Shown: positions 1 to 64,000 of the stretch, one piece after another
How positions within the stretch are numbered: the first letter of the stretch is position 1
Layout of the letters: each line of letters opens with the position of its first letter
Source of the DNA: a virus
Length of the DNA stretch: 64,000 nucleotides
IMG/VR virus record: IMGVR_UViG_3300031991_000033
Strand: one strand, 5' to 3'
Notes under the pieces: model-generated
Told to the model about the DNA's origin: nothing
What the model saw: only the letters and a program-made list of their open reading frames with translations
Databases searched by the model: none
Translations under genes and position numbers: made by a program

Positions 1-252
1 ACTGCAACAATTGTATCGGGTTTGGATTTGGTGATTGCTGTTGATACAGCTATTGTTCATCTGTGTGGGGCACTTGGAGTTCCTTGCTGGATGTTGGTTC
101 CTTATAACCCAGATTGGCGTTGGGGAACTGAAGGAGATACCACTTGTTGGTATGATAGCGTCAAGCTCTACCGTCAGAATGAGCGTGACAATTGGAGCGA
201 GGTCATGGAAAGGGTAAAACAGGATGTTCTTTTACTACAGAATCAGCGATAA
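1..252 (+). CDS. C-terminal end of a GT9/heptosyltransferase-like (GT-B) glycosyltransferase; 5'-truncated by the window edge
   Basis: The frame is open from base 1 (TATIVSGLDLVIAVDTAIVHLCGALGVPCWMLVPYNPDWRW...LYRQ). This matches the 'LDLVISVDTxxxHLAGALG.P.W.L......WRW' signature of TPR-GT9 proteins. Confidence 0.8.
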   Translation, partial: TATIVSGLDLVIAVDTAIVHLCGALGVPCWMLVPYNPDWRWGTEGDTTCWYDSVKLYRQNERDNWSEVMERVKQDVLLLQNQR

Positions 253-1090
253 GTCTTACAGAAAAGAAAAGTTGCCCGGCATTGGTAAACGTGAATGCTT
301 GGAAAACTTTCTAAGTGTTTTCAAAAGATGGAACGGAATTGTGCTTGCAGACAATTGCGGCGAAGATACTTTGGCAATGGTTCGAGAAATTTGCAAACCA
401 TTACCAAACGTTTCCATCAGGACTTCTGAGCTTGGAAATGCTGGTGCTTTGAAGTGGTGTATTGACCATGCATTAGAGAACGCAGAGAAGCTTAGGCGAT
501 ATCGTTTGTACTTCGTTGAAGATGACTATCTTCACTCACCTAATGCTGCTGATATCTGTAACGAACCTTTGTCATTACCGGGTGTATCTTACGCAACTCT
601 TTTCGATCATCCAGACAAATACACGCAGTTGTATGGATTTGGAGAAACATCAAAGGTGTTCCGTGGAACGCATCATTGGCGTATGACTCAAAGTACAACG
701 ATGACTTTCTTGGCAAACTCGATGGATTTGCAAAGAGACTATCCGATATGGGAAAAGTATACTTCTAGCAGCCATCCACACGATCATCAAATCTTCACAG
801 AGATTTTGATGGAGAACGAAAAGCTTGACGAGGGCAAGCTGGTTTGTGCAATCCCCGGAGCGGCGGTACATACGGACTTGAGTGTATCAATTGCATTAGC
901 CAAGGTTTCAATCGAACCTTGGGCAATTGCAATGTCTTGCTCTTCGCTTGAGAAGAAAGCGGCTGCAATCGACGATGAAGGTTCTCAAGAAACCTTGGCT
1001 ACAATTATTGGAACGACTCAGAGTGGGACGTGGGACAGAATCAAGTTGCTGAACGCTCTGATTCAGTTTCAGTCGCCCCTTCTATCTTGA
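224..1090 (+). CDS. Putative GT-A fold glycosyltransferase
   Basis: VLADNC, ELGNAGAL and LYFVEDDYLH (DxD-like metal motif) are typical of phage GT2-like proteins. Confidence 0.6.
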   Translation: MFFYYRISDKSYRKEKLPGIGKRECLENFLSVFKRWNGIVLADNCGEDTLAMVREICKPLPNVSIRTSELGNAGALKWCIDHALENAEKLRRYRLYFVEDDYLHSPNAADICNEPLSLPGVSYATLFDHPDKYTQLYGFGETSKVFRGTHHWRMTQSTTMTFLANSMDLQRDYPIWEKYTSSSHPHDHQIFTEILMENEKLDEGKLVCAIPGAAVHTDLSVSIALAKVSIEPWAIAMSCSSLEKKAAAIDDEGSQETLATIIGTTQSGTWDRIKLLNALIQFQSPLLS

Positions 1091-2003
1091 CCTTGAGTCC
1101 GAGTTTCCTAGCCGCTTTGCGAGCAAGTTGGACAAGCGATTTTCGTTCTTCGAAGATCGTTTTTCCGTCTTTTGCAGACAACTTCGTGCGGCTTATACCC
1201 GGAAGTTCTGTGTACCCTTCCCAGCCGATGTATTCTCCTTGTGATTTACGTCTCTTCACAATAACAGAAAGTTCTATAACCACAGAATCAGTGAGGTCTT
1301 GTGTGTAAGGTAACACTTCTTTTCGGTTATAACCGACTGGAATGAAGCTCTCAGTTTCAGTTGTGATGTCGAACACTTTGGTGGCATCCCAATCTGCGTT
1401 AGCATCATAAGCACAGTTTTTGAGCGTAGGAGATAAAATACGCTTTCCCTCTGGACGTTTGCGTGTTTTGTAATACTCGTCGATAGCTTCGGTGTATTTC
1501 TCCAAAATCTTAGACGGATTACAGCTTTTGACATTTCGAGCAACATCAAATGAGTCGATAATGTCTTTAACTGTAAGATGGACGATCTCAATGGGTACTT
1601 TGTGTTTATCCGATCCAATTCTTGAGAAATCAACAAACCAAAGCATGGATTCATGGTCGTAGGAAAACACGGGATTCCGCAAACCCGCAACCGAGTGTTT
1701 TCTGACATAATCTAAGATTTGTGCGTACCAGATTACACCTTCGTCGTATAGATAGTGTAAGTAGAAACCGACGATCCCACGGAAGTCCATGAGTAAGACA
1801 TGCCCTTTCTTTTTGTGGTTGAATCGATTTCTAAGACAGAATGGACAGTAAAAGTGTCCGTGACCAAGTTTGACAATGTTTTTGTAATCGTCTTCTTTCA
1901 TGCCAGATTCTTTCTGGCAGAAGTTACAGCGGGCGACAACAAACTCGAAAATTCCACTTTTGGAATCGATTGGCTCCATGCTCACTTTTACAACTTTTGA
2001 CAT
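1041..2003 (-). CDS. Hypothetical protein with an N-terminal Zn-finger (CxxC...CPFC)
   Basis: 320-aa ORF with CNFC and CPFC pairs; GGAG upstream on the minus strand. Confidence 0.65.
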   Translation of the reverse strand: MSKVVKVSMEPIDSKSGIFEFVVARCNFCQKESGMKEDDYKNIVKLGHGHFYCPFCLRNRFNHKKKGHVLLMDFRGIVGFYLHYLYDEGVIWYAQILDYVRKHSVAGLRNPVFSYDHESMLWFVDFSRIGSDKHKVPIEIVHLTVKDIIDSFDVARNVKSCNPSKILEKYTEAIDEYYKTRKRPEGKRILSPTLKNCAYDANADWDATKVFDITTETESFIPVGYNRKEVLPYTQDLTDSVVIELSVIVKRRKSQGEYIGWEGYTELPGISRTKLSAKDGKTIFEERKSLVQLARKAARKLGLKVKIEGATETESERSAT

Positions 2004-2016
2004 TTTTTGTACTCCG

Positions 2017-2045
2017 TTTTCGAACTGAAAATTTCAGTTCGAAAA
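2017..2045. promoter_or_regulatory. Perfect 14-bp inverted repeat (29-bp palindrome) in a divergent intergenic region
   Basis: TTTTCGAACTGAAA-A-TTTCAGTTCGAAAA, between the starts of 1041..2003(-) and 2089(+). Confidence 0.7.
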
Positions 2046-2088
2046 GCTATATACGGTAGGCAATGTAACCATAGCGAGGAAAGACATT

Positions 2089-2307
2089 ATGCTTGATTTC
2101 ATCGAGTGGGCTAAGGAAAATGGGCTGGACCTTCCAGCAATCAACGAAAATCAAACTCGTTCGGGTGTCCGTGGACAGTATCCAGACGGCTACGTCCGCA
2201 GTCAGTACCCAGACGGCTATTTCGCACCGACATCGGCAACTGCTTTCCTTGACCTGAAAAACGCAAAAGGCATCAGTCACAAAACTGGCAAAAACGAAGC
2301 CAAGTAA
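2089..2307 (+). CDS. Small hypothetical protein; possible internal virion protein
   Basis: GAGG RBS; N-terminus MLDFIEWAKE; internal repeat R(G/S)QYPDGY x2. Confidence 0.7.
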   Translation: MLDFIEWAKENGLDLPAINENQTRSGVRGQYPDGYVRSQYPDGYFAPTSATAFLDLKNAKGISHKTGKNEAK

Positions 2308-2328
2308 AACGACTGAGCCAACTTACAC

Positions 2329-2362
2329 AAAGACCCCTGATTTTTGATCTAGGGGTCTTTTT
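2329..2362. terminator. Bidirectional intrinsic terminator
   Basis: AAAGACCCCT...AGGGGTCTTT stem flanked by A and T runs, between convergent genes. Confidence 0.8.
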
Positions 2363-2373
2363 GTATAAGTGGA

Positions 2374-2769
2374 TCACGTCGTTACAATGATGGAGCCAAG
2401 TCCATCTTCCAAATGATCATCGATACGGGAAGACTTGTCTGTATCCCCGATGCTCTTGTTGTTTTGGTTTTCGATACACTTTTCGTAAACCTCATCACGT
2501 TCCCAATATCCCCAATGATCGGGACGCATTGGGTTGGCAAAGACAAGACCCATCTTAACGTATTTGGCAATGATTTGCTCGACCCTCGCACGAGGTAGTC
2601 CGCTTTCTTTTGCGAGAGCTTCTGTGCTTCGCCATTCGAACTCTGGATGACGTACCAGACCTGATTGGCGGTTGAGTCCAATGAAGAATTTCTGTTCTTC
2701 ATCGCCTTCTTTTGTCCCTTGTGGGTAGACCTGAGTCCACTTCTTTAGCTTCATTTTCGACTTGCTCAT
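2374..2769 (-). CDS. Hypothetical protein (possible winged-helix)
   Basis: 131-aa ORF; WRSTEALAKESGLPRARVEQIIAKYVKMGLV is HTH-like. Confidence 0.6.
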   Translation of the reverse strand: MSKSKMKLKKWTQVYPQGTKEGDEEQKFFIGLNRQSGLVRHPEFEWRSTEALAKESGLPRARVEQIIAKYVKMGLVFANPMRPDHWGYWERDEVYEKCIENQNNKSIGDTDKSSRIDDHLEDGLGSIIVTT

Positions 2770-2881
2770 TTCTGAATCTCCGTAATTTTGGAAGCGACAA
2801 CAGTATTATACAATAAGAAGAACTTAACGCAAGGTGCGTTTTGCCGCCTCACTATATGAGTGAAGTCCACAAGGAGTGTAA

Positions 2882-3370
2882 ATGAAATATCGCAAATTCA
2901 ACCGATACGAGAAAAAAGAGAATAAAGCTCACAACGTCAGGGAAGCCCTCTCAGGAGGCGGCGTCTATCTGTACCAGAATAGTAACGCCAAAGCAGAACT
3001 GACTTTGCCACGACCAACCAAGAGTGGTATGCGAGTAATCAAGCCGGGTGCTCAGTTTCAGGGCGACGACTATTACATGCAACTCGTCAAAACTGGAATG
3101 CTTCGTCTCGTCGAAGTGCTCCAAACAGCCGAACAGGAAAAGGCTGAACAAGTTAAACAAGACCAAGGAGAACAAACCATGAATGAGTCACAACAATTGC
3201 TTCTGGACCAACCAGACACAGTTACTCACGCCGGTCCCGTTGAACACGTCGTCAAGGGCGACGTTACTCAGAAGAAGGTGAACGAGCAAGCCAATGCTTC
3301 GCAGGTTCCGGTTCTTCTCAACGAAAGTCCGGTTGCTGACGACGGATTCGTTATCGTCGAAGAAAACTGA
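2882..3370 (+). CDS. Hypothetical protein
   Basis: AAGGAG RBS; 162-aa ORF. Confidence 0.7.
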   Translation: MKYRKFNRYEKKENKAHNVREALSGGGVYLYQNSNAKAELTLPRPTKSGMRVIKPGAQFQGDDYYMQLVKTGMLRLVEVLQTAEQEKAEQVKQDQGEQTMNESQQLLLDQPDTVTHAGPVEHVVKGDVTQKKVNEQANASQVPVLLNESPVADDGFVIVEEN

Positions 3371-3399
3371 GATATATCGAGAAAATCTGAAAACTCGGT

Positions 3400-3427
3400 T
3401 TTACGTTCCAAATTTTGTTCGTACAAT
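3400..3427 (+). promoter_or_regulatory. Sigma70-like early promoter (weaker copy of a repeated promoter design)
   Basis: TTTACG-N16(ending TTCG)-TACAAT upstream of the AAA gene. Confidence 0.5.
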
Positions 3428-3481
3428 GGGCACACGGCTCAAATCGTGTGTCCATTTTCACTTACAAGCGGAGGTCCGTGC

Positions 3482-4708
3482 ATGGCAAACTTCAAAGTAA
3501 CTTTGGAACGCAAAACTGCAAAACGCCTCAACTCTGACACGCTGGAAGAGCATCTTGAATACCTTGTGAGCCGTGCGACTGCCGGTGATCGCAAGGCTTG
3601 GACGAACACCAAATACAACGTGAGTGGACCCAAGCGTGAGTCTGGTGGACACGCTTATGCCATCACACTCACGTTTGAACGTAGCCGCCTTGGTAAGGAA
3701 CCATCTGGCGAACAACTCACCAATGAGTTGAAGTCAATCATGGAATACCTCACCAAGGCGGCTACGTCAACCAAATTCAAGCCTGCATGGTCAGTTGGTG
3801 ACCCTCAGCCAAGTTGGAGTACAAGTGTTGTAATGGGAGCGGAGTCTGACGGCTGCGATATTCTACCGTTTGAACGTGCTCTGACCTTCGAAGAACTGGT
3901 GATCCCCGAAGTGCTGGTGAGCGGTACGGATGAAGAAATTGAGCAGCATCCAGCGTTCCAAGGCATCTATGCACGTGCGGCACATATCCGCATCATTGGC
4001 TCTTCTTTGAAGCGAATGGTGGTCACCAAGGGTGCCAAACGAAACCATGTATTGCTTCACGGACTGCCCGGTTGTGCAAAGTCCCATATTCTTATGGGAT
4101 GGATGAACGTTCTCGGACCCGGTGCTTACTTCACCATCAACGCCAATAGTGCAACTCGTGCAGGCATTGAGAAGTTGTTCCTCGACAGATTCCGGCAAAC
4201 TGGTGTTCCGCCAGTTTGTTTTGTTGAAGAAATCGAGAAAACTCAAGAAGCGATTCTCACAGTCTGGCTTTCCATCTTAGACGAACGTGCGGAAGTTCGT
4301 AAAATCAATTACCGTGAGCAAGCTCGAATTGAAGCTAAGGTCTTGTCAATTGCGACGGCAAATGATAAAGTCCTGTTCGACCGCTTGCATGGCGGACGAC
4401 CGAGCCATCCCGGTGCTTTGTCGAGTCGTTTCACTAAGAAACTCTATGTGCCTCGACCTGACAAAGATGTGATGGAGAGGATTCTGCTTCGTGACATCAA
4501 TATGTACGGCGGCAAGAAAGCATGGGTGAAACCGTGTCTGGAAATCGCCGAACAGATCGGAACGAACGATCCTCGAATTGTGATGTCTCTGTTGGACGGT
4601 CAAGACCGTCTGCTTGACAACGGTTACCGTGAAGACATGCTCTCGATCTACAAGATGGAAGACAACGACCATTGGCAAGAAGATCGAGACGAAATCGAAG
4701 AAGACTAA
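3482..4708 (+). CDS. AAA+ ATPase
   Basis: Walker A HGLPGCAKS, Walker B CFVEEIEK, sensor-1 ATAND and Arg-finger ALSSRF; GGAGG RBS before ATG 3482. Confidence 0.85.
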   Translation: MANFKVTLERKTAKRLNSDTLEEHLEYLVSRATAGDRKAWTNTKYNVSGPKRESGGHAYAITLTFERSRLGKEPSGEQLTNELKSIMEYLTKAATSTKFKPAWSVGDPQPSWSTSVVMGAESDGCDILPFERALTFEELVIPEVLVSGTDEEIEQHPAFQGIYARAAHIRIIGSSLKRMVVTKGAKRNHVLLHGLPGCAKSHILMGWMNVLGPGAYFTINANSATRAGIEKLFLDRFRQTGVPPVCFVEEIEKTQEAILTVWLSILDERAEVRKINYREQARIEAKVLSIATANDKVLFDRLHGGRPSHPGALSSRFTKKLYVPRPDKDVMERILLRDINMYGGKKAWVKPCLEIAEQIGTNDPRIVMSLLDGQDRLLDNGYREDMLSIYKMEDNDHWQEDRDEIEED

Positions 4709-4718
4709 GGAGAAACCG

Positions 4719-5186
4719 ATGGCTGATTTTGTGTCCTATTGGGCTGTTTTCGCCTCTGGCAATGTTGCCGCACTCTGCCCTCAACGTGAAGACGCATTGG
4801 AATACATGCGTTTGAACGGCGGCGAGGGTATGGAGCAAGTGCGTTCCTTGGAACAGTTGTTCCAAACTTTGCAGCGTCACCGTGCTGCATATCAACAACA
4901 AGTTGCCGAAGACATCCTGCGTGTTCTCGCCGTTGAAGAAGAGATGGGCGAATGCTTTGAAGAAGCATACGACAATCTCATGAACAAACTTGGTGAGCTT
5001 GGACTCACTCGTGAGAATGCTCAGAAGGTTCTCGAAGACCTTCGCAAAGGAACCAGTGACTTCACTAGCGTTCTTGGTGGCTATGGCTGTCAAGCAGTGA
5101 ATGCGGCTGGTGGTTTGCTTGGTCGATTTGCCGCCAAACTACAATCCTTCGGCGTCAATGTCGAGGGGGAAAACGAAGACGAATAA
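4719..5186 (+). CDS. Hypothetical protein
   Basis: AAGGAG RBS; ATG 4719; phage-like codon usage. Confidence 0.7.
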   Translation: MADFVSYWAVFASGNVAALCPQREDALEYMRLNGGEGMEQVRSLEQLFQTLQRHRAAYQQQVAEDILRVLAVEEEMGECFEEAYDNLMNKLGELGLTRENAQKVLEDLRKGTSDFTSVLGGYGCQAVNAAGGLLGRFAAKLQSFGVNVEGENEDE

Positions 5187-5197
5187 GGAGCCTGTGA

Positions 5198-6271
5198 ATG
5201 GCTAGTACGTTGATTGCTGAAGTTTGTAAGATCGCTGAGATCGAGCCGCATCCCGACGCTGATCGTCTTGAATTGGCACGCATCAAAAACTGGTGGTGCA
5301 TTGTCAAGAAAGACGCATTCATCGTTGGCGAAAAGGTTGTATACATCCCACCGGAAACTGTTGTTCCAACAGCGGTTGCCGAGAAATGGGGCGTGTTCAA
5401 CTATTGTTCTCGTCTGCCAAAGTTGGGTGATGGCACTCAACCCGATGGTGTACGAGTCAAAGCGGCTCGGATTCGAGGCGTTGCCAGCCAAGGTTTGATT
5501 CTACCTCCCGAAGACAAAAATTGGGAATTGGGTCATTCGGTGGTTGAACACTTCGGTTTGAGCAAGTACGAGCCACCGCCGCCCGTGAACGCAGGTGAGG
5601 CAATTCCAGAACCGGAGATGTTCCACAGATTCACCGACATCGAAAACATCGGCAACTTTCCTGATGTATTTGTTGATGGCGAGGAAGTTGTTGTCGATGA
5701 AAAGATTCATGGCACCAACGGTCGTGCAGCTATCATCAACATTGACGGCGAAATGAAACTGTTCTGTGGTGGTCACAAACAGTGTCTCAAAGAAGTAAGC
5801 GATGATGGAAAACGATGTGTTTACTGGACTGCTATGGATGACAAGATGCAAGCATTGCTTGCCAAAGTGTCAGAAGGCGGTCGAAACGTTGTCGTGTTCG
5901 TGGAAGTCTTTGGTAGAAAGATTCAAGACATGGAATACGGCATGAACCAAATTGGTTATCGTGCCTACGACATGTCTGTGGATGGTCGTTACTTGGACTA
6001 CGAAGACAAAGTGGCTCTTTTCGCCGAGTTTGGCGTTGAGATGGCACCACTTTTGTATCGTGGACCATTCAGCATGGCGAAGATGCAAGAGTTGGTAGAC
6101 GGTCCTACAACCATGTGCGATCCAGACAAAGCTGGTCGCTTCAGTGGTCGTGAAGGAATCGTCATCCGTCCTGTTAAGGAAGTGCGTCATCCTCATGTTG
6201 GACGGAAAATCCTCAAGATGATTTCGGTTGATTACCACGAACGCAAAGGTAACAAAACCGAATTTCACTAA
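5198..6271 (+). CDS. RNA ligase, DRB0094-type (N-terminal OB/tRNA-binding-like domain plus Rnl2-like nucleotidyltransferase)
   Basis: N-terminal IEPHPDADRLELA...RIRGVASQGL; motif I EKIHGTN; VEVFG; AYDM; REGIVIRP; ILKMISVDY. Confidence 0.9.
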   Translation: MASTLIAEVCKIAEIEPHPDADRLELARIKNWWCIVKKDAFIVGEKVVYIPPETVVPTAVAEKWGVFNYCSRLPKLGDGTQPDGVRVKAARIRGVASQGLILPPEDKNWELGHSVVEHFGLSKYEPPPPVNAGEAIPEPEMFHRFTDIENIGNFPDVFVDGEEVVVDEKIHGTNGRAAIINIDGEMKLFCGGHKQCLKEVSDDGKRCVYWTAMDDKMQALLAKVSEGGRNVVVFVEVFGRKIQDMEYGMNQIGYRAYDMSVDGRYLDYEDKVALFAEFGVEMAPLLYRGPFSMAKMQELVDGPTTMCDPDKAGRFSGREGIVIRPVKEVRHPHVGRKILKMISVDYHERKGNKTEFH

Positions 6272-6280
6272 GAGGTCTCC

Positions 6281-6571
6281 ATGTTCAAGAAAAAAGACTC
6301 ACTGACCGGCATAGGGCTGATTCTGTTCTGTATTGCCTTGGCTGTCGTTATCATCATCGACAGCCAAGGCAAAGAACGGAGAATCCATGCTTGGGCAGAG
6401 CAACAGGGCTACGAGATTGTAGCCATTGAAGAACAACAATTCACAACCGGTCCTTTCCAAAACAAAGACGATACACAGAAGATTTATCGTGCTAGAGTGA
6501 AAGGGAAAGACAACCAAGATAAGTGGATTTGGTTCCGCATTGGTTGGTGGCTCGATGCCAAGGAAGAATGA
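6281..6571 (+). CDS. Small membrane-anchored protein
   Basis: N-terminal hydrophobic helix GIGLILFCIALAVVIII; GAGG RBS. Confidence 0.7.
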   Translation: MFKKKDSLTGIGLILFCIALAVVIIIDSQGKERRIHAWAEQQGYEIVAIEEQQFTTGPFQNKDDTQKIYRARVKGKDNQDKWIWFRIGWWLDAKEE

Positions 6572-7064
6572 GCATGAAAGTTTTGTACTCTAACGAGCCA
6601 GCTATCGGTGATGATTCGCATTCGATCTTTCTTGCTGGACCTACGCCTAGAAGCAGGGATGTTGATTCATGGCGTCCTGAAGCATTGGAATTCCTCGAAG
6701 TTATAGGTTGGAATGGGTTGGTCATGGTGCCTGAACACCGAGACTGGTCTGCCCTTGCAAGTTATGACGGACAGGTTGAGTGGGAGCAGGTTTGCCTCCA
6801 CGGTTGTGGTAAGGTTGTTTTTGGGTTCCTCGTGATCTCAAAACCATGCCAGCCTTCACTACAAATGTTGAATTCGGGTATTGGATCGCACGTGATCCCG
6901 TAAAGGTCATGTATGGGCGACCGGACAACTCGCCCAAGAACCGATATCTGGATTGGATGTATCAGACGCACACTCAACGAGAGCCTGTGTCTGATTTAAG
7001 GACTTTACTTACACAGACTGTTGGGACTTTTAACCATGAATCTGGGACGAGAACATTGGCGTAA
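6568..7064 (+). CDS. Nucleoside 2-deoxyribosyltransferase-like protein, split by a -1 frameshift at a T5 run (6818-6822)
   Basis: IFLAGPTPRS...W in one frame; VVFWVPRDLKTMPAFTTNVEFG...YGRP...RYLDW continues in the -1 frame. One extra T restores the family motif. Confidence 0.75.
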
Positions 7065-7677
7065 ACGTTGGATTACAGCGGATTGGCATTTGGGAGAAGA
7101 TCGCATGGGAATCATGATGCGACCTTTTTCCAATCAACAAGAACACATTAACAACATTGTCATGAGACACAACTTTGCCGTAGCACCTGATGATCTAATC
7201 ATCGTTGTCGGCGATGCTGTGAACCAAAATAAACCTGAGTGTGTCGAGATTCTTGAAAGACTCAACGGACGGAAGGTTTTGATTCGTGGGAATCATGACC
7301 GACCATATTCGGATGAAGAACTCGGAAAATACTTCGAACTCATCATCCCCGAAGGTGAAGGCGTCGAACTTGAAGTGATGTGTGATGGAAGTTTATTGCA
7401 TTGTTGGGCAACACATTATCCAACTCAAGCTCGTGAAGATCGATTCAACTTAGTTGGTCACATCCATTCCGCATGGAAGTTCCAACTGAACAGCGTCAAT
7501 GTTGGTGTGGATTGTAACCATTTCTGTCCACACGATCTTGATGTATTTGTTCCGTTTGCATACACCGCCATCAGTAAGTTCTATGATGACGATGTGTGGG
7601 CGGCTTACCACGAAGCAAATTGCTCCTTCCACGGCAAGCGTGGCAAGGAAGGGGTATATTTCAAAAAGGAAGACTGA
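7036..7677 (+). CDS. Calcineurin-like metallophosphoesterase
   Basis: Motifs ADWHLG, VGD, RGNHD, HYP and GHIH. Confidence 0.9.
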   Translation: MNLGREHWRKRWITADWHLGEDRMGIMMRPFSNQQEHINNIVMRHNFAVAPDDLIIVVGDAVNQNKPECVEILERLNGRKVLIRGNHDRPYSDEELGKYFELIIPEGEGVELEVMCDGSLLHCWATHYPTQAREDRFNLVGHIHSAWKFQLNSVNVGVDCNHFCPHDLDVFVPFAYTAISKFYDDDVWAAYHEANCSFHGKRGKEGVYFKKED

Positions 7678-7678
7678 G

Positions 7679-8512
7679 ATGAGTGATGCACTTGGGGATA
7701 GAATGAAGGCATACGAAGGACAATACGCCGTTCAGGTATTGATGCCTCGTATCCCGGTTGTTGCTCGTATTGACGGTCGAGCGTTCCACAGCTTTTGTCG
7801 TGGACTCAAGCGTCCTTATGATCAACGTCTGTCTGAACTGATGGTTCGCACCACCGAGTATCTCGTTGAAGAGACCGGTGCCAACTGTGGTTATACACAG
7901 AGCGACGAAATCAGTTTAGTGTGGTACAGAGAAGAATACAACTCGGAAATCTTCTTCAAGGGTCGCCTTTTGAAGATGACTTCGATTCTCGCCTCGATGA
8001 CCACCGCATTCTTCAACAAGTACATTCCTGACTACATGCCAGAGAAGGAGGATATTTTCGCCTTCTTTGACTCTCGTGTCTTCAACGTACCCCTCGAACA
8101 GGAAGCAGCAAACTACTTCGTGTGGAGAGAGATGGATGCAACACGCAATAGTGTGAGTATGGCAGCACAGGCTTACTTCTCACACAATTCGTTGCAGGGG
8201 CAGGGTAGTTCGGAAATGCAAGAAAGACTCTTCCAAGAGAAGGGAATTAACTGGAACGACTACCCCGCCTTTTTCAAACGTGGTACTTACGTTCAAAAGC
8301 GTAAGATCAACATCCCATTCACTGCTGCCGAGATTGACAGACTTCCTGAAAAGCACGCTGCAAGAACAAATCCAAATCTTGTAATTGAACGCCAGAAGGT
8401 GTTCAGAATCGACATGCCGCCGATTCTTAGGGTTACAAACAGAGTGGATGTAATTCTGCGTGGTGATGATCCTCAAACCGAAAGCGAAAGCGATGGTCAA
8501 AGTAACGAGTGA
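7679..8512 (+). CDS. tRNA(His) guanylyltransferase Thg1 / Thg1-like 3'-5' polymerase
   Basis: LGDRMKAYE, ARIDGRAFH, YTQSDEISL, FDSRVF, YFVWREMDATRNS, GINWNDYP and FKRG. Confidence 0.92.
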   Translation: MSDALGDRMKAYEGQYAVQVLMPRIPVVARIDGRAFHSFCRGLKRPYDQRLSELMVRTTEYLVEETGANCGYTQSDEISLVWYREEYNSEIFFKGRLLKMTSILASMTTAFFNKYIPDYMPEKEDIFAFFDSRVFNVPLEQEAANYFVWREMDATRNSVSMAAQAYFSHNSLQGQGSSEMQERLFQEKGINWNDYPAFFKRGTYVQKRKINIPFTAAEIDRLPEKHAARTNPNLVIERQKVFRIDMPPILRVTNRVDVILRGDDPQTESESDGQSNE

Positions 8513-8933
8513 AAAATCTGATCCCTTCGAGATTTTTACAACCTCGAAGCTCGAACGCATTATGAATGGTGCGTTGAAGGAGACTATCCGGGCACACGGA
8601 CCTGTAGATGTCAACGGCATCTCTTCTGTGTCAAAACGTGCCTGTATACAACTCCGAGCCTATCTGCGACAGTTCACTTCACAACAATTGTTGGAAGAGT
8701 CAACTAAGCAGATTGTCGAAGCTGCTGAACAATCCAATGTTGATCTACGAGAACACAATCGTAGATTGACAAAACAGGTTGCGTTTCTCGGCGAAGAGTT
8801 ACGCAAGATTCGTGATGGTGAATCCGAGAATCCGTCTGAGACGGCAAAGGAAGCCATCGTTCAAGCAAGGTCGATTCGCAAGGAAGAGAAATGCCAACAG
8901 ATTTCTGGATCGGAATTGTCTTCGGAACTTTAA
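8493..8933 (+). CDS. Hypothetical coiled-coil protein
   Basis: Open frame filling the gap after Thg1; start uncertain. Confidence 0.5.
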   Translation: MVKVTSEKSDPFEIFTTSKLERIMNGALKETIRAHGPVDVNGISSVSKRACIQLRAYLRQFTSQQLLEESTKQIVEAAEQSNVDLREHNRRLTKQVAFLGEELRKIRDGESENPSETAKEAIVQARSIRKEEKCQQISGSELSSEL

Positions 8934-9124
8934 TTGGTATGTTGATCCACATGCTGTGGCTCCGCTCAACGGCAACTGCTGTTGTGGAGAAAATCAATGA
9001 ATGCCAAAATCGTGATGACGAATGGTGGAAGCGTGGCGAACGCCCCCTTGGGAGCGTGAGGACTACGAGCATGATGGGTAATCTTTTGGAAAAATTTGTC
9101 CGACCTTGTTTTACAAAAAACTGA
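8891..9124 (+). CDS. Small membrane protein
   Basis: GGAG RBS; N-terminal TM helix FWIGIVFGTLIGMLIHMLWL. Confidence 0.6.
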   Translation: MPTDFWIGIVFGTLIGMLIHMLWLRSTATAVVEKINECQNRDDEWWKRGERPLGSVRTTSMMGNLLEKFVRPCFTKN

Positions 9125-9137
9125 AACTCCGTAAAAT
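9110..9137 (+). promoter_or_regulatory. Sigma70-like promoter for pncA-vWA
   Basis: TTTACA-N16(ending CCG)-TAAAAT, 52 nt upstream of ATG 9190. Confidence 0.7.
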
Positions 9138-9189
9138 GGTTGCAGTGAGTTAAACTCAGTTTCAAATCCCCGAAGTAGGAGAACTTGTC

Positions 9190-10014
9190 ATGGCGAAGAA
9201 CACCCAACTGATCGTTATCGATCCGCAGAATGATTTCTGCGATCCAAACAAAGGAGCACTTTATGTGAAAGGTGCTCATGATGACATGAACCGGCTCGCC
9301 GGTATGGTCACCCGTCTCGGTTCCAAGATTGACGACATCCACGTCACTTTGGACTCCCACCACAAAATCCACGTTGCTCATCCCATCTACTGGAAGGACA
9401 CGTCGGGCAATCACCCGAACCCCTTCACCATCATCACCGCCCAAGAAGTTCGTGACGGCGTGTGGACGCCTACTCGCCCGGCTTGGTTGCGTCACACTCG
9501 CAAGAGCTTTGGTGCTCTCGATTACGTGGAAGCTCTGGAAGCCAATGGCAAGTACCCGTTGTGTATTTGGCCACCGCACTGCTTGATTGGACATTGGGGT
9601 CACGGTGTCTTCCCGGTTCTGCTCGACGCTCTGGATAAGTGGGAAGAAGACGAATTCGCAGCGGTCAACTTTGTGACCAAGGGTTCGAACTACCACACTG
9701 AACACTACTCCGCTATCTGTGCGGACGTGCCAGACCCGACCGACCACACCACCGACATGAACAAGGGCTTCCTGCAAACCGTGATCGAAGCCGACGAGAT
9801 TCTTCTCGCTGGTGAAGCTGGTTCGCACTGCCTCGCATCGACCGGTCGTGACGCCGACGCCTTCTTCAGCGACGACTCCTTCGTCAAGAAGCTGGTTCTG
9901 CTGACCGACGCCACCAGCCCTGTCCCCGGATTTGAGGGTCTTCAGGACGCCTTTATCCGTGACATGACGGCGAAGGGTATGCGTGTCACCACAACCGTCG
10001 ATTACCTCGCCTAA
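9190..10014 (+). CDS. pncA: Nicotinamidase / isochorismatase-family cysteine hydrolase
   Basis: Catalytic Asp in VIDPQNDFC; metal ligands TLDSH and WPPHC; Lys in TKGS; nucleophile Cys in AGEAGSHCL; adjacent to NAD genes. Confidence 0.85.
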   Translation: MAKNTQLIVIDPQNDFCDPNKGALYVKGAHDDMNRLAGMVTRLGSKIDDIHVTLDSHHKIHVAHPIYWKDTSGNHPNPFTIITAQEVRDGVWTPTRPAWLRHTRKSFGALDYVEALEANGKYPLCIWPPHCLIGHWGHGVFPVLLDALDKWEEDEFAAVNFVTKGSNYHTEHYSAICADVPDPTDHTTDMNKGFLQTVIEADEILLAGEAGSHCLASTGRDADAFFSDDSFVKKLVLLTDATSPVPGFEGLQDAFIRDMTAKGMRVTTTVDYLA

Positions 10015-10073
10015 ACCGTAGTGGTGCAATTTTTGCACCCTGTTCCAACAACCACACCTTTGGGAGAAAAATC

Positions 10074-10829
10074 ATGCCCAAGTTCAATGATGATAATCTT
10101 GAACAGCACAATAACGCTGGAACCGGACACTACGGTTTCTCGGCTGTCAAGATTGAAGACCTCGAAGCCAGTGAATATACACTGGTGACAATCGTGCTCG
10201 ACGAATCCGGTTCCACGTTCGGTTTCAAAAACGAAATGGAAGCTTGCATCAAGGAGATCGTCAAGGCTTGCCGTCAGTCGGCACGTGCCGACTTCCTTCT
10301 GCTCCGTGTTGTGGCATTCGGCACTCGCATGTCGGAAATCCACGGCTTCCTACCGCTGGAACAATGCAATCCCGACAACTACAACGGTTGTTACGGAACC
10401 AACGGCAACGGTGCCAGCACCGCACTTTACGACTCGGCTGAAAACGCCATCAAGTCTTCGACCGTATACGCTGAACAGCTATCCGATCAAGACTTCGACG
10501 TGAACGGTATCGTCTTCATCCTGACGGATGGTGATGACAACGAATCTACGTCGGGCGAAAACGAAGTTCGTGAAGCACTGCAAGCGTGTATCACCAGTGA
10601 GAAGATGGAGTCGCTCGTCTCCGTGCTTGTCGGCGTCAACGTTCAGTCGCCGCATCTCGCTCAGTACCTCGACAACTTCTATCGCAACGCTGGTTTCAGC
10701 CAGTACGTGAAACTGGAAGATGCCGACGCCAACACGCTGGCGAAACTTGCGGACTTCGTGAGCCGAAGCATTTCCAGCCAGAGCCAAGCTCTGGGAACTG
10801 GCGGTCCTTCGCAGTCGCTCACCTTCTAA
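10074..10829 (+). CDS. von Willebrand factor A domain protein (TerY-like)
   Basis: MIDAS elements LDESGS, STALYD and ILTDGDDNES. Confidence 0.9.
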   Translation: MPKFNDDNLEQHNNAGTGHYGFSAVKIEDLEASEYTLVTIVLDESGSTFGFKNEMEACIKEIVKACRQSARADFLLLRVVAFGTRMSEIHGFLPLEQCNPDNYNGCYGTNGNGASTALYDSAENAIKSSTVYAEQLSDQDFDVNGIVFILTDGDDNESTSGENEVREALQACITSEKMESLVSVLVGVNVQSPHLAQYLDNFYRNAGFSQYVKLEDADANTLAKLADFVSRSISSQSQALGTGGPSQSLTF

Positions 10830-10852
10830 TCGGCACCTGTTCTCCTGCCGGG

Positions 10853-10890
10853 AAAGCTGGGTGGAATTTATTCCACCCAGCTTTTTTCTT
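10853..10890 (+). terminator. Intrinsic terminator closing the pncA-vWA unit
   Basis: AAAGCTGGGTGGAA-TTTA-TTCCACCCAGCTTT followed by a T-tract. Confidence 0.9.
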
Positions 10891-10924
10891 ATCACACTCT
10901 CTTATTGCAACAGGAGGACCAATT

Positions 10925-11146
10925 ATGGCTACCAGCTTTAGAAGTAATGGAGTGACTTTCATCTCCAACGAAGACCTTACAGGGGACGTGATGATTCGTC
11001 TGGGAACACCGGACAGCGAGAAACATGACATTCTTCGTGTACCAGCAGAGGCTATTATTGCCTTCGCAGCCGATGTGGTACGCAAGCGAAAAATGAAGAG
11101 GCTAGAGAATATGCCGCCTCTTCAAGTCTTGACCGAATCAGTTTGA
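10925..11146 (+). CDS. Small hypothetical protein
   Basis: AGGAGG RBS; 73 aa. Confidence 0.75.
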   Translation: MATSFRSNGVTFISNEDLTGDVMIRLGTPDSEKHDILRVPAEAIIAFAADVVRKRKMKRLENMPPLQVLTESV

Positions 11147-11167
11147 TTACCAAACTTGTAAAAATGG

Positions 11168-11224
11168 AAAGCCGGGAAATATCCCAGCTTTCTTCTTTGA
11201 CAGATCAATTTTTCTTCGTAAAAT
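11168..11224 (+). promoter_or_regulatory. Hairpin plus sigma70-like promoter cassette driving the pncB-nadE-PP2C-nadD-kinase run
   Basis: AAAGCCGGG..CCCAGCTTT hairpin, then TTGACA(11197)-N16-TAAAAT(11219); a near copy lies at 44280-44335. Confidence 0.75.
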
Positions 11225-11263
11225 CCCATCAGATCGAAGCTTTCTGTATCTTGGAGAACTGTC

Positions 11264-11613
11264 ATGGAACTCACGCCTGCTGAAAAAAAAAGTTGATCGC
11301 CGAACGCCGACAACAAGCTCAAGAAAAGGTGGACAAAGCTCTTGAAAAGGCAAACGAGTTGGAACAATGTTTGTCTTTTCAAGTTCGACAACTTTCCGAA
11401 TACACTGACGCCGAGAAGATTGCGGCTTTTGATAAGCTGTACAAGTTTGCTTCAGGTGTCTATCAAGCACGCCGAAACGAAGAACGGACCAAAGATTCTA
11501 ACCACTACGCTTACGAAGCGGTCATGGAGCTTCTAACGCCCAAAGGCGAAAGAAATCGTGTCTTTTGGGACCATTGGAATGAACTAGGAAACTTACTTCA
11601 GTGCTGGGAATAG
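11264..11613 (+). CDS. Hypothetical protein with a -1 frameshift in an A9 run (11283-11291)
   Basis: GGAG RBS and ATG 11264 give MELTPAEKK; the body LIAERRQQAQEKVD... is in the -1 frame. Confidence 0.65.
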
Positions 11614-11624
11614 AGGAGAACACA

Positions 11625-12800
11625 ATGCCCATTCAATCTGCCTTAGATAACGACCTATACAAGTTCACGATGCAGAACGCTGTACTCAAAAACTTCGCTG
11701 GCGAAGATGTCGAGTACAGGTTCAAAGATCGTCGTCCTTCGGGTCTCTACAACGAAGCATTCCTTGCAGGGTTCAACCAAGAGTTGGATCGAATGTCCAA
11801 GATGCGGTTCAGCAACGAAGAACTCGCTTATGTCCAAAGCGATCTGCCCTTCCTCAACCGACCCGACTACATTGCCTATCTGCATGACTTTCGATTTGAT
11901 CCCAATCAAGTCAAGGCGTCGATTGATGCTGATGGCAACCTTGATATGGGCATCAAAGGCACGTGGGATTCCACGATCCTCTGGGAAGTTCCTCTGCTTG
12001 CAATCGTGAGCGAACAATACTTTTTGCATTGTGACAAGCATTGGACGATGGACGGGCAGTATGAACTTGCTGCCCAGAAGTCTGATCGTCTCACCGCTGC
12101 CGGATGTACTTACGCCGACTTTGCCACACGTCGCCGCCGTAACAGTGCTACGCAGGAGATTTTCATCAAACAAGCGAAGGGCAAAGCCGGGTTCGTCGGA
12201 ACCTCGAATGTTCACTTTGCTCGCCTGTTCAAACTCAAAGCCATTGGAACGATGGCTCATGAATGGATCATGGGTGTCAGCGGCAAAGATGGTTTGCGTC
12301 GTGCAAATCGTGACGCACTCTGGCGTTGGGCAAACACTTACGATGGCAATCTGGGTATTGCTCTCACCGACACCTATGGAACCGCCGCCTTCTTCGAAGA
12401 TTTCGACGGTAAGTTGGCTCGTCTGTACGACGGTGTTCGTCATGACAGTGGAAATCCGTATGATTTCGGTGACAAAGTGATCGAGCATTACAAGAAGCTC
12501 GGAATCAAACCGAACACTCGGACCATTGTTTTCAGCGACGGGTTGGATGTTGACACAGCGATCAAAATCAAGAACTACTTCGCTGGTCGCATCAATGTCA
12601 GCTTTGGTATCGGAACGCACTTCTCGAATGACTTTCCGGCGTGTAAGGGCAGCAAAGCCCTAAGCATTGTCATCAAGTTGTGGAGCATTGCTGGCATTCC
12701 CGTTGTCAAGATCAGTGATGAACCAGCAAAAATTCAAGGCGATGCCGACGCATGTCGGGTAGCCAAGTGGACCTTCTTTGGAACTCCACTAGACGCCTAA
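11625..12800 (+). CDS. pncB: Nicotinate phosphoribosyltransferase
   Basis: DNDLYKFTM, DFATRRR, GTSNV, TMAHEW (phospho-His), LTDTYG, RHDSGNP, VFSDGL, FGIGT, IVIKL and KISDEPAK match the E. coli-type PncB pattern; GAGGAG RBS. Confidence 0.93.
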   Translation: MPIQSALDNDLYKFTMQNAVLKNFAGEDVEYRFKDRRPSGLYNEAFLAGFNQELDRMSKMRFSNEELAYVQSDLPFLNRPDYIAYLHDFRFDPNQVKASIDADGNLDMGIKGTWDSTILWEVPLLAIVSEQYFLHCDKHWTMDGQYELAAQKSDRLTAAGCTYADFATRRRRNSATQEIFIKQAKGKAGFVGTSNVHFARLFKLKAIGTMAHEWIMGVSGKDGLRRANRDALWRWANTYDGNLGIALTDTYGTAAFFEDFDGKLARLYDGVRHDSGNPYDFGDKVIEHYKKLGIKPNTRTIVFSDGLDVDTAIKIKNYFAGRINVSFGIGTHFSNDFPACKGSKALSIVIKLWSIAGIPVVKISDEPAKIQGDADACRVAKWTFFGTPLDA

Positions 12801-12812
12801 CAGGAGAATACC

Positions 12813-14993
12813 ATGAAAGAATACGGTTACTGCCGAGTGACAGCCGTCACTCCAAAAGTTGCAATCGGCAATGTTTCAGCGAATCTCGAAGAACACATTC
12901 GTGCCATCAACGAAGATAACTTCGGACTTACTGACGACGTTGAAGACTATGGTGTAGAAAGCGATGTTATCGTTTTCCCTGAACTCAGTCTTACCGGCTA
13001 TACTTGTGAAGATTTGTTCTTCCAGCGGTCTTTACAAGAACAAGCGTTGGATGCTTTGCGGCGTCTTGCAACTTTGAGTGAAAACTGGCGTTCGACTGTT
13101 ATCGTCGGACTTCCTGTCTTCATGCAAGAAGATGCCACGCTTCGTAACTGTGCGGCTGTGATCGGTAGTGGTCGTGTTCTTGGTATCGTCCCCAAAACGT
13201 TTCTGCCGAACTACCGTGAGTTCTACGAAGCACGTTGGTTCGCCCCAGCAAAGCCAACCGATCCACAGATGGTCAACATTGGCATTCCTGAACGAGTTCC
13301 GTTTGGTGCCGACTTGTTGTTTTCGCCCAAACGCTACGGTAACACAGCATGGACGTTTGGTGTTGAAATCTGCGAAGATGTTTGGTCACCGATTCCACCA
13401 AGCTCTTTTCAAGCACTTGCTGGTGCAACAGTGTTGTTCAATCTTTCGGCGAGCAACGAAACGATTGGCAAATCTGAATACCGTCGCAATTTTGTCAAAG
13501 GTCAAAGCGGTAAGCTGGTATCTGCATACATCTATTGCAGTGCGGGACCAACCGAATCGACCAAAGACCTTGTGTTTGGTGGGCACAACATTATCGGCGA
13601 AGGTGGCAGCATCGTTGCCGAAAGTGAAAAATTCGTGCGGCACACCCACACTTTGACTGCCGACATTGATGTTGACCGCCTATTGAGCGAACGTGCTTCG
13701 ATGCCGGGAACTTTTGCCGAATGTGCTACAAGAAACATGAAGCCGTTTCGGTTTGTTGAGTATCAGACCAATCCGTTGGTCGAGAAAAACCAAGAGTTGT
13801 ATCGACATGTTGAGGCTCACCCCTTTGTGCCAAAGAACCACACCGAATTGAAGGCTCGTTGTGCTGAAATCTTTGGCATCCAGACTGCCGGGCTTGCTAA
13901 ACGATTGGAGCGTGTATCGAAAGACACATACATTGGTGTGTCGGGCGGTCTTGATTCGACTTTAGCTTTGCTTGTCGCCTGTAAGACCTACGATATGCTC
14001 GGTATCGACCGCAAGCATTTGCACGGTATTACGATGCCCGGATTTGGTACGACCAACCGCACCAAGACCAACGCACGGATGTTGATGGATAATCTGGAAA
14101 TTAGCCAGAAGACCATCGACATTCGTGAGATGTGCATCCAAACTTGGCGTGATATGAAACACATTCCGTTCGGCGATGCGGAATGCGTTGTTGGTGGTAG
14201 AACAATGTTGTTTTCGGAGTGTCTACATCAACACACAGTTGTTGAAGGCTACGAAGAACGAAGAAGCATCCTTCCAGAAGAGTTGACTGTCAAACTCTTG
14301 GAAGAGTGTTTGAAATTCTTGCCGGATGGTGCTCAGGATTTGATCTTTGAGAACGTGCAAGCACGTGTACGCACTTTGATTCTCATGAGCCACGGTTTCG
14401 TGTTGGGAACCGGTGATTTGAGCGAGTTGGCTTTAGGTTGGTGTACGTACAACGGCGACCACATGTCGATGTACAACGTCAATTGCAGCATCCCAAAAAC
14501 GCTGGTCAAGTTCTTGGTTGAATACATTGCAGAACACGAAGTCGATAAGACTTGGGTGAACCGCAATGAAACATACCATTGTTTACTTGACATCGTGAAG
14601 ACTCCAATCTCGCCTGAGTTATTGCCAACCAAAGAAGGTGCAATTGCACAGGTCACCGAAGATAATGTGGGACCATACGAGTTGGTTGACTTCTTCTTGT
14701 ACAACTTTATGCGGTGTGGATTTGCACCGGGTAAGATCATGTTCTTGTCGCAGTTCGCAAACTTTGACAAGGACTACGAGTTGAACGAGATCGGCAAGTG
14801 GTTGAAGTTGTTCTACACAAGGTTCTTCACACAGCAGTTCAAACGAGACTGTGTGCCAGACGGACCAAAAGTTGGATCGGTAAGCCTCTCGCCTCGTGGA
14901 GATTGGCGTATGCCACCAGACGCCGACCGTGACGCTTGGTTGCATGAAGTTGATACATGGCTTGAAATTTACGGAGAATTGGAAGATGATTAA
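12813..14993 (+). CDS. nadE: Glutamine-dependent NAD+ synthetase (nitrilase-like glutaminase domain plus synthetase domain)
   Basis: VFPELSLTGY, PKTFLPNYREFYEARWF and EICEDVW (E-K-C triad); GVSGGLDSTLAL; ENVQAR; GTGDLSELALGWCTYNGDH; PKTL; PISPEL; KRDCVPDGPKVG...LSPRGDWRMP. Confidence 0.96.
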   Translation: MKEYGYCRVTAVTPKVAIGNVSANLEEHIRAINEDNFGLTDDVEDYGVESDVIVFPELSLTGYTCEDLFFQRSLQEQALDALRRLATLSENWRSTVIVGLPVFMQEDATLRNCAAVIGSGRVLGIVPKTFLPNYREFYEARWFAPAKPTDPQMVNIGIPERVPFGADLLFSPKRYGNTAWTFGVEICEDVWSPIPPSSFQALAGATVLFNLSASNETIGKSEYRRNFVKGQSGKLVSAYIYCSAGPTESTKDLVFGGHNIIGEGGSIVAESEKFVRHTHTLTADIDVDRLLSERASMPGTFAECATRNMKPFRFVEYQTNPLVEKNQELYRHVEAHPFVPKNHTELKARCAEIFGIQTAGLAKRLERVSKDTYIGVSGGLDSTLALLVACKTYDMLGIDRKHLHGITMPGFGTTNRTKTNARMLMDNLEISQKTIDIREMCIQTWRDMKHIPFGDAECVVGGRTMLFSECLHQHTVVEGYEERRSILPEELTVKLLEECLKFLPDGAQDLIFENVQARVRTLILMSHGFVLGTGDLSELALGWCTYNGDHMSMYNVNCSIPKTLVKFLVEYIAEHEVDKTWVNRNETYHCLLDIVKTPISPELLPTKEGAIAQVTEDNVGPYELVDFFLYNFMRCGFAPGKIMFLSQFANFDKDYELNEIGKWLKLFYTRFFTQQFKRDCVPDGPKVGSVSLSPRGDWRMPPDADRDAWLHEVDTWLEIYGELEDD

Positions 14994-15180
14994 CCTTCCA
15001 ACAACCGCTGACCTTGAGTGTGATGAATGCAACGAAATTATCGAAGTTGACCTCACACTCTTTGCTGGCGATCCAGAAACCGTTGGTTTTGACCATCACG
15101 AAATGCCGGAAGGTTGGGCATTTCGTGATGGCGAACACCTTTGCCCCAACTGCAATAAGGATGAAGACCATGAAGTTTAA
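14986..15180 (+). CDS. Small acidic Zn-ribbon protein
   Basis: CDEC...HLCPNC; overlaps the nadE stop and the PP2C start (translational coupling). Confidence 0.7.
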   Translation: MINLPTTADLECDECNEIIEVDLTLFAGDPETVGFDHHEMPEGWAFRDGEHLCPNCNKDEDHEV

Positions 15181-16006
15181 CGCCGATCATTTTTACTGCA
15201 TTGGGACATCGCATCACTTCTGCGAAGATTTCGCAAACTCTGCGGTTTCCGAACAACAGGATAAGGCGTACAGCATCGTGTCTGACGGATGCTCGTCTGC
15301 CAAAGAATCGAGCATTGGTGCAATGCTTCTGACGAAAAGTGCAGAACAACATTTGTATCCGGTTCGACCAAAAGATCGTGCAGACGAAATGGTAAACCTT
15401 GCTATGCAGGGTGCGAATGTTTTTCGTCGAACGCTCGGTATGAGCGTGGAAGCCTTGCGTGCCACGCTCCTAACTGTTTCCGTTGTCGATGGTGCTTTCC
15501 GAGTTACCACGAACGGCGACGGTGTTGTGGTGGCACGCCATCGCAAAAATGGATTGGAGTACATGGAACTTGAGTTCTCTTCTGGTGCTCCATTCTATCC
15601 GATTTACGATTTGACACACGCTGACCGGGAAAGGTATCTCTCAGAATTCCCCGGCAATTATACGATCCGCCTGCACAGCAATGGGAATGTCGAAGAGGTT
15701 GTTGTGCAGGTGGATCGAGCAAATGGAGCGATCACCTACGCCTACGATTATCCAATTGATCAATACGATCTGGTTGGCGTCATGTCTGATGGAGCACAGA
15801 CCTTTTACAAAGAGAACATGACAGGTACAACCAAAACACCTATCATGGTGCCGGTTGAAGAGGTTGTGAACGAGATGTTCTCGTTCAAAAATCTGCAACC
15901 TAACTTTGTAAAAAGGCGTACCCAGAAGGCGTTCAAAGCCTTTGAAAAATTGGGATACAAACACTTCGATGACTTTAGTATTGGAGTAGTGTGTAGCCAT
16001 GACTAA
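15170..16006 (+). CDS. PP2C-like protein phosphatase (TerY-P triad type)
   Basis: IGTSHHFCEDF, IVSDGCSS, NGDGVV, VMSDG and C-terminal FDDFSI give the PPM metal-binding Asp pattern. Confidence 0.85.
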   Translation: MKFNADHFYCIGTSHHFCEDFANSAVSEQQDKAYSIVSDGCSSAKESSIGAMLLTKSAEQHLYPVRPKDRADEMVNLAMQGANVFRRTLGMSVEALRATLLTVSVVDGAFRVTTNGDGVVVARHRKNGLEYMELEFSSGAPFYPIYDLTHADRERYLSEFPGNYTIRLHSNGNVEEVVVQVDRANGAITYAYDYPIDQYDLVGVMSDGAQTFYKENMTGTTKTPIMVPVEEVVNEMFSFKNLQPNFVKRRTQKAFKAFEKLGYKHFDDFSIGVVCSHD

Positions 16007-16592
16007 ACGACGAATCAACGTGTATGGCAGTGCGTGTAATCCAACACATAACGTGCATCAACTAATCTTGGAAGACCTGTGCCAGATTGGGTTTGATGAA
16101 GTTTGGTTCATGCCCTGTTCTGCCCACGTGTTCGGCAAAGATATGATCGCACCGATTCACCGTCTCAAGATGGCAGAGATTGCTGCCATTGCCGCTGGTG
16201 CTTATGTCTGTGACTACCAAATCAATCTAGGGCGTAAAATCCCCACTTGGGATACATTGCAAGCCTTCCATGCAAGCCAGCCAGATGTGGAGTTTTCTTT
16301 CACGATTGGCGGCGACAACTTAGCCGATTTTGATAAATGGCATCGTTGGGAAGAGCTTGCAGACAAGTATCACGTTGTTGCTTATCGCAGAAATGAAACA
16401 GTTTCAGATTCGATTCTGAGTCGCTTCCGTAATTTGACAATCCGTGAACTTGAACTCAACCCAATTTACGACGGTTTGTCGTCAACGAAAATTCGGGCAT
16501 TGTTGGCGAACAATGACCCCGAAGTGGACCAATACCTGCACCCAGCGGTCTCGCAGTACATTCGAGAGAACAGCCTGTATCGAGGAGAATAG
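15999..16592 (+). CDS. nadD: Nicotinate-nucleotide adenylyltransferase
   Basis: YGSACNPTHNVH (variant of GGSF(D/N)PxHxGH), VWFMP, HRLKM, TWDTL, IGGDNLADFDKWHRWEEL and LSSTKIR. Confidence 0.9.
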   Translation: MTKRRINVYGSACNPTHNVHQLILEDLCQIGFDEVWFMPCSAHVFGKDMIAPIHRLKMAEIAAIAAGAYVCDYQINLGRKIPTWDTLQAFHASQPDVEFSFTIGGDNLADFDKWHRWEELADKYHVVAYRRNETVSDSILSRFRNLTIRELELNPIYDGLSSTKIRALLANNDPEVDQYLHPAVSQYIRENSLYRGE

Positions 16593-16594
16593 TT

Positions 16595-18298
16595 ATGAAA
16601 TACAGCATTCGTGGCACCGGCAATGAAGTTACCCTCACGAATCAGCACTTTCTCGCCAAAGGCGGCGAGGGTTCGATTTTCGCCCGCCCACCGCTGGTTT
16701 ACAAAGTTTGTGAACCGGGCAAGATGATGCCGGATGGCAAAGTACAGGAGCTTGGCGTTCTCGATTCGCCTCGTGTCATTCGACCCAAAGATGTTCTCTT
16801 GGATTCCAAGAAGAAACCGGTTGGATACACGATGGACTATGTGGCAGACACCACCGTTCTCTGCCAACTATTCACCAAGGCGTTTCGTAAGCGAAACGGC
16901 ATCACGCACGATATGATTTGGGAACTTGTGCGTGATATGGAAAAAACAACTCGATTCATCCACAGCAAGGGCGTCTTGGTTGTGGATTACAATGAGTTGA
17001 ATTTTTTGGTGGACAAGAACTTCAAAGAAGTTTACTTCATTGACGTGAACAGCTATCAAACTCCGAGCTATCCCGCTACGGCGATCATGGAAAGCATTCG
17101 AGATCGCCACTGTGGAAATAAGTTCAGTGAACTTACGGATTGGTTCTCTTTTGGGATTGTTTCTTTCCAATTGATGATTGGAATTCACCCATTTAAGGGT
17201 AAGCACCCCAATTTCCTTGATCCGAAAACTTCGATGGATGAACGGATGAAGGCAAACATCTCTGTATTGAATCCTGCCGTGTCTTACCCACAAGGGGCAA
17301 CACAGCCCTTCAGCGTGATTCCTGATGCGTACATGCAGTGGTATAAAGCGATCTTTGATGGTGGCAAACGATTGCCTCCTCCGGGTGTTGGCAGCGGCGT
17401 TATCATCATTGCAACGCCGGTTGTTCAATCGGTGGGTGGTAGCAACTTGTTCACGGTCAACGAACTCTACAACTTTGGTGAAGAAATCATCAGCATCTTC
17501 ATGCATGTTGGGAAAGAGATCGTTGTTACCGACAAGTCTGTCTACGTGGACCGACACAAGATTCCTAACACAACGGCTGATCCAACGATGAAGATCGGAT
17601 TTACACCAACAACGTTGCAGCCAGTTGTGGCGTCAGCCGACATGCGTCAACTGAAGCTCAAGAATCTGACGACCGGTCAGGATTTGAAGTGTTCGTTGTA
17701 CGCTGACGACATCATGTCGCACGATGGTCGTTTGTACGTTCGCAATGGTTCACAAATTTTGGAAATCGAATTCACCGAGATCGGCAAGAATGTGCTCGTC
17801 TCTCCAAAGCATGTTGGCAACGTTTTGGAGCAAGCTGCCAAGGTGTATGATGGTGTGATCGTCGAGAACTTGTTTGATGCGATGTATTTCTCGATGTTCC
17901 CAGAGAGCGGAATCTGCCGTCAGATCGCCATCCGTGAATTGGATGGTTACAAGATCATCGACGCCAAGTATGAAGGCGGATTGTTGGTTGTGATCGGAGT
18001 CAACAACAAGACGGGTGAGTACGACCGATTTACTTTCTGGTTCGATAGCAAGTGGAAGTATCAATCGGTAGTCGTGAAAGACATCACGTACACCGGCTTG
18101 AACTTCACGGTGCTAGATAATGGCGTCGTCATCTTGATCAACGAAGAAGAAAAGGTGGAAATCTTCCGAGTCGCTGATCCAACCAAGAAAAAAGTTGTAG
18201 ACGACGACGCTATTGCGGCTGACATGAAGTTGACGAGTTCTGGTGCTAAAACTATGTTCACAAAAGGACAAAGTTTGTACAGCTTCAAGATGAACTAA
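16595..18298 (+). CDS. Ser/Thr protein kinase-like protein with a long C-terminal domain (TerY-P triad type)
   Basis: Gly loop LAKGGEGSIF, VYKV, catalytic loop HSKGVLVVDYNELNFLV, FIDVNS, TDWFSFGIV and GIHPFKG. Confidence 0.85.
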   Translation: MKYSIRGTGNEVTLTNQHFLAKGGEGSIFARPPLVYKVCEPGKMMPDGKVQELGVLDSPRVIRPKDVLLDSKKKPVGYTMDYVADTTVLCQLFTKAFRKRNGITHDMIWELVRDMEKTTRFIHSKGVLVVDYNELNFLVDKNFKEVYFIDVNSYQTPSYPATAIMESIRDRHCGNKFSELTDWFSFGIVSFQLMIGIHPFKGKHPNFLDPKTSMDERMKANISVLNPAVSYPQGATQPFSVIPDAYMQWYKAIFDGGKRLPPPGVGSGVIIIATPVVQSVGGSNLFTVNELYNFGEEIISIFMHVGKEIVVTDKSVYVDRHKIPNTTADPTMKIGFTPTTLQPVVASADMRQLKLKNLTTGQDLKCSLYADDIMSHDGRLYVRNGSQILEIEFTEIGKNVLVSPKHVGNVLEQAAKVYDGVIVENLFDAMYFSMFPESGICRQIAIRELDGYKIIDAKYEGGLLVVIGVNNKTGEYDRFTFWFDSKWKYQSVVVKDITYTGLNFTVLDNGVVILINEEEKVEIFRVADPTKKKVVDDDAIAADMKLTSSGAKTMFTKGQSLYSFKMN

Positions 18299-18532
18299 GC
18301 GGTGTTCTTGACACGCCGCTCTTGCATATTTTTCAGCAGTGACGAAGCCCTTGAAGGTATATCGAGGGCATTCGTCCATATTGCCTTCGCCTTCTAGCCT
18401 CAAAAGAGTGTCGGTATCACCGACATGCTGAACGAGCGATCCATGCTCTGAACGAAGTTCCCCACAGGTACACATCTCATCAACTACCCAATCTTGAAGG
18501 CGTTTTGAGTAGAAGGGTTGGATCGCAGTCAT
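18113..18532 (-). CDS. Hypothetical Cys/His-containing protein
   Basis: CTCG..SEHG motif. The 3' part overlaps the kinase gene antisense, so the extent is uncertain. Confidence 0.4.
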   Translation of the reverse strand: MTAIQPFYSKRLQDWVVDEMCTCGELRSEHGSLVQHVGDTDTLLRLEGEGNMDECPRYTFKGFVTAEKYARAACQEHRLVHLEAVQTLSFCEHSFSTRTRQLHVSRNSVVVYNFFLGWISDSEDFHLFFFVDQDDDAII

Positions 18533-18763
18533 TGTTTCGACCTTTACATTTCAGGCTCCGTTTGCCTTCGTTGAACCATTCAACGAAGTGATTCTTTAGT
18601 GCTGTTGCAACTCCCGTACCAAGCGAGAACGCCTCAGCACAATCTCTATTTTATTGATTTGAATTTCGAAGAATATCGGGAAATATCTGAAAAACTAGGC
18701 GAAAAAACCTGTGCCACGTCGATTACTCCGACAAAATGTCTGATGATCACGACAAAATGCCGA

Positions 18764-19231
18764 TCATTCAACGATCAAGTTGGTTGCTGAGAGACCGATG
18801 TCAAGCCATTCCTTGAAGGATGGTTTGATTCTGCGACGTAAAGCACGCAGATATTTGGGCATATCTCTCTTGAGGGCAGGGTGAAGGGGAAACCTAGGGA
18901 GTTCCCCGATCTCAACCCACATCCATGCAGAGTGCTCTTTGGAGAGCTTACGCACCTTAAAATGCGTGTCCACCTTCCATAGTATGCAATGGAACTCGAA
19001 TTGTCCAGTCCTAGAAGTCAGTGTTTCAATTTTTGTGCCGGGCGGTCGATAGACTCCGGTTTCTTCTCGAAGCTCACGCCGAGCCGTCTCTTCTGGACGC
19101 TCACCTTCTTCGCTGTGACCACCGGGTAGACACCATGTTCTCGGATAGGTTTCGGTGTGGTTGCGTTTGAGCAAGAGGATTTTAGAGCCGTCCGAGAAGA
19201 GATAACCGGCTCCTTGTTTTCGCTTGCTCAT
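18764..19231 (-). CDS. Nudix hydrolase
   Basis: Nudix box GGHSEEGERPEETARRELREETG; ILLLKR; EHSAWMW. Confidence 0.93.
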   Translation of the reverse strand: MSKRKQGAGYLFSDGSKILLLKRNHTETYPRTWCLPGGHSEEGERPEETARRELREETGVYRPPGTKIETLTSRTGQFEFHCILWKVDTHFKVRKLSKEHSAWMWVEIGELPRFPLHPALKRDMPKYLRALRRRIKPSFKEWLDIGLSATNLIVE

Positions 19232-19692
19232 GCTTTAGGACCAGTCTTGAGTGGCACTCGCTTCAGTTTCGCCATGTGACGATCTGGCTTGTCCTTGAGA
19301 CCGTGCATCTCATTCTTCACTTCCTTCACGATGTCTGATGCATTTGTTGCATCAAGTTTCTTGGAATCACCTTGCTTGGTGATCGACTTCGTGTCTTTAC
19401 GGAAGAAACCTTTGGTCAAGAAGTAGCATTTGTGGTGCGTGTTCCATGAGACCACAACGGTCCATGTGCCATCGTCCCAATTGCGTTGAGACACCATGAT
19501 GCGTGGCAGGTTGTCATCAAACACCTGCTTCACATGGAAGTCCGCCTTCTTGAGACCAGCAGAGGTGTAGCCAAGAGAGATTTTGGCATAGTTCGTCAAT
19601 ACTTCATCGACGCCAGTGCGGAAGTTGACCTCCACACTGTATCGAGTGCTGTTGTTTGATTCATTGATGAGCCAGCCTACAAAGTCTTCCAT
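19228..19692 (-). CDS. Hypothetical protein
   Basis: 154 aa; AAGGTGG RBS; N-terminus MEDFVGWLINE. Confidence 0.75.
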   Translation of the reverse strand: MEDFVGWLINESNNSTRYSVEVNFRTGVDEVLTNYAKISLGYTSAGLKKADFHVKQVFDDNLPRIMVSQRNWDDGTWTVVVSWNTHHKCYFLTKGFFRKDTKSITKQGDSKKLDATNASDIVKEVKNEMHGLKDKPDRHMAKLKRVPLKTGPKA

Positions 19693-19701
19693 TGTTCCAC
19701 C

Positions 19702-19866
19702 TTACAGCAAACAAATACCTGCGAAGGCACAGATTAGGATTTTGATGATCCACCAAATCACCAACCCAGCTACGCCAAATCCAAGAATCCACTCCTTGAC
19801 GCCCATCAATTTTTCGAGAAACGTCTTTGGTTGTTCTGGTTCTTGCGGTTGCATATCTTCGGTCAT
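19702..19866 (-). CDS. 54-aa membrane protein (not in the ORF track)
   Basis: AGGAGG RBS; MTEDMQPQEPEQPKTFLEKLMGVKEWILGFGVAGLVIWWIIKILICAFAGICLL. Confidence 0.65.
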   Translation of the reverse strand: MTEDMQPQEPEQPKTFLEKLMGVKEWILGFGVAGLVIWWIIKILICAFAGICLL

Positions 19867-20192
19867 TGCAGACCTCCTACAAATTTGGAAGCACGATCAG
19901 AGGCATTCTTGTCATGCTGATTATATGTATCGTTTCCCATTCGATAAAAGTCCAAATTTGAGTTGTGCATTAAAGCATCTTTCAGCATTTTCTTGAGCTT
20001 TTCCGCCATCTCTGGGTGTTCGCCAAGAACTTTTGCGATAGCTGCTTTATTCTCAGGTTTTTGTAGTTGTGCGATTAAGCCCATCTCATTTTCGTGTGTG
20101 TACGTTCCCGGTCGGCTTACACGCATATCGGCGGTTGGAAGTCCACCTTCGATGCCGTTGTTCTCTTTTAGATATTCCAAAAACGATTTCAT
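19863..20192 (-). CDS. Hypothetical protein; possible internal head protein
   Basis: AAGGA RBS; N-terminus MKSFLEYLKE. Confidence 0.7.
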   Translation of the reverse strand: MKSFLEYLKENNGIEGGLPTADMRVSRPGTYTHENEMGLIAQLQKPENKAAIAKVLGEHPEMAEKLKKMLKDALMHNSNLDFYRMGNDTYNQHDKNASDRASKFVGGLQ

Positions 20193-20202
20193 GATTTTTC
20201 CT

Positions 20203-21111
20203 TTAGTCCATTGTGATCGGTAGGATGTCGCCATAGCGGTTGATCAATTGTTCTTCCCACTTTTCTTTCAACTCCCAACCTTTGGTTTTCATATACTCAC
20301 CGTCAAGTTGCACACCACCATTTGGTCCCGGTGGATTAGCAAATCTTCCACGAATGTGACCAAGTGTAATCATCACGTGTGCCAAAGCACCTTCACGCAT
20401 CGATTGAGTAACTTTTTTCCAATCTTTGCACTTTTGCAGATAGTGGACAATTACTCGTGAGCAACGACAAGGTGTTGGATAGAGTTTCACGTAACCCATA
20501 TCAGAAACCCATTCCCAGCCACCGATATTAGAAGATACTCTTGAATACATCTGTTCGTATTGTTTGTACAACACCCATTCGCCCATTTTACCCCAGATTG
20601 GTTGGATGGGGTTAATCATTCCAGCACCACCAGCATTACCGCCCGGATAGAAGTATTCAATTGGAATAACTCCATCTAAGTCCGAGGCACTGAATGCGTG
20701 TTGGCCTTGTTCTTTGTAAAAGACATTGCGAATAATACCTACATCATCAGGCATTTTATACACGCTCTTACCCGGAACGGTTGGGAATGTGTAATAATCG
20801 AAGAACTCTCGTGGAGCAAAATCTTCGATAATGTCGAGGGTTTCTTCGATTGCTTCGTCAATTTGTTGTTCATCGAGTTCCAATTTGATTGTTGGAGCAC
20901 CGAGTTTCAAGAGGATATAGTCTTTGATTCGTTCTCGAATTGCTTCTCGGTTTTTTCTAGGACTAATGTTGACATCCTCTACATAGTAGGAGCAAGCTGA
21001 TCCGCTACAACCATCGTAGGGTACAGCGACCCCGCCCGCCGCACAAAGGGCGTCGAACTTTGGTTTTGATGGTCTGCTGATTGCTAACGTGCGTGAACCG
21101 CAATTTCCCAT
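20203..21111 (-). CDS. Neck protein, T4 gp13-like
   Basis: LLKLGAPTIKLELDEQQIDEAIEETL and GHIRGRFANPPGPNGGVQLDGEYM resemble the gp13 pattern. Confidence 0.8.
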   Translation of the reverse strand: MGNCGSRTLAISRPSKPKFDALCAAGGVAVPYDGCSGSACSYYVEDVNISPRKNREAIRERIKDYILLKLGAPTIKLELDEQQIDEAIEETLDIIEDFAPREFFDYYTFPTVPGKSVYKMPDDVGIIRNVFYKEQGQHAFSASDLDGVIPIEYFYPGGNAGGAGMINPIQPIWGKMGEWVLYKQYEQMYSRVSSNIGGWEWVSDMGYVKLYPTPCRCSRVIVHYLQKCKDWKKVTQSMREGALAHVMITLGHIRGRFANPPGPNGGVQLDGEYMKTKGWELKEKWEEQLINRYGDILPITMD

Positions 21112-21183
21112 GTTGGTTTCCTCTTAATTTGGATCGTCACAGATATATAGGATAATGAAGCTAGGAATGTGAGAGCGAGCATT

Positions 21184-24100
21184 ATGAATTCATTTAGACT
21201 ATTTCTAATCGAACAAGAAAACCAACAGGCGTGGTACGATAAAGTTCCGCTACCTGAAATGACGGGTAACGCCTTGATGGTTACCCGGCAGTATGCTTAC
21301 AACTACGCCAAACAAGGCGGGGAAATTCAGGAAACGCACGGTCAGGTTGTAGCTGGTCGTGGCTATCCTTTGAACAAAGCTGCTGCCAACATGTTGTCGA
21401 TTGTTCCGGTTAGCTCTTCTGCAACAACTCAGGGTCGTGGAGAAAAAACAACAGCAGCACCAGCCGAACAAAAGAATGTTGGTGCCATGATTCACGCCTT
21501 TGACTGGTTGATGAATCGTGGTCTCTACGAAGCTTTGAAAATCCGTCAGAAACTTGCAAAACTTGCAACCCAAGAACTGCGTCAGCAGCTTGGCGATGCT
21601 GAGTTCGAAAATCTCGTGCGTGGTCCTGAAATCACCGAAGACATGGTGTATTCCAGAAAAGCCCACGAAGCGATTCCACCACTCGGAAAATGGTTCAATA
21701 ATCTCGAACCGTCTGCCACTGAACCAAAGAGCATGATCAGGTTCCCATCTACTGCTAAGGCTAAGACCGACAGCAGCAAGTGGATTCGTTTATCTTTGGA
21801 AGACATCAACCGTGTTATTCAGATGCTCAACCAAGAACAAGGAATCGTCAAGCTGGATGAGTTCCGTTATGGTGGTCCTGACGGCTTTGTTGAATGGATT
21901 GAAGATGGTTCTTGGACAGAAAACGAAAAGTTAGGAACCGTAGACACCAAGCAACCTTGGCGTACCAAGCACGGTGTCTCTCTGCATGATGCACAAGCTG
22001 TATCTGATCCACAAACAGGTCAGATGGCTTACCAATTCGGTGGTATCATTTCTCCTTTGCGTAACCTTGAAGGCTCTTACCAAAAGAAGCTTCGAGCCGA
22101 CGTACAAGCTTTGATTGGTCATACTGCACAAGCTATCGCAGGAAAGATTGATCAATCCTCTTTGTCTCCTGAAGAAAAAGAGTACCTTGAACAAATCACT
22201 GGTTTGTACAAAGCATCTGAAAACAACCATCTTGATTTCAATTTCGATTTCTCGACCCAGAGAGGCTATGAGCAAAGTTGGCCAACTAAGACTGATGAAG
22301 ATTTTAGTTCTGATGAGAGGAACGATTATGCTATCCACGTGCTACTTGCCCGTGCCGAAGTAGAGAAGCGTGCGGAGATCAATTCCGCACCCGAAGCAGC
22401 GAGTGTTGCTGCTAAGATGAACTCGGTCAAGTCTGCCGTGAATGAACTCGGTCCATTGTTGGATGACAACGAGAGGCTGTGGGTCAGTGGTGTTTCCAAG
22501 AAGTACGGCGTTGAATTAGGTGAATTGAAATTGATCATCGCTGGTAAGAATTCTGTTACCCCAGAGAACAAGGATAGCTTCCTCAAAGCCTTCGGTGTTG
22601 AACAAGGAAAAGATCATTACAAACTTGGTTCTGCACGTATGAAGTCGGGTACAGACATTCGTACCTCTGGTATCTTGAACAATGGTTTCAAGTATTTGCA
22701 ACACATGCGTGCGAGTGGTGCGTCTATTGGCGGCATCATCAAAAAGTTCCTTGGCGAAGACATTCAGAGCGGTAAGTTTGGCGACATCGATTTCAGCACT
22801 TTGGCGGAAGATTTGGATCAATTGGCTGCAAAAGCTTCTTTGCCAAAAATGGCTTTGAAAGATGGCAAGCCTGTTGCGTTGAAGGGTGAATTTGGTACTG
22901 AGGTTTCCAGCAGCAAGAGATTAAACCACAGTCAGATCAAAGAACTTATTGATCAAGGGTATCAATGGATGCCTGACCGTGGTCAAGACAAAGATATGAA
23001 CAATGCGTTGGCTGGAACGCTTGTGAACGCCGACAATATGATTGCACTTCGACGCAAGAGTCAAGACTCTGATTGGGATGCTACGTTCATTGATGACGAT
23101 GAAGGCAAGGCGATTCAGGGATATAGTGCTGATGTGCCGATGTTGTTCCCAAGTCGCAAGGTGCGTTACGGTACAAACTATGTAGCAAGTGATGCTGGTG
23201 GTCGCAATGACATGCAAAGCAGCATTAAAGACATGGAACAAAACCCAGAAGATTGGGGTTATGGTATCGGCAACTTGCCGCCAGATGTTCATTCTCACAT
23301 GAAGAATGCGGCTTTCACTTTGATTCGCAACGGTCGATCTGGTTCACCGGAAAATCGACGAGACATTCCATTTGCAGACAGGGAAGCTGGTTCTTTGGGT
23401 GTCGAACTATTGTCACACGTTGCTCAACGTCTTACAGGTCCGATGCTGAAGTATGGTGACCTGCGTGACAAAGATGTTTTGGGAACTTTGCGTAATCAGT
23501 TGATGATGGATGCGAATGGACTTCCCGGTTTAGCTGATACTAAGACAACAGCTTTCTGGATTGAGCGAGCCGGTAAGTTTTTGATGAGTGGTGGAAAACC
23601 AAAATTTGTAGAGACCGACGATTACTCGCCTGAAGCATGGGCAAACCGTCCTGTCGAAGAAATGCCAAAAGGTGTTTACAACGCCTTTTTGACAACGGGT
23701 GCTCACGCACGTGCTAAAGCGGCTAGAGCCTTTGCACGTGAACAACTTAAAATGGACAAGGCTGGACAAGCACCTGTTGGCAAAGGCAAAGAAGGGGATG
23801 AAATCTCTTTCGACGCTGAAGACATGCGAGGCAAACACCTAGCCAATAGTGATACGCCTTATGACCCTGCCGCTGAACGTGCAGCTAAGTCTGGTAGCGG
23901 GCAAGCCGATACAATGCGTAACCGACTTGGTGTTGACCGATTCCAAGGTGGATTCGGTGATGACGCACAACGTATTGAACCGGGGCAGAGTGGTAGTGCT
24001 TCTGTGAATTTGCAGCCAGTTCGCCGTCAACGCAAGTTGGAAGACGATGGACGTTATGTTAGCAACTATGACCGCACGAAGCAAACTCTTACGAGTGATG

Positions 24101-24894
24101 CTAAAGAAATTGCTCGTGAAGTTCGTGGTATTCAGAGCGATACGGTAAACACGGCGATTCAAGGTAGACTTGACGCTATTTCTGACCATGTTTGTGGAAT
24201 CTTGAATGGCATGGCTGAGAATATCAACATGCAGAAAGATAAGAACGACAATATGCTTAAGCCGTTGATCGACTTTGCTAAAGAAGTTTGTTTGACTCTT
24301 ATGGCTCGTTACGAGCGAAATCAAGATCAAATCAATTTGAAACGAACTTTTGCCGAGGCGATGGGTGGAGTTGGTCCAGTGGTATTGCGTAAAGCACGTG
24401 ATGCGAAAGAATCTGAACGTTCGGCATTCTTTAATGCTGGCGACGATCAAGGTCAACAAGAATTGCGACCTGCTGCTTCTACGGCACAACAACAACCAGC
24501 CGCACAAAGTTCTCCGAACATCGTTGGTGGTAACTCCTTGAAAGACATTATGGCACGCAAGCGTGCGGAGCGTGGCGAGCAAACGCCTCAGCAATCTCCG
24601 CAACAGCCGCCGCAACAAGGTGGTGGTTTGCGTGGCTTTATTGACCGCAATAAGGACAAGAAGGAATCTTACTCTTTTAGAACACGTTATCTCCGCAAGC
24701 TTGCTGAGATGGCTGGTGCTACGGGTGCAGTATATGACGGAAGTAAGGGCGGCAAAGACTTCGAAGGTAATTGGGAGGGTGCCGTTGGTGATCCCCTTGG
24801 TGTTTCAATCAAGGGAGATGTAGAAGACCGTCAATCTAACCCGGATGGAACGAAGGGTAAGAAACGTGGAAAATCAAAGTCAACAGCCAAATAA
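21184..24894 (+). CDS. Very large hypothetical protein (about 1240 aa); probable virion/internal protein
   Basis: Long uninterrupted ORF; Q/P-rich low-complexity stretch near the C-terminus; no enzymatic motif recognised. Confidence 0.85.
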   Translation: MNSFRLFLIEQENQQAWYDKVPLPEMTGNALMVTRQYAYNYAKQGGEIQETHGQVVAGRGYPLNKAAANMLSIVPVSSSATTQGRGEKTTAAPAEQKNVGAMIHAFDWLMNRGLYEALKIRQKLAKLATQELRQQLGDAEFENLVRGPEITEDMVYSRKAHEAIPPLGKWFNNLEPSATEPKSMIRFPSTAKAKTDSSKWIRLSLEDINRVIQMLNQEQGIVKLDEFRYGGPDGFVEWIEDGSWTENEKLGTVDTKQPWRTKHGVSLHDAQAVSDPQTGQMAYQFGGIISPLRNLEGSYQKKLRADVQALIGHTAQAIAGKIDQSSLSPEEKEYLEQITGLYKASENNHLDFNFDFSTQRGYEQSWPTKTDEDFSSDERNDYAIHVLLARAEVEKRAEINSAPEAASVAAKMNSVKSAVNELGPLLDDNERLWVSGVSKKYGVELGELKLIIAGKNSVTPENKDSFLKAFGVEQGKDHYKLGSARMKSGTDIRTSGILNNGFKYLQHMRASGASIGGIIKKFLGEDIQSGKFGDIDFSTLAEDLDQLAAKASLPKMALKDGKPVALKGEFGTEVSSSKRLNHSQIKELIDQGYQWMPDRGQDKDMNNALAGTLVNADNMIALRRKSQDSDWDATFIDDDEGKAIQGYSADVPMLFPSRKVRYGTNYVASDAGGRNDMQSSIKDMEQNPEDWGYGIGNLPPDVHSHMKNAAFTLIRNGRSGSPENRRDIPFADREAGSLGVELLSHVAQRLTGPMLKYGDLRDKDVLGTLRNQLMMDANGLPGLADTKTTAFWIERAGKFLMSGGKPKFVETDDYSPEAWANRPVEEMPKGVYNAFLTTGAHARAKAARAFAREQLKMDKAGQAPVGKGKEGDEISFDAEDMRGKHLANSDTPYDPAAERAAKSGSGQADTMRNRLGVDRFQGGFGDDAQRIEPGQSGSASVNLQPVRRQRKLEDDGRYVSNYDRTKQTLTSDAKEIAREVRGIQSDTVNTAIQGRLDAISDHVCGILNGMAENINMQKDKNDNMLKPLIDFAKEVCLTLMARYERNQDQINLKRTFAEAMGGVGPVVLRKARDAKESERSAFFNAGDDQGQQELRPAASTAQQQPAAQSSPNIVGGNSLKDIMARKRAERGEQTPQQSPQQPPQQGGGLRGFIDRNKDKKESYSFRTRYLRKLAEMAGATGAVYDGSKGGKDFEGNWEGAVGDPLGVSIKGDVEDRQSNPDGTKGKKRGKSKSTAK

Positions 24895-25201
24895 TCCAAA
24901 CCTCATGAGGTACATGTCCAATCCAAGGTCATTTACCTTAAAGAAATGGTTTGCAGGCATTCTACAAGAGCGATTCCCACGTCACGAAAACACAGTCGAA
25001 CGAGTCGCCACAGCAATCGTTACTGAAGCGGATTTAGAAGCTTTCGGTAAATTGATGGGCGACTTGTTTGAAGTTGGCTATATGAAAGCAGTCAACGATT
25101 ATCGTGACGAGTTTGAGAGAATGGGAGTCAAGATTACGATTGGCACCAAGTCAGAATCGCCGCCTGAAGAGCCTCAGTCTGTAAAATCTGGATTGGCGTG
25201 A
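24845..25201 (+). CDS. Hypothetical protein
   Basis: 118-aa ORF overlapping the end of the large ORF; start uncertain. Confidence 0.6.
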   Translation: MERRVRNVENQSQQPNNPNLMRYMSNPRSFTLKKWFAGILQERFPRHENTVERVATAIVTEADLEAFGKLMGDLFEVGYMKAVNDYRDEFERMGVKITIGTKSESPPEEPQSVKSGLA

Positions 25202-25893
25202 GTGGGTGCGGCATAGACCATGTAGCCGCCGTCTAAAAGTTCCAATTCTTGTACTTGCCACCATCTTCTTGAGTGGTTTCTTGGATAGACTACCGAGGAT
25301 GCTGGAATCTCTGTGTTCGTCCAGAAGCGGCAAAAAAGGTCTTCTTCTTCGACCATGACTGCCTCGAATGTGAATTTATCACCATAGGCTTTTACTGTGA
25401 AAGTATCGCCATAGATATCGTCTTTAACCTTTCTGTCAAAGACTGGAAGGCAATAGACTTGAATCTTTTTCTGGCGAATTTTTGCCTTTTGGTCGTCGTT
25501 ATAAAATTCAGGTTGTTCGCCCGATGTGCGAGACATTTCCGACTTTGGTTTTGGCGGTAGTATTCTTTCGGGAGCTTTAACTTCAACAACCGGTTCCGGC
25601 TCTGGTTTTATAACAACTTCGACAACTGGAACTTCTTGAATGATTGGTTTTGGGTCAATTTTAGGCTCTGGTGAGAGGACTAGGACGTTTTCTATATCTT
25701 CTTTTGGTCTTGGTCCTTCTTTGTTGATCACATCGCTAATAACGGTTCGTTTGCCATCATCTTTCACAACTTCATCTTCAGTTTTGAAGTTGATGAACTT
25801 CAATTTGGATTTATCCCACAAATCCTGTTCTTTCATAACAGGGTTTGGTCCTTGCAGTTTGTAGACTTTTCCGTCTCTGTCCTTAATCGGCAT
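25174..25893 (-). CDS. Hypothetical protein with a Pro/Glu/Val-rich linker
   Basis: 239-aa ORF. Confidence 0.75.
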   Translation of the reverse strand: MPIKDRDGKVYKLQGPNPVMKEQDLWDKSKLKFINFKTEDEVVKDDGKRTVISDVINKEGPRPKEDIENVLVLSPEPKIDPKPIIQEVPVVEVVIKPEPEPVVEVKAPERILPPKPKSEMSRTSGEQPEFYNDDQKAKIRQKKIQVYCLPVFDRKVKDDIYGDTFTVKAYGDKFTFEAVMVEEEDLFCRFWTNTEIPASSVVYPRNHSRRWWQVQELELLDGGYMVYAAPTHANPDFTD

Positions 25894-26014
25894 AATTCAA
25901 AACCGTTCCTGTATAACTAATCTAAGGTAACCGTCCGATAATACTTGAGTGAGATGCTCAGATTTTACCGGTTTACACATAGATATAGAAGCTAAGAAAG
26001 CAAAAGGAGAAAAC

Positions 26015-26413
26015 ATGGCTCTAGTATGCCCTGATCAATTTGGCGAAATCCTACTGCTTCAATACATCGTTGGTCTGGTTGACGCTGGTAACCCCGTGTT
26101 GCATCTTTATGCAAACGACGTAACTCCATCTGACTCGACTGTAATCGGCGATCTTATTGAAGCAACCTCATCGGGTTATGCCGCTATTACTTTGGTGTCC
26201 TCAAACTGGACAACCACGCAAGCTGCTGGTGTTACAACTGCCGTTTACTCTGAAAGAACGTTCTCTTTCGGAACGGACGCTGTTTGCTATGGCTATTACG
26301 TTACAAACACATCTGGCAATCTTTTGTGGCTTGAACGATTCAGTGGTGCTCCATTCGACATCCCTGACGGCGGTGGAAGCATCAGCATCACCACCAAACT
26401 CACCTTGTCTTAA
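26015..26413 (+). CDS. Putative virion structural protein (beta-rich)
   Basis: AAAGGAG RBS; LHLYANDVTPS...GYAAITL...W...F pattern seen in phage structural proteins; precedes the neck/tail genes. Confidence 0.65.
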   Translation: MALVCPDQFGEILLLQYIVGLVDAGNPVLHLYANDVTPSDSTVIGDLIEATSSGYAAITLVSSNWTTTQAAGVTTAVYSERTFSFGTDAVCYGYYVTNTSGNLLWLERFSGAPFDIPDGGGSISITTKLTLS

Positions 26414-26427
26414 TTGGTGGTACAAAT

Positions 26428-26982
26428 ATGGTAATCAGAAACCCGGACGGGACTCCGTATCAAGTTGTAGGCTCGTTGCAACAATTCGATCCAGAAAACC
26501 CAGAGTTTGATTTACTCAACCTTTGGGACAGCGAAGCGATTAAACAAGGTGGAAGTCCGGTTTTCTATTACGAAGTTTTCATTCAGTCGAATACTGTTGA
26601 TCCACTCTACCTTGAAGACCGTGGCAAGATATGGTCTCCAAATCCCATCCAACTCTGGGCAATCTACGATCCCGTTCCATCTCAGAATTACATGACTACG
26701 TTTGGTGTTGATTCGCCTGACGAGGTAATGTTTGAGTTTAACTATCGGGATGCTTTAGATGCGATTGGTCATCCACCAAAAGTTGGATCAAGGCTCTATA
26801 CACCGCATCGTCGTGAGCATTGGGAGATTATTCAAAGAGGAGATGAACAATATCACTTGTGGGGGCAGTTCCGTTTACAAGTGATGTGTAGGCGTTTCCA
26901 AGAATCTCTCACTACAGGCGAAGGTAAAGTTACTCAGAAGGAGCCTGACTTTTCAATTGATGCGATTCGTGGTGCTCGATAA
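26428..26982 (+). CDS. Head-closure / neck protein, T4 gp14-like
   Basis: EAIKQGGSPVFY, DPLYLED, FGVDSPDEVMFEF and PKVGSRLY; located just before the gp15-like gene. Confidence 0.75.
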   Translation: MVIRNPDGTPYQVVGSLQQFDPENPEFDLLNLWDSEAIKQGGSPVFYYEVFIQSNTVDPLYLEDRGKIWSPNPIQLWAIYDPVPSQNYMTTFGVDSPDEVMFEFNYRDALDAIGHPPKVGSRLYTPHRREHWEIIQRGDEQYHLWGQFRLQVMCRRFQESLTTGEGKVTQKEPDFSIDAIRGAR

Positions 26983-27146
26983 CTTCATGCACTCTAGGTG
27001 GTATATGCACCTTAGCGAAAAAACGAAGTGGAATTTTGTTGGGTTGCAAACAACCCAATACAAACTTGACAGTCGGACTGCTGGGTTTTGAACCTTTGAT
27101 GAACTTGTATGGTTTCATACCATAGATAAGTGTAGGAATAGAAAAA

Positions 27147-28145
27147 ATGACGCAAGGTGATCTCAACAATTGTAATGAGCCGGGTCCAATCAAAGATTAC
27201 AACTTTGATTCGCCGCCACCATTTTGTCGTGAAGACCAACCTGATTGTGATAACGATCCAACAAACGCTTCTTTGCACGATGTACCCGGTAGAGTTGGTG
27301 CTTGGTTAGATGATCCAACATTACAGAAAACTGGTGTTGGAGAACGTGCAGACTGTGACCCGCATCTTAAGGGTCACATCATTAACTCACAAGACGGAAA
27401 ATCTGTAGACCGTAATGTTGTCTATCGATATGCCAAATCTTTGCGAGGAACAGATGAAGCGGTCAAGAGTTTATTCAACGATGTGATTGTATTGGACGAG
27501 TCAACGAAAGCATTTACTGTGCCGATTATTTGGGGCACGCAAGAGAAAGCTGTGATCACCATTCTTGGTGAGAACTACCGAAAAGACCCCTCGATGGTTG
27601 TGGATAGGATCAAACTCCCGATCATGTCAATTGCCTCAACGTCATACGATATCGATATGAGTCGCTATACGTATCACAAAGCAATTGATTATCTAAGAGA
27701 CTACAAGAACAACTGGCGTCCCGGTTTCGCTATTAAGGAACGATGGGAGAGAGATACGGTGTTTGGTGTGAGTCGAGGTCTTCCAGTTAATATCGGTTAC
27801 ACGCTTTATGTGTGGACGATGTATGAGGAAGACATGAATCAGATCACCGAACAAATTATTACAAAATTGACGCCTATGGGATATATAAGAGTGAAGGGAA
27901 TCGGCTGGGAGATTCCGGTGCGTTTAGAGTCAATTGCAAACAACATTGATTATGAACCCGGTGATCAAGCAGTACGAGTGATTAAGTATCAGTTCAACAT
28001 GACCGCTGAATCTTACATTGCTCAACCCATACATCGGAAGAAAGCTGTTCTCAAGACGAGAACAGAAATTGTGGACACTGTTGATGAAGATAACATAGCC
28101 GAAGTCATCGCACGACTAGAACAGGCTGTAGAGGAATTGCAATGA
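27147..28145 (+). CDS. Tail terminator / sheath stabiliser, T4 gp15-like
   Basis: VPIIWGTQEK, IKLPIMSI, YDIDMSR and PVNIGYTLYVWTMYEEDMNQITEQI. Confidence 0.8.
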   Translation: MTQGDLNNCNEPGPIKDYNFDSPPPFCREDQPDCDNDPTNASLHDVPGRVGAWLDDPTLQKTGVGERADCDPHLKGHIINSQDGKSVDRNVVYRYAKSLRGTDEAVKSLFNDVIVLDESTKAFTVPIIWGTQEKAVITILGENYRKDPSMVVDRIKLPIMSIASTSYDIDMSRYTYHKAIDYLRDYKNNWRPGFAIKERWERDTVFGVSRGLPVNIGYTLYVWTMYEEDMNQITEQIITKLTPMGYIRVKGIGWEIPVRLESIANNIDYEPGDQAVRVIKYQFNMTAESYIAQPIHRKKAVLKTRTEIVDTVDEDNIAEVIARLEQAVEELQ

Positions 28146-28366
28146 TTGAAGTCAAGAATAAAACACGAGGACCGGTGCAATTGGTTGTGCGGTCACGGTT
28201 GGCTCCAAGAGCTTTTACCACGCTAAATATACCCGGAATTGGAAAGGGTAAGAACGTCGTCCTCATTGAGGAAGAGCGGATCATATCTGAAATTCTTGAA
28301 AGGGTAGAGAAAACGGGGATGATCGCCACTAGATACATCAAAAATACGAAAGTAAAGGGAGATTAA
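28142..28366 (+). CDS. Small hypothetical protein
   Basis: GAGG RBS; ATGA overlap with gp15. Confidence 0.7.
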   Translation: MIEVKNKTRGPVQLVVRSRLAPRAFTTLNIPGIGKGKNVVLIEEERIISEILERVEKTGMIATRYIKNTKVKGD

Positions 28367-28369
28367 AGC

Positions 28370-30739
28370 ATGGCAATTCTTAGGGGCTTTCCACCGTCGA
28401 ACACAATTTCGCCGAGTGTAAGAATTACAGAAAAGGATTTGTCCTTTATCGCACCAGAACAATCCTTCCATCGTGCTGGATTGGTTGGGTTCGCATCTAA
28501 AGGACCGATCAACGTACCTACGGTTATCGCTACTCAGCGTCAACTCAATAGTGTGTTTGGTTATCCGCACCCAGAAAGTGGCGACCCATACTTGATCTAC
28601 GCTGCTTCGCAATACTTGCTCATTGCAAACGAACTGTACGTTGTTCGTGTAGCTGACGAGGACCAAGTAAGTGACGAACGAGCAAACGTCGCCGAAGTAG
28701 AAGTACCTTCTGCTGGCGGTCGCATTCAGGTTGAATCTGATACGGCTGGTCCTTACACATTTGCAACCGACGTGTTTTTCCGTTGGAGACTGAACGGCGT
28801 ACTTTCGCCTAAGACGGTTGTCCAATTGGCTGGCACTTACTCAACTGCACAACTTGTTGTTGACTTGAACTCTCAGTTGGTGGGTGACATCGACGGTATC
28901 CAGTTCTACGCAACGACTGATGACAAGCTTGCAGTTATGACGACCTTCTCCTTCGGTCCTGATGCCGAACTTGAGTTGGTTGCTGTGCAAGACGCCATGT
29001 ACGGTGGAGACGTTTACGACGGTCTCGACGCAGAGGCAACGAACATCACTGGTCTTGGTACTGGTATGACTCGTGCTCGTTTTGTTGGTAGCAAGTCTCA
29101 GTATCCTGAAGCTTACCAAACCGCTGGTGACTATGACTTCACTGGTTTGACCGAGCTTAACATTCAGATCGTGATCGATGGAACCGACAACACATTGATT
29201 GACAATGTTGTTCAGGTGATCGACCTCGAAGACCTCGAAGGTGCTGAATGGTCGATTGCTGAAATCGTTGACGAAATCAACAACCAGAAGGTCGAAAACG
29301 GTGGTGATCTACCGGGCGGCTGGACTGCATACGAAGAAGGTGACAACCTTGCCTTCCGTACTGACCATCACGGTCGTGACGCACGTATGTTGGTTAAGAG
29401 CGATTCGACGGCTGCTGGTATCTTCGGACTTGAAGCTGTAACCAAAGAAGGTTTGTCTCCAATCGGAACTTCCGGTGACGCTGCCGTACACACTTACGGT
29501 CGAGTCAATGGTGACGCCAACAGCAGTGGTGCTGTAACCTTCACGGCGATGGCTGACTCTGCTGGTATCGACGGTAACGCTACTCAGATTTTGGTAAGCA
29601 ACAACATTCGTGAAGGTAACTTCACGGTAGAGGTTTACAATAATGGTGTTCAGGTTGAAGCTTGGGGTAATCTAACCAAAGACGAAACAAGTCGTTTCTA
29701 TGTTGAAACCTACTTGTCTCTCGTGTCTGATTGGATTCGTGTTGAAGACAACACAGCAAATGCTGCTCCTCCGCTCGACGGAACATACACGCTCGTGGGT
29801 GGTTCTGACGGTATTCCGTCCGACCCAGACGATCAGGACGCTTTGATCATCGGTAACCAGCTTGGTTTCACCGGTATCTACGCCCTATCTGAACCTGAGC
29901 AAATCGACATCGACTTGATCGCTGTTCCGGGTCACACATCCACTTCGGTGGTTTTGGCTCTGCTCGATCTCTGTCAAAACATCCGTATGGATACTTTGGC
30001 GATCATTGATCCGCCATTCGGTCTTACGGTAAACGAAATCATTGCATGGCAGAATGGTACTCACCCGCTGAATACGACTCGATTCGACAGCGACTTCGGT
30101 GCTCTCTTCTGGCCATGGTTGAAGATGCGAGACAACTTCAACCGAGTTGACGTATGGGTTCCACCTTCTGGTTCTGTAATGGCGACTATCGCTCGTTCTG
30201 ATCAGTTGAGTGCTCCTTGGTTCGCACCTGCTGGTGTAAACCGTGGTACGGTTCCAAACATCACGGACGTGTTCTCACGCCCAACGCTTTCTGAGCGAGA
30301 TTTGATGTACGGTTACCGTAACTGCATCAACCCGATTGTACAGTTTGTGGACTTTGAAGGCTTCGTCATCTGGGGTCAGAAGACATTGCAACGACGCCCA
30401 ACGGCACTCGACCGTATTAACGTTCGCCGCTTGATGTTCTACATCGAGAAGCGTATCCGAGCCGCCAGCCGTCAGCTTCTATTCGATCCACACGATGAAG
30501 AGTTGCGACAGAAGTTCGTCCGAATTGCCACAGCCATTTTGACTGAGGTACAGGTAGGACGAGGTTTGACTGACTTCCGTGTTAAGTGTGATGATGAGCT
30601 TAACCCACCAGATGTCATCGACCGTAACGAAATGCGTGCCCGAATTGGTGTTCAGCCAACGAGAGCCGCAGAATTCATCTTCATCGAATTCTCTATCCAC
30701 AGAACTGGTTCGTTCGCTGAAAACGCAGACACCTTCTAA
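28370..30739 (+). CDS. Contractile tail sheath protein, T4 gp18-like
   Basis: SPSVRITEKDLS, GLVGFASKGP, LVGGSDG, IIDPP, WVPPSG, PWFAPAGVNRG, INPIV, WGQKTL, DRINVRRL, FRVKCDDELNPPDVIDRNE and PTRAAEFI. Confidence 0.97.
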   Translation: MAILRGFPPSNTISPSVRITEKDLSFIAPEQSFHRAGLVGFASKGPINVPTVIATQRQLNSVFGYPHPESGDPYLIYAASQYLLIANELYVVRVADEDQVSDERANVAEVEVPSAGGRIQVESDTAGPYTFATDVFFRWRLNGVLSPKTVVQLAGTYSTAQLVVDLNSQLVGDIDGIQFYATTDDKLAVMTTFSFGPDAELELVAVQDAMYGGDVYDGLDAEATNITGLGTGMTRARFVGSKSQYPEAYQTAGDYDFTGLTELNIQIVIDGTDNTLIDNVVQVIDLEDLEGAEWSIAEIVDEINNQKVENGGDLPGGWTAYEEGDNLAFRTDHHGRDARMLVKSDSTAAGIFGLEAVTKEGLSPIGTSGDAAVHTYGRVNGDANSSGAVTFTAMADSAGIDGNATQILVSNNIREGNFTVEVYNNGVQVEAWGNLTKDETSRFYVETYLSLVSDWIRVEDNTANAAPPLDGTYTLVGGSDGIPSDPDDQDALIIGNQLGFTGIYALSEPEQIDIDLIAVPGHTSTSVVLALLDLCQNIRMDTLAIIDPPFGLTVNEIIAWQNGTHPLNTTRFDSDFGALFWPWLKMRDNFNRVDVWVPPSGSVMATIARSDQLSAPWFAPAGVNRGTVPNITDVFSRPTLSERDLMYGYRNCINPIVQFVDFEGFVIWGQKTLQRRPTALDRINVRRLMFYIEKRIRAASRQLLFDPHDEELRQKFVRIATAILTEVQVGRGLTDFRVKCDDELNPPDVIDRNEMRARIGVQPTRAAEFIFIEFSIHRTGSFAENADTF

Positions 30740-30750
30740 TCATTGAGATG

Positions 30751-30782
30751 TTAGGGGGCACTCGTCCTGAGTGCCCCCTAAA
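30751..30782 (+). promoter_or_regulatory. Strong 13-bp intergenic hairpin between sheath and tube genes
   Basis: TTAGGGGGCACTC-GTCCT-GAGTGCCCCCTAA with no T-tract; attenuation, mRNA-stability or processing element rather than a clear terminator. Confidence 0.6.
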
Positions 30783-30819
30783 ACATCTTGTTAAGCATAT
30801 ATAACTTCAAGGAGAAAGA

Positions 30820-31362
30820 ATGGCACAGATGGGAATTGGCAACGTAGGGTTGCCCGGTGTCATCTTCAAGAGGAAGTTCCGTTGGACTCTCGAAATTAGC
30901 ACACCTTGCGGCTTTATACCGAAACATTACGTAAAAGTAGCCGGAAGACCTAAGCTCGAAATTGACGACACGGAAATTAACTTCCTCAATGCCGTGACAT
31001 GGATTCCCGGCAAAGCAAGATGGCAACCAATTACAGTAACCTACCGTGACGTTGCAGCAAACGATTTTGGATCACTTTATTCGTGGATCGCTTCGGTTTA
31101 CGACTTCACTGATCCTGCCAACCTGAAGCAAAGTGAAAAAGCAGGTTGGAATGGGGTTGCCAGACTCGATCTTTACGATGGTTGCGGTGCAAATTTGGAA
31201 ACATGGTTTCTAGCATCTTGCTGGCCACAATCCATTGATTTTGGCGAATTAGATTACGAAAGCTCAGACGAGGTAACAATCGAACTTACACTTCGATACT
31301 CAGAAATTCAATACCAGAATCGTTGTGGTCCGGGCGTAAGTCCGTGCTGTTCTGGATGTTAA
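30820..31362 (+). CDS. Tail tube protein gp19-like, paralog 1
   Basis: FKRKFRW, RPKLEIDDTEINFLN, IPGKARWQPITVTYRD, LYDGCG, WPQSIDFGELDY and IELTLRYS. Confidence 0.9.
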   Translation: MAQMGIGNVGLPGVIFKRKFRWTLEISTPCGFIPKHYVKVAGRPKLEIDDTEINFLNAVTWIPGKARWQPITVTYRDVAANDFGSLYSWIASVYDFTDPANLKQSEKAGWNGVARLDLYDGCGANLETWFLASCWPQSIDFGELDYESSDEVTIELTLRYSEIQYQNRCGPGVSPCCSGC

Positions 31363-31380
31363 ACATAACGGGAGACAAAT

Positions 31381-31983
31381 ATGGCAGATAGACGACCTAT
31401 GGGTATCGGTAAAGTTGGTCGAGCCGATATGACCTTCAAACGTAAGTTCCGTTTTACGTTTGAGATTCAAGGGTTCTGCGACAACGAGAAAAACGTTGTA
31501 CCTGAGAGCTTCGTAACTGTGGCATCTCGACCGAACCTTTCGATTGAAGAAACGGAAATCAACCACTTGAACGCTAAGACATGGATTCCGGGCAAAGCCT
31601 CTTGGGAAACCATTACAGTCTCTTATCTTGACGTTGCTCATGAAGAGATGCGTAGCTTGTGGAACTGGCTGGCAACAGTATACGACTTCACTGATCCAGT
31701 TATGCTTGGACAAGCTGAGAAGCGTGATTGGGACGCCACAGGTGTTCTCAACATGTACGATGGATGCGGTACGTTGATTGAAGGTTGGGAACTACAACAC
31801 ATGTGGCCACAAGCTATCAACTTCGGCGATCTGGACTACTCGGTATCGGATATTGCAACAATTGAATTGACCTTGCGATTCTCCGACGTTAAGTACCGAT
31901 CCTACTGCCCAGACTTCATCCCAGAAGCTTGCTGCTCACCTTGCGGTACGAGCGTCAAGAAAGTAAACGGACTCGAATTCTAA
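31381..31983 (+). CDS. Tail tube protein gp19-like, paralog 2
   Basis: Same motif set (RPNLSIEETEIN, IPGKASWETITVSY, YDGCG, WPQAINFGDLDY). Confidence 0.9.
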   Translation: MADRRPMGIGKVGRADMTFKRKFRFTFEIQGFCDNEKNVVPESFVTVASRPNLSIEETEINHLNAKTWIPGKASWETITVSYLDVAHEEMRSLWNWLATVYDFTDPVMLGQAEKRDWDATGVLNMYDGCGTLIEGWELQHMWPQAINFGDLDYSVSDIATIELTLRFSDVKYRSYCPDFIPEACCSPCGTSVKKVNGLEF

Positions 31984-31997
31984 GAATAGGAGCATAA

Positions 31998-32570
31998 ATG
32001 GCTGAAAAGATTCCAATGGGAATTGGAAGACTAGGATTTCAGAACCTAGTCTTCAAACGAAAATTCCGTTTTACATTCGAACTGGAAGATATTTGCGGTG
32101 GTCAGAAAGTGCCTAAGCACTTCGTTAAGGTTGCCGCTCGTCCAAGTTTGAGTATTGAAGAAACCGAAATCAACTTTCTGAATGCCAAGACATGGATTCC
32201 GGGCAAAGCCTCTTGGGAAACAATGACGGTGACTTACATCGACGTTGCCGACCAAGAAATGGGTCCACTTTTCAGTTGGCTTGCTTCTGTTTACAACTTT
32301 ACCGATCCTATTCAGTTGCAACAAGGTTCTCAACGACGTGACTATACCGCAACTGGTATTATCAAATTGTGGGATGGCTGTGGTGAGTTGCTTGAAATCT
32401 GGACACTGAAAGATGTTTGGCCAAATGCCATCAATTTTGGTGAGTTAGATTACTCTGTTTCTGATGAAGCAACAATTGAACTCACACTTCGTTATAGTGA
32501 CGTTAGCTACCAGAATATCTGCCCCGGCTTTACGATTAGCCCATGCTGCTCTGGTTGCCCCGCCGGGTAG
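31998..32570 (+). CDS. Tail tube protein gp19-like, paralog 3
   Basis: Same motif set (RPSLSIEETEIN, IPGKASWE, WDGCG, WPNAINFGELDY). Confidence 0.9.
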   Translation: MAEKIPMGIGRLGFQNLVFKRKFRFTFELEDICGGQKVPKHFVKVAARPSLSIEETEINFLNAKTWIPGKASWETMTVTYIDVADQEMGPLFSWLASVYNFTDPIQLQQGSQRRDYTATGIIKLWDGCGELLEIWTLKDVWPNAINFGELDYSVSDEATIELTLRYSDVSYQNICPGFTISPCCSGCPAG

Positions 32571-32649
32571 CCCAACGGCTCCACCAACGCCAACTGACAA
32601 CGGGACTGTTTAATCAAAGACTAACTGAGGAAGCCCGGTTAGTTGTCAT

Positions 32650-32684
32650 AAGGGGAAGAGGCATGTTGCCCCTTCCCCTTTTTT
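32650..32684 (+). terminator. Intrinsic terminator after tube paralog 3
   Basis: AAGGGGAAGAGGC-ATGTT-GCCCCTTCCCCTT followed by a T-tract. Confidence 0.85.
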
Positions 32685-32706
32685 CATATACAAGAAGGAA
32701 TCTGAT

Positions 32707-33255
32707 ATGGCTCGAATGGGACTACAATTCGGACTTGAAACAAACTCTTTTGACGAAAACAACAAAGTATTCGCCAAAACGTGTCTTCGAAAATTTCGTT
32801 GGTTGTTTAAGATCGACGATATCTCTGCTGATGGAGCACAAAGCCTTCCACCATCTCAAGCCGCAAGACCAAGTTTAAGTTTCACTGAAACTGAAGTTCG
32901 TCACGTCAACGAAAACTTTTTCTATCCAGCTAAACCAGACTGGAAGCCTATTTCGTTGGTGTTATTCGATGTGATGAAAACCAATGAATCGGGCGGAAGA
33001 AGACACCCAATCTTCGAATGGTTGAAAGAGATTTACGACCCGAAAGAAGATTCCAAATGGAAACCTGCCGCTGATGGATTCATTAAAGATGCCCGTCTTG
33101 AAATGCTTGACGGTTGCGGCACAGTGTTGGAAAGATGGGTCTTTGAAAACGTATGGCCGCAGGTCGTTGACTTCGGCTCGCTCGATATGGCGAACAACGA
33201 AGTCGTGACCTGCGACCTTACGCTACGATACGCAAGAGCGTATATCGAAAGTTAG
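32707..33255 (+). CDS. Tail tube protein gp19-like, paralog 4 (more divergent)
   Basis: RKFRWLF, RPSLSFTETEV, KPDWKPISLVLFD, LDGCG, WPQVVDFGSLDM and CDLTLRY. Confidence 0.85.
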   Translation: MARMGLQFGLETNSFDENNKVFAKTCLRKFRWLFKIDDISADGAQSLPPSQAARPSLSFTETEVRHVNENFFYPAKPDWKPISLVLFDVMKTNESGGRRHPIFEWLKEIYDPKEDSKWKPAADGFIKDARLEMLDGCGTVLERWVFENVWPQVVDFGSLDMANNEVVTCDLTLRYARAYIES

Positions 33256-33488
33256 AAGTCCAAGTCCTCTTCGAGAATCTCACGCATTGCTGTTAGAGCA
33301 TCCTCTAATTCCTTGCTTTTCCAGTCTAGTTCACGACAAGTGCGACTCTTATTGAGTCGCCCCTTTTTCGTGTAAACTTTGTCTTCATTGTCTAAGAGAC
33401 AATCGACCAGTTCTCCATAACCTCGTTTGCGAAGCTTGTCAATAAGCTCGCTATTTTCCAAAATTTCCATAGGATTGGCTACTCGCAT
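33252..33488 (-). CDS. Small protein, possibly HTH / late-transcription associated
   Basis: 78 aa; RLNKSRTCRELDWKSKELEDAL; co-oriented downstream of the sigma factor. Confidence 0.65.
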   Translation of the reverse strand: MRVANPMEILENSELIDKLRKRGYGELVDCLLDNEDKVYTKKGRLNKSRTCRELDWKSKELEDALTAMREILEEDLDF

Positions 33489-33516
33489 AATACGACTTCC
33501 TTCAATGATTGGTGGT

Positions 33517-34071
33517 TTAATTCATGAAGGAAAAATCGGAACCCGATCTTTCCTTGCCGTTCCTTCGGAAGACTGACTCAAAACGATCCTGAAGATAGTT
33601 GAAATACTTCTTCTTCAATTCGTTGTAGTTGCGATTGCTTCTATAAATCTGTCGAAAATGATTGATGATGCAGGTCGTCATGTAGTTAAAGGCACACCCT
33701 TTACGTGGATCAAACCTGTCAATCTTTTCAAAGCAAATCAGCACCGCCTCTTGCGTTGCATCATCCACATCAATACCAGAATAGCGATTGATGTAGTAGT
33801 TTGCGATGTTCTCGGACAAAATGTAGAAATCTTGAGTCAGTTCTGCCTGATACTGTTCAAACTGTTCACATGCGTTTCGGTAGTCATCTTCTTGTAGCCG
33901 TAGTGCTTCTTCGTTGGTGCTCTTGTTGTTTTTGCTTTGTTTCTGTTGTCTTGCGACTGTTTCTCTCAAATCCTTGAGAACGAGTTGGCATCGTGCCTTC
34001 TTTTTCTTGAACATCTGAAAGTTGTAGATCACAGATTCAAATGTCTGATTGTTAAGGTACTCGTTTGCCAT
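33517..34071 (-). CDS. RNA polymerase sigma factor, T4 gp55-like
   Basis: N-terminal EYLNN..F; region-2-like DDATQEAVLICFEKIDRFDPRKGCAFNYMTTCIINHF; no region 4. Confidence 0.8.
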   Translation of the reverse strand: MANEYLNNQTFESVIYNFQMFKKKKARCQLVLKDLRETVARQQKQSKNNKSTNEEALRLQEDDYRNACEQFEQYQAELTQDFYILSENIANYYINRYSGIDVDDATQEAVLICFEKIDRFDPRKGCAFNYMTTCIINHFRQIYRSNRNYNELKKKYFNYLQDRFESVFRRNGKERSGSDFSFMN

Positions 34072-34157
34072 AACACTCCTTCAAAGGTACAGGGTAGTAT
34101 ATATCTCCGTCTAGGTCCAGATAATTTCTGAGAAAATTTGGACTATCTTATTACAGT

Positions 34158-34397
34158 ATGCAACTTACAGAGATATTCGCCGAAATTCAAGCAAACCCTG
34201 ATAACTTACAGGCTTACCGCCGATTGATCGCCTATTACAAAGATTGTAATCGGTTGGATGAGGCAGGTGCTTTTGAGTACCTAGTGGAGACAAAGTATGG
34301 ACCTCACCGTTCAAATTCTAGCCAAAAACCAACAGACCCAAGTAGTTCAGACAATCCAATCTCTGCAACACCTGAAGTGCCAAATACTGGTAAATGA
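34158..34397 (+). CDS. Small TPR-like helical protein
   Basis: IQANPDNLQAYRRLIAYY...RLDEA. Confidence 0.55.
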   Translation: MQLTEIFAEIQANPDNLQAYRRLIAYYKDCNRLDEAGAFEYLVETKYGPHRSNSSQKPTDPSSSDNPISATPEVPNTGK

Positions 34398-35250
34398 CCT
34401 AGGATCACAGGACAAAACGGTCGAATACGCCCAAAAAGCCGGGGCTTACGTGCTCCACCATAACTCCACCGACCGCTCGGAAATTAGAAACAGAATTGTT
34501 GAACAATCTGGTACTAAGTTTCAGATGTACCTCGAACCGGGGGAGGTATTACTTCAAGGGCTACAAGAGATTCAGTCTTTCGAAGATATTTCCGCCTATG
34601 TATCTATTATTATCAATGGTACTTTAAGGAAAGAAATTCGACTTTGGAATTCCGAGAAAAAGTTTCGTTTCCATAACCCTGTCTTCGAATACCTTGATTG
34701 CAAAACCGACCTTGAGGTCAACGCATTTTTAAGCGGCGTGATTAACAATGATCCCGAACAGCTTCAGGCGTTACGCAATTGGCGAGCGAAGGAGCCTACG
34801 AATCCCTCACCCTACTATTATGAATCCTGTTTGCTCTTGTCGATGGGCGATATTGACGGTTTCATGAACATGTCTCAGCATTACATGTTTATCGAGACGC
34901 AGAAGACCTCTATGCCAGCAATCATGAACCGATACTACTTCGCCCTAGCTCATTTGCATAAAGGTAAGGTGAGACCGACATTGCAGAACATCAATCTATG
35001 CGTGTGTGCCAGACCGTTGATGGCAGAGTTTTGGTGTCTAATGGGAGACGTTTACTACTATCTCATTAAAGACTTCAAGAAAGCGATGTCGTTGTACGAA
35101 AATGCCAAATTACTTGGCTCACGACGAAAGAAGGGGGACAAATGGCCAATGGATATATCGAAATACAAGGATTACCCCAACAAGATGATTGATAGCTGCA
35201 AGAAAATCAATGAGTCTTTTGGAATTTACGCACTTGCTCTCAATGCTTGA
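34297..35250 (+). CDS. GT2-like glycosyltransferase domain plus TPR repeats
   Basis: ILVNDLGSQDKTVEYAQKAGA, then helical repeats (SPYYY, NRYYFAL, PLMAEFWCLMGDVYY); GGAG RBS. Confidence 0.75.
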   Translation: MDLTVQILAKNQQTQVVQTIQSLQHLKCQILVNDLGSQDKTVEYAQKAGAYVLHHNSTDRSEIRNRIVEQSGTKFQMYLEPGEVLLQGLQEIQSFEDISAYVSIIINGTLRKEIRLWNSEKKFRFHNPVFEYLDCKTDLEVNAFLSGVINNDPEQLQALRNWRAKEPTNPSPYYYESCLLLSMGDIDGFMNMSQHYMFIETQKTSMPAIMNRYYFALAHLHKGKVRPTLQNINLCVCARPLMAEFWCLMGDVYYYLIKDFKKAMSLYENAKLLGSRRKKGDKWPMDISKYKDYPNKMIDSCKKINESFGIYALALNA

Positions 35251-35672
35251 TCGATCTTTTTGCTGATGTCAGAAATCTTTTGAAGCTGCATTCTGTGAGC
35301 CTCTTTCAAATTCACTTTCTGATCTGTGATGTCCACCAAGCATCCCTCAATGCAAGAGCCGCCACAATTGATATGGAGATTGGCAGCAGCCCATACACTA
35401 CGCCCATTTGGTAACGAGAACTTGATTTCGTATTTATTGACTTCACCAGTACGCTGAATTTCTTTGATCAACTTTTTGCGTTCTGAATCTGGGTAAAGTT
35501 CCCGTGAGTTCCCGTAAGCGATAAGCTCGTCTACAGAATCAAATCCAAGCATTGTGGCGGCAAACTTGTTTGCCATCAAGAATTCACCGGTTTCTAGGTC
35601 GGTGCGTACAAATGCGACAGGCGTATCTTCGAAGAAGTATTTGTATTCTTCAAGTTGAAGTCTTTGATCCAT
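35226..35672 (-). CDS. Stand-alone PAS-domain (PAS/PAC) protein
   Basis: FFEDTPVAFVRTD..GEFLMANKFAATMLGFDSVDELI...YEIKFSLPNGRSVW....IEGCLVDITDQK. Confidence 0.9.
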   Translation of the reverse strand: MDQRLQLEEYKYFFEDTPVAFVRTDLETGEFLMANKFAATMLGFDSVDELIAYGNSRELYPDSERKKLIKEIQRTGEVNKYEIKFSLPNGRSVWAAANLHINCGGSCIEGCLVDITDQKVNLKEAHRMQLQKISDISKKIDQALRASA

Positions 35673-35717
35673 AAGTTATCCCCATATAGAATCCCTGTTC
35701 TATTTAGGGATAACAAA

Positions 35718-36107
35718 TTAGAAAATGGCGTCAAGTTCATTAACAACGACGGTAACTTGATCCTGAAATCTAGCCACATCAAGCTGTTTTCGACCGGGTG
35801 GTAATTTACGCAAACGGGCAGCGAGTTCGTCGATATGACAGTTGATGACTGTCCACTCATTTTGAGATACTCTTTCGATCTCTTTCTCTATCTCTGCTGG
35901 ATCGATACGCAGTTTGGTTGGATAGTATTGTGCGATTTGCGAGGATGCATTCTTTAAGACTTTCTTGTAGATCGGGTGATTGCAAGAACAGCCCGGATTC
36001 TTCAAGAACTTCTTAATATCCTCGTCAAGATCAGCCGGTAAAGTCTGGCGAAATCGCTCGTCCAAAAGGGCTTGCTTCACGTCCTGAAGATTGATCTTCT
36101 TCGTCAT
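35718..36107 (-). CDS. Hypothetical protein
   Basis: 129 aa; NPGCSCNHP. Confidence 0.7.
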   Translation of the reverse strand: MTKKINLQDVKQALLDERFRQTLPADLDEDIKKFLKNPGCSCNHPIYKKVLKNASSQIAQYYPTKLRIDPAEIEKEIERVSQNEWTVINCHIDELAARLRKLPPGRKQLDVARFQDQVTVVVNELDAIF

Positions 36108-36390
36108 TTTCTTTCTTCTCCACTATATGCGGAATTGCCTTGACATTAGACTTGCGTGCGGTAACTCCCCTACCACACTTGGGACACTTGAATTTTTTGG
36201 GTCTGGCATTAGTTTTAGGTGTGACTATCTTACCGTTTTCCATAAACGGTATTCCGGTCGGAACCGGAGCCTGTTTGATTTCTACAAGTTTGAAATCGGT
36301 TCCATCTGTTACACGATGAAAACCACAGTCGCAATGTAAAGCGTAAGCTTGACGTTGCTGTTTATTCTCTTTCAGAAAGTTCTGATCCAT
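36031..36390 (-). CDS. Zn-finger hypothetical protein
   Basis: CDCG...CPKCG. Confidence 0.6.
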   Translation of the reverse strand: MDQNFLKENKQQRQAYALHCDCGFHRVTDGTDFKLVEIKQAPVPTGIPFMENGKIVTPKTNARPKKFKCPKCGRGVTARKSNVKAIPHIVEKKENDEEDQSSGREASPFGRAISPDFTG

Positions 36391-36700
36391 CTGGCATCTC
36401 CACATTTACTTCAAAGTCTGTCTTAGACAAGACGAGTTCTGTAAGTAGATAGTGTGTAGACGCTAAGAAGCTACCAGCACAACCACACATCAGAATCACC
36501 AAAGGATTCCAAGAAATCAATACTGCACCACACAGAAAGCCGCACCAAGTACCACAACATTGATGACACTCGAACAATTCATATACCTTGGGGTGCAACC
36601 ATGATTTTAACCAATCACGGATCGGTTCGAACAAGCTGCTGTCCACAATGATGTTCGTCATTCCAATAGTTGCAAAACAGAAAATCAGGAAACTAATCAT
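36362..36700 (-). CDS. DUF1360-like membrane protein
   Basis: TM helix, SSLFEPIRDW, ELFECHQCCGTW and further TM helices; GGAG RBS. Confidence 0.75.
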   Translation of the reverse strand: MISFLIFCFATIGMTNIIVDSSLFEPIRDWLKSWLHPKVYELFECHQCCGTWCGFLCGAVLISWNPLVILMCGCAGSFLASTHYLLTELVLSKTDFEVNVEMPDGSELSERE

Positions 36701-36974
36701 TCGCCTTCTCCTTTTTGTCTTTCTTTTTCTTTTGACGATCCTCATCCTCTGCTGTAGGTTTAGACCGGTATAAGGGGAACGGTTTATCGAAATCGATCTT
36801 TTCTACTCGACTACCTTCATCCACTGTTGGAATGAAGATTACAGCATAGCCGCTCTCAACAGCCAGTTTAACCAGTTCGTCATTCGCCACAGTCATTGAC
36901 TGTAAAAGCTTTTCTTCATCTTGTTCACCAAACTCGTCACGGTTTAGATAACAAGCAATCAATCCTTTAGTCAT
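36693..36974 (-). CDS. Tandem paralog family member 3
   Basis: GLIACYLNRDEF...SRVEKIDFDKPFP. Confidence 0.8.
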   Translation of the reverse strand: MTKGLIACYLNRDEFGEQDEEKLLQSMTVANDELVKLAVESGYAVIFIPTVDEGSRVEKIDFDKPFPLYRSKPTAEDEDRQKKKKDKKEKAND

Positions 36975-37174
36975 GTTTTCTCCTTGAAGTCAATTTTCTC
37001 AATTCTCGACGCTTCGTGTACTGTGGTGAGGAACAGTATTGGATAACCTTGAGATTCAAATTCTTTGATCATCGATTTGTTAGCACGCACCATCAGTTCC
37101 AGAATTTTTTCTTCTTCCATGTTTTGAAAGGCGTCTCTGTTTAAGTAATAGATGATCAGTCCTTTGGGTATCAC
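36971..37174 (-). CDS. Tandem paralog family member 2
   Basis: GLIIYYLNRDAF...SRIEKIDF. Confidence 0.8.
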   Translation of the reverse strand: MIPKGLIIYYLNRDAFQNMEEEKILELMVRANKSMIKEFESQGYPILFLTTVHEASRIEKIDFKEKT

Positions 37175-37494
37175 TACTCAGCCTCTTTGCTCAAAGCTTT
37201 CTCTAACAACACGCAGAGGCGTTCCATTTTGGCAATCAAATTTTCATCCACAGGTGAGTCAACATCTTCGACACACAAATCAGATGGCTTCTTGCGTGGA
37301 AATGGTTGATCAAAGTCCACCTTCTCGGCTCGACTGGCTTCATTGGTGGTTGTAAGAAACATGATTGGATAACCCGCTTCCTTACACTTAGCCAAAGCGT
37401 CTGGGCTGTATTTCTTGATCAAATCAATCAGGCTTTTTTCCTCATCACCTTGGAAGTTGTCCCGGTTGATGAAGATGTTCAAAAATCCTTGCAT
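37174..37494 (-). CDS. Tandem paralog family member 1
   Basis: GFLNIFINRDNF...SRAEKVDFDQPFP; AAGGAG RBS. Confidence 0.8.
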   Translation of the reverse strand: MQGFLNIFINRDNFQGDEEKSLIDLIKKYSPDALAKCKEAGYPIMFLTTTNEASRAEKVDFDQPFPRKKPSDLCVEDVDSPVDENLIAKMERLCVLLEKALSKEAE

Positions 37495-37510
37495 AGTTTC
37501 TCCTTAAAAA

Positions 37511-37888
37511 TCAACGCCAGAAGGATACATAGAGATATTCATCATCACGCCATGTGCTGAAGTAATTGAATCCCACCACTTCACACAGCTTTTGACAAAC
37601 ATCGATTTGATCTAACGGCACTTGCAAATTTTGTACTGTGCTGTAGTTGAGTTTCTCGACTACGATTCTTTCACCGAAAAACTCTTCTAACTTCGCTACA
37701 TCCTCTTCTCTAATATGATTGAGGAAGTCAAGCATTGCTGATCGTCCAACCTGTTTCAGCATCGGCAACTGCCGACCGAGTTTCCATTGTTCAAAGAAGC
37801 TCGAATAGTAGGCTGGGAGAAGTCCACGAATTTCGTCCGAGTTCTCAAAAATCAGTTCTTCCACGTTCGAGAAATTTATGTGTTGCAT
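37511..37888 (-). CDS. Hypothetical protein
   Basis: 125-aa ORF. Confidence 0.7.
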   Translation of the reverse strand: MQHINFSNVEELIFENSDEIRGLLPAYYSSFFEQWKLGRQLPMLKQVGRSAMLDFLNHIREEDVAKLEEFFGERIVVEKLNYSTVQNLQVPLDQIDVCQKLCEVVGFNYFSTWRDDEYLYVSFWR

Positions 37889-37951
37889 ACTCTACTAACC
37901 TCAAGAGGGATAGGTTCATCAACATAATAGAGTCTCAAAGGAGTAGTAATT

Positions 37952-39178
37952 ATGGCTAAAGAAGTCTACCGCCAGCGAAAGAAAGTCAGTGCCGAGGATT
38001 TCGGTTTTGACCAAGAAGAAATGCAAAGGGAAAACACCATGTCACCTACACAAGCTCAGCCTTCTGAAGAAGGCAATCCACTCGAAAGAATCCAAGCTAT
38101 GCAAAATGCAATGGCAAGGGAAACAGGACGTGACGCCCCTAGCGTTATGGCTGACCCAATGGCACGTGCCGCCGCCGAGCAACCTTTTGAAGTTGCTGGC
38201 AACATCCCACCAGCTTTCCGTGATGCTCTCGCTAATCGCATTAGTCAAGTGCAACAAGGAGAAGTACCAGAAGATGGTTCGGTTCCTGAGACTCGTAGAA
38301 ATCATGCTGAGGATCGTCTGGATATGCCGCTGGAAGGTAAGGTTCGCCCTAAGCGACCAACCAAGCCAACTCCCGATACAAAAATTGCAGCAGTGCGATC
38401 TTCGACCGAGTTGCAAAACGTGCTTGCCAAGATCGATAAGTTCTCTGTGTACGACACTGTGGAACTTCCTTCGAAGAGCAAGTTCTACCAAACAATTCCC
38501 TCTGTTATTCATGTTCGCCCAATGACGGGTGAAGAAGAAAACATTCTTGCCACGCCACGTTTCGTAAAGAAGGGTAAGGCTGTTGACAAGATTTTTGAAA
38601 ACGTCATTCGAGAAGACATCGACACTGAGGAACTCCTCTCTATCGACAGAACCTATCTCTTGATCTTCTTGCGTGGTATCTCTTACACGCCTGAATACGA
38701 CGTTGAAGTTAAGTGTCCTAACTGCGACACCAAGTTCAATACCATGATCGACCTCAACATGCTTGAAGTCGAAATGTGTCCAAATGACTTCGGTCCAGAT
38801 AAGCTCGAAGGCGTTCTGCCACGTACTGGTTTGGCTTATAAGTATCGTTTGGCTACTGGTGATGACGAACAGCTTGTCACTCGTCACCGTGAAATGCACA
38901 TCAAAGAATTCGGTGACCAGAAGGAAGATGATACCCTGTTGTATCGCTCCGCTCTGTTGCTCGAATACATTGATGAAGTTGAAAACACCAACGAACTTCT
39001 TATGCTTTTGCGTAAGCTTCCTGTTGAAGACGTGAATTACATTCGTAACACGATCAACGAGCCGCCTTTTGGTGTGGAAACTGATATTGGTTTGATTTGC
39101 CCCTCTTGCACGGAAGAGTTCGAAATTGCTCTGCCGCTAGAAGCAAATTTTTTCTTCCCTCGGAAGAAGACGGAGTAG
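37952..39178 (+). CDS. T4 gp26-like baseplate hub / tail assembly chaperone with a long N-terminal extension
   Basis: VELPSKSKFY, VRPMTGEEENIL, LSIDRTYLLIFLRGISY, VKCPNC, LPRTG...YRLATG and ICPSC; ends NFFFP. Confidence 0.8.
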   Translation: MAKEVYRQRKKVSAEDFGFDQEEMQRENTMSPTQAQPSEEGNPLERIQAMQNAMARETGRDAPSVMADPMARAAAEQPFEVAGNIPPAFRDALANRISQVQQGEVPEDGSVPETRRNHAEDRLDMPLEGKVRPKRPTKPTPDTKIAAVRSSTELQNVLAKIDKFSVYDTVELPSKSKFYQTIPSVIHVRPMTGEEENILATPRFVKKGKAVDKIFENVIREDIDTEELLSIDRTYLLIFLRGISYTPEYDVEVKCPNCDTKFNTMIDLNMLEVEMCPNDFGPDKLEGVLPRTGLAYKYRLATGDDEQLVTRHREMHIKEFGDQKEDDTLLYRSALLLEYIDEVENTNELLMLLRKLPVEDVNYIRNTINEPPFGVETDIGLICPSCTEEFEIALPLEANFFFPRKKTE

Positions 39179-39372
39179 ACCCCAGCGTAGTTCTGTGGCA
39201 CACTCTCATGGAGGAGTTGTTTTTCTTCCAATATCATTTGCACATGTCAAAGCAAGACTGCATGACGCTACCGATTCACGAACGCAAGTGGTTGATTCAA
39301 CGCTTTGTCGAACAGAAAAAGAAAGAAAACGACGCTATCGAAAAAGCCAAGAAGAAGGCGAGGAAAAATTAG
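39148..39372 (+). CDS. gp51-like / tail-chaperone extension, reachable by -1 frameshift at T_TTT_TTC (39148-39154) or from ATG 39207
   Basis: EELFFFQYHLHMSKQDCMTLPIHERKWLIQRFVEQKKKEN pattern; the -1 frame is open across the slippery site; no SD before ATG 39207. Confidence 0.65.
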   Translation, partial: FFLPSEEDGVDPSVVLWHTLMEELFFFQYHLHMSKQDCMTLPIHERKWLIQRFVEQKKKENDAIEKAKKKARKN

Positions 39373-39572
39373 TGAGTGATTCCAATACACCCAAAGCTAT
39401 TCTGCGTGGTTTTCCTCCAAGCAACAACATAGGTGGAGGTCATAGTGTGGGTGGACATTATTTTCCACCTACACTAAATGGCGAAAAACCACCCAACCGT
39501 TATAATGTGTGGTTGCGTCGATATTACGTGAAACAGTTTAAGAAACGTCTGGCAGCATTCGGAAATAACTAA
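39372..39572 (+). CDS. 66-aa protein carrying the sheath N-terminal decapeptide AILRGFPPSN
   Basis: GTG start overlapping the upstream TAG; MSDSNTPKAILRGFPPSNNIGGG... Confidence 0.65.
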   Translation: MSDSNTPKAILRGFPPSNNIGGGHSVGGHYFPPTLNGEKPPNRYNVWLRRYYVKQFKKRLAAFGNN

Positions 39573-39583
39573 GGAGAGTTACA

Positions 39584-40324
39584 ATGGCATTGAAGGAACG
39601 TTTTCAGAATCCAACCAGCATCGATACAGTCCGCCTCAGATTGTTCACATACAATGCGAACAATTTTGCTGACATCGAACTAATCGAAAAGGTAGACATC
39701 TACTACCTAGACCCAGAAGAGAAGTCAGCAGAGAATCCAGATGGTCGGCGTCTAGTCGATACGATTCCCGGCACGGCAGTACAAGCACTTGATACAGGTC
39801 ACTATGTACTCGACTTGCCTCTTGAAACAGAGAAGTATGTTATCGGTCGTTACTTAGACGTTTGGACGATCTATCCGATTATCGACCAACCAGTTCAAAC
39901 GGTTGTCAACTTCTTTGATGTTTACCCGAATATGTGGTACACCACGGCTACGCCAGTTGTGTATGACTTTTCGTTCCATTTCCAACCTAACCGACTTCGA
40001 CAAGGCTCGAAGCAATATCTCATTGCAGAAATTGTACCAAATGTACCGAAGGCAACTGATCTCTGTCGTTACTACGAGAATCTCGCCATCGCAGCAACAA
40101 TTTCTCTCTCTATTGAACAGATGTGCGGTCCTTGCACGCCTGAAGAATCCGACCTAGCTTTAGTGGTTGATGACGAATTGATCGAATTGCGAGAAAAGAG
40201 ATTCGCATATTACCATCTCGATACAGAAGAGATGGATTGTGGAGTCTACAACGTATGGTTCAAGCTGGAATTCGGCGGGAACACATACATCTCAGATAAA
40301 ATGCAGTTGGAAATTTTTAATTAG
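39584..40324 (+). CDS. Putative virion structural protein (beta-sandwich-like)
   Basis: AAGGAG RBS; lies in the tail/baseplate region; no enzyme motif. Confidence 0.7.
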   Translation: MALKERFQNPTSIDTVRLRLFTYNANNFADIELIEKVDIYYLDPEEKSAENPDGRRLVDTIPGTAVQALDTGHYVLDLPLETEKYVIGRYLDVWTIYPIIDQPVQTVVNFFDVYPNMWYTTATPVVYDFSFHFQPNRLRQGSKQYLIAEIVPNVPKATDLCRYYENLAIAATISLSIEQMCGPCTPEESDLALVVDDELIELREKRFAYYHLDTEEMDCGVYNVWFKLEFGGNTYISDKMQLEIFN

Positions 40325-40341
40325 TCTTATATATAAGTATT

Positions 40342-40986
40342 ATGACTAAGAATACCAAAGAGCAAAATCGCAAATATGCCGCAGAACGTAGACAGAGACT
40401 CGCCAATGCTGGGCTATGTTTAATGTGTGGTAAGATATCTTCATTAGATGGTAAAACTAGATGTGGACCGTGTTTTGAAAAACACAATCTATTTTTGAGA
40501 AAAAGCTACGAACGTCGAAAGAAAAAAAGCATTGAAGAAAATCTATGTTCTAATTGTTTGAAGAATGAACCAATTAACGGTTCACAAATGTGTGAAGTAT
40601 GTGCTTTGTATGCTAGAGACCGTTATTATAAACGTAAAGAACGTGGCATCTGTGCGTATTGCACACAACCAGCATTGGATGGCTTAACTCGGTGTTTGGA
40701 ATGTTCTGAAAAGCATAAGTTAGATCGAAAACTTTTGAGAAAAGAGATTTTTGAAGCTTATGGCGGTGCAATTTGTAACTGTTGTGGTGAAACAATGGAA
40801 AAGTTCTTGACCATTGATCATGTTAACAATGACGGCTCGAATCATCGCAAAAAATTACACCAAAGTATGTTGTACAAATGGTTGAAACAGAAAAACTTTC
40901 CCATAGGTTTTCAAGTGCTTTGTTGGAATTGTAATATCGGTAAATCTAAAAATGGTGGCGTATGTCCACATAAGGAGAACGCATGA
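40342..40986 (+). mobile_element. HNH endonuclease (probable homing endonuclease) with repeated CxxC Zn-binding units
   Basis: AYGGAICNCCGE..LTIDHVNNDG..HR...FQVLCWNCNIGK; six upstream CxxC units; visibly AT-richer than its flanks. Confidence 0.85.
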
Positions 40987-41627
40987 GCGAAAGACAAGAA
41001 ATTCTGCGAAGCATCATCGCAGACTTAGAAGCAATGATGCTTAAAGCCAATGTGAACATTCCATTGCTTGAAAAAGCAAAAGAGAAATTGAACATTGGAG
41101 AAGAACTAAGTAAGAGAGGGGCTGAAGAGTACAAAAGTAGAAATCAACCCGTCTCTGAAAAAGAAAACCATATTCGCATGGGTATTGGCGAGATCGGTCG
41201 TCCCAATGTGATTTTCCCAAGAGCTTTTCGATTTTTGTTGAAAAGCAAGTGTTTGCCAAGGCTTGAACATTTCGTCGTTAAAGTAAAACCACACTTTACT
41301 GGTGGAACACTTACCTTGGAGGTCTATGAAATCATTGATGAAACAGACTTTGCACAAAGTTTGCACGACTGGATTTTTGACCTAGCTTCCGAGAAACTAT
41401 CGGACGAACTTACTCTTACAACTTATGACGGTTGTGGTTCGCCACTCTACGAAATGAAGTTTACGGGAATCAAAGTTCTCGATCATCAGTTAAGTGGCTT
41501 CGACTACAGTATAAGTGACACGTCAAACCAGCAGTTATTGCTTAGTTTCGACACCGTTGTACGAAAGTCATTAGTGAAGAAAAAAGGGGAATCCGATGGA
41601 TCATGTAACACGAGTAAGACCAATTAA
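40983..41627 (+). CDS. Degenerate tail-tube (gp19-like) paralog 5 with an N-terminal extension
   Basis: Internal MGIGEIGRPNVIFPRAFRF and YDGCG match the tube paralogs. Confidence 0.7.
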   Translation: MSERQEILRSIIADLEAMMLKANVNIPLLEKAKEKLNIGEELSKRGAEEYKSRNQPVSEKENHIRMGIGEIGRPNVIFPRAFRFLLKSKCLPRLEHFVVKVKPHFTGGTLTLEVYEIIDETDFAQSLHDWIFDLASEKLSDELTLTTYDGCGSPLYEMKFTGIKVLDHQLSGFDYSISDTSNQQLLLSFDTVVRKSLVKKKGESDGSCNTSKTN

Positions 41628-42216
41628 AGTAAGTCCGCCAAAAGACGGACTAGAAGCATTGTTGGGCGGAAAAGATGTTGACGCAACGAACTTGCCAAAA
41701 ATGCCGGATGCCCAAAACTACTTCGCCATTCCAGAAAGCAAACCACATCTGCGATCCTTTGTACGTTCCTTTGAATGGAATTGTGTAACACGTGAGATCG
41801 AGATGCTCATTGATGAAACGCCAGCCTTTTCAGCTTATGATTGGCTGATAAGCATCAATAAGAAAAAACAAGAGAATCAAGATAAGCCACTCGGCGAACT
41901 GCAACAAGACTGCCTGACATTGATCCTTATGGATCAGGCAGAGCGGGAGGTTGCTAGAATCCGTTTCCGTGGACTTGAGCTTATCTCTCACAGGTGCGGT
42001 TTGAGTACACCAGAAGATGGTGCAACCTTTGGAGTGGAACCTTCAGATGAATTCGTACCAGTAAGACATCTCCTGATTCTGAAATACCAATCAGGCGAAT
42101 GTTCTAACAATAAGCTGCAATACCATGAGCCAGAAGATTTTGACTCCGACCCGGATAAAGAGTGGAGCGAAACTGAACTGGAAATCGAAGTGGCAGATAA
42201 ACCTGAGTCAGAATGA
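41596..42216 (+). CDS. Highly divergent tube-like protein (possible paralog 6)
   Basis: AYDWL...LTLILMDQAEREVARIRFRGL topology resembles the tube fold; weak match. Confidence 0.5.
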   Translation: MDHVTRVRPIKVSPPKDGLEALLGGKDVDATNLPKMPDAQNYFAIPESKPHLRSFVRSFEWNCVTREIEMLIDETPAFSAYDWLISINKKKQENQDKPLGELQQDCLTLILMDQAEREVARIRFRGLELISHRCGLSTPEDGATFGVEPSDEFVPVRHLLILKYQSGECSNNKLQYHEPEDFDSDPDKEWSETELEIEVADKPESE

Positions 42217-42421
42217 TAACAACACGTGTTAATCTGATAACATAAAGCTGGTATTTTTGTAATCGATCTGACTTGATCTTGTGACGTAACTTCTGTTACG
42301 ATATGAGCTTAAAGTTTTTATGGAAAAACCCAAACCAGATGGCATGAAAAATGTCCTCTTTTGGCGAGGTTACGGTATCTCATTGACGAGAACGAAACCT
42401 AATTCCTTTTGGAGGTACAAG

Positions 42422-43165
42422 ATGTACGATTTCAAGTTCGATTACACGAATTTCTTTGATCTTAACGACAAACGAGATCATACCTACCGGTCGGTGCAAA
42501 ACGACTTTGTGTCTAATTTTGCAAACTTCGCCCACAGATACATGAACGTTGACCACGCCAGTGCCTTGGTGATTGGTGAAACGCTTTGGACTCGAATGAG
42601 TGACAAGCGACTTCACTATCACACTCCGGTACACGTGATGTCCATCTTTCAAGATTTCTATAAGTTTGCCAAAGAACGCAAATTTCCAGAGTTCTTAGAA
42701 GCATGGAACTCACCAGAGCATCATCTTGCGATCTGGTTCCACGATGCCGTCTACGTTGTAGGTGCCAAACCGGGCGTTAATGAAAAGTCCAGTGGACAAT
42801 TCATGCGTTCGATGATGCAGCCATTTTGCGATGAAGATTCGCTGGATAAAGCTGATCTTCTCGTAAACGCCACGGCAGAATTCAACAACCTAAAGCTTGA
42901 GGGAAAATTCCATGCAATCATGGATTTGGACATTTCCAACTTCACTTGGGAATGGAAGAACCATGAAGCGGCTTCGGAATGTGTTGCAAGAGAGTTTTCC
43001 AACATTTGTACTCCTAAGCAGTACAATGAAGGACGTGGTAGCTTCTTGAAGATGATACTAGATCGGGATCGAATCTTTCGAACCGAAAGTCTCAACGAGT
43101 ACGGAGATCGATTGGCAAAAGAAAATATCGCCAACGCTCTTTCAAAATTGGGGCAGTGCTGCTAA
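42422..43165 (+). CDS. HD-domain metal-dependent phosphohydrolase
   Basis: HYHTPVHV, LAIWFHDAVY, NEKSS and MDLDIS; GGAGG RBS before ATG 42422. Confidence 0.85.
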   Translation: MYDFKFDYTNFFDLNDKRDHTYRSVQNDFVSNFANFAHRYMNVDHASALVIGETLWTRMSDKRLHYHTPVHVMSIFQDFYKFAKERKFPEFLEAWNSPEHHLAIWFHDAVYVVGAKPGVNEKSSGQFMRSMMQPFCDEDSLDKADLLVNATAEFNNLKLEGKFHAIMDLDISNFTWEWKNHEAASECVAREFSNICTPKQYNEGRGSFLKMILDRDRIFRTESLNEYGDRLAKENIANALSKLGQCC

Positions 43166-43174
43166 TATAAAGAC

Positions 43175-43241
43175 ATCCTCGGTGGTTTGACCTAGCCGCC
43201 AAGAGAGTCCCTGCGAACGGACTCTCAATGCCTGTGAGGAT
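43175..43241 (+). ncRNA. Candidate structured 5' leader (multibranch RNA)
   Basis: ATCCTC/GAGGAT closing stem enclosing GGTGGTT/AGCCGCC and GAGAGTCC/GGACTCTC hairpins. Confidence 0.35.
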
Positions 43242-43277
43242 CAGGTTTGAACAATACTAGGTTTTGAGGAGGTACAA

Positions 43278-44261
43278 ATGGTGTACTCGAATAAGTTCGT
43301 TATGTGTGTTTTGGTTGACGGCAAGCCCGTCAAAGAACTTGCCAATGGCGAAGTTCAAATTCCCTTCAATACGGAATACGTTCTAAGATTCCGTAACAAG
43401 AACGACCGACGTGCTGTCGTGAAGTTCTGGATCGACGGTGAACTGGTAAGTGGTGCTGGCGGTTACGTCATCCCTGCCAACGATCACATCGACATCAAGC
43501 GTCACAACAATCGTGATGCAGCTTTTGTACTCGTGCCACTCGACTCTGCTGAAGCCGTAGACGCCGGTAAAAACGGTCCTAACTACGACAAGCAAAAGGG
43601 TGTTGTGAAAGCCGAGTTCACGCTTGAGAAGAAGTATGAGCCGGTGCGTGAGATTCATCACCACCACAATCACTACTACCCTCGAACTCGTCGTGTTTCT
43701 CCACCGATCTATCCAAATCCTTGGCGTCCTTACGAACCTTTGTGGCTCAACGACCAATCCGTTACATGCGGCGGTCCTGAAGTCCACAATGGTGGAATGA
43801 CCAGCGATTACTCGATGGGTGATAAAGTCAGGAGTATGTCTAGTGGCTTGAGCTACAATTCTCTGGCTTCAAGTGCTGGTGCCGAGATGTCTTGTCACGC
43901 TGCACCATCCGAAGACATCGCACAGTTCAAGCGAATCTCGATGCCTAGTGTTTCAAGTCCTGCTGTGCAGGATGGATGCACTGTTGAGGGAACTGCAACA
44001 GGTCAGCGTTTTGGTACAACCTACGTTGATCTCGAAGATACGTCAACCACACTGCAAATTTTCTTGCGTGGGTATGATGTGGGATATGAGTTCCCAGAGA
44101 CGAGACGTGTTGAACGTCCTGTTCGTCGTCGTGAAGAGACCGTTGATCTCGAAAGCGAAAACGAACGGTTGAAGCAAGAAATTGCTGATGCCAAAAAGAA
44201 GAAAAGTCTCGAAGAAGAAAATGAACGACTCAGGCGAGAGCTTGAGAAGTACACAGGTTGA
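43278..44261 (+). CDS. Hypothetical protein (beta-rich N-terminal domain, coiled-coil C-terminus)
   Basis: GAGGAGG RBS; 327 aa; highly biased codons. Confidence 0.85.
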   Translation: MVYSNKFVMCVLVDGKPVKELANGEVQIPFNTEYVLRFRNKNDRRAVVKFWIDGELVSGAGGYVIPANDHIDIKRHNNRDAAFVLVPLDSAEAVDAGKNGPNYDKQKGVVKAEFTLEKKYEPVREIHHHHNHYYPRTRRVSPPIYPNPWRPYEPLWLNDQSVTCGGPEVHNGGMTSDYSMGDKVRSMSSGLSYNSLASSAGAEMSCHAAPSEDIAQFKRISMPSVSSPAVQDGCTVEGTATGQRFGTTYVDLEDTSTTLQIFLRGYDVGYEFPETRRVERPVRRREETVDLESENERLKQEIADAKKKKSLEEENERLRRELEKYTG

Positions 44262-44279
44262 TTCTAAATGACGAAAAAG

Positions 44280-44335
44280 AAAGCCGGGGAAACCCGGCTT
44301 TCTTTGTTTGACAAACAACACAATCTTCGTAAAAT
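44280..44335 (+). promoter_or_regulatory. Terminator hairpin plus sigma70-like promoter cassette upstream of denV
   Basis: AAAGCCGGG-GAAA-CCCGGCTTT, then TTGACA(44308)-N16-TAAAAT(44330) with CTTCG before the -10. Confidence 0.8.
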
Positions 44336-44363
44336 GATCACACATCGAAGATCGGATACGACA

Positions 44364-44735
44364 ATGACCAGAATCAATGCGGGTATTGATCCCGCTTCTC
44401 TACATCGTCAACACTTGTTAGCCGAACATCGTGAAATCAAACGCATACCCAATATGGTTGCAAGTGGAAAAGCCAAAATTGAGGGAATTCCTAAGAACTT
44501 CACTCTTGGTAAAGGTCACGTGAAGTTCTTTTATGACAAACTTGGGTACTTGAAACTGCGATATATTTCGATCCACAATGAGTGCCGCCGTCGTGGTTAC
44601 AACGTAACCAACTATGAAAATGCTTGGAACGATGTTCCCACTCATTTAATGAATCAATGGACTCCAAGTCCAGAGGACACTAGGCTGGTATTCGAAAGAA
44701 TACAAATCAGACTTAGAGAAAAGGATTTACTTTGA
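44364..44735 (+). CDS. denV: Pyrimidine dimer DNA glycosylase / endonuclease V
   Basis: MTRIN...L..QHLLAEHREIKRI...FTLGKGHVKFFYDKLGYL..RY..I..E...RG. Confidence 0.93.
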   Translation: MTRINAGIDPASLHRQHLLAEHREIKRIPNMVASGKAKIEGIPKNFTLGKGHVKFFYDKLGYLKLRYISIHNECRRRGYNVTNYENAWNDVPTHLMNQWTPSPEDTRLVFERIQIRLREKDLL

Positions 44736-45376
44736 AGACCTACCCAAGTATTCCACATTCGGGCAAAGCCCCTCGTGATGAACCGTGCCACGTATTCGTG
44801 AAATACGATGGCAGTAATCTTCGTTTTGAGTGGTCGAAGAAACAAGGCTGGTACAAATTTGGTACTCGAAAAACCATGTTTGATTCCAGCCATCCCATCT
44901 ACGGTTCTGCCATAGAACTCTTCCGTCAAAGATACGCAGACGGTTTGGCTCAAATCTTCACCACCAACAAACGATATCAACACGCCACCAATGTGATTGT
45001 GTTTGCTGAGTGGTTCGGTGCCAAAACTTTCGCCGGTCAGCACAAACCCGATGATCCCAAGACCCTCATTTTGTTTGATGTCAACATTCACAAGAAGGGT
45101 CTTCTGAGTCCCAAAGAGTTCTTGGATGATTTCGGGCATCTTGAAGTTGCCGAACTTCTTGAACGTCGTCATTTGGACGACGAGTTCATCGCACAAATTC
45201 GCAGTAGCGAATACGACTGTACTTCAAAACTTGCAATCGCCAATGAGATTCCAGAAGGCGTAATTTGTAAGGGAAGTGCTGGACACGATCTTTGGATGTG
45301 TAAAATCAAAACTCAAAACTACCATGACAAACTCAAGGAAACCTTGGGCGAGGATTGGACCAAACATTGGGAGTAG
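44732..45376 (+). CDS. Second RNA ligase-like nucleotidyltransferase (Rnl2-like, catalytic domain only)
   Basis: MKTYPSI, KYDGSNLR, FAEWFG, LFDV, EGVICKG and MCKIKT; TTG start. Confidence 0.75.
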   Translation: MKTYPSIPHSGKAPRDEPCHVFVKYDGSNLRFEWSKKQGWYKFGTRKTMFDSSHPIYGSAIELFRQRYADGLAQIFTTNKRYQHATNVIVFAEWFGAKTFAGQHKPDDPKTLILFDVNIHKKGLLSPKEFLDDFGHLEVAELLERRHLDDEFIAQIRSSEYDCTSKLAIANEIPEGVICKGSAGHDLWMCKIKTQNYHDKLKETLGEDWTKHWE

Positions 45377-45380
45377 AACG

Positions 45381-45572
45381 ATGAAGCGTAGCGAGTTGAT
45401 CCCCGGCAAAACATACAAGATGAAGAAGTATTACGACGGCAACTCTGCTGGCACTGAGGTCATCTTCAAATGGATGACTCAGGATGATAAATGGGCTGTT
45501 TGCAACCCGGTTGGAGAACCGAGTATGCAAGATTCAATGTGTCTTGATCCCGAAGAACTTGAGGAGGTTTAA
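45381..45572 (+). CDS. Small hypothetical protein
   Basis: GGAG RBS; 63 aa. Confidence 0.6.
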   Translation: MKRSELIPGKTYKMKKYYDGNSAGTEVIFKWMTQDDKWAVCNPVGEPSMQDSMCLDPEELEEV

Positions 45573-45573
45573 C

Positions 45574-46617
45574 ATGGGTCGTGAAGTCAAACGAGTCCCT
45601 GCCGATTTCGATTGGCCACTGAGCAAAGTCTGGAAGGGTTTCATCAATCCTTTCTACAAGTATTCCTTCAAATGTGAGGAATGCGAAGGTTCTGGATATT
45701 CTCCCGAAGGTAAACGACTACAAGATGAGTGGTATGGCTACGTCGAATTTGATGCAACCTCGATTGGTGCAAAGCCGTTGAGCATCGATTGTCCTCATCT
45801 ACGTCTTTCTGTAGAGAGGAAGATTGAACACTCGCAAAGGCTTGCGGCAGATCGTGGTGAGAAGGACTACTACACGCAAGACGGCTACTACACGATGCAG
45901 GAAGCCGTTGATCGTGAAATCAAACGGATGTACGGGCTTTGGAAGAACCAGTGGGCACACCAGCTTTGTCAAGCTGACGTGGATGCTTTGGTCGAAGATG
46001 GTCGTCTTTATGACTTCACACATCGACCTATTGGTGACTTCAATTTGGAAGATGCCGTGCGTACCCGTGCTTATTTTCTTTGGGAAGAAGCTGGTTATCC
46101 CCAAGGTGATGGAGCCGAATTCTGGGCTGCGGCTTGGGAAGAGTACACCAGTCGCTATTGGTTACCATTCCCGAACGGTTATCACCCAACCGCCGAAGAA
46201 GTCAATGCATGGTCGATGCACGGAATGGGTCACGGCAGCAACTTTTGGATTTGCATGAAAGCTCGTGCAAAACGAGAGGGAATTGACCCACTTTGCCCCA
46301 CCTGTAAAGGCGAGTGCAATTATTGGGAACCTGCTGAGATGGAGAAGAAAGCCGAAGAGTGGGAAGAAGAACAACCACCCGAAGGCGAAGCGTTCCAAAT
46401 TTGGGAAACTGTCAGCGAGGGTTCGCCGGTTTCTCCCCCATTCGTCAATCCTGAAGAGCTTGCTCAGTGGATGGTTGAGAACGACGACAGCGTTACCAAG
46501 GACACTGACTTTGAAGGTTGGATGAAGTTCATCCTTGGTGATGGATGGGCACCATCAGGCATGATGTCTTCAAAAGGTTGGCAGAGTGGTGTGAAAGCCA
46601 TAACCGATCTTGACTAA
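45574..46617 (+). CDS. Phage protein with an inserted DUF2934-like module
   Basis: MGREVKRVPADFDWPL..VW.GF...QIWETVSEGSPVSPPF; internal AVRTRAYFLWEEAGYPQGDGAEFWAAA; GAGGAGG RBS. Confidence 0.75.
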   Translation: MGREVKRVPADFDWPLSKVWKGFINPFYKYSFKCEECEGSGYSPEGKRLQDEWYGYVEFDATSIGAKPLSIDCPHLRLSVERKIEHSQRLAADRGEKDYYTQDGYYTMQEAVDREIKRMYGLWKNQWAHQLCQADVDALVEDGRLYDFTHRPIGDFNLEDAVRTRAYFLWEEAGYPQGDGAEFWAAAWEEYTSRYWLPFPNGYHPTAEEVNAWSMHGMGHGSNFWICMKARAKREGIDPLCPTCKGECNYWEPAEMEKKAEEWEEEQPPEGEAFQIWETVSEGSPVSPPFVNPEELAQWMVENDDSVTKDTDFEGWMKFILGDGWAPSGMMSSKGWQSGVKAITDLD

Positions 46618-46635
46618 CACTAACTCTGTTAGTGT

Positions 46636-47778
46636 ATGAGGAATCAAGCTTACTGTTCACACCCGTATCGACGTATCAAAATCCAATCTGATGGTACTTG
46701 TGGTAACTGCTGTTTCATGCAGCGTGGAGCCATTGGTAACATTCTGGAATACGGATACGAGGCTGTTTGGAAAGGGATTGTCGCCAACTCTATTCGTGAG
46801 AAGGTTGGCGACAATCTTTTACCAACCGCCTGTCAAACAGCTTCTTGCCCTTACGCTCACCTTACTTCTGAAGAGCGACTGTGGCATATTGTGGATGTTT
46901 CTAACCCACATCCATTCCCTACGGAGATCGAACTCGATCTCCCAGACTCCCACTGCAATGTCGGTGGTCTGAGTCCAAACAAAAAGAACCCGGCTTGCTT
47001 GATGTGCGAACGTCATTTGTATGGCACGGTGCAAAAAGATCGTGTCAACGAAATCTGTGCGGTTATCAAACCGTACATTCAATACATCGATAAGTTTCAC
47101 ATTCAAGGCATTGCTGAGACATTCTGGAAAGACAAAATCTTTGAAGTGTTTGATCTCTTAGATATGAGGTCACACAAGGATCGTGTATTTGTAAGCACAA
47201 CCACGAACGCCACGATATTAGATCAGAAAAGACGTGTTGCGTTCTTAGAGTATCCATTCTCAAGTCTTACTTTTTCTTTGGATGCCGCCACAGCGAGCAC
47301 ATTCAAACTTATCCGTCGCTGGGATATGTTTGAGAAAGTCAAAGAGAATGTTAAAAATTACTGTCAAGAGAAGACGCCGAGTCAGGTTGCTGGCATCCAC
47401 AATAATCTGAACCTCTTAAACATCAATGAAGCCGAAGATATGGTTGTGTTGGCGAAAGAGTTAGGTGTGGATTTTGTAGACTTCAATCCAACTTATGGAA
47501 TACCTGAAATCTGTGTGAACGAACAAAATGTTCATCTCTTCGCCGAGGCTCAATCAAAGATTAAAGAAAAGGCGGCTGAGATCGAGATGAAAGTAAGCTT
47601 CATGCGTGATTTGACGCTAGGATTGAATGTGCCTAGTGAACCAAAACTCATCCAAATCACGGTCGATCAAGTTGTCGATTTGGCAGAGAAGCTTTGGGTT
47701 GATTCAGAAGATTTGATGGCGATTACCGATAAAAACCCAGACATGGTAAAGGTGATCGGCTTCAAACCATTCTTATAG
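46636..47778 (+). CDS. Radical SAM protein with an N-terminal SPASM/twitch-like domain
   Basis: CSHPY..IKIQSDG...CC; C-x13-CxxC (CNVGG...ACLMCER); TTNAT; FSLDAATASTFKLIRR. Confidence 0.8.
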   Translation: MRNQAYCSHPYRRIKIQSDGTCGNCCFMQRGAIGNILEYGYEAVWKGIVANSIREKVGDNLLPTACQTASCPYAHLTSEERLWHIVDVSNPHPFPTEIELDLPDSHCNVGGLSPNKKNPACLMCERHLYGTVQKDRVNEICAVIKPYIQYIDKFHIQGIAETFWKDKIFEVFDLLDMRSHKDRVFVSTTTNATILDQKRRVAFLEYPFSSLTFSLDAATASTFKLIRRWDMFEKVKENVKNYCQEKTPSQVAGIHNNLNLLNINEAEDMVVLAKELGVDFVDFNPTYGIPEICVNEQNVHLFAEAQSKIKEKAAEIEMKVSFMRDLTLGLNVPSEPKLIQITVDQVVDLAEKLWVDSEDLMAITDKNPDMVKVIGFKPFL

Positions 47779-48303
47779 TTTTTGAGCAACCAAAAAGAAG
47801 CTATACTTATCGTCACCCAAGTCTTTGCCATGATCAATTAGCTCGTACAACTTTGGCAAATGTTCTCCTCGAAAATTCTTACCTTCGCCACAGAAAGCAC
47901 GTTTGAAGAACATCATGAATTGGGCGTACCTGTAATCTCTCATGTGTTCCAAGTTATCACCATTATTGTAATGGTCGCCATCAGGTAGATAAAGAATGAG
48001 CTTGCCGCCCGGCTTGAGTAACTTCGTCCACTCTATGAGTGTAGCATAATCGTCTTCCATGTGTTCAAGAACATGTGATGAGAACACGGTATCGGCGGTG
48101 TTGTACATGTGGTCTTCGAATTTAGATAGACCATCTTTCAACATCCCGACACACTCTGTTGATCGACCATCAATACCAACCGCATCTGGTGTGACCTTGT
48201 GTGTGCCGCAACCAATATCAAGTACACGACCTTGTACGTGATCTTTGATCTTGGAATATATCTTTTCTGTTTCGCTACTGTATGCCACCAGATTTCCTAA
48301 CAA
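47773..48303 (-). CDS. Class I SAM-dependent methyltransferase
   Basis: VLDIGCG, VFSSHVLEHMED and LLKPGGKLILYLP. Confidence 0.9.
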   Translation of the reverse strand: MLGNLVAYSSETEKIYSKIKDHVQGRVLDIGCGTHKVTPDAVGIDGRSTECVGMLKDGLSKFEDHMYNTADTVFSSHVLEHMEDDYATLIEWTKLLKPGGKLILYLPDGDHYNNGDNLEHMRDYRYAQFMMFFKRAFCGEGKNFRGEHLPKLYELIDHGKDLGDDKYSFFLVAQKL

Positions 48304-49273
48304 TTACTTCTATGCTAAATTCGCCAACAGGGTGTGCGTTCACAGGAAGTGAATGATCATAGCCATCAGACAAAACCTTGAGGCTTAAGATTTCACCATC
48401 TGGAATCGCTTTATTTAGCAAACCTTTTAGAGAGATTGTGCAAGGAGATTCTGATTCTTCAGGTAGCCAAAACCATTTGTGTTCACCGTTCCATTGGCTT
48501 GGCAGAGTCTTACGCTTCTCATATAGGTCTCTATGAGGCACCATGATAATCAAATGACCACCCGGCTTTAGAATCCGCCACCAGTTTTCAATCGCTTTCT
48601 TGGGGTTGTTGATGTGTTCCAAAATATGGCTGGCATACACTGTTTGGAATGACTCGTCTGGCACACCTTCCATCAATTCGGCATCGCCGTCGCCAAATGC
48701 AATATCCCAACGTCTGAAAGTTTGATTCAAACAATCGTATTGACATCCGATGTCAATGCCCGGTGCGTTAGCTGGTGCATATTTTTCAAACCAACCCTCA
48801 GCAACTCGACGTTCATGGGCTTTCCAAGTTTCACCCAATCGCCGAGTACGATGAAAATCGGCATCATTACGACGATCAACAGGTGGTACACATTCCCACT
48901 TGATCTCGTGATCAAACATCAATGTGCGACGAATAGCATCCCAATTTGGCAATCCACCAAATTGTCGGTCGTCAATATAGACAGTGGCATAAGGTTTACG
49001 ACCACCATTGTCTCTGAAGTCCAAGTCTTTGGGTGATTCGTTTACACCATCAAACTCCAAGCCGTTTTCTTTACAGAACTCGACTGCATCTTTGAGATAT
49101 TGCTTATTGATGTTGTAACCTTCATCTTCACGACACGTGAAGAGGATCAACTTCCAACCAGCGTTTTTGAGTTCTTTTAGGGTTTCAAGAGCACCGGGGA
49201 GTGGTTTTCCAACTTTTGGAAAAGCATGTTCAACGATTGTGCCATCAAAATCTACACAGGCAATCCGTCCCAT
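48275..49273 (-). CDS. HAD-family hydrolase fused to a class I methyltransferase
   Basis: N-terminal CVDFDGT, LFTCR, KPYATVYIDDR; C-terminal GIDIGC, YASHILEH, ILKPGGHLIIMVP. Confidence 0.85.
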   Translation of the reverse strand: MGRIACVDFDGTIVEHAFPKVGKPLPGALETLKELKNAGWKLILFTCREDEGYNINKQYLKDAVEFCKENGLEFDGVNESPKDLDFRDNGGRKPYATVYIDDRQFGGLPNWDAIRRTLMFDHEIKWECVPPVDRRNDADFHRTRRLGETWKAHERRVAEGWFEKYAPANAPGIDIGCQYDCLNQTFRRWDIAFGDGDAELMEGVPDESFQTVYASHILEHINNPKKAIENWWRILKPGGHLIIMVPHRDLYEKRKTLPSQWNGEHKWFWLPEESESPCTISLKGLLNKAIPDGEILSLKVLSDGYDHSLPVNAHPVGEFSIEVIVRKSGGIQ

Positions 49274-49458
49274 CCGTGATGCTCCTTCATATAATGTGCA
49301 AGTTCAACTGATTGTTTGATACTGAGTGATGCGATGCGGTCGCCTAGTTCTTGGATTTCATCTGGGAAATCGCTTGCTAAAGCGACTTTCGTTGGCGGTT
49401 TGTTTGGAGGTCCAGCCGGGGCGGTTTGTGGTTCAAGAACGAGGGTATTCATAGTCAA
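49252..49458 (-). CDS. Ribosomal protein bL12 (L7/L12) N-terminal domain only
   Basis: DEIQELGDRIASLSIKQSVELAHYMKEHHG resembles the bL12 N-terminal helical hairpin (planctomycete-like ELGDKIANLTLKQAKELSDYL...HG, from memory); no hinge or C-terminal domain. Confidence 0.7.
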   Translation of the reverse strand: MTMNTLVLEPQTAPAGPPNKPPTKVALASDFPDEIQELGDRIASLSIKQSVELAHYMKEHHGWDGLPV

Positions 49459-49888
49459 CTACTACCTTTGTGTGATCGCCGGGGTCTTTATTCCATCTCA
49501 AAAACAAAAGACCACTATCGGGGCATATTAGACCCTCAGCAACCTCCACGTCAAGATGGTTTTCTGCAAGACGAGTTGCAATGAACGCTCCTTTGGGATC
49601 GAAAACAAAGTCGCAAACTTTTACCCAATCTTTGTCATTACTACCGTCATGCCAGAAACATTTACCGACCAGAGTGCCTACGTTCATCGGAGCATTTTCT
49701 AATGCCCCGTAACAACGCCAAACACCAGTTTCGGATCGTTTCTCTTCGTTGCTTGCAAGCAACGCCATATAGTGAAATTCATCGTGGTACTGATATTCAC
49801 GCAAGAATGCGATCAGGTCTTGAACCTTAGAAGCATCTACGAAGTTGTGAGATACTAAATCGCAAGCTAGTTTATCGGTGTTAGGCAT
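49433..49888 (-). CDS. Hypothetical protein
   Basis: 151-aa ORF; GGAG RBS. Confidence 0.65.
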   Translation of the reverse strand: MPNTDKLACDLVSHNFVDASKVQDLIAFLREYQYHDEFHYMALLASNEEKRSETGVWRCYGALENAPMNVGTLVGKCFWHDGSNDKDWVKVCDFVFDPKGAFIATRLAENHLDVEVAEGLICPDSGLLFLRWNKDPGDHTKVVVDYEYPRS

Positions 49889-50429
49889 CGAACCAAAACT
49901 CCTTGTCTGTGTTTGCTAACAGTACGTCCAAAGACACGATAGTCCAATCTTTGTAACGCATCTGGAAATCGAACTGTTTGTTGAAATCGACGGCTCGAAC
50001 CATTGCCAGCCAAGGTTTTCTACTTCGCTTCCACATGATGATTGGTAAACGCCCGCTGGTTTTGGCATCGTTCTCAGATTGTTCGATGAAACTGTCGATA
50101 CGAGAACAACCACCATCCATTACGCTACTGAAGTCTACGTCATCGTCATAGCCGCCCTTGCACTCAATAACCCACTTGTATTTTTCAGGAGCACAAATGT
50201 CTCCTACAAGTGTTTGTTTGGCATGTGCTGGCATGTGCGTAACTTGACCCCATCGATTGCCAGAACCGACCGAGCGTGAAAATGTGTCGCCGTGATGCTT
50301 TGTAAGTAGCTTACAAAGTTCAAGTTCGACACGATTCCCCTTCTTTTTTCCATTGACCTTTTTCTTTCGACGAGCTTCATTTTCAAGCAAATCGTCTACT
50401 TCTAGGTCTTCTTCAAATGATTCGTCCAT
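49881..50429 (-). CDS. Holliday junction resolvase (PD-(D/E)xK, archaeal/phage type)
   Basis: NGKKKGNRVELEL, GDI, IECKGGY, EQS..DA and PIIMWKRSRKPWLAM. Confidence 0.85.
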   Translation of the reverse strand: MDESFEEDLEVDDLLENEARRKKKVNGKKKGNRVELELCKLLTKHHGDTFSRSVGSGNRWGQVTHMPAHAKQTLVGDICAPEKYKWVIECKGGYDDDVDFSSVMDGGCSRIDSFIEQSENDAKTSGRLPIIMWKRSRKPWLAMVRAVDFNKQFDFQMRYKDWTIVSLDVLLANTDKEFWFDA

Positions 50430-50450
50430 ACCCTTAACAGAGTATGGTGA

Positions 50451-51842
50451 TTAAAACTTTGGTAAGAAATGAACAGTGCCTTCCAAGTCCTGTTGTGTTT
50501 GCTCAAGACTTGTAAGAAGTTCCTGAAAATCGTCGGAAGTGATACTGCCCTCAAGTCCCGCATTTACAAAATTTGTTTCGATCTGATCGACCAAACGTTT
50601 AATTTCTTCGCAACGAGCGGCAACTTCGTCGGCAGCTTCCTTGAAGTTCTGTTCGTTTTCAAAGCCATCTCTGGTATGTTCTTCCATCCAGAGTTTATCG
50701 TCATCGACGGTTGTGTCGTCATCTTCATCTACATCAAGGGTTTCTTGTATCACATTGCTCGCCTTACTTTGAGAAACTTGTCTGTCGAAGTGACCCCAGC
50801 GATCTTTCCAATCATGTGCCCAAGGTCCGCTGACTTGGTATCCAATATCAGGATGGAAAAATGTTGAAGAGGACGGTGGTGCGTAAACAGTTTTGGCTGG
50901 AACTTGGTTTGGAGCGTTTCCTTTAGCATCCAAATCAGTAACGATTGAGAGGTTGATTTTCTTGGGTTGAATTGGTCTTTTCTTCCCGCTTGCCGTCCAG
51001 TCTTTTGAAACAGATTTGTCTGTTTTGATTGCAACTCTGTGGAAATTGGAATCTGTTACAATTTGATTTTCTTGATCAATTTTGAAACCCCAGACCTCAT
51101 TTACAGGTAGCTCGGCAAGTTTTTGAGTTCCGATTTCTTTTGAGAAGTTACATTCAGAAACGGCTTGGTGCCAAATTTCGGTTTCTGAGAAGAAGAAAAC
51201 TTGACCGAGTGTTTCTCGTAGGTCAGCCACCCATAAAGGGCGTTTCTTATTACGAAACAGCATAAGGGTTCTTGAGCCATCAACGTGCAACTCGCCGATC
51301 ATGGCGGCACAAGAACCTTGACGAACGACCGACCAGAACTCGTGTACAGACGCAAGTCGTTCTTGCATGTATTGTGGCGTGTTTGGGATTAACAGTGGCG
51401 GTTCAACAATTGCATTTTCATACATTCTCAACAGGATTTCTGAGTCACAGTCTGTTTGTGTTTCATACTTATCTGTAAGGAATGATGCTTCATGAATCTT
51501 CCCGTTGTGAATAACGCCGATACGTTTATCTTCTGACACGAAGGGATGATTATTTTCGTTGTTGCGAGCGTGCCCGACACCGGGCGATGTGCGGCGAGCA
51601 TGTACAAGAAGAAGGTTAGGGTTCAAATTTTGTACTTTTGCCCAAATCGGAATCTGCATAAATTCGCTGCTCTTGATTGGTGCTTTGTGATAGATGACTT
51701 TGGGTTTCTCTTTTGATTCAAGACCCCAAATACCAGCGGCGTCCGTGCCTCGACTTTCAAGCCGAGCAAAGATGCGAGTGGTTAAGTCGTGTGTTACTTT
51801 CGGCTTTTTAGCTTTGCCGATATATCCTGCGATTCCGCACAT
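50451..51842 (-). CDS. Class II (Ntn) glutamine amidotransferase with an acidic C-terminal extension
   Basis: N-terminal MCGIAG, RGTDAAG, HARRTS, NNHPF, HNGKI and DCDSE. Confidence 0.9.
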   Translation of the reverse strand: MCGIAGYIGKAKKPKVTHDLTTRIFARLESRGTDAAGIWGLESKEKPKVIYHKAPIKSSEFMQIPIWAKVQNLNPNLLLVHARRTSPGVGHARNNENNHPFVSEDKRIGVIHNGKIHEASFLTDKYETQTDCDSEILLRMYENAIVEPPLLIPNTPQYMQERLASVHEFWSVVRQGSCAAMIGELHVDGSRTLMLFRNKKRPLWVADLRETLGQVFFFSETEIWHQAVSECNFSKEIGTQKLAELPVNEVWGFKIDQENQIVTDSNFHRVAIKTDKSVSKDWTASGKKRPIQPKKINLSIVTDLDAKGNAPNQVPAKTVYAPPSSSTFFHPDIGYQVSGPWAHDWKDRWGHFDRQVSQSKASNVIQETLDVDEDDDTTVDDDKLWMEEHTRDGFENEQNFKEAADEVAARCEEIKRLVDQIETNFVNAGLEGSITSDDFQELLTSLEQTQQDLEGTVHFLPKF

Positions 51843-51921
51843 AGTTGTTCCCTTACTGTAAGATTCGATTGTAGCAATTTTCGATCCCAAAAACAATAGA
51901 TACTTTAAGACCGGAGGTTGG

Positions 51922-52458
51922 ATGGACGATTTTCTTTCATGGCTCGAAACACAAGATGAAACCGAACCTGTGCTCGTTGAGTACGGAGGTTTTATGGATG
52001 CTTTGCAAAATCCCGGCGATCTTGTGTTCTTTGGAATCCACTTACTGAATCGTCAATACAACGAATTGAACCAGTTCCCGTTTTTGAGTCTTGGTCCAAG
52101 TGCCGATCCTGATAGGTTTGATATTTCTCAGTATGTTACCGAAATTGTTGAATCTGATCCAGTACGTCGTACTGTAATAGTACGACCGAACAGAAAGCCG
52201 TCTCAGATGGGCTATCTGAGCAAGCATGTCAATAAAACAGACCGTCGTGGGCAATATCACATCCCATCAACTCATCTTGAGGATGTGACATTTCTTCTGC
52301 CCAAAGAGTCTCAGTCGAAAAGACTGTGGGTGGTGATTACAAATCCCTACCAGAGAAAACTTGCAGCTAGCTTGCGTAAAAGGGAAATGACTGCTCGACG
52401 GGAAAAAGAATCCCAAGTCGCTGCTAGAGCACCAAGCATGGTGCCATCAGCCATTTAA
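51922..52458 (+). CDS. Hypothetical protein
   Basis: GGAGG RBS; N-terminus MDDFLSWLE. Confidence 0.7.
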   Translation: MDDFLSWLETQDETEPVLVEYGGFMDALQNPGDLVFFGIHLLNRQYNELNQFPFLSLGPSADPDRFDISQYVTEIVESDPVRRTVIVRPNRKPSQMGYLSKHVNKTDRRGQYHIPSTHLEDVTFLLPKESQSKRLWVVITNPYQRKLAASLRKREMTARREKESQVAARAPSMVPSAI

Positions 52459-52473
52459 GAAGAACTTCTATCT

Positions 52474-52713
52474 ATGTTCGATAGTATGAAAGCACGCCCC
52501 AGCTTTACCGGGGAAAATACGTCTCGAAAACCAAAAAAAGAAGACGATGAAATCGCTCGTATCAAAGCATTACTGTTTTCAGATGACGAGCCAAAAGAAG
52601 AGTCCGAAGAGGACAAAATCGTCAAGAAGTTACAAGAAGAACTCTTTAAGTCCAAACCAAAAGAGAACACACTCAAGGATTGGATGACAAGAAGGAAGAA
52701 CAAGTTATTCTAA
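52474..52713 (+). CDS. Small charged hypothetical protein
   Basis: 79-aa K/E-rich ORF. Confidence 0.5.
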   Translation: MFDSMKARPSFTGENTSRKPKKEDDEIARIKALLFSDDEPKEESEEDKIVKKLQEELFKSKPKENTLKDWMTRRKNKLF

Positions 52714-53253
52714 AGGTTCTTGTTCCATGTCCATGCCGCCCTGTTGATCGGCGTTCTTGTTGACTTGCCATTGCTCGTCGTCATTCTTCGGTCCGTCAAT
52801 GTTTTTCTTTTTGTTCGGACCGTTACCAGTAAGCTCGAAGTCATTTTGACCAAGCTCTTGACCGACATCTGCTGGCGGTGCTTCTGCTTTGTTCACTGGC
52901 GTACCCAACTTAGAAGATACATCTTCCAACTTTTGGATCGCCATTTTGATGGTCTCCTTCAAGTCGTAAGTTGTCCCTTTTTCCTTCTTCTCGTCAATAG
53001 CCTTCTTAATCATTACAGCAATAGCTTGAAGCTCTCGAAGATGCTTTTGCTGATGGGCTTCCCATTGACGGTGTAGGATTTTGCGAATTTGATTGACAAT
53101 GTTGTCAGACATCCTCGCAACTTGTCTGGCACCCAGACTATCGATATCATCTTGTAGATCGTGTGCAGCCGTTAGAATATCACCAACCATGTGCCCAAGA
53201 TAGGCACGGTTTTCATTGATAAGAAAGTCTGCGAAAGTGAAGTTCTTTGACAT
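52705..53253 (-). CDS. Hypothetical protein
   Basis: 182 aa; N-terminus MSKNFTFADFLINE. Confidence 0.75.
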   Translation of the reverse strand: MSKNFTFADFLINENRAYLGHMVGDILTAAHDLQDDIDSLGARQVARMSDNIVNQIRKILHRQWEAHQQKHLRELQAIAVMIKKAIDEKKEKGTTYDLKETIKMAIQKLEDVSSKLGTPVNKAEAPPADVGQELGQNDFELTGNGPNKKKNIDGPKNDDEQWQVNKNADQQGGMDMEQEPLE

Positions 53254-53266
53254 GTCTTATTTACGT

Positions 53267-54883
53267 CTACTCTTTGCTTTTTACATGTGCAGCTTTCATG
53301 AAGCCGTTGAATAACGGTGCTGGCGACCCCAAACGACTCTTAAACTCTGGATGAGCTTGCGTCCCGACAAAGAAAGGATGCGTAGAGGGGTCTAATTCCA
53401 TGATTTCCACAAGTTCTGTCTGTGGATTGCGTCCTGACACCTTAAAGCCTTTTTTGGAGTATTCCTTGGTGAAAGCGTCGGCAACCTCATATCGGTGGCG
53501 GTGCCTTTCGCTAATAGCTTTCTTGCCATACAGTTCTCTGGCGATGGTGTCTTTCTTGATTTCGCAGTCATAAGAACCGAGTCTCATGGTTCCAGACTTT
53601 TTGCGAATACTCTCTTGTCCTTGTACGAACTCAATAACATTCGTACCATCTTGTTTGAACTCCTCGCTCGTGGCATCTGGAATGCCGATCACATTGCGTG
53701 CAAATTCAATAACCGCACATTGTAGACCGAGACAAATGCCAAAAAATGGGATTTTCTTTTCACGAACGTAGTTGATTGCATTGATTTTGCCTTCAACTCC
53801 ACGCACATCGAAGCCGCCCGGAACAACCACACCATGAATGCCTTCAAAATGACGCCAAACACTACGGCGGTCAGTAGCACCTTCTAGGTCTTCTGCATTG
53901 ATCCAACGGATGTCACAAAGAACGTTGTTCTCAACGGCAGCGTGTACCAGAGCTTCTTTGAGTGAGATATAAGCTTCAGAACAGTTCTCATATTTCCCAA
54001 CAATGCCGATGGTTACCTTTTGGAGTTCGGCACCATTATTGTAACGTTCAACTAGCTCTTTGTATTTGTGAATACGACAGCCAGTTCTTCGAAGCTGAAA
54101 CATATCCACAAATAGATCATCAATATGACGTTTCCAAAATTCAATCGGAACCTCGTAAATCGACTTCACATCTGGTGCGTCAAAAACAGCACTACGAGAA
54201 ACGCCTGTCAATTTTGAGACTTTATCCATCAACTCATCTGGAAGTGGTCTGTCTACTCGACAAAGTAGAATATCGGGCTGCAAACCAGTCGCTTGGAGTG
54301 AACGCACGGCATTTTGGAGCGGTTTGGTTTTGAATTCTTTGACAGTATCGTTCCAAATGATTGGAGCAACCATTACAACAGAAACGTCGTTTGGTTTAGC
54401 CTGTTTGAATTGACGAATCGACTCAAACAAAGCACCACTTTCAAAATCGCCTACTGTTCCACCAATTTCAACAATTGTAATGTCAGACTCTTTGCCGACA
54501 TTGTAGAGATGATCTTGGATTTTGTTTGTGACGTGGGGGACAATCTGAACGGTTTCGCCGAGGAATTTACCTTCTGCCTCTTCTTGGAGAAGGCTCTGGT
54601 AAAGCATTCCACTTGTAAAGATGTTCTTTTGAGACATCTCAATGCCGGTGATACGTTCGTAATGACCAAGATCAAGGTCTGTTTCCGAACCATCTTCACA
54701 AAGGAAGACTTCTCCGTGCTGACGTGGATTCATCGTACCTGCGTTCAAATTCAGGTACGGGTCACATTTGATTAGTTGGACATCTACCCCTCGCATTTTA
54801 AGCAGAAGCCCAATAGAAGCGGCACTGATGCCCTTGCCAGTGCCGCTATAAACCCCACCAACGACTACAATATACTTGCTCAT
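53267..54883 (-). CDS. pyrG: CTP synthase
   Basis: KYIVVVGGVYSGTGKG, DPYLN.NAGTMNP.QHGEVF, ETDLDLGHYER, EIGGTVGD, KTKPLQ, VPGGF, GICLGLQ, ERHRHRYE and QAHPEFKS. Confidence 0.98.
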   Translation of the reverse strand: MSKYIVVVGGVYSGTGKGISAASIGLLLKMRGVDVQLIKCDPYLNLNAGTMNPRQHGEVFLCEDGSETDLDLGHYERITGIEMSQKNIFTSGMLYQSLLQEEAEGKFLGETVQIVPHVTNKIQDHLYNVGKESDITIVEIGGTVGDFESGALFESIRQFKQAKPNDVSVVMVAPIIWNDTVKEFKTKPLQNAVRSLQATGLQPDILLCRVDRPLPDELMDKVSKLTGVSRSAVFDAPDVKSIYEVPIEFWKRHIDDLFVDMFQLRRTGCRIHKYKELVERYNNGAELQKVTIGIVGKYENCSEAYISLKEALVHAAVENNVLCDIRWINAEDLEGATDRRSVWRHFEGIHGVVVPGGFDVRGVEGKINAINYVREKKIPFFGICLGLQCAVIEFARNVIGIPDATSEEFKQDGTNVIEFVQGQESIRKKSGTMRLGSYDCEIKKDTIARELYGKKAISERHRHRYEVADAFTKEYSKKGFKVSGRNPQTELVEIMELDPSTHPFFVGTQAHPEFKSRLGSPAPLFNGFMKAAHVKSKE

Positions 54884-54930
54884 TTACAATACTCTCCTCG
54901 TCCCTATATGCGAGTATGTATCGTTGTGAA

Positions 54931-55140
54931 TTACGACCGTGTGTTACTATTCGAGAACTGTGTCTTAATACCGCCTCGAATAATGAACGTTAGCCAAGCA
55001 ACGGCACACCACGAGTAAAAGTTGATGGGAATCTCTGTGTGAAAGAGAAAGTTGATAGACCATAATGTGAAGATGGGACCGATGGCGATCACCAACACGA
55101 AAACGCCTAAAGTCAGAAGAACGCCGATAACTTTGTCCAC
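54931..55140 (-). CDS. Small membrane protein
   Basis: AAGGAG RBS; two hydrophobic segments. Confidence 0.7.
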   Translation of the reverse strand: MDKVIGVLLTLGVFVLVIAIGPIFTLWSINFLFHTEIPINFYSWCAVAWLTFIIRGGIKTQFSNSNTRS

Positions 55141-55144
55141 GATT

Positions 55145-55618
55145 TCACTCCTTCCTATGGGGTGCAGGCAACAGGACTACTTTAACAATATCCGCCGCTT
55201 CTTCCAAGGTCGTGACTCGAAAACCGATACATTCGGTGATCATTGGATGTTCGTGTGGGTTACCTGATGGCTCCATAATGGCAACCACAGGTGTCTGGAA
55301 CGCTTTAGCCCAAGCAATTTCCATGACCGTTCCAATGGAAACTTTGTCTGCACCCAGAAGGTTTGCAACCAAAACATCACAGCGTTTACAATCATTGTAA
55401 TCACGGGTTGTGATACCCCTTGCAGAAGACAAAACAATCTTCTCATACGATGCTGCGATGCTCTCAGAACCTTCTAGGTATGTTTTGCCACGCAAAGGAC
55501 TCATACCTGCGATTTCATCAGGCAGGAGTTGGATGAAATCTTCACGCCAGTCTACGGCACCGTCGAAAGAAAGCCCTGTGATTGGTCCAGCCAAATACGC
55601 AATATACTTCTTACTCAT
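55145..55618 (-). CDS. Nucleoside 2-deoxyribosyltransferase / nucleotide N-glycosidase family protein
   Basis: YLAGPI, RDYNDCKRCDVLVANL and SIGTVMEIAWA. Confidence 0.85.
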   Translation of the reverse strand: MSKKYIAYLAGPITGLSFDGAVDWREDFIQLLPDEIAGMSPLRGKTYLEGSESIAASYEKIVLSSARGITTRDYNDCKRCDVLVANLLGADKVSIGTVMEIAWAKAFQTPVVAIMEPSGNPHEHPMITECIGFRVTTLEEAADIVKVVLLPAPHRKE

Positions 55619-55964
55619 TTTCTTGTTCCTTCAATTTTTGTCCATACTTTGTAAGGATTGGTTGGGTTTCTAAATTGGGTGGATTTGGACAGTAAAAATA
55701 CCCAACTTCAGGTACAGTAAGGTCACGAATCATCTGCAAAAAACCAATTGTTTCATCCAAATCGACCATCTTTAGACCCGACTCAAGCTTTTCTGTAAGC
55801 TTGTCTATCGTTCGGTCCAAAACTTTCTGAATTGTCGGCACCACTTCTTCCTCTTTCATCGGGTGTTGAACACCACAAAACTTGAGGACGACAGGACCGT
55901 TTTCTTCTTTGTCCTCATACACTCTGAAATCGCCAATCTTCTCTTTCATTCGAAGTACCATCAA
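55611..55964 (-). CDS. Hypothetical protein
   Basis: 117-aa ORF coupled to the carbamoyltransferase stop. Confidence 0.65.
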   Translation of the reverse strand: MMVLRMKEKIGDFRVYEDKEENGPVVLKFCGVQHPMKEEEVVPTIQKVLDRTIDKLTEKLESGLKMVDLDETIGFLQMIRDLTVPEVGYFYCPNPPNLETQPILTKYGQKLKEQENE

Positions 55965-57409
55965 AGCACCTTTACGTTGTAAGCACGCTCAAAGTCTCGT
56001 GCGTCTTGTTCGTCGTCAACCATCGGCATACCACGAATGTTTAAGCTGGTGTTCAGTAACATCGGACACCCGGTTGACTCATAGAATCGCACCAGTAAAT
56101 CGTAATATCCGGGGTTTTGTTCCCTTGTAATAGTCTGAATCCTTGAAGTGCCATCCACATGCACAATCGCTGGAAACATTTCTGGGAATTTACAGCGAAC
56201 AGTGTACTGCATGTATGGTGAGTCTTGCAAGCCTATTTCTTTAAGGTCGAAATACTGGTTTGCAAATTGTTTAAGAACAACGGGAGCGAACGGTCTAAAT
56301 TTCTGTCGCCTCTTAATCTCATTGACCTTATTCTTCATCTCCAAAGTCCGAGGATCAGCTAAGAGCGATCTGTTTCCGAAAGCTCTTGGACCGAACTCAG
56401 CACGACCATTTGCGACACCAACGATGTTGCCCTTGAGTAGTTCTTCATGTGTTTGTTCCACTGGATATGGGCGGTCGATATTGTTGCCGAGATACGGACC
56501 CTTCCAATCTAAGCGAACACCGGCATGGTATGCTGCACAACCCAGCGAAGAGCCTGCATCGCCGGGATTAGGCATGATCCAAACTTTGTCGAAGTATTTG
56601 TGCAACAAACGATTTGCAACACAGTTCAATGCCACGCCGCCCATGAATACAAGGTTGTCAGATAGACCAGTGTATTTGGAAAGAATGGAATCGAGACAGT
56701 ATTCAGTCACTCTTTGAATGCTGGCAGCTAAGTCTTCTTTCTTAGCGTGCGGCATCCAATTACCAATTCCCTTATGAACATTTCGACGAAGAGCAAATGT
56801 TGGACTTTTCAAAAAGTCACGAACAATCTCGGTATCGTAGATGGGTTCACCATAAGGTGCCATACCCATCAAAATGTATTCTTCCTCATTGGGGATCAAC
56901 CCACAACGTTGCGTGAACGCAGTGTATAACATGCCCAATGAATGAGGGTAATTGACCTCATCGTGAAGATCAATTTTTGTACCATCACCATGCCAAACAG
57001 TAATTGTGTTTTCTTCGCCAAGTGAGTCGATACAAAGAATACAGGCGTCTTCAAATGGACTGGTAAGAAAGCCAGCGGCAGCGTGTGAGAGATGATGTTT
57101 GACGGAAACAACCTCTTGTTTGATTCCAAACTTACGCATATAGCGGTTTGGCCAACGGTCGAGGTTAAAAAGATATTGCCATTGGAAATTTTTGAACTGT
57201 CGCCACTTCTTCAGCCAACGATCCTCGAACCATACAACAGAATCGGGCGACCCATATTCAAGAGCCGCCCGAATGATTTTGTCGTTGAGATGTGGGTCGT
57301 TCTTGACTTTCGAATACCGCTCTGCGTGTGCTGCAAAAAGGATTTGATTTCCATCGATTACAGATATCGATGCATCATGCGTTAATGCACTTATGCCCCA
57401 TGTGATCAT
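55961..57409 (-). CDS. O-carbamoyltransferase (NodU/CmcH/TobZ family)
   Basis: HDAS, ERYSKVKND, HHLSHAA, SLGMLY, EEYILMGMAPYG, GGVALNC, PGDAGSSLG, EFGPRAFGNRS, KRRQKFRPFAP, VHVDGTSRIQT and LLNTSLN; GGAG RBS before ATG 57409. Confidence 0.95.
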   Translation of the reverse strand: MITWGISALTHDASISVIDGNQILFAAHAERYSKVKNDPHLNDKIIRAALEYGSPDSVVWFEDRWLKKWRQFKNFQWQYLFNLDRWPNRYMRKFGIKQEVVSVKHHLSHAAAGFLTSPFEDACILCIDSLGEENTITVWHGDGTKIDLHDEVNYPHSLGMLYTAFTQRCGLIPNEEEYILMGMAPYGEPIYDTEIVRDFLKSPTFALRRNVHKGIGNWMPHAKKEDLAASIQRVTEYCLDSILSKYTGLSDNLVFMGGVALNCVANRLLHKYFDKVWIMPNPGDAGSSLGCAAYHAGVRLDWKGPYLGNNIDRPYPVEQTHEELLKGNIVGVANGRAEFGPRAFGNRSLLADPRTLEMKNKVNEIKRRQKFRPFAPVVLKQFANQYFDLKEIGLQDSPYMQYTVRCKFPEMFPAIVHVDGTSRIQTITREQNPGYYDLLVRFYESTGCPMLLNTSLNIRGMPMVDDEQDARDFERAYNVKVL

Positions 57410-57413
57410 GTTC

Positions 57414-58223
57414 CTACTCCACAGGAATTTTCTCTTTTTGGCGAGCCTCAGCCCATTCCTTAGAAAACTTAGGGTGATTCCAAGTAATTCTCGTGATGTC
57501 AGATCGTTCTTTGAATTTTGTCCAATCAAACTTACCTGTTGTGTTTTTACATTCAACAACACGCTGATCGGGTGTGGCACCTTTCCCATGAAACCAGCTT
57601 TGCATTGAGATCACTTTGTCACACATGATTTGACTATCACGAACAAGACCATAATGCCAAATTTGTATTCCGTCTACACGGTTTGTGCAGCAAGTGTCTC
57701 CGCTTACGCCAAGGGACTCGGCATCTCCGACAGCATTCCAATGTTTGAGTCCAAGTCTGTTGACGATATCACTACAAGGTTTGCGATCCTGTGGCAAATC
57801 AAAACGCAGATAGTGGTTCATGTCACCAAACAAATTGATACGTCGGCACTGGAATGACTCATAGCCATACTTCTGTGCGATATTGACTGCCTTTTTGATC
57901 TCCAAGCGGCTATCTTCGTGGACAACCTCGTCTGCTTGAAGCATAAAATGCCAGTCGGTATTGAGTAGTTGTTTGGCTTGGTTGGCTAGAATGGAGAGGC
58001 GTTCGTAGTTTTGAGCACACTCCCATTGGGCACCAGCGGCAACTCTTAGGTTAGGGTGTTGTTCTTTGCAAGCGTGCATTAAGTCGAGAGTTTCATCATC
58101 GCTTTGTGCATCAAGAACAACAACCTCATCACACACATAACACAAACTTGCAATTGCTTCTTTGAGGCAATAGTCAAATTTCACTGCATTGTGTGCGAAG
58201 ATGCTTCCGCCTAAGCTTGGCAT
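57414..58223 (-). CDS. GT2-family glycosyltransferase
   Basis: CLKEAIASL...DEVVVLDAQSDDET and DWHFMLQADEVVH; GGAG RBS before ATG 58223. Confidence 0.85.
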   Translation of the reverse strand: MPSLGGSIFAHNAVKFDYCLKEAIASLCYVCDEVVVLDAQSDDETLDLMHACKEQHPNLRVAAGAQWECAQNYERLSILANQAKQLLNTDWHFMLQADEVVHEDSRLEIKKAVNIAQKYGYESFQCRRINLFGDMNHYLRFDLPQDRKPCSDIVNRLGLKHWNAVGDAESLGVSGDTCCTNRVDGIQIWHYGLVRDSQIMCDKVISMQSWFHGKGATPDQRVVECKNTTGKFDWTKFKERSDITRITWNHPKFSKEWAEARQKEKIPVE

Positions 58224-58798
58224 AGACCCAACTCCTGCACGACTCTCTCGAAGTCGCTTTTCATATCGACGTTTTTGTTGTACCATGAGAAAAAAGCTCC
58301 AATTCCCAACGTTGGATGATAACGTTTGAGAGTGATGGTAGCCCATCCGGGGAAATCATCTGCTGACCAAACGGACTTGTGACTTTCTGGATTCTCCCAC
58401 TTGTCGTCGCCCGGCGACGACATACACCAAGGATCGGCTGGTGTGAAGATAATCGAAAGATCGGCAATCGCTACCATTCGGTCTCTCAGTAAAAGACCTT
58501 GTTCTTTTGTAACATGCTCAATGCCGTCTAAGCATGTTGCAACATCCCAATGTTCATTGAACAATTCATGTTCTTTGAGGACATCGGTTTGAACAAAAAA
58601 ATTTTGTTCACTAGGGTGTGCCAACGTTCTTTCAATTACGTCGAGATAACGACGCTTTTCAAAGCCCAAAACACCTGTGAGTTGTGCGTGACAACAACAC
58701 AGGTCGATTAGGCTCCGATAATTTCCATTGATCATGGATCGAAGATAGGCTTCCGCTAAAGGAAAGCTTCCTTCTAAATCGTGTACTACACAATGCAT
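58211..58798 (-). CDS. Methyltransferase-like protein
   Basis: Motif-I-like LIDLCC; WDVATCLDGIEHV; IIFTP; HKSVW. Confidence 0.65.
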   Translation of the reverse strand: MHCVVHDLEGSFPLAEAYLRSMINGNYRSLIDLCCCHAQLTGVLGFEKRRYLDVIERTLAHPSEQNFFVQTDVLKEHELFNEHWDVATCLDGIEHVTKEQGLLLRDRMVAIADLSIIFTPADPWCMSSPGDDKWENPESHKSVWSADDFPGWATITLKRYHPTLGIGAFFSWYNKNVDMKSDFERVVQELGLCQA

Positions 58799-58807
58799 AT
58801 TTATTCC

Positions 58808-60460
58808 TTAGCTTTCACATGACTGACAAGTCAAGATACTTCTTGTGAGTTGTTGTGCAGCATTGACGCTAATCTGGTAGTACAACGACTTAACACCAAG
58901 ACGCCAAGCTTCAATCAAAAGTGCATTGACATCCTTGGCTGGAACCTTTGGATCGATCATCAAATTCAAAGACTGAGACTGGTCGATGTAACGCTGCCGC
59001 TGTCCTGCTTGAATGATGATTTCCTTGGGCGAAATTTCGATGAATGTCTTAAAGACGTTCTTCTCATGTTCCGTCAAGAATGACAAATGCTGAACACTAC
59101 CGGCATGTTTGAGGATACTGTCCCAAACCTCGTTGGTGTTCTTACCTTTGGATTCCAGAAGTTCTTCAAGATGCTTATTCTTGATCGTGAATTTGCCCTT
59201 CTGCAAGTCCTTGATCATTATATTAGCTCTGTGTGGTTCAATTTCTTCGGAGACCTGTCCGAGGATGAACGCCGAAGATTTCGTTGGTGCAATGGCTGTC
59301 AAGGTTGTATTGCGACGACCGTAACCCTTCAAAATCTCTGGTTCACCAAAGATTTGTGCCAATTTCTTGGATGCTGCCCATGATTGTTCTTTAATGGTGC
59401 GAGCAACTTGTGTATTGAACAACTTGGCTTCCATGCTTTCGAATGGAATCATTTTGCTCTGCAAGTAGCTGTGCCATCCCAACCAACCAATACCAATTGC
59501 ACGATGACGCTCTGCGAAACGCACAGCACGATCAAGGAATGGCACATCTCTAGCCTTTTCGATGAAGTCGGTCATCACTGCATCAAGCAGGAATGTAAGA
59601 ACTTCAACGGCATCCGTGTCTTTCCATTCGTCAAAGTACAGAATGTTCATGCTGCTCAAATCGCAGACGAACGCTTCGAGGATATCGTCTGGCAACATGA
59701 TCTCACTACAAAGATTGGAATGCAAAATACGCAAACCCAAGTCTTTGTAAACATCGACAGTATTGTTGTTGGCAGTGTCAGAGAACATGATATACGGGAA
59801 GCCCGTATTTGTTCTAGCTGAAAGCACTTTCGCCCAAGTTTTGCGTTTGTCTTGATCGCCGTCGATCATCGACTGCATCCACTCGTCGGAAACAGTAATG
59901 CCAGTAAACAGGTCTTGGAGTGGATTGCCTTCGGATCGAATCTCAAGAAATTCGTGAATATCAGCGTGTTCAATAGGCAGGTAAGCGGCGAAATTTCCTC
60001 GTCGGGTCTTGCCTTGGCTTACGATATTGATCAAATTATCGAACAACTGCATAAAGTGGACAGAGCCGAAACTCTCGCCGTTGTCACGAATTGGTGTTCC
60101 ACGAGGGCGTAATGCTCCAAAGTAACCGGAAGTGCCGCCCCCCACCTTAGACATCATACCGACTTCAGCGTGTGTGCTTAGAATAGACACCATGCTGTCA
60201 TCGATATATGATCCGAAGCACGAGATAGGCAAACCTCTAGCAACACCAAAGTTCGTCCAAACAGGTGTGCTCAACGAGAACCAACCCTTTTGGAAGTAAC
60301 TCTTAAACTTGGCACCAAACCCTTCCATGCCAAGAATTTCTTCGGCACGAGCGGCAATTTGATCCACTCGTTGATCTACTGTTTGACCGGGAAGAAGGTA
60401 ATCCCGTTCCAAAAATTGTTGTGACTCTGCGGTCAACCATCTGTAATCGCCGTTGCTCAT
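58808..60460 (-). CDS. nrdA: Ribonucleotide reductase class I alpha subunit (short, no ATP cone)
   Basis: STPVWTN, LPISCF, GGGTS, QGKTRRG, SNLCSEI, CDLSSMN, AIAPTKSS, DQSQSLN, KSLYY and C-terminal CQSCE. Confidence 0.97.
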   Translation of the reverse strand: MSNGDYRWLTAESQQFLERDYLLPGQTVDQRVDQIAARAEEILGMEGFGAKFKSYFQKGWFSLSTPVWTNFGVARGLPISCFGSYIDDSMVSILSTHAEVGMMSKVGGGTSGYFGALRPRGTPIRDNGESFGSVHFMQLFDNLINIVSQGKTRRGNFAAYLPIEHADIHEFLEIRSEGNPLQDLFTGITVSDEWMQSMIDGDQDKRKTWAKVLSARTNTGFPYIMFSDTANNNTVDVYKDLGLRILHSNLCSEIMLPDDILEAFVCDLSSMNILYFDEWKDTDAVEVLTFLLDAVMTDFIEKARDVPFLDRAVRFAERHRAIGIGWLGWHSYLQSKMIPFESMEAKLFNTQVARTIKEQSWAASKKLAQIFGEPEILKGYGRRNTTLTAIAPTKSSAFILGQVSEEIEPHRANIMIKDLQKGKFTIKNKHLEELLESKGKNTNEVWDSILKHAGSVQHLSFLTEHEKNVFKTFIEISPKEIIIQAGQRQRYIDQSQSLNLMIDPKVPAKDVNALLIEAWRLGVKSLYYQISVNAAQQLTRSILTCQSCES

Positions 60461-61431
60461 TAGAATAAATCTCCTGCTGTGATAGCTTGCATTTTCTTGC
60501 TATATGTTACTGGTTTCTTGTGGAAGAAGTCGGTGTTTACGTCAGAGTGAATCTCGTCGTAAAACCACCTAAGTGCCTCCAACTTCTCTGTATCCACTTC
60601 GAAGATACCTTCTGTGCCAATCAATACCAAACTTTCATTGAAACGATCCTTAACGAATTCAACCACAAGGTCTTTGGTTAAGAAGTCAAGATCACCAGCT
60701 TCAAACATCCAGTCGATAATCTTCACTTCGGCGTCATAAGCCTTTTGGCAAGCCCGTTTCAATTTGGCATAGAACTCTTCGTTAAACCACTCAGGAAACT
60801 CGTTTTTGATGTGGTTGATGAGACAGACGCCGAACATGGCGTGTATCTGTTCTTCTTTCTGCGTTGCCTGCACAACATTGTCGATGTCTTTCAAGATGTT
60901 CTTGTGTTTATTGAACGACTTGATGACAACGAACTGGCTGAACAAGCTGACGTACTCGATAAAGATCGAGAACAGAGTCAACGTCAGTGTGTAATTTTGG
61001 TTGGAATTGTCTGCCGCACCTTTCAGGTACTTCGACAGATAATCTACTCGACCTTGAATAACCGGGTTCTGCAACAACATTGCAAATTGATCATTCAAAC
61101 CTAGAACTTCCAGCAAGTGTGAATATGCGTCGGCATGACGTACTTCACTCTCTCCAAAAGTTGTACCAACCTGATCGAACTCCGCTTTTGGAAAGCGATC
61201 ACCCAAGTTTGTCCAAAACTTCTTTACAGATACTTCGATCTGCGAAATGACTAACATGGCGTTTTTGAGAGCGTTCTTTTCGACTTCATTTAGTTTCTTG
61301 AAGTCGTGGATGTCGCTCGTAAAGTTCCATTCTGTATGTAGCCAGTAGCTATGTCGAATGGCATCTTTGTATTCCATGATGTCGGGGTATTCAAATGGTT
61401 TGAACGCCACCCTTTTATCAAAGATTCCCAT
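60460..61431 (-). CDS. nrdB: Ribonucleotide reductase class I beta subunit
   Basis: KPFEYP, W...E, QIEVSV, ESEVRHADAY, IEYVSLFSQF, EEQIH and DFFHKKPVTY. Confidence 0.97.
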   Translation of the reverse strand: MGIFDKRVAFKPFEYPDIMEYKDAIRHSYWLHTEWNFTSDIHDFKKLNEVEKNALKNAMLVISQIEVSVKKFWTNLGDRFPKAEFDQVGTTFGESEVRHADAYSHLLEVLGLNDQFAMLLQNPVIQGRVDYLSKYLKGAADNSNQNYTLTLTLFSIFIEYVSLFSQFVVIKSFNKHKNILKDIDNVVQATQKEEQIHAMFGVCLINHIKNEFPEWFNEEFYAKLKRACQKAYDAEVKIIDWMFEAGDLDFLTKDLVVEFVKDRFNESLVLIGTEGIFEVDTEKLEALRWFYDEIHSDVNTDFFHKKPVTYSKKMQAITAGDLF

Positions 61432-61484
61432 AATCTTTCTCCTCGTATTCTATTTTCGGTGAGGGTATCTAACGTTGATAGAGA

Positions 61485-61524
61485 TAAAAAATGGGCTATT
61501 AACCAAACAGGTTGAACAGCCCAT
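61485..61524 (-). terminator. Intrinsic terminator downstream of the SbcC-like gene
   Basis: Minus strand ATGGGCT...AGCCCAT stem followed by TTTTT. Confidence 0.7.
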
Positions 61525-61545
61525 CTTGTTAAGCAAGCGGCGTGT

Positions 61546-63543
61546 TTAAGATACGAGGGTTGTGATGTCATCTTCTTTGACAAGCACGATTTCTTCGTAC
61601 CCATCAAGCATGTCCAATAGGTATTGATTGTGAGTTGTAATGAACACTTGACGCTCCTTAGACAACTCACAGATCATGTTGAAAACACCGCTAACACCAG
61701 ACTTGTCGATACCACCACCGGTGATTTCGTCAAGGAAGGCAAGTGACGGACAACTACCAGAATTCAACATCATTACGTAAGCAAACGATTGTGAAACAGC
61801 AAGGTTCACTCGCTGTTTTTCTCCGTTAGACAACGCCGGATAGTACGCATCCACACCATTGCGTTTGATGGTTTCAACAAGTTCATTGTCAAAAGAAAGT
61901 TCGATTTGACCTTCATAAAGATGTTCCATCCAGTATGCAATGCGTGCATTGAGTGCCGGGATGATTCCATCAACAACAAACTTGCGAATACCCTTATCTC
62001 CAAACGCCTTCACCCAGAAATCGTAATAAGGAAGTTGGTCTTCAGCGATCTTCAACTTGGCGACCTTTTCGTCCTTTTCGATCTCTTTCTCTTTCTTCTC
62101 TTCGATTGCAGCGGTCAGAATTTCCTTGTAAGGCGAACCGCCTTCAAGTTCCTCTCGCTTGTTCTTGATTTGCTTCTTCAACTCAGTGACTTCGGATTCC
62201 AAAACTTGTTGTTTGGCATCCATGTCTGGTTTCGGGAGCTTCGCCAATTCATTCATTTCACGCACATTGGAAGCACACTTCTTTTCAAAAGCAGACAATG
62301 TTGCTTCTGCTTTCGTGATGATTTCTTCCAACTTGACGATATTGACCTGATGTTCCTTGAACTTTGTCAATTCGTCGGTAATTGCACTCTTTGCTTTGGC
62401 AACCTCTGAACCACGAGCGTCAATCGTGTGTTGCTCATGATCAAGCACACTTTGATAGTTACTTGGATCAATCGTTGCATGACAAACAGGGCATTTGGCA
62501 CCAACAGCCAAGTTGCTCAAATCTGCAACCAAGCTTTCGCTCTTCTCAATATCACCCTCTGCCTGTCGGACAACATTGTTGTGGTCTTGAATGCGTTCGT
62601 TAACCTCATCTTTCAAGGTTTTGAGAACGGCGACCTTTTCCTTGGCTGTCTTCAAAGCTTCAGCAGTAGAGACCTTCTTTTCGTTGGCTTCGTCGATCTC
62701 GGCTTGCAATACAACAATGCGTTCTTGGGCAGCTTGGTATTTCTCCAATTCGCCGCCAGTGTCCAATTGTTGTAAAGCCTCTTGCTTGGTTTTGACGGTA
62801 GACATCAGCTTTGCAGCTTCAGCCATCTTGGTTTTCTTCCAAGTGTCTTCCTGAGTTTCAACTTTTGCAATTCGACTATTGCACTGCTCAAGCTCAACTT
62901 GACATCGCTCATAGTCTGCTGTGAGGTTCTTCACTTCCAGCTTGGCATCCTTCTGCATATCTTTGGCAATATCGTGATATTCACGATATTGATCGAGACC
63001 AAGCAGGTTTTCCACGATGGTGCGTTTAGTCGGAGTATCTGACTCAAGGAACGCATACGTGTTGCTGTCATCAAACACCACGACATTACAGAATGCCTGA
63101 TGCGTCATACCAACAATGCCTTCGATGGTTTCTTGTGTATCCTTCATGGTGCCACGAGTAATTTCAGACTCGTCGTCCCAAAGATGATCTTTGCTGCACC
63201 AGATACGCAGTTTGTTAGGACCACGCTGACGTAGGATTCGATAATCACCGAACTGCACTTCAACTTCCAGTCCCTTGCCGTCCGCTTTGGCGTTGATGAT
63301 TCTCTCATGACCCATCTGCTTCGGCTTCTTTACAGTCTTGCCGTAAATTGCGTAAGCCAAAACGTCTTGGATACTCGACTTACCGCTTCCGTTGGAAGCA
63401 GGAGAGTCATCGGTTCCCGTGTCTTTGTTGAATCCCTTGACCAAAATGATCGGTCCAAAGTCTTCCAAAAAGAACTCGACACCTTCTTTGCCGAAGCACA
63501 GCATGTTTTTGGCACGGAGATAACGGAACTTCAAATCAATCAT
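61546..63543 (-). CDS. SbcC/Rad50/T4 gp46-like recombination ATPase
   Basis: Walker A SNGSGKSS, coiled coil with CPVC Zn hook, signature LSNGEKQR and Walker B AFLDE. Confidence 0.95.
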   Translation of the reverse strand: MIDLKFRYLRAKNMLCFGKEGVEFFLEDFGPIILVKGFNKDTGTDDSPASNGSGKSSIQDVLAYAIYGKTVKKPKQMGHERIINAKADGKGLEVEVQFGDYRILRQRGPNKLRIWCSKDHLWDDESEITRGTMKDTQETIEGIVGMTHQAFCNVVVFDDSNTYAFLESDTPTKRTIVENLLGLDQYREYHDIAKDMQKDAKLEVKNLTADYERCQVELEQCNSRIAKVETQEDTWKKTKMAEAAKLMSTVKTKQEALQQLDTGGELEKYQAAQERIVVLQAEIDEANEKKVSTAEALKTAKEKVAVLKTLKDEVNERIQDHNNVVRQAEGDIEKSESLVADLSNLAVGAKCPVCHATIDPSNYQSVLDHEQHTIDARGSEVAKAKSAITDELTKFKEHQVNIVKLEEIITKAEATLSAFEKKCASNVREMNELAKLPKPDMDAKQQVLESEVTELKKQIKNKREELEGGSPYKEILTAAIEEKKEKEIEKDEKVAKLKIAEDQLPYYDFWVKAFGDKGIRKFVVDGIIPALNARIAYWMEHLYEGQIELSFDNELVETIKRNGVDAYYPALSNGEKQRVNLAVSQSFAYVMMLNSGSCPSLAFLDEITGGGIDKSGVSGVFNMICELSKERQVFITTHNQYLLDMLDGYEEIVLVKEDDITTLVS

Positions 63544-63958
63544 TGTATTTCTCCGACAACGCCTTGACTCGACTTAAGACATCCAATGTCTTACGGTCAA
63601 AATCAAAGCTCTTGAAAGTAACGAATTCGAGAAAACGAAACAACGTCTCTTCTGAAGAGGTATAAAACGAAGGTACGTCACGGTTGAAAGACGAATACTT
63701 GTAAAGCATATTCTCCTCGTATCTCGGAGAATCGCCCATAACCGTTACAGACCCAGAATGGTATGGCAAGTCTTTCCCATACAGAAAGATTTCATACTTG
63801 GGTAGACCCGCCGCACAAAATGGCGAAATTTCAAACACAGCATGAACCGCACGAGTCCATTCCAGTGACGAGATAATTCTCATCTTGGCTTCGTCCAAAA
63901 GCTTGCTGCGTTCCTTTTGCAGCTTAGACATTTGTTCGTCGATTTCTTTAAGTTCCAT
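63536..63958 (-). CDS. Hypothetical protein
   Basis: GGAG RBS; 140 aa; overlaps the SbcC start. Confidence 0.7.
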   Translation of the reverse strand: MELKEIDEQMSKLQKERSKLLDEAKMRIISSLEWTRAVHAVFEISPFCAAGLPKYEIFLYGKDLPYHSGSVTVMGDSPRYEENMLYKYSSFNRDVPSFYTSSEETLFRFLEFVTFKSFDFDRKTLDVLSRVKALSEKYND

Positions 63959-64000
63959 TTGTGTATCTCTCCATGACTGTTGGGCTTTGGGGCAACCGGT

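Follow-up and report, generated by a model that had tools for sequence, protein, structure and literature searches.

A predicted deamidating route from nicotinamide to NAD+ in a very large phage, interleaved with genes for vWA, PP2C and kinase proteins

The stretch of viral DNA analysed here (the window; 64,000 nucleotides of the IMG/VR virus record IMGVR_UViG_3300031991_000033) contains a compact module of about 9 kb that, judged by its genes, is a real and complete phage-encoded salvage route of the deamidating (Preiss-Handler) type, predicted to lead from nicotinamide to NAD+. The NAD enzyme genes are interleaved with genes for a vWA-domain protein, a PP2C-type phosphatase and a Ser/Thr-kinase-like protein, and the module is probably regulated. 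From our point of view, the best explanation overall, which we consider moderately probable, is that the phage runs deamidating salvage under the control of this trio and in this way upholds NAD+ against depletion. The genes are arranged in two units, of which the first would give rise to a long-form nicotinamidase together with its vWA partner, and the second to PncB, glutamine-dependent NadE, the PP2C phosphatase, NadD and the kinase. The features of the region are, by position in the window:

9110..9137, + strand: promoter P1, sigma-70-like (TTTACA-16-TAAAAT, CCG before the -10 box)
9190..10014, + strand: long-form nicotinamidase, PncA-like, 274 aa; predicted step 1, nicotinamide to nicotinate
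10074..10829, + strand: vWA-domain protein, TerY-like, with a MIDAS-type motif (DESGS...T...D), from atlas and structure matches
10850..10886, + strand: intrinsic-terminator-like hairpin with a U run behind it, closing unit 1 (PncA-like and vWA)
10925..11146, + strand: 73-aa ORF
11166-11193: weaker hairpin after the 73-aa ORF (-15 kcal/mol, z -3.1)
11197..11224, + strand: promoter P2, sigma-70-like (TTGACA-16-TAAAAT, TCG before the -10 box)
11264..11613, + strand: small ORF(s) in the leader of unit 2, as read from the sequence
11625..12800, + strand: PncB, nicotinate phosphoribosyltransferase; predicted step 2, nicotinate and PRPP to NaMN
12813..14993, + strand: glutamine-dependent NAD+ synthetase, NadE long form; predicted step 4, NaAD to NAD+
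14986..15180, + strand: mini-ORF of 64 aa (CxxC...CxxC), which overlaps both the stop of NadE and the start of PP2C
~15170..16006, + strand: PP2C-type protein phosphatase (Pfam PP2C_2, 42.6 bits, cut-off 24)
15999..16592, + strand: NadD, nicotinate-mononucleotide adenylyltransferase; predicted step 3, NaMN to NaAD
16595..18298, + strand: Ser/Thr-kinase-like protein, 567 aa (Pfam Pkinase, 27.5 bits, under the cut-off of 31.7)
18764..19231, - strand: Nudix hydrolase, MutT/NudG-like (Pfam NUDIX, 71.8 bits)

All four enzyme genes lie on the + strand at the coordinates that an earlier note on this DNA had given, and the enzymology as assigned is very likely correct. The nicotinamidase belongs to a long (~267-274 aa) and divergent subfamily that carries some 60 inserted residues, and it stays below the cut-offs of both Pfam Isochorismatase PF00857 (19.9 bits, cut-off 27) and NF008623 (22.6 bits, cut-off 174). 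Aligned to yeast Pnc1, its residues D11, K164 and C214 fall on D8, K122 and C167, which we take to be the catalytic triad, while D55, H57 and H130 fall on D51, H53 and H94, presumably the metal ligands. Across 41 homologues, no variation was seen at D11, D55, H57, H130 or K164, while C214 is conserved in at least 90%. The structure model (pLDDT 95) has nicotinamidases as all of its 11 best PDB fold matches, and its matches include 2wta, 3v8e, 2h0r, 3r2j, 9u8m, 1ilw and 3pl1 (TM by target ~0.8). The aligned triad and metal site, together with these fold matches, hence bear out the claim of a nicotinamidase with intact catalytic motifs at 9190.

PncB is the sole NAPRTase-family gene on the 158-kb contig and carries the Pfam domains NAPRTase and NAPRTase_N; its start was read by eye as the ATG at 11625, with an in-frame GTG alternative at 11601. 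As the protein exceeds two curated cut-offs (TIGR01514, 403.2 bits against 269.55; NF003704, 436.3 bits against 379) and reaches only 63 bits with the PHROG called 'nicotinamide PRTase', the choice between PncB and Nampt, which the earlier note had wanted checked, falls on PncB. The glutamine-dependent NadE assigned to 12813 is likewise upheld: it scores 795 bits against NF002730 (cut-off 473), has both the glutaminase (CN-hydrolase) and the NAD-synthase Pfam domains, and aligns to the glutamine-dependent NadE of M. tuberculosis (3dla; E 4e-124). The stretches that in 3dla, as we assume, hold the glutaminase Glu, Lys and Cys, and the SGGLDS loop (SGGxDS, which we take to be the ATP loop), are aligned and conserved. 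For NadD, the family assignment stood on structure matches and motifs, whereas the profile fell slightly short: NadD enzymes make up the whole of the 17 best PDB matches (18 of 19 overall), and the motifs PTHNVH (HxxH) and SSTKIR (SSTxIR) align to B. subtilis NadD 1kam, but TIGR00482 gives 105.6 bits against a cut-off of 112.45. Besides NadD, CoaD is the one HIGH-type nucleotidyltransferase that the contig encodes.

On paper, the pathway is thus complete as had been proposed, with all four steps apparently encoded. Nicotinamide released by NADase-type defences or by other NAD-consuming enzymes would be deamidated to nicotinate by the nicotinamidase, PncB would combine nicotinate with host PRPP to NaMN, NadD would adenylylate NaMN to NaAD, and NadE would amidate NaAD to NAD+, so that the NAD+ pool of the infected cell could be sustained. 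PRPP, ATP and glutamine would be supplied by the host, and ADP-ribose is not reused.

The module sits in phage DNA, as the earlier note had also held, since structural hallmark genes flank it on both sides. Terminase (TerL), portal and capsid/major head protein genes (positions 1-13,500 of the contig) and a topoisomerase II gene lie upstream; a head-tail adaptor and a sheath gene follow right after the module, and baseplate, RNR and SbcC genes come thereafter. According to CheckV, the contig is about 31% complete, from which it follows that the phage is very large. The record is tagged 'provirus' in IMG/VR, the four enzymes all belong to typical bacterial housekeeping families, and bacterial MAGs carry close homologues of the nicotinamidase, all of which would fit a bacterial pathway that lies in host DNA, in the flank of a prophage or in a chimeric assembly. 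This is, however, highly improbable in view of the hallmark phage genes on either side (TerL, portal and capsid; head-tail adaptor and sheath), the even GC content over the whole window, and the occurrence of the module in a relative (L003), where a T4 gp13-like gene adjoins it, and inside many further IMG/VR contigs of 60-480 kb. The RNA ligase, Thg1 and phosphoesterase genes that neighbour the module are counter-defence-like in appearance.

The full order of seven genes recurs in L003 at 64-89% amino-acid identity and, at 29-53%, in the IMG/VR contigs L005/L006 and L008; it was found again in L107, L108 and L177 (the last being the contig of L008), and in L157 the cassette of nicotinamidase, vWA, PP2C and kinase is followed by PncB-NadE-NadD without interleaving. 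In at least four diverged phage lineages, the enzymes are physically interleaved with the triad. The module is mostly confined to very large, uncultured phages.

The two units, which the earlier note had put behind promoters of the same design, are supported by the sequence of the region. Between positions 6000 and 19500, P2 is the best sigma-70-like match (11/12) and P1 the second best, and their design class with (C/T)CG before the -10 box comprises only five sites in the 158-kb contig. As both units start at host-type, sigma-70-like promoters, early expression is suggested; a search of RNA runs returned no run containing module sequence. The hairpin that closes unit 1 has a folding energy of -25.9 kcal/mol (z -6.2), and none of 200 shuffles folds as well. 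L003 keeps the layout of promoter, PncA, vWA, hairpin, promoter and PncB, with the equivalent hairpin in its vWA-PncB spacer. Within unit 2 the genes are tightly spaced, with a gap of 12 nt between PncB and NadE, an overlap of 8 nt between PP2C and NadD, and a gap of 2 nt between NadD and the kinase. As regards the small ORFs, tblastn found no relatives of the 73-aa ORF in the loci L001-L022, L003 included, the leader ORF(s) have none in L001-L022 either, and the 64-aa CxxC mini-ORF is peculiar to this lineage, as none of the fetched loci has a relative of it. The leader ORF with its ATG at 11264 has a good RBS and stops past an A9 run (11283-11291), after which a 106-aa frame follows (11293-11613); the leader region gave a weak, sub-threshold Mu Gam match only.

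The idea of a plain four-gene system, as put forward in the earlier note, holds for the enzymes themselves, but not for their setting, since the vWA, PP2C and kinase genes, of which that note makes no mention, lie between and beside them and the nicotinamidase heads a conserved cassette of its own (PncA-like, vWA, PP2C, kinase). The vWA protein was assigned from an atlas feature and from the vWA families that it matches in structure, with the MIDAS motif read by eye. The PP2C gene probably starts at the ATG 15170 or 15161, judging by the sequence and a 270-aa homologue in L003, and its frame is open from 15014. The atlas clusters of the kinase are kinase families, viral for the most part, and for its C-terminal 308 residues there is no Pfam match and no CxxC pair was seen in the translation. 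Among 63 viral loci, most contain the cassette, and the vWA gene directly follows the PncA-like gene in nearly all of them, as it does in 41 of 51 informative bacterial loci; the cassette was found in 38 of these 51, where vWA and kinase come after the nicotinamidase. The order of PP2C and kinase is kept on both sides. PncB adjoins the cassette in many viral loci and in 13 of the 51 bacterial ones. Neither NadE nor NadD was found near any of the 51, and in 29 of the 63 viral loci the 10 kb around the cassette are free of further NAD genes, so that the cassette can do without a pathway encoded alongside it. All four NAD enzymes came together in only 4 of the 63 viral loci.

In domain composition, the trio equals the TerY-P triad of vWA, PP2C and Ser/Thr kinase (Anantharaman, Iyer and Aravind 2012, in the summary given by PMC11090510), whose core, a MIDAS-type vWA protein encoded together with a PP2C and a Ser/Thr kinase, is present here. 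The C-terminus of the TerY-P kinase is a zinc ribbon in the classical and an OB fold in the defence type, whereas the kinase of the module has there a half of about 300 aa lacking a Pfam match. A further difference is that the triad comes here with a nicotinamidase and with genes of NAD salvage, an association that we found in no paper in the searchable literature.

Could the cassette then be an autonomous signalling or conflict unit, for which the interleaving with PncB, NadE and NadD is secondary? Such a unit might remove nicotinamide in order to tune NAD-consuming enzymes, or might starve a rival's nicotinamide-dependent salvage. It would fit the cassette-only viral loci and the bacterial counts given above, the separate promoter and strong terminator of the PncA-like and vWA genes, the interleaving of viral and bacterial sequences in the tree, and a bacterial homologue that lies in a mobile island adjoining a TIR-domain gene; TerY-P-like triads are, moreover, described as stand-alone anti-phage systems (Gao 2020, in the summary of PMC11090510). 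We nevertheless consider it clearly unlikely, because PncB is the adjacent gene in 13 of the 51 bacterial loci and in many viral ones, and because four or more phage lineages, though diverged, have kept the interleaving, which speaks for a joint use. In addition, the PADLOC models, which we assume to include TerY-P, gave no match for vWA or PP2C and a weak mad6 match only for the kinase.

For the preferred reading, trio control of a salvage route, it is relevant that the trio travels with the nicotinamidase family, so that a phosphorylation switch on the first step is its most likely role.

NADase defences and phage-encoded rebuilding of NAD+ are both established (10.1101/2024.02.11.579819; PMC13464706). 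Depletion of NAD+ is among the main defences of bacteria against phages, and for three rebuilding routes, NARP1, NARP2 and NARP3, there is experimental proof. The module, too, is phage-encoded and would provide a complete route from a NADase product to NAD+, but no homology to the enzymes of NARP1, NARP2 or NARP3 was found among PRPP-synthetase-like, NAPRTase-family, PnuC and HIGH-type nucleotidyltransferase genes. It is similar in its substrates to NARP2 (Nampt and Nmnat; 10.1101/2024.02.11.579819), which likewise makes NAD+ from nicotinamide, PRPP and ATP and leaves ADP-ribose unused. NARP2 does so with two enzymes and no deamidation, whereas the module would use four, via nicotinate, NaMN and NaAD, at a higher cost in ATP and with a PncB equivalog in place of Nampt; the counter-defence function of NARP2 has been shown experimentally, and the module is known from its genes alone. 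NARP1 and NARP3 are phage operons that restore NAD+ after defence-driven depletion, as is proposed for the module, and differ in their substrates, which are ADPR for NARP1 and nicotinamide riboside for NARP3, as against nicotinamide here. The fragment contains neither a PRPP-synthetase-like Adps, as in NARP1, nor a full PnuC, as in NARP3 (only an 80-aa sub-threshold match, 21.5 bits). The designation as a third architecture has been overtaken, as NARP3 is already taken by PnuC and NadR (PMC13464706).

Novelty in the wider sense, as claimed earlier, does not hold either, given the four-gene set of the Sinorhizobium phage Phosso and the Preiss-Handler clusters of jumbo phages described in the main text of Li et al. 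2024, Microbiome (PMC11662467). There, jumbo phages with the whole Preiss-Handler route are described, with clustered pncB-nadD-nadE (e.g. in Kuafu_71) and a mention of phage pncA; on that count our finding is incremental. These clusters are similar to the module in that huge phages encode PncB, NadD and NadE for a complete route from nicotinate to NAD+, and in being known from sequence only. What the module adds is the nicotinamidase, by which the entry compound becomes nicotinamide, and the interleaved vWA/PP2C/kinase trio, of which we found no description in the main text of Li et al. 2024 (PMC11662467). Phosso (PV764938; cultured, 469 kb) has NadE(NH3), PncB, Nudix, NMNAT (NMN/NaMN adenylyltransferase) and PncA-like (isochorismatase) genes side by side within 6 kb and shares the four-step logic, but its NadE is of the NH3-dependent type, its PncA is short and canonical (215 aa; best PDB match 1ilw), a Nudix gene is part of the cluster, and no vWA, PP2C or kinase is annotated in it. 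Since its PncB is only 34% identical to the one described here, its NadE is of another type and NadD of the module had no tblastn match in Phosso, the set of that phage seems to have been assembled independently.

What the phage would gain from the module is less certain than its enzymology. The selective pressure is most likely exerted by NAD+-depleting abortive-infection systems, and a counter-defence benefit is in our estimation conceivable, if slightly less probable than its absence. Since the predicted route needs only the nicotinamide half and PRPP, as NARP2 does, it would be independent of the fate of the ADP-ribose half. NARP1 (Adps and Namat) is defeated by aRES through a change to the ADPR half (10.64898/2026.01.28.702374), and such a change would go unnoticed by a nicotinamide-only route. 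The proposal of the earlier note that deamidated intermediates may escape NADases leaves the end product unprotected, as this is still NAD+ and can be cleaved by NADases. Nicotinamide inhibits sirtuin-type enzymes, and its removal could therefore speed up some NADases instead of slowing them.

A different benefit would be that of a general metabolic booster, i.e. a larger NAD+ pool for redox reactions and NAD-consuming enzymes during the long cycle of the phage, with no specific link to NADase defences. Li et al. 2024 understand their clusters as a supply of NAD and report many NAD-consuming enzymes in NAD-jumbo phages (PMC11662467). The contig is rich in further genes of metabolism (RNR, CoaD, a tRNA-synthetase-like gene, radical SAM, carbamoyltransferase), and the bacterial cassette adjoins an ordinary PncB. 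Yet the predicted entry compound is nicotinamide, a NADase product and not an external vitamin, the neighbouring RNA ligase, Thg1 and phosphoesterase genes resemble counter-defence genes, and the 158-kb fragment, which is about a third of a genome of which some two thirds are missing, contains no NAD-dependent ligase, Sir2 or macro domain. We therefore regard the booster as somewhat unlikely.

The most far-reaching version of the preferred reading is that all seven genes belong to a single system for NAD+ reconstitution under phospho-regulation, in which kinase, PP2C and vWA proteins would sense NAD+ collapse or the activation of a defence and switch on the dedicated nicotinamidase. Nicotinamide would then be driven through the phage's own deamidating route, allowing huge phages to survive NADase defences, including those that, like aRES, spoil the ADP-ribose half; this we hold to be doubtful. 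If it were true, the cassette in bacteria would add to NAD salvage a level of signalling not described so far, and both sides of the conflict would be using it. Should the module rescue infection, it would represent the first deamidating route and the first apparently under kinase/phosphatase control. The fixed pairing of the nicotinamidase family with vWA, PP2C and kinase in hundreds of loci of bacteria and viruses in any case points to a level of control over NAD salvage that has gone unstudied.

Beyond the module, the Nudix gene at 18764..19231 is convergent with the end of the module, and its best NCBIfam matches are nucleoside-triphosphatase types, every one of them below its cut-off.

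The nicotinamidase, vWA, PncB, NadE, PP2C, NadD and kinase genes form a densely packed set on the + strand between 9110 and 18298.

Genes of the module, followed by two further genes that bear on its interpretation
9190-10014, + strand: PncA-like putative nicotinamidase, 274 aa; assigned by Pnc1 alignment, homologue conservation and predicted fold
between the nicotinamidase and PncB genes, + strand: vWA protein, 251 aa, with a MIDAS-type motif; omitted by the earlier note
11625 (ATG, read by eye)-12800, + strand: PncB; TIGR01514, 403 bits against a cut-off of 269.55
12813-14993, + strand: two-domain, glutamine-dependent NadE; NF002730, 795 bits against 473
frame open from 15014, start probably 15170, + strand: PP2C phosphatase; PP2C_2, 42.6 bits against 24
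15999-16592, + strand: NadD; TIGR00482, 105.6 bits, slightly below the cut-off of 112.45
16595-18298, + strand: kinase-like protein; Pkinase, 27.5 bits against 31.7
18764-19231, - strand: MutT/NudG-like Nudix hydrolase, convergent with the module end
L194:1378-1962 (same contig, 43418-44002, outside the window), - strand: CoaD, the pantetheine-phosphate adenylyltransferase of CoA biosynthesis; TIGR01510, 159 bits against 103

When the four NAD enzymes were compared with curated models, as the earlier note had proposed, PncB and NadE exceeded their cut-offs, whereas NadD fell slightly short and the nicotinamidase missed its thresholds (Isochorismatase, 19.9 against 27; NF008623, 22.6 against 174). 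Despite these missed cut-offs, three independent lines support the assignment of the 9190-10014 product as a nicotinamidase. Firstly, in an alignment with yeast Pnc1, D11, K164 and C214 occupy the positions of the catalytic triad, D55, H57 and H130 those of the metal ligands, and the residues of the aromatic pocket are retained as F16, W127 and Y173. Secondly, across 41 homologues none of the triad and metal residues varies apart from C214, whose conservation is at least 90%. Thirdly, the 11 best PDB matches of an AlphaFold model (mean pLDDT 95) are all nicotinamidases. The protein is one of a large subfamily of long forms, about 267 aa in length, with 6444 matches, the best 120 of which share at least 58% identity. 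For NadE, the M. tuberculosis enzyme (3dla) aligns with an E value of 4e-124, with the glutaminase and ATP-loop stretches conserved, and NadD carries the HxxH and SSTxIR motifs, its best 17 solved relatives, and 18 of 19 overall, being NadD enzymes. The alignment, conservation and model of the nicotinamidase, together with the motif alignments of NadE and NadD, therefore bear out the claim of four genes with intact motifs. A second HIGH-type nucleotidyltransferase on the contig was considered as an NMNAT and rejected, as it is CoaD.

Among the sigma-70-like matches between 6000 and 19500, whose total (16, against 12.7 expected) is no more than chance would give, the top two are located at 9110 and 11197, the sites to which two promoter-led units had been ascribed. 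The pattern TT(G/T)ACA-16 nt-TAAAAT, however, occurs at only five sites in the entire 158-kb contig, each of them with (C/T)CG directly before the -10 box. Downstream of the vWA gene comes a strong hairpin, trailed by a U run, with a folding energy of -25.9 kcal/mol (z -6.2), and the layout of promoter, PncA-like gene, vWA gene, hairpin, promoter and PncB is kept in the related locus L003, even though its proteins are only 64-89% identical. The two promoter-like sites, the hairpin and the retained layout agree with the proposed division and point to a first unit of nicotinamidase and vWA and a second of PncB, NadE, PP2C, NadD and kinase. The spacer of about 770 bp between them holds small ORFs without relatives in the fetched loci L001-L022. 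One of these begins with the ATG at 11264, behind a good RBS, reads into an A9 homopolymer (11283-11291) and then stops; with one extra A it would be fused to a 106-aa frame from 11293 (together 11264-11613), and the split could be due to an error in sequencing or to slippage during transcription, or the two ORFs could simply be separate. A further 73-aa ORF (10925-11146) with its own weaker hairpin (11166-11193) is missing from L003, where the vWA-PncB spacer measures only about 120 bp.

The IMG/VR virus contig (157,792 bp, labelled "provirus", CheckV completeness 31%) starts with terminase, portal, T4-type major head protein and topoisomerase II genes. Upstream of the module lie an RNA ligase, a phosphoesterase and a Thg1 homologue, and downstream a head-tail adaptor, sheath stabiliser, sheath, baseplate hub, RNR and SbcC-like protein. 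Since phage genes are found at both flanks and the GC content is even throughout the window, an origin from a host chromosome or a chimera is very unlikely and was rejected, in line with the phage context claimed previously. The sequence is present in biofilm and cave metagenomes; no RNA runs with the window sequence were found, and a DNA-level search of a phage collection returned nothing beyond short 67-77% matches to uncultured huge phages. The block of RNA ligase, metallophosphoesterase and Thg1-like genes (5198-8512) is syntenic in L003 and in two further loci, L007 and L020, and Agrobacterium phage Atu_ph07 likewise has Thg1 and RNA ligase near PncB.

The seven-gene order recurs in L003 (64-89% identity), in the IMG/VR contigs L005/L006 and L008 (29-53% identity) and likewise in the viral loci L107, L108 and L177, the last being on the L008 contig; L007 and L020 hold PncB, NadE and NadD only. 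A scan with one genome per prokaryotic species gave 569 nicotinamidase relatives. In the 51 prokaryotic loci whose downstream sequence extends for at least 4.5 kb, a vWA gene directly follows the nicotinamidase in 41 and is joined by a kinase in 38, PncB is nearby in 13, and NadE or NadD in none. IMG/VR yielded 172 relatives, and among the 63 loci with flanks of at least 8 kb on each side, the bare cassette of PncA, vWA, PP2C and kinase was found in 29 and all four NAD enzymes, the co-occurrence that the earlier note proposed to look for, in four; these counts are based on tblastn, by which NadD and NH3-type NadE are undercounted. Three of the four are interleaved as in the window, and the fourth (L157) has the cassette followed by PncB-NadE-NadD. 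In a maximum-likelihood tree, the window and L003 fall into a clade with good support whose 11 rows are the window itself, 7 viral ones and 3 labelled bacterial, and viral and bacterial labels are interleaved, with at least four changes forced by supported branches. From the locus counts and the tree, the nicotinamidase heads a mobile four-gene cassette common to bacteria and huge phages, and the complete pathway arises where this cassette is joined to PncB-NadE-NadD. A 73%-identical nicotinamidase homologue without the trio is found on a 6.8-Mb bacterial chromosome (L004:2180-3127 and 10001-10852), where it shares a mobile island with a TIR-domain gene, helicases, ArdC and an integrase, and a different bacterial contig carries the cassette close to a WGR-PARP gene (L023:15397-16668).

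The vWA, PP2C and kinase genes form a TerY-P-like trio interleaved with the NAD enzyme genes. Judged by gene association alone, the trio would most simply be read as a phospho-switch on the nicotinamidase, a link not found among searchable papers. A complex prediction for nicotinamidase and vWA scored 0.00, which is evidence neither way, and PADLOC defence models gave no match to the trio, the nicotinamidase or their neighbours save a weak mad6 hit for the kinase. Classical TerY-P kinases typically carry a fused zinc ribbon, and it is thus curious that a free 64-aa CxxC...CxxC mini-ORF (14986-15180) lies here, overlapping the stop of NadE and the start of PP2C; none of the fetched loci, L003 included, has a relative of it. 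The usual partners of MoxR-type ATPases are vWA proteins, and a 420-aa protein with an AAA_5 (MoxR/dynein-type) ATPase domain (3446-4708), with a counterpart in L003, may by analogy be a partner of the vWA gene 5 kb downstream.

Very probably, the module would convert nicotinamide via nicotinate, NaMN and NaAD to NAD+, with PRPP, ATP and glutamine drawn from the host, and the benefit to the phage is probably that the NAD+ pool is upheld in the infected cell. A feeder step from ADPR to PRPP was dropped because the adjacent Nudix protein looks MutT/NudG-like, with no recognised ADP-ribose pyrophosphatase signature. A PnuC match proved to be an 80-aa sub-threshold membrane ORF rather than a gene for a transporter and was rejected, and no NAD-dependent ligase, macro domain, Sir2 or PRPP-synthetase-like genes were found on the 158-kb fragment.

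Phage NAD+ salvage clusters are already known. NARP1 (Adps+Namat) and NARP2 (Nampt+Nmnat) were described in a study that makes no mention of pncA, pncB, nadD or nadE (10.1101/2024.02.11.579819), and Aravind-group surveys list only NadV with NadM/NadR. While the four genes, two units and phage context of the earlier note stand, its "third architecture" does not, since that place is taken by NARP3, PnuC+NadR (PMC13464706). What is new here is a variant that is deamidating, uses nicotinamide as entry and is linked to a kinase trio. NARP1 relies on the ADP-ribose half, which the defence aRES alters (10.64898/2026.01.28.702374), whereas the route encoded here, like NARP2, is independent of that half, a real advantage over NARP1. 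Deamidated intermediates may escape NADases, as the earlier note proposes, but would still leave the final NAD+ unprotected, and a specific counter-NADase role is a tentative reading to which we give slightly less than even weight. General NAD supply, which is compatible with a counter-NADase role rather than exclusive of it, seems somewhat less likely still to us. Li et al. 2024 (PMC11662467), working from sequence only, present NAD supply as the role; they find a complete salvage or Preiss-Handler pathway in 174 jumbo phages, give one example with a pncB-nadD-nadE cluster and mention phage pncA. In the cultured phage Phosso, NadE(NH3), PncB, a Nudix protein, an NMNAT-type transferase and a short PncA-like protein adjoin one another, as if these four steps had been put together there independently.

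At the position equivalent to the Nudix gene, L003 carries a 154-aa gene. Near the contig end, outside the window, a class-I (Met-type) tRNA-synthetase-like gene (L191:15498-16793) and a radical-SAM gene (L191:4050-5510) fit a very large phage, and two neighbouring ORFs that overlap in part and are read in different frames (L195:1730-2219, contig ~156059-156548) resemble by eye a frameshift-split ribosome-recycling-factor gene.

Follow-up and report, generated by a model that had tools for sequence, protein, structure and literature searches.

The DNA analysed here (the window, 64,000 nt of IMG/VR record IMGVR_UViG_3300031991_000033) holds the members of a conserved four-gene cassette, which encodes a PncA-type nicotinamidase, a YegL-like vWA protein, a PP2C phosphatase, and a YegI-like kinase with a C-terminal beta-propeller. 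The cassette is ancient and mobile, and we found no paper in the literature that describes it. Its presence in more than 100 huge phages and bacterial chromosomes, taken together, suggests that NAD+ recycling is under a previously undescribed control by protein phosphorylation. The window is a fragment of a huge phage; the virus record has 157,792 bp with a CheckV completeness of 31% and also carries tail sheath, baseplate, and RNR genes. In this phage, the cassette appears to have been pulled apart by pncB, nadE, and nadD. Since these three genes are inserted among those of the cassette, the locus encodes the whole deamidating route, which leads from nicotinamide through nicotinate, NaMN, and NaAD to NAD+.

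Gene organization of the phage locus

The genes, overlaps, and terminator had been located in a first-pass annotation, and reading of the sequence together with family searches confirmed their positions (Table 1). From nadE to the kinase, each gene overlaps or abuts its neighbour in the window. As read from the sequence, the nadE stop codon (14991–14993) overlaps the zinc-ribbon gene, which begins with ATG at 14986, and the zinc-ribbon stop (15178–15180) overlaps the PP2C gene, which begins with ATG at 15170. The PP2C stop (16004–16006) overlaps nadD, with its ATG at 15999, and the kinase ATG (16595) lies 2 nt past the nadD stop (16590–16592). For pncB, the more likely start is the ATG at 11625, placed behind a putative ribosome-binding site (GAGGAGA), and not the GTG at 11601, where the ORF opens. 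The terminator has a folding energy of −25.9 kcal/mol (z −6.2), and none of 200 shuffles folds as well. Sites resembling the two promoter candidates occur in the region at background frequency, their number being not above that in shuffles. Family searches with the 73-aa ORF gave no match; tblastn showed 45% identity in one relative (L002), and a 73-aa gene lies at the equivalent place in another (L165). The zinc-ribbon gene is private to this phage, as it was absent by tblastn from all loci, including L165 and L002, whose kinases are 82% and 58% identical, respectively.

Table 1. Features of the NAD and signalling locus in the window.
Feature	Coordinates	Strand	Remarks
Sigma-70-like promoter candidate, upstream of pncA	9110..9137	+	TTTACA-16-TAAAAT, consensus match only
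PncA-type nicotinamidase, 274 aa	9190..10014	+	First cassette gene; insertion of ~60 residues
YegL/TerY-like vWA protein, 251 aa	10074..10829	+	Intact MIDAS; Ser-rich C-terminal helix and tail conserved
Intrinsic terminator, end of pncA-vWA unit	10850..10887	+	17-bp hairpin, then U run
73-aa ORF, no assigned family	10925..11146	+	Same position in closest relatives
Sigma-70-like promoter candidate, before second unit	11197..11224	+	TTGACA-16-TAAAAT, 11/12, consensus match only
106-aa ORF ending just 5' of pncB	11293..11613	+	Weak Mu Gam-like match below cut-off, no other
PncB, nicotinate phosphoribosyltransferase	11625..12800	+	436 bits (cut-off 379)
NadE, glutamine-dependent NAD+ synthetase	12813..14993	+	CN_hydrolase and NAD_synthase; 795 bits (cut-off 473)
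Zinc-ribbon protein CxxC...CxxC, 64 aa	14986..15180	+	Overlaps both neighbours
PP2C-type Ser/Thr phosphatase, 278 aa	15170..16006	+	PF13672, 42.6 bits (cut-off 24)
NadD, nicotinate-mononucleotide adenylyltransferase	15999..16592	+	TIGR00482, 105.6 bits, below cut-off (112)
YegI-like Ser/Thr kinase fused to WD40-like beta-propeller	16595..18298	+	Kinase residues 1–265, propeller 286–567
Nudix hydrolase, convergent with kinase	18764..19231	−	Near kinase in 20/83 loci

Properties of the cassette proteins

The N-terminus of the PncA-like protein matches the Pfam family Isochorismatase, and its best solved relative is the yeast nicotinamidase Pnc1. Because the scores of this protein fall short of the curated cut-offs for nicotinamidases and it has a large insertion, its substrate is a predicted one. 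The catalytic residues D11, K164, and C214 and the metal-binding residues D55, H57, and H130 are at least 95% conserved in 116 orthologues. Pfam gave no match for the vWA protein of the window itself; a VWA match was obtained for 14 of 28 orthologues, and the predicted model (pLDDT 90) has structural matches only to vWA/integrin I domains. Its MIDAS residues (D43, S45, S47, T116, and D152) are invariant across orthologues, and the tail serines S230, S232, S237, and S246 are conserved in at least 95% of them. The PP2C protein has conserved metal-binding Asp motifs (D20, D39, D117, D207, and D267/268). The kinase scores 27.5 bits with Pkinase, below the cut-off; in a profile comparison, its kinase domain aligned with E. 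coli YegI (97% probability), and motifs are shared by the two. The G-loop, K37, D131, N136, and D150 are all kept. For each of the four proteins, the catalytic or metal-binding residues (in the vWA protein, those of the MIDAS) are retained in more than 115 orthologues, and judging from these residues all parts of the cassette look active.

Conservation of the four-gene cassette

The census comprised 150 non-redundant kinase loci, and the four-gene counts use those with at least 4.5 kb of upstream sequence. The complete cassette was found in 68 of 73 viral loci, and this conservation is partly shared descent because many loci come from related huge phages. It was also complete in 36 of 47 MAG/genome loci; most of these loci are contigs of MAGs, into which phage sequence may have been mis-binned. 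In 63 viral and 36 MAG/genome loci, the four genes follow the order A-V-P-K on the same strand. Of the copies in the genome set, 33 are compact, and the gaps in them have medians of 41, 105, and 80 nt. All-against-all clustering of ORFs from 83 loci showed that only the four cassette families recur in more than 60 loci, which indicates that the flanks turn over. The next families were pncB (21), Nudix (20), and nadD (13), none of them beyond about 25% of the loci. Where genes have been relocated, pncA and vWA moved as a pair (L046, L071, and L083). In one kinase clade, from contigs labelled Thiotrichaceae, no partner genes were present nearby.

The first-pass annotation had tied the vWA/PP2C/kinase triad to NAD genes and named a missing recurrence of this linkage among the grounds for dropping the idea. 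In the neighbourhood census, the linkage does recur. Among loci with full flanks, 19 of 58 viral (33%) and 8 of 24 genome loci have pncB at a distance of up to 10 kb, and about two thirds of cassettes have none this close. The frequencies of nadE and nadD in the full-flank viral loci are about 10% and 14%. PncA is the constant partner, and pncB, nadE, and nadD are facultative. The interleaving of the triad with NAD enzymes thus holds for the gene positions, but the conserved unit is the set of four genes that includes PncA. The pncB gene has at least five placements (between vWA and PP2C, after PP2C, upstream of pncA, after the kinase, and divergent upstream); along the kinase tree, it is gained or lost at least 20 times. 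Among near-complete phages of 420–620 kb without a nearby pncB by tblastn, four of five have a NAPRTase-family gene within about 30 kb. The location of nadD between PP2C and the kinase, read at first as the mark of one integrated system, is real, but the order pncB-nadE-PP2C-nadD-kinase is a single fixed one that only two adjacent clades of the kinase tree show, and it is weak evidence by itself.

Proposed function of the cassette

We favour, with moderate confidence, a phospho-switch that acts on NAD+ salvage led by the nicotinamidase and would serve the phage in rebuilding NAD+. The mechanism, including regulation of the nicotinamidase by the triad, the direction of phosphorylation, and an anti-defence role, is one that we infer. 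The kinase and phosphatase would form a reversible phospho-switch, and the beta-propeller may be a sensor or docking domain. The target would be the vWA adaptor and/or the nicotinamidase, with the Ser-rich C-terminal helix and tail of the vWA protein as the best acceptor candidate. Such a switch would time the return of nicotinamide from NAD+ cleavage into NAD+ synthesis. If this is true, NAD+ would be kept available during infection, for example when it is broken down by NADases of host defences or by NAD+ consumers of the phage itself.

The flanks of bacterial cassettes were checked by Pfam in three loci, and they place these copies in NAD/ADP-ribose settings. The cassette on a Capsulimonadaceae chromosome has pncB immediately behind the kinase; genes for BlaR1, an ECF sigma factor, and a flavin reductase lie around them, and a phage sheath gene was not found nearby. 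In an Acidobacteriota contig (L098), NrtR (Nudix and NrtR_WHD) and NADAR genes precede the cassette. In a Chthonomonadaceae contig (L114), it is flanked by pncB and a WGR-PARP gene, the latter adjoining the kinase, and a WGR-ligase-like gene lies upstream in L096. The NADAR, NrtR, and WGR genes also fit a different, in our opinion unlikely, explanation, in which the cassette serves mainly ADP-ribosylation signalling or turnover and not NAD+ supply. The kinase, PP2C, and vWA proteins would then respond to or control ADP-ribosyl transfer (PARP-like, NADAR-reversible), the nicotinamidase would clear nicotinamide, a product inhibitor of such enzymes, and the NAD+ synthesis genes would be secondary. 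The constancy of PncA beside facultative pncB, nadE, and nadD points the same way, as does the Nudix gene, which may be accessory to NAD/ADP-ribose functions and lies close to the kinase in the window and in other loci. However, the bacterial support comes from three neighbourhoods only, PARP and NADAR were not seen in the examined part of the window, and the full synthesis route around the cassette here fits supply at least equally well.

The T7 gp0.7 kinase phosphorylates host proteins, and beta-propellers often dock protein partners. It is quite unlikely, in our estimate, that the cassette kinase acts in host takeover by phosphorylating host proteins, with PP2C and vWA as its controller and partner and the NAD genes as unrelated occupants of a shared accessory region. 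The kinase homologues (1,619 matches) are full-length in huge phages with intact catalytic residues, and the propeller suits protein docking. In bacterial chromosomes, however, the four genes form a compact operon with ordinary cellular flanks, which argues for an endogenous kinase target. Moreover, PncA and the kinase occur together in about 90% of viral loci amid turnover of the other genes.

Gao et al. in 2020 reportedly found TerY-P-like modules to be anti-phage. A captured defence module had been proposed on first reading, and we consider it very unlikely that the triad works independently of NAD metabolism as an anti-phage or superinfection-exclusion module of the TerY-P type. It does have the TerY-P domain set (vWA, PP2C, and Ser/Thr kinase), TerY-P-like modules are anti-phage (PMC11090510), and the kinase and vWA protein are homologous to E. 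coli YegI and YegL. But no PADLOC model matches the window vWA and PP2C proteins or 28 vWA orthologues, and the sole match of the kinase is a weak one to the Mad6 model of another system. The kinase carries a propeller and neither zinc ribbon nor OB fold, PncA is nearly always present with the triad, and the bacterial copies lie under or next to NrtR, pncB, or PARP, not in recognisable defence islands. Inherited synteny of one phage lineage with occasional block transfer to bacteria, free of any functional coupling, is highly improbable: the viral loci are related (kinase identity 33–82%) and the interleaved order resembles a single event, but the flanks are not conserved, pncA-vWA was relocated as a pair, the cassette is tighter in bacteria of at least two phyla, and pncB re-associates in its several placements.

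Comparison with known systems

The TerY-P triad consists of a TerY-like vWA protein, PP2C, and a Ser/Thr kinase (Anantharaman, Iyer and Aravind 2012, as summarised in PMC11090510). The cassette resembles it in combining a MIDAS vWA protein, a PP2C_2-type phosphatase, and an atypical Hanks-type kinase, in one operon in most relatives, and in its predicted logic of a phosphorylation switch on the vWA protein. TerY-P kinases have a zinc ribbon or OB fold tail (PMC11090510), whereas the cassette kinase has a beta-propeller, and the nicotinamidase is a near-constant fourth gene. The cassette neighbours are NAD salvage/ADP-ribose genes, not Ter, restriction, or CoCoNuT genes, and PADLOC gave no match beyond the weak Mad6 one. 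Within the window, the terminator and 4.3 kb stand between the vWA gene and those for PP2C and the kinase.

The E. coli yegL-pphC-yegI genes encode a vWA protein, a PP2C-like phosphatase, and a Ser/Thr kinase (bioRxiv 10.1101/819920, 10.1101/303594); in some strains, the phosphatase and kinase genes overlap by ATGA (10.1101/819920). Besides the kinase match to YegI, YegL is the highest-TM reviewed-protein match of the vWA model (TM 0.65/0.74, rmsd 3.1 Å), and the Ser-rich C-terminal helix aligns. The PP2C match to PphC is weak (23% probability), YegI is without a propeller and, as its authors concluded, sits in the inner membrane (10.1101/819920, 10.1101/303594), and nicotinamidase/NAD genes are absent in the 12-kb K-12 region shown.

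A study of 'NAD-jumbo phages' describes a jumbo phage genome on which pncB, nadD, and nadE are clustered, and it names pncA as a gene that phages encode (PMC11662467). The same three Preiss-Handler genes are clustered here. That paper has no mention of a kinase (0 occurrences) or of the cassette, whereas in the window the NAD genes stand among those of a signalling cassette, to which they were apparently recruited. Rebuilding of NAD+ by phages is an established counter-defence, as in NARP1/2 (bioRxiv 10.1101/2024.02.11.579819) and NARP3 (PMC13464706). The likely purpose is shared, namely to rebuild NAD+ from breakdown products or precursors to survive depletion. The route differs, with four deamidating steps via nicotinate in place of Adps/Namat, Nampt/Nmnat, or PnuC/NadR, and, in contrast to NARP1–3, which have none, a kinase-phosphatase module is attached to it here.

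Organization of the NAD genes in the window

All nine plus-strand genes recognized in the first-pass annotation, which had been made from the sequence alone, were present as described. They form two units (the coordinates of the features are collected in the table below). The first comprises pncA, coding for a PncA-like nicotinamidase, and the vWA gene. The terminator said to close this unit was confirmed; it consists of a strong hairpin with a U run after it (dG -25.9 kcal/mol, z -6.2). The second unit runs in the order small ORF, pncB, nadE, zinc-ribbon gene, PP2C phosphatase gene, nadD and kinase gene. From nadE to the kinase, each gene overlaps or abuts its neighbour, and the four junctions were located where they had been reported (14986/14993, 15170/15180, 15999/16006 and 16592/16595). 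In the window, the vWA gene is cut off from the downstream PP2C gene by the terminator and by a distance of 4.3 kb, and nadD is inserted between PP2C and the kinase; in most relatives the genes for vWA, PP2C and kinase are contiguous.

All three Preiss-Handler enzymes are encoded in the window. PncB and NadE scored 436 and 795 bits, above their cut-offs of 379 and 473, respectively. NadD scored 105.6 bits against 112 for TIGR00482, and it is above the Pfam cytidylyltransferase cut-off. The 64-aa zinc-ribbon gene was found only in this phage and is absent from its closest relatives; tblastn revealed no homologue of this ORF in the loci fetched around kinase homologues (designated by L-numbers).

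Several other features adjoin or overlap these genes. A Nudix hydrolase gene (PF00293, 71.8 bits) lies in convergent orientation to the kinase gene and may code for an ADP-ribose or NAD(H) pyrophosphatase of the NAD block; 20 of 83 loci have a member of this family in the vicinity of the kinase gene. The next gene encodes 154 amino acids with no assigned function, and it accompanies the Nudix gene in the window's clade. A 139-aa ORF without a family match shares 186 nt with the conserved 3' end of the kinase gene; probably, this ORF is either no true gene or shorter than listed. A 444-aa ORF runs antisense to the entire pncA gene. Similar antisense ORFs were seen in 11 loci by ORF clustering; most likely, they arise from the codon composition of the conserved gene.

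Features of the window and of related loci
Feature	Location	Strand	Remarks
RNA-repair-like block	window 5198-8512	+	directly upstream of the NAD block
ORF antisense to pncA	window 8704-10038	-	444 aa
PncA-like gene	window 9190-10014	+	first unit
vWA gene	window 10074-10829	+	first unit
Small ORF	window, at 11293	+	second unit
PP2C gene	window 15170-16006	+	second unit
Kinase gene	window 16595-18298	+	second unit
ORF overlapping kinase 3' end	window 18113-18532	-	139 aa
Nudix hydrolase gene	window 18764-19231	-	convergent with kinase
Gene next after Nudix gene	window 19228-19692		154 aa
Counterpart of RNA-repair-like block	L165:58-2445		last three genes
NAPRTase-family ORF	L072 contig 325685-326173		486 aa
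NrtR and NADAR genes	L098:4900-7261		ahead of the cassette
WGR-PARP_reg-PARP gene	L114:11748-13019	-	adjoins the cassette
WGR + ATP-ligase-domain gene	L096:3657-6659	-	1000 aa, near the cassette

Phage origin of the window

The window belongs to a 157,792-bp virus record with an IMG/VR class of provirus and a CheckV completeness of 31%. The genes of this record include those for tail sheath, baseplate hub, ribonucleotide reductase, SbcC-like nuclease, RNA ligase and a Thg1-like enzyme, and the nearest kinase homologues are carried on contigs of 200-650 kb. On the basis of both observations, the window was taken to be a fragment of a huge phage. A megablast search of GenBank phages with the 9.4-kb region gave no match. 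When the cultured and deposited phage collection was searched at the protein level, the matches were confined to metagenomic phage records without annotation; the full-length kinase is present in two of these records (595 kb and 485 kb). The RNA-repair-like block consists of genes for RNA ligase, a nucleoside deoxyribosyltransferase-like protein, a metallophosphoesterase and a Thg1-like enzyme. Its last three genes occupy the same position in the closest relative, L165, where the fetched stretch stops before the expected place of the ligase.

Conservation of the four-gene cassette

Viral contigs were first scanned with a pattern from the single kinase sequence, which gave no match, so an alignment-based scan was required. 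It provided 80 viral and 80 MAG/genome kinase loci, with which the window proteins were compared by tblastn. This analysis revealed that the PncA-like, vWA and PP2C genes almost always precede the kinase gene, in that order. The counting was done on non-redundant loci with at least 4.5 kb upstream (73 viral and 47 MAG/genome). All four genes were present in 68 of the 73 viral and 36 of the 47 MAG/genome loci, and the order pncA-vWA-PP2C-kinase on one strand was observed in 63/73 and 36/47, respectively. A compact arrangement, with the start of pncA within 3.2 kb of the kinase start, was found in 20/73 viral and 33/47 MAG/genome loci. Where the order had changed, pncA and vWA had relocated as a pair (L046, L071 and L083).

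All-against-all ORF clustering of 83 loci showed that only the four cassette families reached more than 60 loci, followed by pncB (21), Nudix (20) and nadD (13). This indicates that the four genes stay together while their flanks turn over. The genetic association of the cassette genes is strong. The first-pass annotation had named the unit a triad of vWA, PP2C and kinase; these three genes do recur together, but the PncA-like gene is constant as well, and the unit is a four-gene cassette.

A well-supported kinase clade (L132, L134, L135, L138, L144, L155 and L156) is made up of contigs labelled Thiotrichaceae or Gammaproteobacteria, with no PncA, vWA or PP2C gene within the fetched flanks. 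Either the cassette genes are scattered in this clade, or its kinase acts by itself.

Properties of the cassette proteins

The closest solved relative of the PncA-like protein is the yeast nicotinamidase Pnc1. The catalytic triad (D11, K164 and C214) is at least 95% conserved among 116 orthologues and aligns with the matching Pnc1 motifs, and the metal site (D55, H57, W127, H130 and C131) is invariant. The metal-site motif reads IWPPHC in the window protein and LWPVHC in Pnc1 (WPxHC). The domain is split by an insertion of approximately 60 residues, and the protein missed the curated cut-offs of Pfam Isochorismatase (19.9 bits against 27) and the NCBIfam nicotinamidase (22.6 against 174). Prediction of a PncA-vWA complex gave a score of 0.00 in two runs, which counts neither for nor against binding.

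The window vWA protein had no direct match in Pfam, and searching solved structures with this protein alone or with its profile yielded nothing useful, so its identity was settled by a fold search. The model (pLDDT 90, pTM 0.89) matches only vWA/integrin I domains, 14 of 28 orthologues match Pfam VWA, and the MIDAS residues D43, S47, T116 and D152 are invariant among orthologues. Taken together, these results identify the protein as a vWA protein. Among reviewed proteins, the fold match with the highest TM was E. coli YegL, to which hhalign aligned the vWA protein with 73.5% probability (E 2.9e-5). The protein ends in a helix and a tail with the motif FVSxSISSQSQALGTGGPSQ, in which S230, S232, S237 and S246 are conserved in at least 95%; the helix can be aligned to the C-terminal part of YegL, which is likewise Ser-rich.

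The phosphatase matches PF13672 with 42.6 bits against a cut-off of 24, and its Asp motifs are kept across 119 orthologues. Since its profile matched E. coli PphC with only 23% probability, we claim no orthology between the two. The kinase scores below the Pkinase cut-off; among PDB entries, the profile built from 24 homologues hits eukaryotic-type kinases, and the hhalign comparison with E. coli YegI gave 97% probability (E 7e-11, 297 columns). The catalytic residues are conserved (G-loop, K37, D131, N136 and D150). In the model (pLDDT 86), a disordered linker joins the kinase domain (residues 1-265) to an all-beta propeller (286-567), for which the best solved matches are the LRRK2 kinase-WD40 and WD40 propellers. 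The family comprises 1,619 matches, nearly all of them full length (~560-570 aa).

NAD and ADP-ribose genes around the cassette

Among loci with full flanks, a pncB gene lies no farther than 10 kb away in 19 of the 58 viral loci and in 8 of the 24 from genomes. Its position varies, with at least five arrangements seen: pncB may stand upstream of pncA, divergently upstream, between the vWA and PP2C genes, behind PP2C, or immediately behind the kinase gene. Along the kinase tree, the presence of pncB switches 20 times or more. In five near-complete huge phages, tblastn revealed no pncB homologue near the cassette; four of these phages still carry a NAPRTase-family gene at a distance of ~30 kb or less from it. 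In L072, a 618,736-bp phage without a clear pncB, an ORF located ~2 kb upstream of pncA shows a weak NAPRTase-family match (25.5 bits) and may encode a divergent or Nampt-like phosphoribosyltransferase.

Three bacterial neighbourhoods were examined, all labelled MAG; the Capsulimonadaceae and Chthonomonadaceae sequences are chromosome-scale, and the Acidobacteriota sequence is a 511-kb contig. On the Capsulimonadaceae chromosome, pncB is next after the kinase gene, the flanks carry cellular genes, and no sheath gene is nearby. On the Chthonomonadaceae contig (L114), pncB and a WGR-PARP gene flank the cassette on either side, and on the Acidobacteriota contig (L098) an NrtR regulator gene and a NADAR gene stand ahead of it. 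Together with the WGR + ATP-ligase-domain protein of Capsulimonadaceae (L096), the L114 and L098 neighbours point to ADP-ribosylation biology. A prophage check of five cassette-bearing bacterial genomes found no tail sheath near the cassette. A lack of recurrent linkage between the triad and NAD genes had been named in the first-pass annotation as speaking against its interpretation; with NAD/ADP-ribose genes as recurrent neighbours, this linkage is real.

The position of NadD between phosphatase and kinase had been taken as an argument for one integrated system. The order pncB-nadE-PP2C-nadD-kinase is identical in the window, in L165 (whose kinase is 82% identical) and in L002, L008, L015, L019 and L090. 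On the kinase tree, all these loci belong to two clades that are neighbours, and the order seems to have arisen in a single event and to have been inherited since. Consequently, the position of NadD is weak evidence by itself, and it was rejected as independent evidence of integration. In general, the earlier observations were confirmed, and their interpretation was supported in part.

Proposed role of the cassette

The best-supported reading, which we hold with moderate confidence, couples a phospho-switch to nicotinamidase-led NAD+ salvage. Within this lineage of phages, the cassette is best explained as having been expanded to a complete, partly translationally coupled nicotinamide-to-NAD+ pathway. 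In the simplest model, the vWA tail would be reversibly phosphorylated, and this state would be read out via the MIDAS site and act on the adjacent nicotinamidase. Depletion of NAD+ is a major strategy by which bacteria fight phages. The locus suggests that huge phages regulate NAD+ metabolism and do more than supplement it.

A more specific and rather speculative proposal, which we consider unlikely as it stands, makes the cassette a dedicated NAD+ homeostasis signalling device in both bacteria and huge phages. The kinase propeller would sense an NAD+ cleavage product or an ADP-ribosylated target, kinase and PP2C would set the phosphorylation state of the Ser-rich vWA tail, and the MIDAS of the vWA protein would thereby turn the nicotinamidase on or off. 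If true, it would be the first case in which protein phosphorylation controls the step by which NAD+ salvage is entered, and with such a device phages would time NAD+ rebuilding against NADase immunity.

Comparison with known systems

The TerY-P system is described as a set of vWA, PP2C and Ser/Thr kinase domains (PMC11090510). The cassette resembles it in having a vWA protein with MIDAS, a PP2C-type phosphatase and a YegI-type kinase. It differs in its constant nicotinamidase, in its neighbourhood and in the C-terminus of the kinase, which is a zinc ribbon in TerY-P, or an OB fold in the defence version, and a beta-propeller in the cassette. In PADLOC, the window vWA and PP2C proteins had no match and the kinase matched only weakly to Mad6; none of 28 vWA orthologues was matched, and there was no match of the TerY-P type. 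To our knowledge, PADLOC v2 includes TerY-P models.

E. coli YegI, for which kinase activity has been shown experimentally (bioRxiv 10.1101/819920), and YegL are homologous to the cassette kinase and vWA protein, respectively. At this locus, a YegL-PphC-YegI/TerY-P-like phospho-switch, the physiological target of which is not known even for the E. coli system, is linked to a specific enzyme and a specific pathway. Bacterial Ser/Thr signalling modules of this class are widespread but unexplained, and the locus offers a concrete hypothesis on their substrate that can be tested.

Text searches of the literature retrieved no description of the gene combination of the cassette. Among the annotated genes at 9-19 kb of the window, none of the NARP pairs (phage NAD+ reconstitution pathways; Adps + Namat, Nampt + Nmnat, and PnuC + NadR) was seen. 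Jumbo-phage Preiss-Handler clusters have been published in a paper that does not mention a kinase (PMC11662467). Three phage pathways of NAD+ rebuilding, NARP1-3, were shown experimentally (bioRxiv 10.1101/2024.02.11.579819; PMC13464706); none of them is deamidating or includes a regulatory module, and their chemistry is other than that of the cassette phage.

Follow-up and report, generated by a model that had tools for sequence, protein, structure and literature searches.

The IMG/VR virus record that carries the small open reading frame described here is 157,792 bp long and about 31% complete according to CheckV. The window, a stretch of 64 kb that was analysed as a whole, contains genes for a tail sheath, a T4-type baseplate protein, ribonucleotide reductase, CTP synthase and NAD synthase as well as other metabolic genes, which together with the completeness of about 31% indicates that the record covers part of the genome of a very large myovirus. 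The sequencing runs listed as containing this sequence are labelled as biofilm and cave metagenomes, with no RNA run among them.

The small frame lies on the minus strand and has two candidate starts, a TTG at 49458, which yields 68 residues, and an ATG at 49452, which yields 66 residues (P0002) and is the one used by public gene calls. The sequence AAAGG precedes the TTG by 6 nt and the ATG by 12 nt, so the TTG is the better-spaced of the two. The sequence-only reading had placed a protein of 68 residues here and had its end overlapped by the ATG of the next gene, and the coordinates agree with both statements; the amino-acid stretch cited in that reading is present in the frame. The stop codon (49252–49254) falls within the downstream gene, the overlap being 22 nt, and the start of that gene (ATG 49273–49271) appears sound, since its catalytic HAD DxDGT motif comes directly after it, from residue 8 on. 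At the other end, the start of the small frame overlaps the end of an orphan gene. Because the Shine-Dalgarno sequence and the start of the downstream gene lie within the last ~10 codons of the small frame, these codons are doubly constrained, and part of the C-terminal conservation is therefore no evidence for protein function. The features of the locus are collected in Table 1.

Table 1. Features of the small open reading frame and its immediate neighbours; residue numbers follow the 66-residue form unless indicated.
Feature	Position	Strand	Basis
Small ORF, bL12 N-terminal-domain-only protein	49252..49458	-	Conserved in the syntenic phage locus L003
Phage-specific N-terminal extension, residues 1–28	49369..49452	-	Alignments; without regular secondary structure in AF2 models
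PPNKPP motif, residues 15–20	49393..49410	-	Pro-Pro upstream of the helices in 49/49 parsed members
bL12 N-terminal-domain homology region, residues 27–62	49267..49374	-	hhalign, BLASTP, Pfam PF16320 (residues 35–62 of the 68-aa form)
Predicted helix alpha1, residues 31–41, with the invariant Gly of the LGD motif	49330..49362	-	AF2 and family alignment, pLDDT 87–93; invariant columns
Predicted helix alpha2, residues 45–59, with invariant Leu51 and Tyr54	49276..49320	-	AF2 models; alignments
AAGGAG Shine-Dalgarno of the downstream gene, inside small-ORF codons 56–57	49282..49287	-	Read from the sequence; conserved in L003
Downstream neighbour, HAD-phosphatase/SAM-methyltransferase fusion	48275..49273	-	22-nt overlap with the small ORF; 83% identical in L003
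Upstream neighbour, 151-aa protein of no known family	49433..49888	-	End overlaps the small-ORF start; 22% identical to its positional counterpart in L003

The neighbours in the window are a PDDEXK nuclease, the orphan protein and the HAD/methyltransferase fusion, that is, genes of nucleotide metabolism and modification, not of translation. The small frame has no rplJ-rplL operon setting, and the record, which covers about 31% of the genome, contains no uL10, bS21, bL12 head (C-terminal domain), tRNA, Rfam RNA or 23S-like stretch.

The small protein is a homologue of the N-terminal domain of bL12, of the type found in Planctomycetota, and sequence comparison settles this assignment. Alignment by hhalign of 21 short phage proteins with 18 Planctomycetota bL12 N-termini gives a probability of 98.6% with E 1.1e-15 over 37 columns, and BLASTP of the protein with a Tepidisphaeraceae bL12 gives 17 of 31 residues identical (55%) and 28 of 31 similar (E 7e-13). 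Identity to the Planctomycetota bL12 N-termini ranges from 50 to 59% over 29–34 residues, and the phage protein aligns with them helix for helix, Gly37, Leu43, Leu51 and Tyr54 being invariant. A profile of the short phage proteins, run against six-frame translations of Planctomycetota genomes, matches one place per matching genome (n = 31), each time in an open frame of 130–181 residues that is rplL; no second short copy is found in these matching genomes. The likeness to bL12 is thus more than chance, as shown by the hhalign and BLASTP values and by a profile that finds only rplL, and the identity that had been proposed, a phage bL12 consisting of the N-terminal domain only, is upheld.

A phmmer search with the small protein among 1.84 billion representative proteins returned 27 matches at E < 1e-3, which are mostly free-standing proteins of 46–89 residues. 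Two of these, P0012 and P0026, are full-length and their C-terminal halves match PF00542 (E down to 5e-20). Among the near relatives of P0012, all those with a name are bL12 proteins of Planctomycetota, from Planctomycetaceae, Pirellulaceae, Phycisphaerales, Tepidisphaeraceae and Humisphaera. The same profile of phage proteins, searched against 5.8 billion proteins, retrieves some 45 short relatives first and, after them, full-length bL12, of which the named ones again are all from Planctomycetota. The planctomycete-like pattern proposed in the sequence-only reading is in line with these matches.

The protein by itself reaches 16.8 bits (E 0.0056) with Pfam PF16320 (Ribosomal_L12_N), below the cut-off of 25. 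Of the 23 members of an alignment composed of 21 short proteins and two full-length bL12 (A1), 14 match the same model at E <= 0.1, the best at 7.6e-8. The small protein scores 92 bits with the family profile, although its own sequence is among the 21 rows from which that profile was built. A word-indexed protein search with the single protein retrieved only the protein itself, phmmer against PDB sequences gave no match, and the family profile found among PDB sequences only an insignificant match to bL12m (E 0.27).

The prediction by AlphaFold2 contains two helices, residues 31–41 and 45–59, with pLDDT of about 90, preceded by an unstructured tail. When this model was compared with 48,161 PDB chains, the first rank was taken by the N-terminal domain of a mitochondrial bL12 (6gaw_CL, Z 3.0) and the second by that of Thermotoga bL12 (1dd3_C, Z 2.9, rmsd 1.8 A over 32/32 residues), while the N-domain of E. 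coli L7 (1rqt) ranks 7th. The Z values of the bL12 matches, 2.5–3.0, are low because the domain is tiny (~35 residues). A Foldseek search of the PDB with a single-sequence model gave no match.

The protein ends where its cellular counterpart continues. The stop codon comes 6 residues past a His-Gly pair, which in cellular bL12 precedes the Ala/Gly hinge, and no PF00542 C-terminal domain is present in the protein or in the six frames of the 157,792-bp record (~31% of the genome), in agreement with the earlier description of a protein without hinge and C-terminal domain. The DNA 3' of the small frame encodes the well-conserved HAD/methyltransferase enzyme and not the remains of a C-terminal domain.

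The small protein is one of about 50 phage proteins that consist of the bL12 N-domain only and form a family which seems not to have been described before. The family was pooled from the phmmer scan and the profile search and comprises members of 46–89 residues, 49 of which were parsed; four short database entries were left out, as they keep the hinge, followed by unrelated residues, and look like broken-off cellular rplL. The common architecture is an N-terminal tail containing Pro-Pro, the two-helix L12_N hairpin and a stop at most 27 residues after helix 2. The median length is 60 residues, with a median of 31 residues before the LGD motif and of 10 after the conserved Tyr, where the Ala+Gly fraction is 0.15. 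An aromatic-x-Asp sequence stands directly before helix 1 in 41/49 members.

The tail of ~28 residues, which is absent from cellular Planctomycetota bL12, had been missed by the sequence-only reading. Pro-Pro is present in it, upstream of the helices, in 49 of the 49 parsed members, and in a 21-member alignment (A2) the conservation of P15 and P16 is 90% or higher. Judged from these alignments, the tail is conserved as strongly as the helices and is the main unexplained feature of the family.

Other occurrences of the hairpin lie outside this architecture. A tandem double module is found in predicted bacterial lipoproteins with signal peptides (P0004, P0007 and P0023), a weak match is located at the C-terminus of a 1279-residue fungal protein (P0014), and P0175 contains the N-terminal domain followed by what seems to be a degraded C-terminal domain. 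The ESM Atlas holds clusters of 64–85-residue proteins that carry PF16320 alone and are labelled Planctomycetota and Uroviricota. Such proteins have thus already come up in automatic annotation, although with scores under 0.9 these clusters are a lead only.

The closest relative, P0003, is encoded in L003, a phage contig with matching gene order and overlaps. The shared order is a GATase-like gene, the PDDEXK nuclease, an orphan, the short gene, the HAD/methyltransferase and a methyltransferase. The short gene is 54% identical at the amino-acid level between the window and L003, whereas the upstream orphan has drifted to 22%. Synonymous sites are saturated between the two phages (pS 0.7–0.84). 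In the part of the short gene that does not overlap its neighbours pN is 0.26–0.29, against a saturated pS of 0.78–0.84, and the short gene is under purifying selection. That relatives, too, might possess only the N-terminal domain had been set beforehand as the point on which the proposal would turn, and the closest relative and about 50 others do so. Purifying selection, the lack of a head in the record and the similar architecture of ~50 relatives indicate that the headless form is a maintained design and not a product of decay.

All nine loci inspected, the window and those of eight relatives, look like phage. One relative resides on a small contig that also bears genes for portal, capsid and HNH proteins, and the others in regions densely packed with small ORFs, on contigs of 20.9, 171, 178, 276, 282 and 634 kb, together with genes for rIIB, RNA ligase, a Ro60-like protein, PTH2 and YqeY and with tRNA arrays. 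The gene lies between 35 nt and ~1.2 kb from tmRNA or tRNA genes in 4/8 of the relatives' loci: in L009 it is followed at 35 nt by a tmRNA gene and at 1.8 kb by an array of ten tRNAs, and it is located 0.6 kb from tRNA-Lys in L008, 1.0 kb from tRNA-Arg in L105, and 1.2 kb from the nearest of 27 tRNAs in L104. No tRNA is present in the 64-kb window, and the distant family loci have no neighbours in common beyond a generic methyltransferase fold. Neither the upstream neighbour nor the family motif retrieved any relatives in scans of IMG/VR, and none of 50,697 deposited phage genomes was matched by tblastn. Only one short match, of 67%, to a 595-kb uncultured phage was obtained by blastn with the 5-kb neighbourhood.

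The origin of the protein may be traced through full-length relatives. Several full-length metagenomic bL12 proteins (P0012, P0029, P0088, P0026 and P0177) possess the phage-type N-terminal extension, and P0012, encoded on a 44-kb contig without ribosomal neighbours, is 55% identical to the headless protein over 40 residues. Both types have the extension, with its Glu-Thr-Gln start and its aromatic-Pro-Asp sequence before helix 1, but the full-length proteins retain the linker and the PF00542 C-terminal domain, and the headless protein has neither. They are probable ancestors or sisters of the headless form, which was probably derived from a Planctomycetota-type bL12 by way of a full-length phage-borne bL12 with a similar extension. 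The extension of these proteins and the absence of ribosomal genes around P0012 suggest that phages acquired the full bL12 first and that hinge and head were lost later; this order of events is inferred. The similarity of this one gene makes a host among the Planctomycetota probable. A look-up of the CTP synthase in the ESM Atlas found nearest clusters of mixed phyla, with no hint of Planctomycetota.

The bL12 of Planctomycetota (rplL), for example that of Tepidisphaeraceae/Phycisphaerae P0059 or of Humisphaera borealis (P0082), has its hairpin in register with the phage protein and shares with it the LGD motif, a Leu-Thr/Ser turn, the invariant Leu and Tyr and the His-Gly end. Unlike the cellular protein, the phage protein has no Ala/Gly hinge and no C-terminal domain, bears the ~28-residue Pro-Pro tail and is encoded by a phage, outside an rplJ-rplL operon.

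It is known that phages carry copies of exchangeable ribosomal proteins, and to our knowledge no ribosomal protein other than bL12 occurs in several exchangeable copies. The sequence-only reading had referred to phage bL12 genes reported by Mizuno et al. 2019, and such genes exist, but those proteins were found with the PF00542 model and carry the C-terminal domain, often inside larger proteins (PMC6375957). The authors proposed that the viral bL12 domains serve as interfaces for translation factors (PMC6375957). Both groups are phage genes that go back to bL12 taken over from hosts, and both are under purifying selection; however, the proteins of Mizuno et al. 2019 carry the factor-binding head, while the headless family has only the opposite, anchoring domain (PMC6375957). 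In the literature searched, there was no N-domain-only phage bL12, no mention of its Pfam name or accession and no natural headless competitor.

Dimerisation of bL12 and its attachment to 10-residue sites on the uL10 C-terminal helix reside in the N-terminal domain alone. The C-terminal domains serve to recruit IF2, EF-Tu, EF-G and RF3 and to activate them. The uL10 tails extracted from planctomycetes contain two similar Pro-Gly-x-x-Leu segments, consistent with two sites. A complex prediction with two copies of the phage protein and the last 65 residues of a Phycisphaeraceae uL10, using custom alignments, reached 0.02 where the mark was 0.32, a value that speaks neither for binding nor against it. 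At the C-terminus of uL10, L12 dimers occupy 10-residue sites that adjoin each other (PMC3299993), and E. coli with one L12 dimer instead of two shows slower growth, slower translation and slower IF2- and EF-G-dependent steps (PMC3299993). This strain, JE105 (Mandava et al. 2012), has fewer heads, which is the outcome expected if the phage protein occupies a uL10 site, although JE105 is a laboratory deletion of a uL10 site, whereas the phage case would involve a competing protein (PMC3299993).

The most likely explanation, slightly more probable than not, is that the headless bL12 enters the host stalk, taking uL10 sites or pairing with host bL12. The protein, predicted to be composed of the Pro-Pro tail and a two-helix hairpin that ends where the flexible hinge would start, could bind a uL10 site as a homodimer or join host bL12 in a heterodimer. 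Produced in quantity, it would occupy the uL10 sites or give rise to mixed dimers with one head, which would leave ribosomes or free uL10 complexes with fewer C-terminal domains for recruiting factors and with the phage tail displayed in their place. The effect on translation would be a slowing or retuning of the IF2- and EF-G-dependent steps. For the phage, the gain might be slower host initiation, a shifted balance of factor use, or the presentation of the Pro-Pro tail on the stalk. Dominant-negative occupation of the stalk, retuning of translation and shielding from toxins had all been suggested from the sequence, and they stand as proposed actions.

Several observations count against entry into the stalk. 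There is no obvious benefit in lowering the capacity of ribosomes that the phage itself needs, simple occupation of a site leaves the invariant Pro-Pro tail unexplained, and the neighbours in the window, as described above, belong to nucleotide metabolism and modification.

These observations partly coincide with those behind a possible, though less probable, explanation, in which the hairpin was exapted off the ribosome as a dimerisation or helix-docking module for a phage or host protein with an amphipathic helix and the Pro-Pro tail is the functional end. The tandem modules of the predicted lipoproteins, which would lie outside the cytoplasm, indicate that the hairpin can serve outside the ribosome, and the weak match in the fungal P0014, the conservation of the tail to the same degree as the helices and the nucleotide-modification neighbours in the window point in the same direction. 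However, with 55% identity to a cellular bL12 the sequence has stayed nearer to the genuine stalk protein than would be required of the lipoprotein copies, and relatives of the gene adjoin tmRNA and tRNA arrays. Moreover, the extension is common to the full-length phage bL12 proteins P0012, P0026 and P0029, which ties the headless family to stalk proteins.

It is also hypothesized, as an unlikely variant, that the headless bL12 replaces host bL12 and that the Pro-Pro tail acts as a new head, being a docking platform for a phage factor or a mark of phage-specialised ribosomes. If true, the protein would be part of a huge-phage toolkit at the factor-binding site of the ribosome, together with the tmRNA and tRNA modules.

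Action on free stalk parts is likewise unlikely. The phage protein might cap uL10 or sequester newly made host bL12, and so disturb the assembly of the stalk or strengthen the repression that uL10 exerts on the host rplJL mRNA, with shutdown of new host ribosome production as the outcome. The uL10-(bL12)4 complex of E. coli autoregulates the translation of rplJL; we know of no study of this autoregulation in Planctomycetota. This explanation draws on the same homology (BLASTP and hhalign) as entry into the stalk, and this homology fits an action on free parts and one on assembled ribosomes alike.

A decaying remnant of a full-length phage bL12, or a chance likeness in a spurious frame, is highly improbable and is in practice ruled out by the hhalign result (E 1e-15), the synteny with L003, the point at which ~50 relatives in different phages all stop, a pN far below the saturated pS in the non-overlapped core and the conserved enzyme encoded in the downstream DNA, against which stand the sub-threshold Pfam score of the protein (16.8 vs 25 bits), the overlap of both ends with neighbouring genes and the degraded appearance of the C-terminal domain in P0175.

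As far as homology and architecture allow it to be judged, the headless family is a new form among virus-encoded ribosomal-protein homologues. A conserved family that keeps the anchor only is the mirror case of the head-bearing phage bL12 reported earlier, and a bL12 of this kind is the natural equivalent of a dominant-negative construct. Should its entry into the host stalk prove true, large phages would have a direct route to throttle or re-route host translation, and the protein would provide a first way into the study of translation in Planctomycetota and of the phages that infect them.

In the window, the gene for the headless bL12, the phage protein made only of the bL12 N-terminal domain, lies among genes that have counterparts in the related phage, the syntenic locus with the same gene order. 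The downstream fusion protein is 83% identical to its counterpart there, the 481-residue amidotransferase-domain protein 64%. The HAD part of the fusion carries the PHROG name "phosphoheptose isomerase". The C-terminal region of the 481-residue protein is long, contains many acidic residues and has no family match. The upstream 151-residue protein gives no match in Pfam or PHROG, and shares 22% identity with its 131-residue positional counterpart, as opposed to 54–85% for its neighbours; the gene is a fast-evolving orphan.

Several headless relatives are found near tmRNA or tRNA genes. In a large phage contig (L009), a tmRNA match begins 35 nt after the headless bL12 gene; ARAGORN made no call for this tmRNA. 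Genes for an RNA ligase and a Ro60-like vWA protein are also located in this vicinity. Proteins with YqeY, tRNA_bind and PTH2 domains are encoded near the tRNA-associated family members of L104, L008 and L105.

Features of the window and of contig regions (L-numbers) with relatives of the headless bL12
Feature	Location	Strand	Remarks
Second methyltransferase	window 47773-48303		After the fusion gene
HAD-type phosphatase/class-I SAM methyltransferase fusion	window 48275-49273	-	Downstream of headless bL12 gene; HAD part N-terminal
151-aa protein	window 49433-49888	-	Upstream of headless bL12 gene
481-aa protein	window 50451-51896	-	Class-II glutamine amidotransferase domain at N-terminus
Headless bL12 gene	L009:8001-8186		171-kb phage contig
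tmRNA	L009:8221-8586		Full-length match to Rfam RF00023, 90.8 bits
Ten tRNA genes	L009:9974-13882		Beyond tmRNA match
27 tRNA genes	L104:1-20204		634-kb contig; within 10 kb of family member
tRNA-Lys	L008:8772-8845		0.6 kb from headless relative
tRNA-Arg	L105:8922-8995		1 kb from headless relative
P0007 gene	L106:7001-7396		83-kb contig

The C-terminal tails of planctomycete uL10 (rplJ genes, L011-L090) contain two similar Pro-Gly-x-x-Leu segments, a repetition which suggests two sites for bL12 dimers. This set includes L024, which is filed as a Nitrosopumilus MAG, probably through a binning error.

An N-terminal extension of the phage type is common to five metagenomic full-length bL12 proteins (P0012, P0029, P0088, P0026 and P0177), and the 44-kb contig of P0012 is without ribosomal genes. 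Another metagenomic protein, P0175, has a Pro-rich linker after the N-domain and then an apparently degraded head (C-terminal) domain. The phage protein also weakly matches the C-terminus of P0014, a 1279-residue protein from Mycena epipterygia, and an ESM Atlas cluster of 64-residue proteins containing only PF16320, the Ribosomal_L12_N anchor domain, and labelled Basidiomycota; these fungus-attributed matches may be contamination.

Three further proteins, P0004, P0007 and P0023, each contain two bL12-N-domain-like modules in tandem. They are bacterial-looking predicted lipoproteins, with a signal peptide and Cys, and the contig of P0007 also carries AbiE toxin-antitoxin and peptidase M48 genes. 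Their tandem modules would be a ribosomal docking module used extracytoplasmically.
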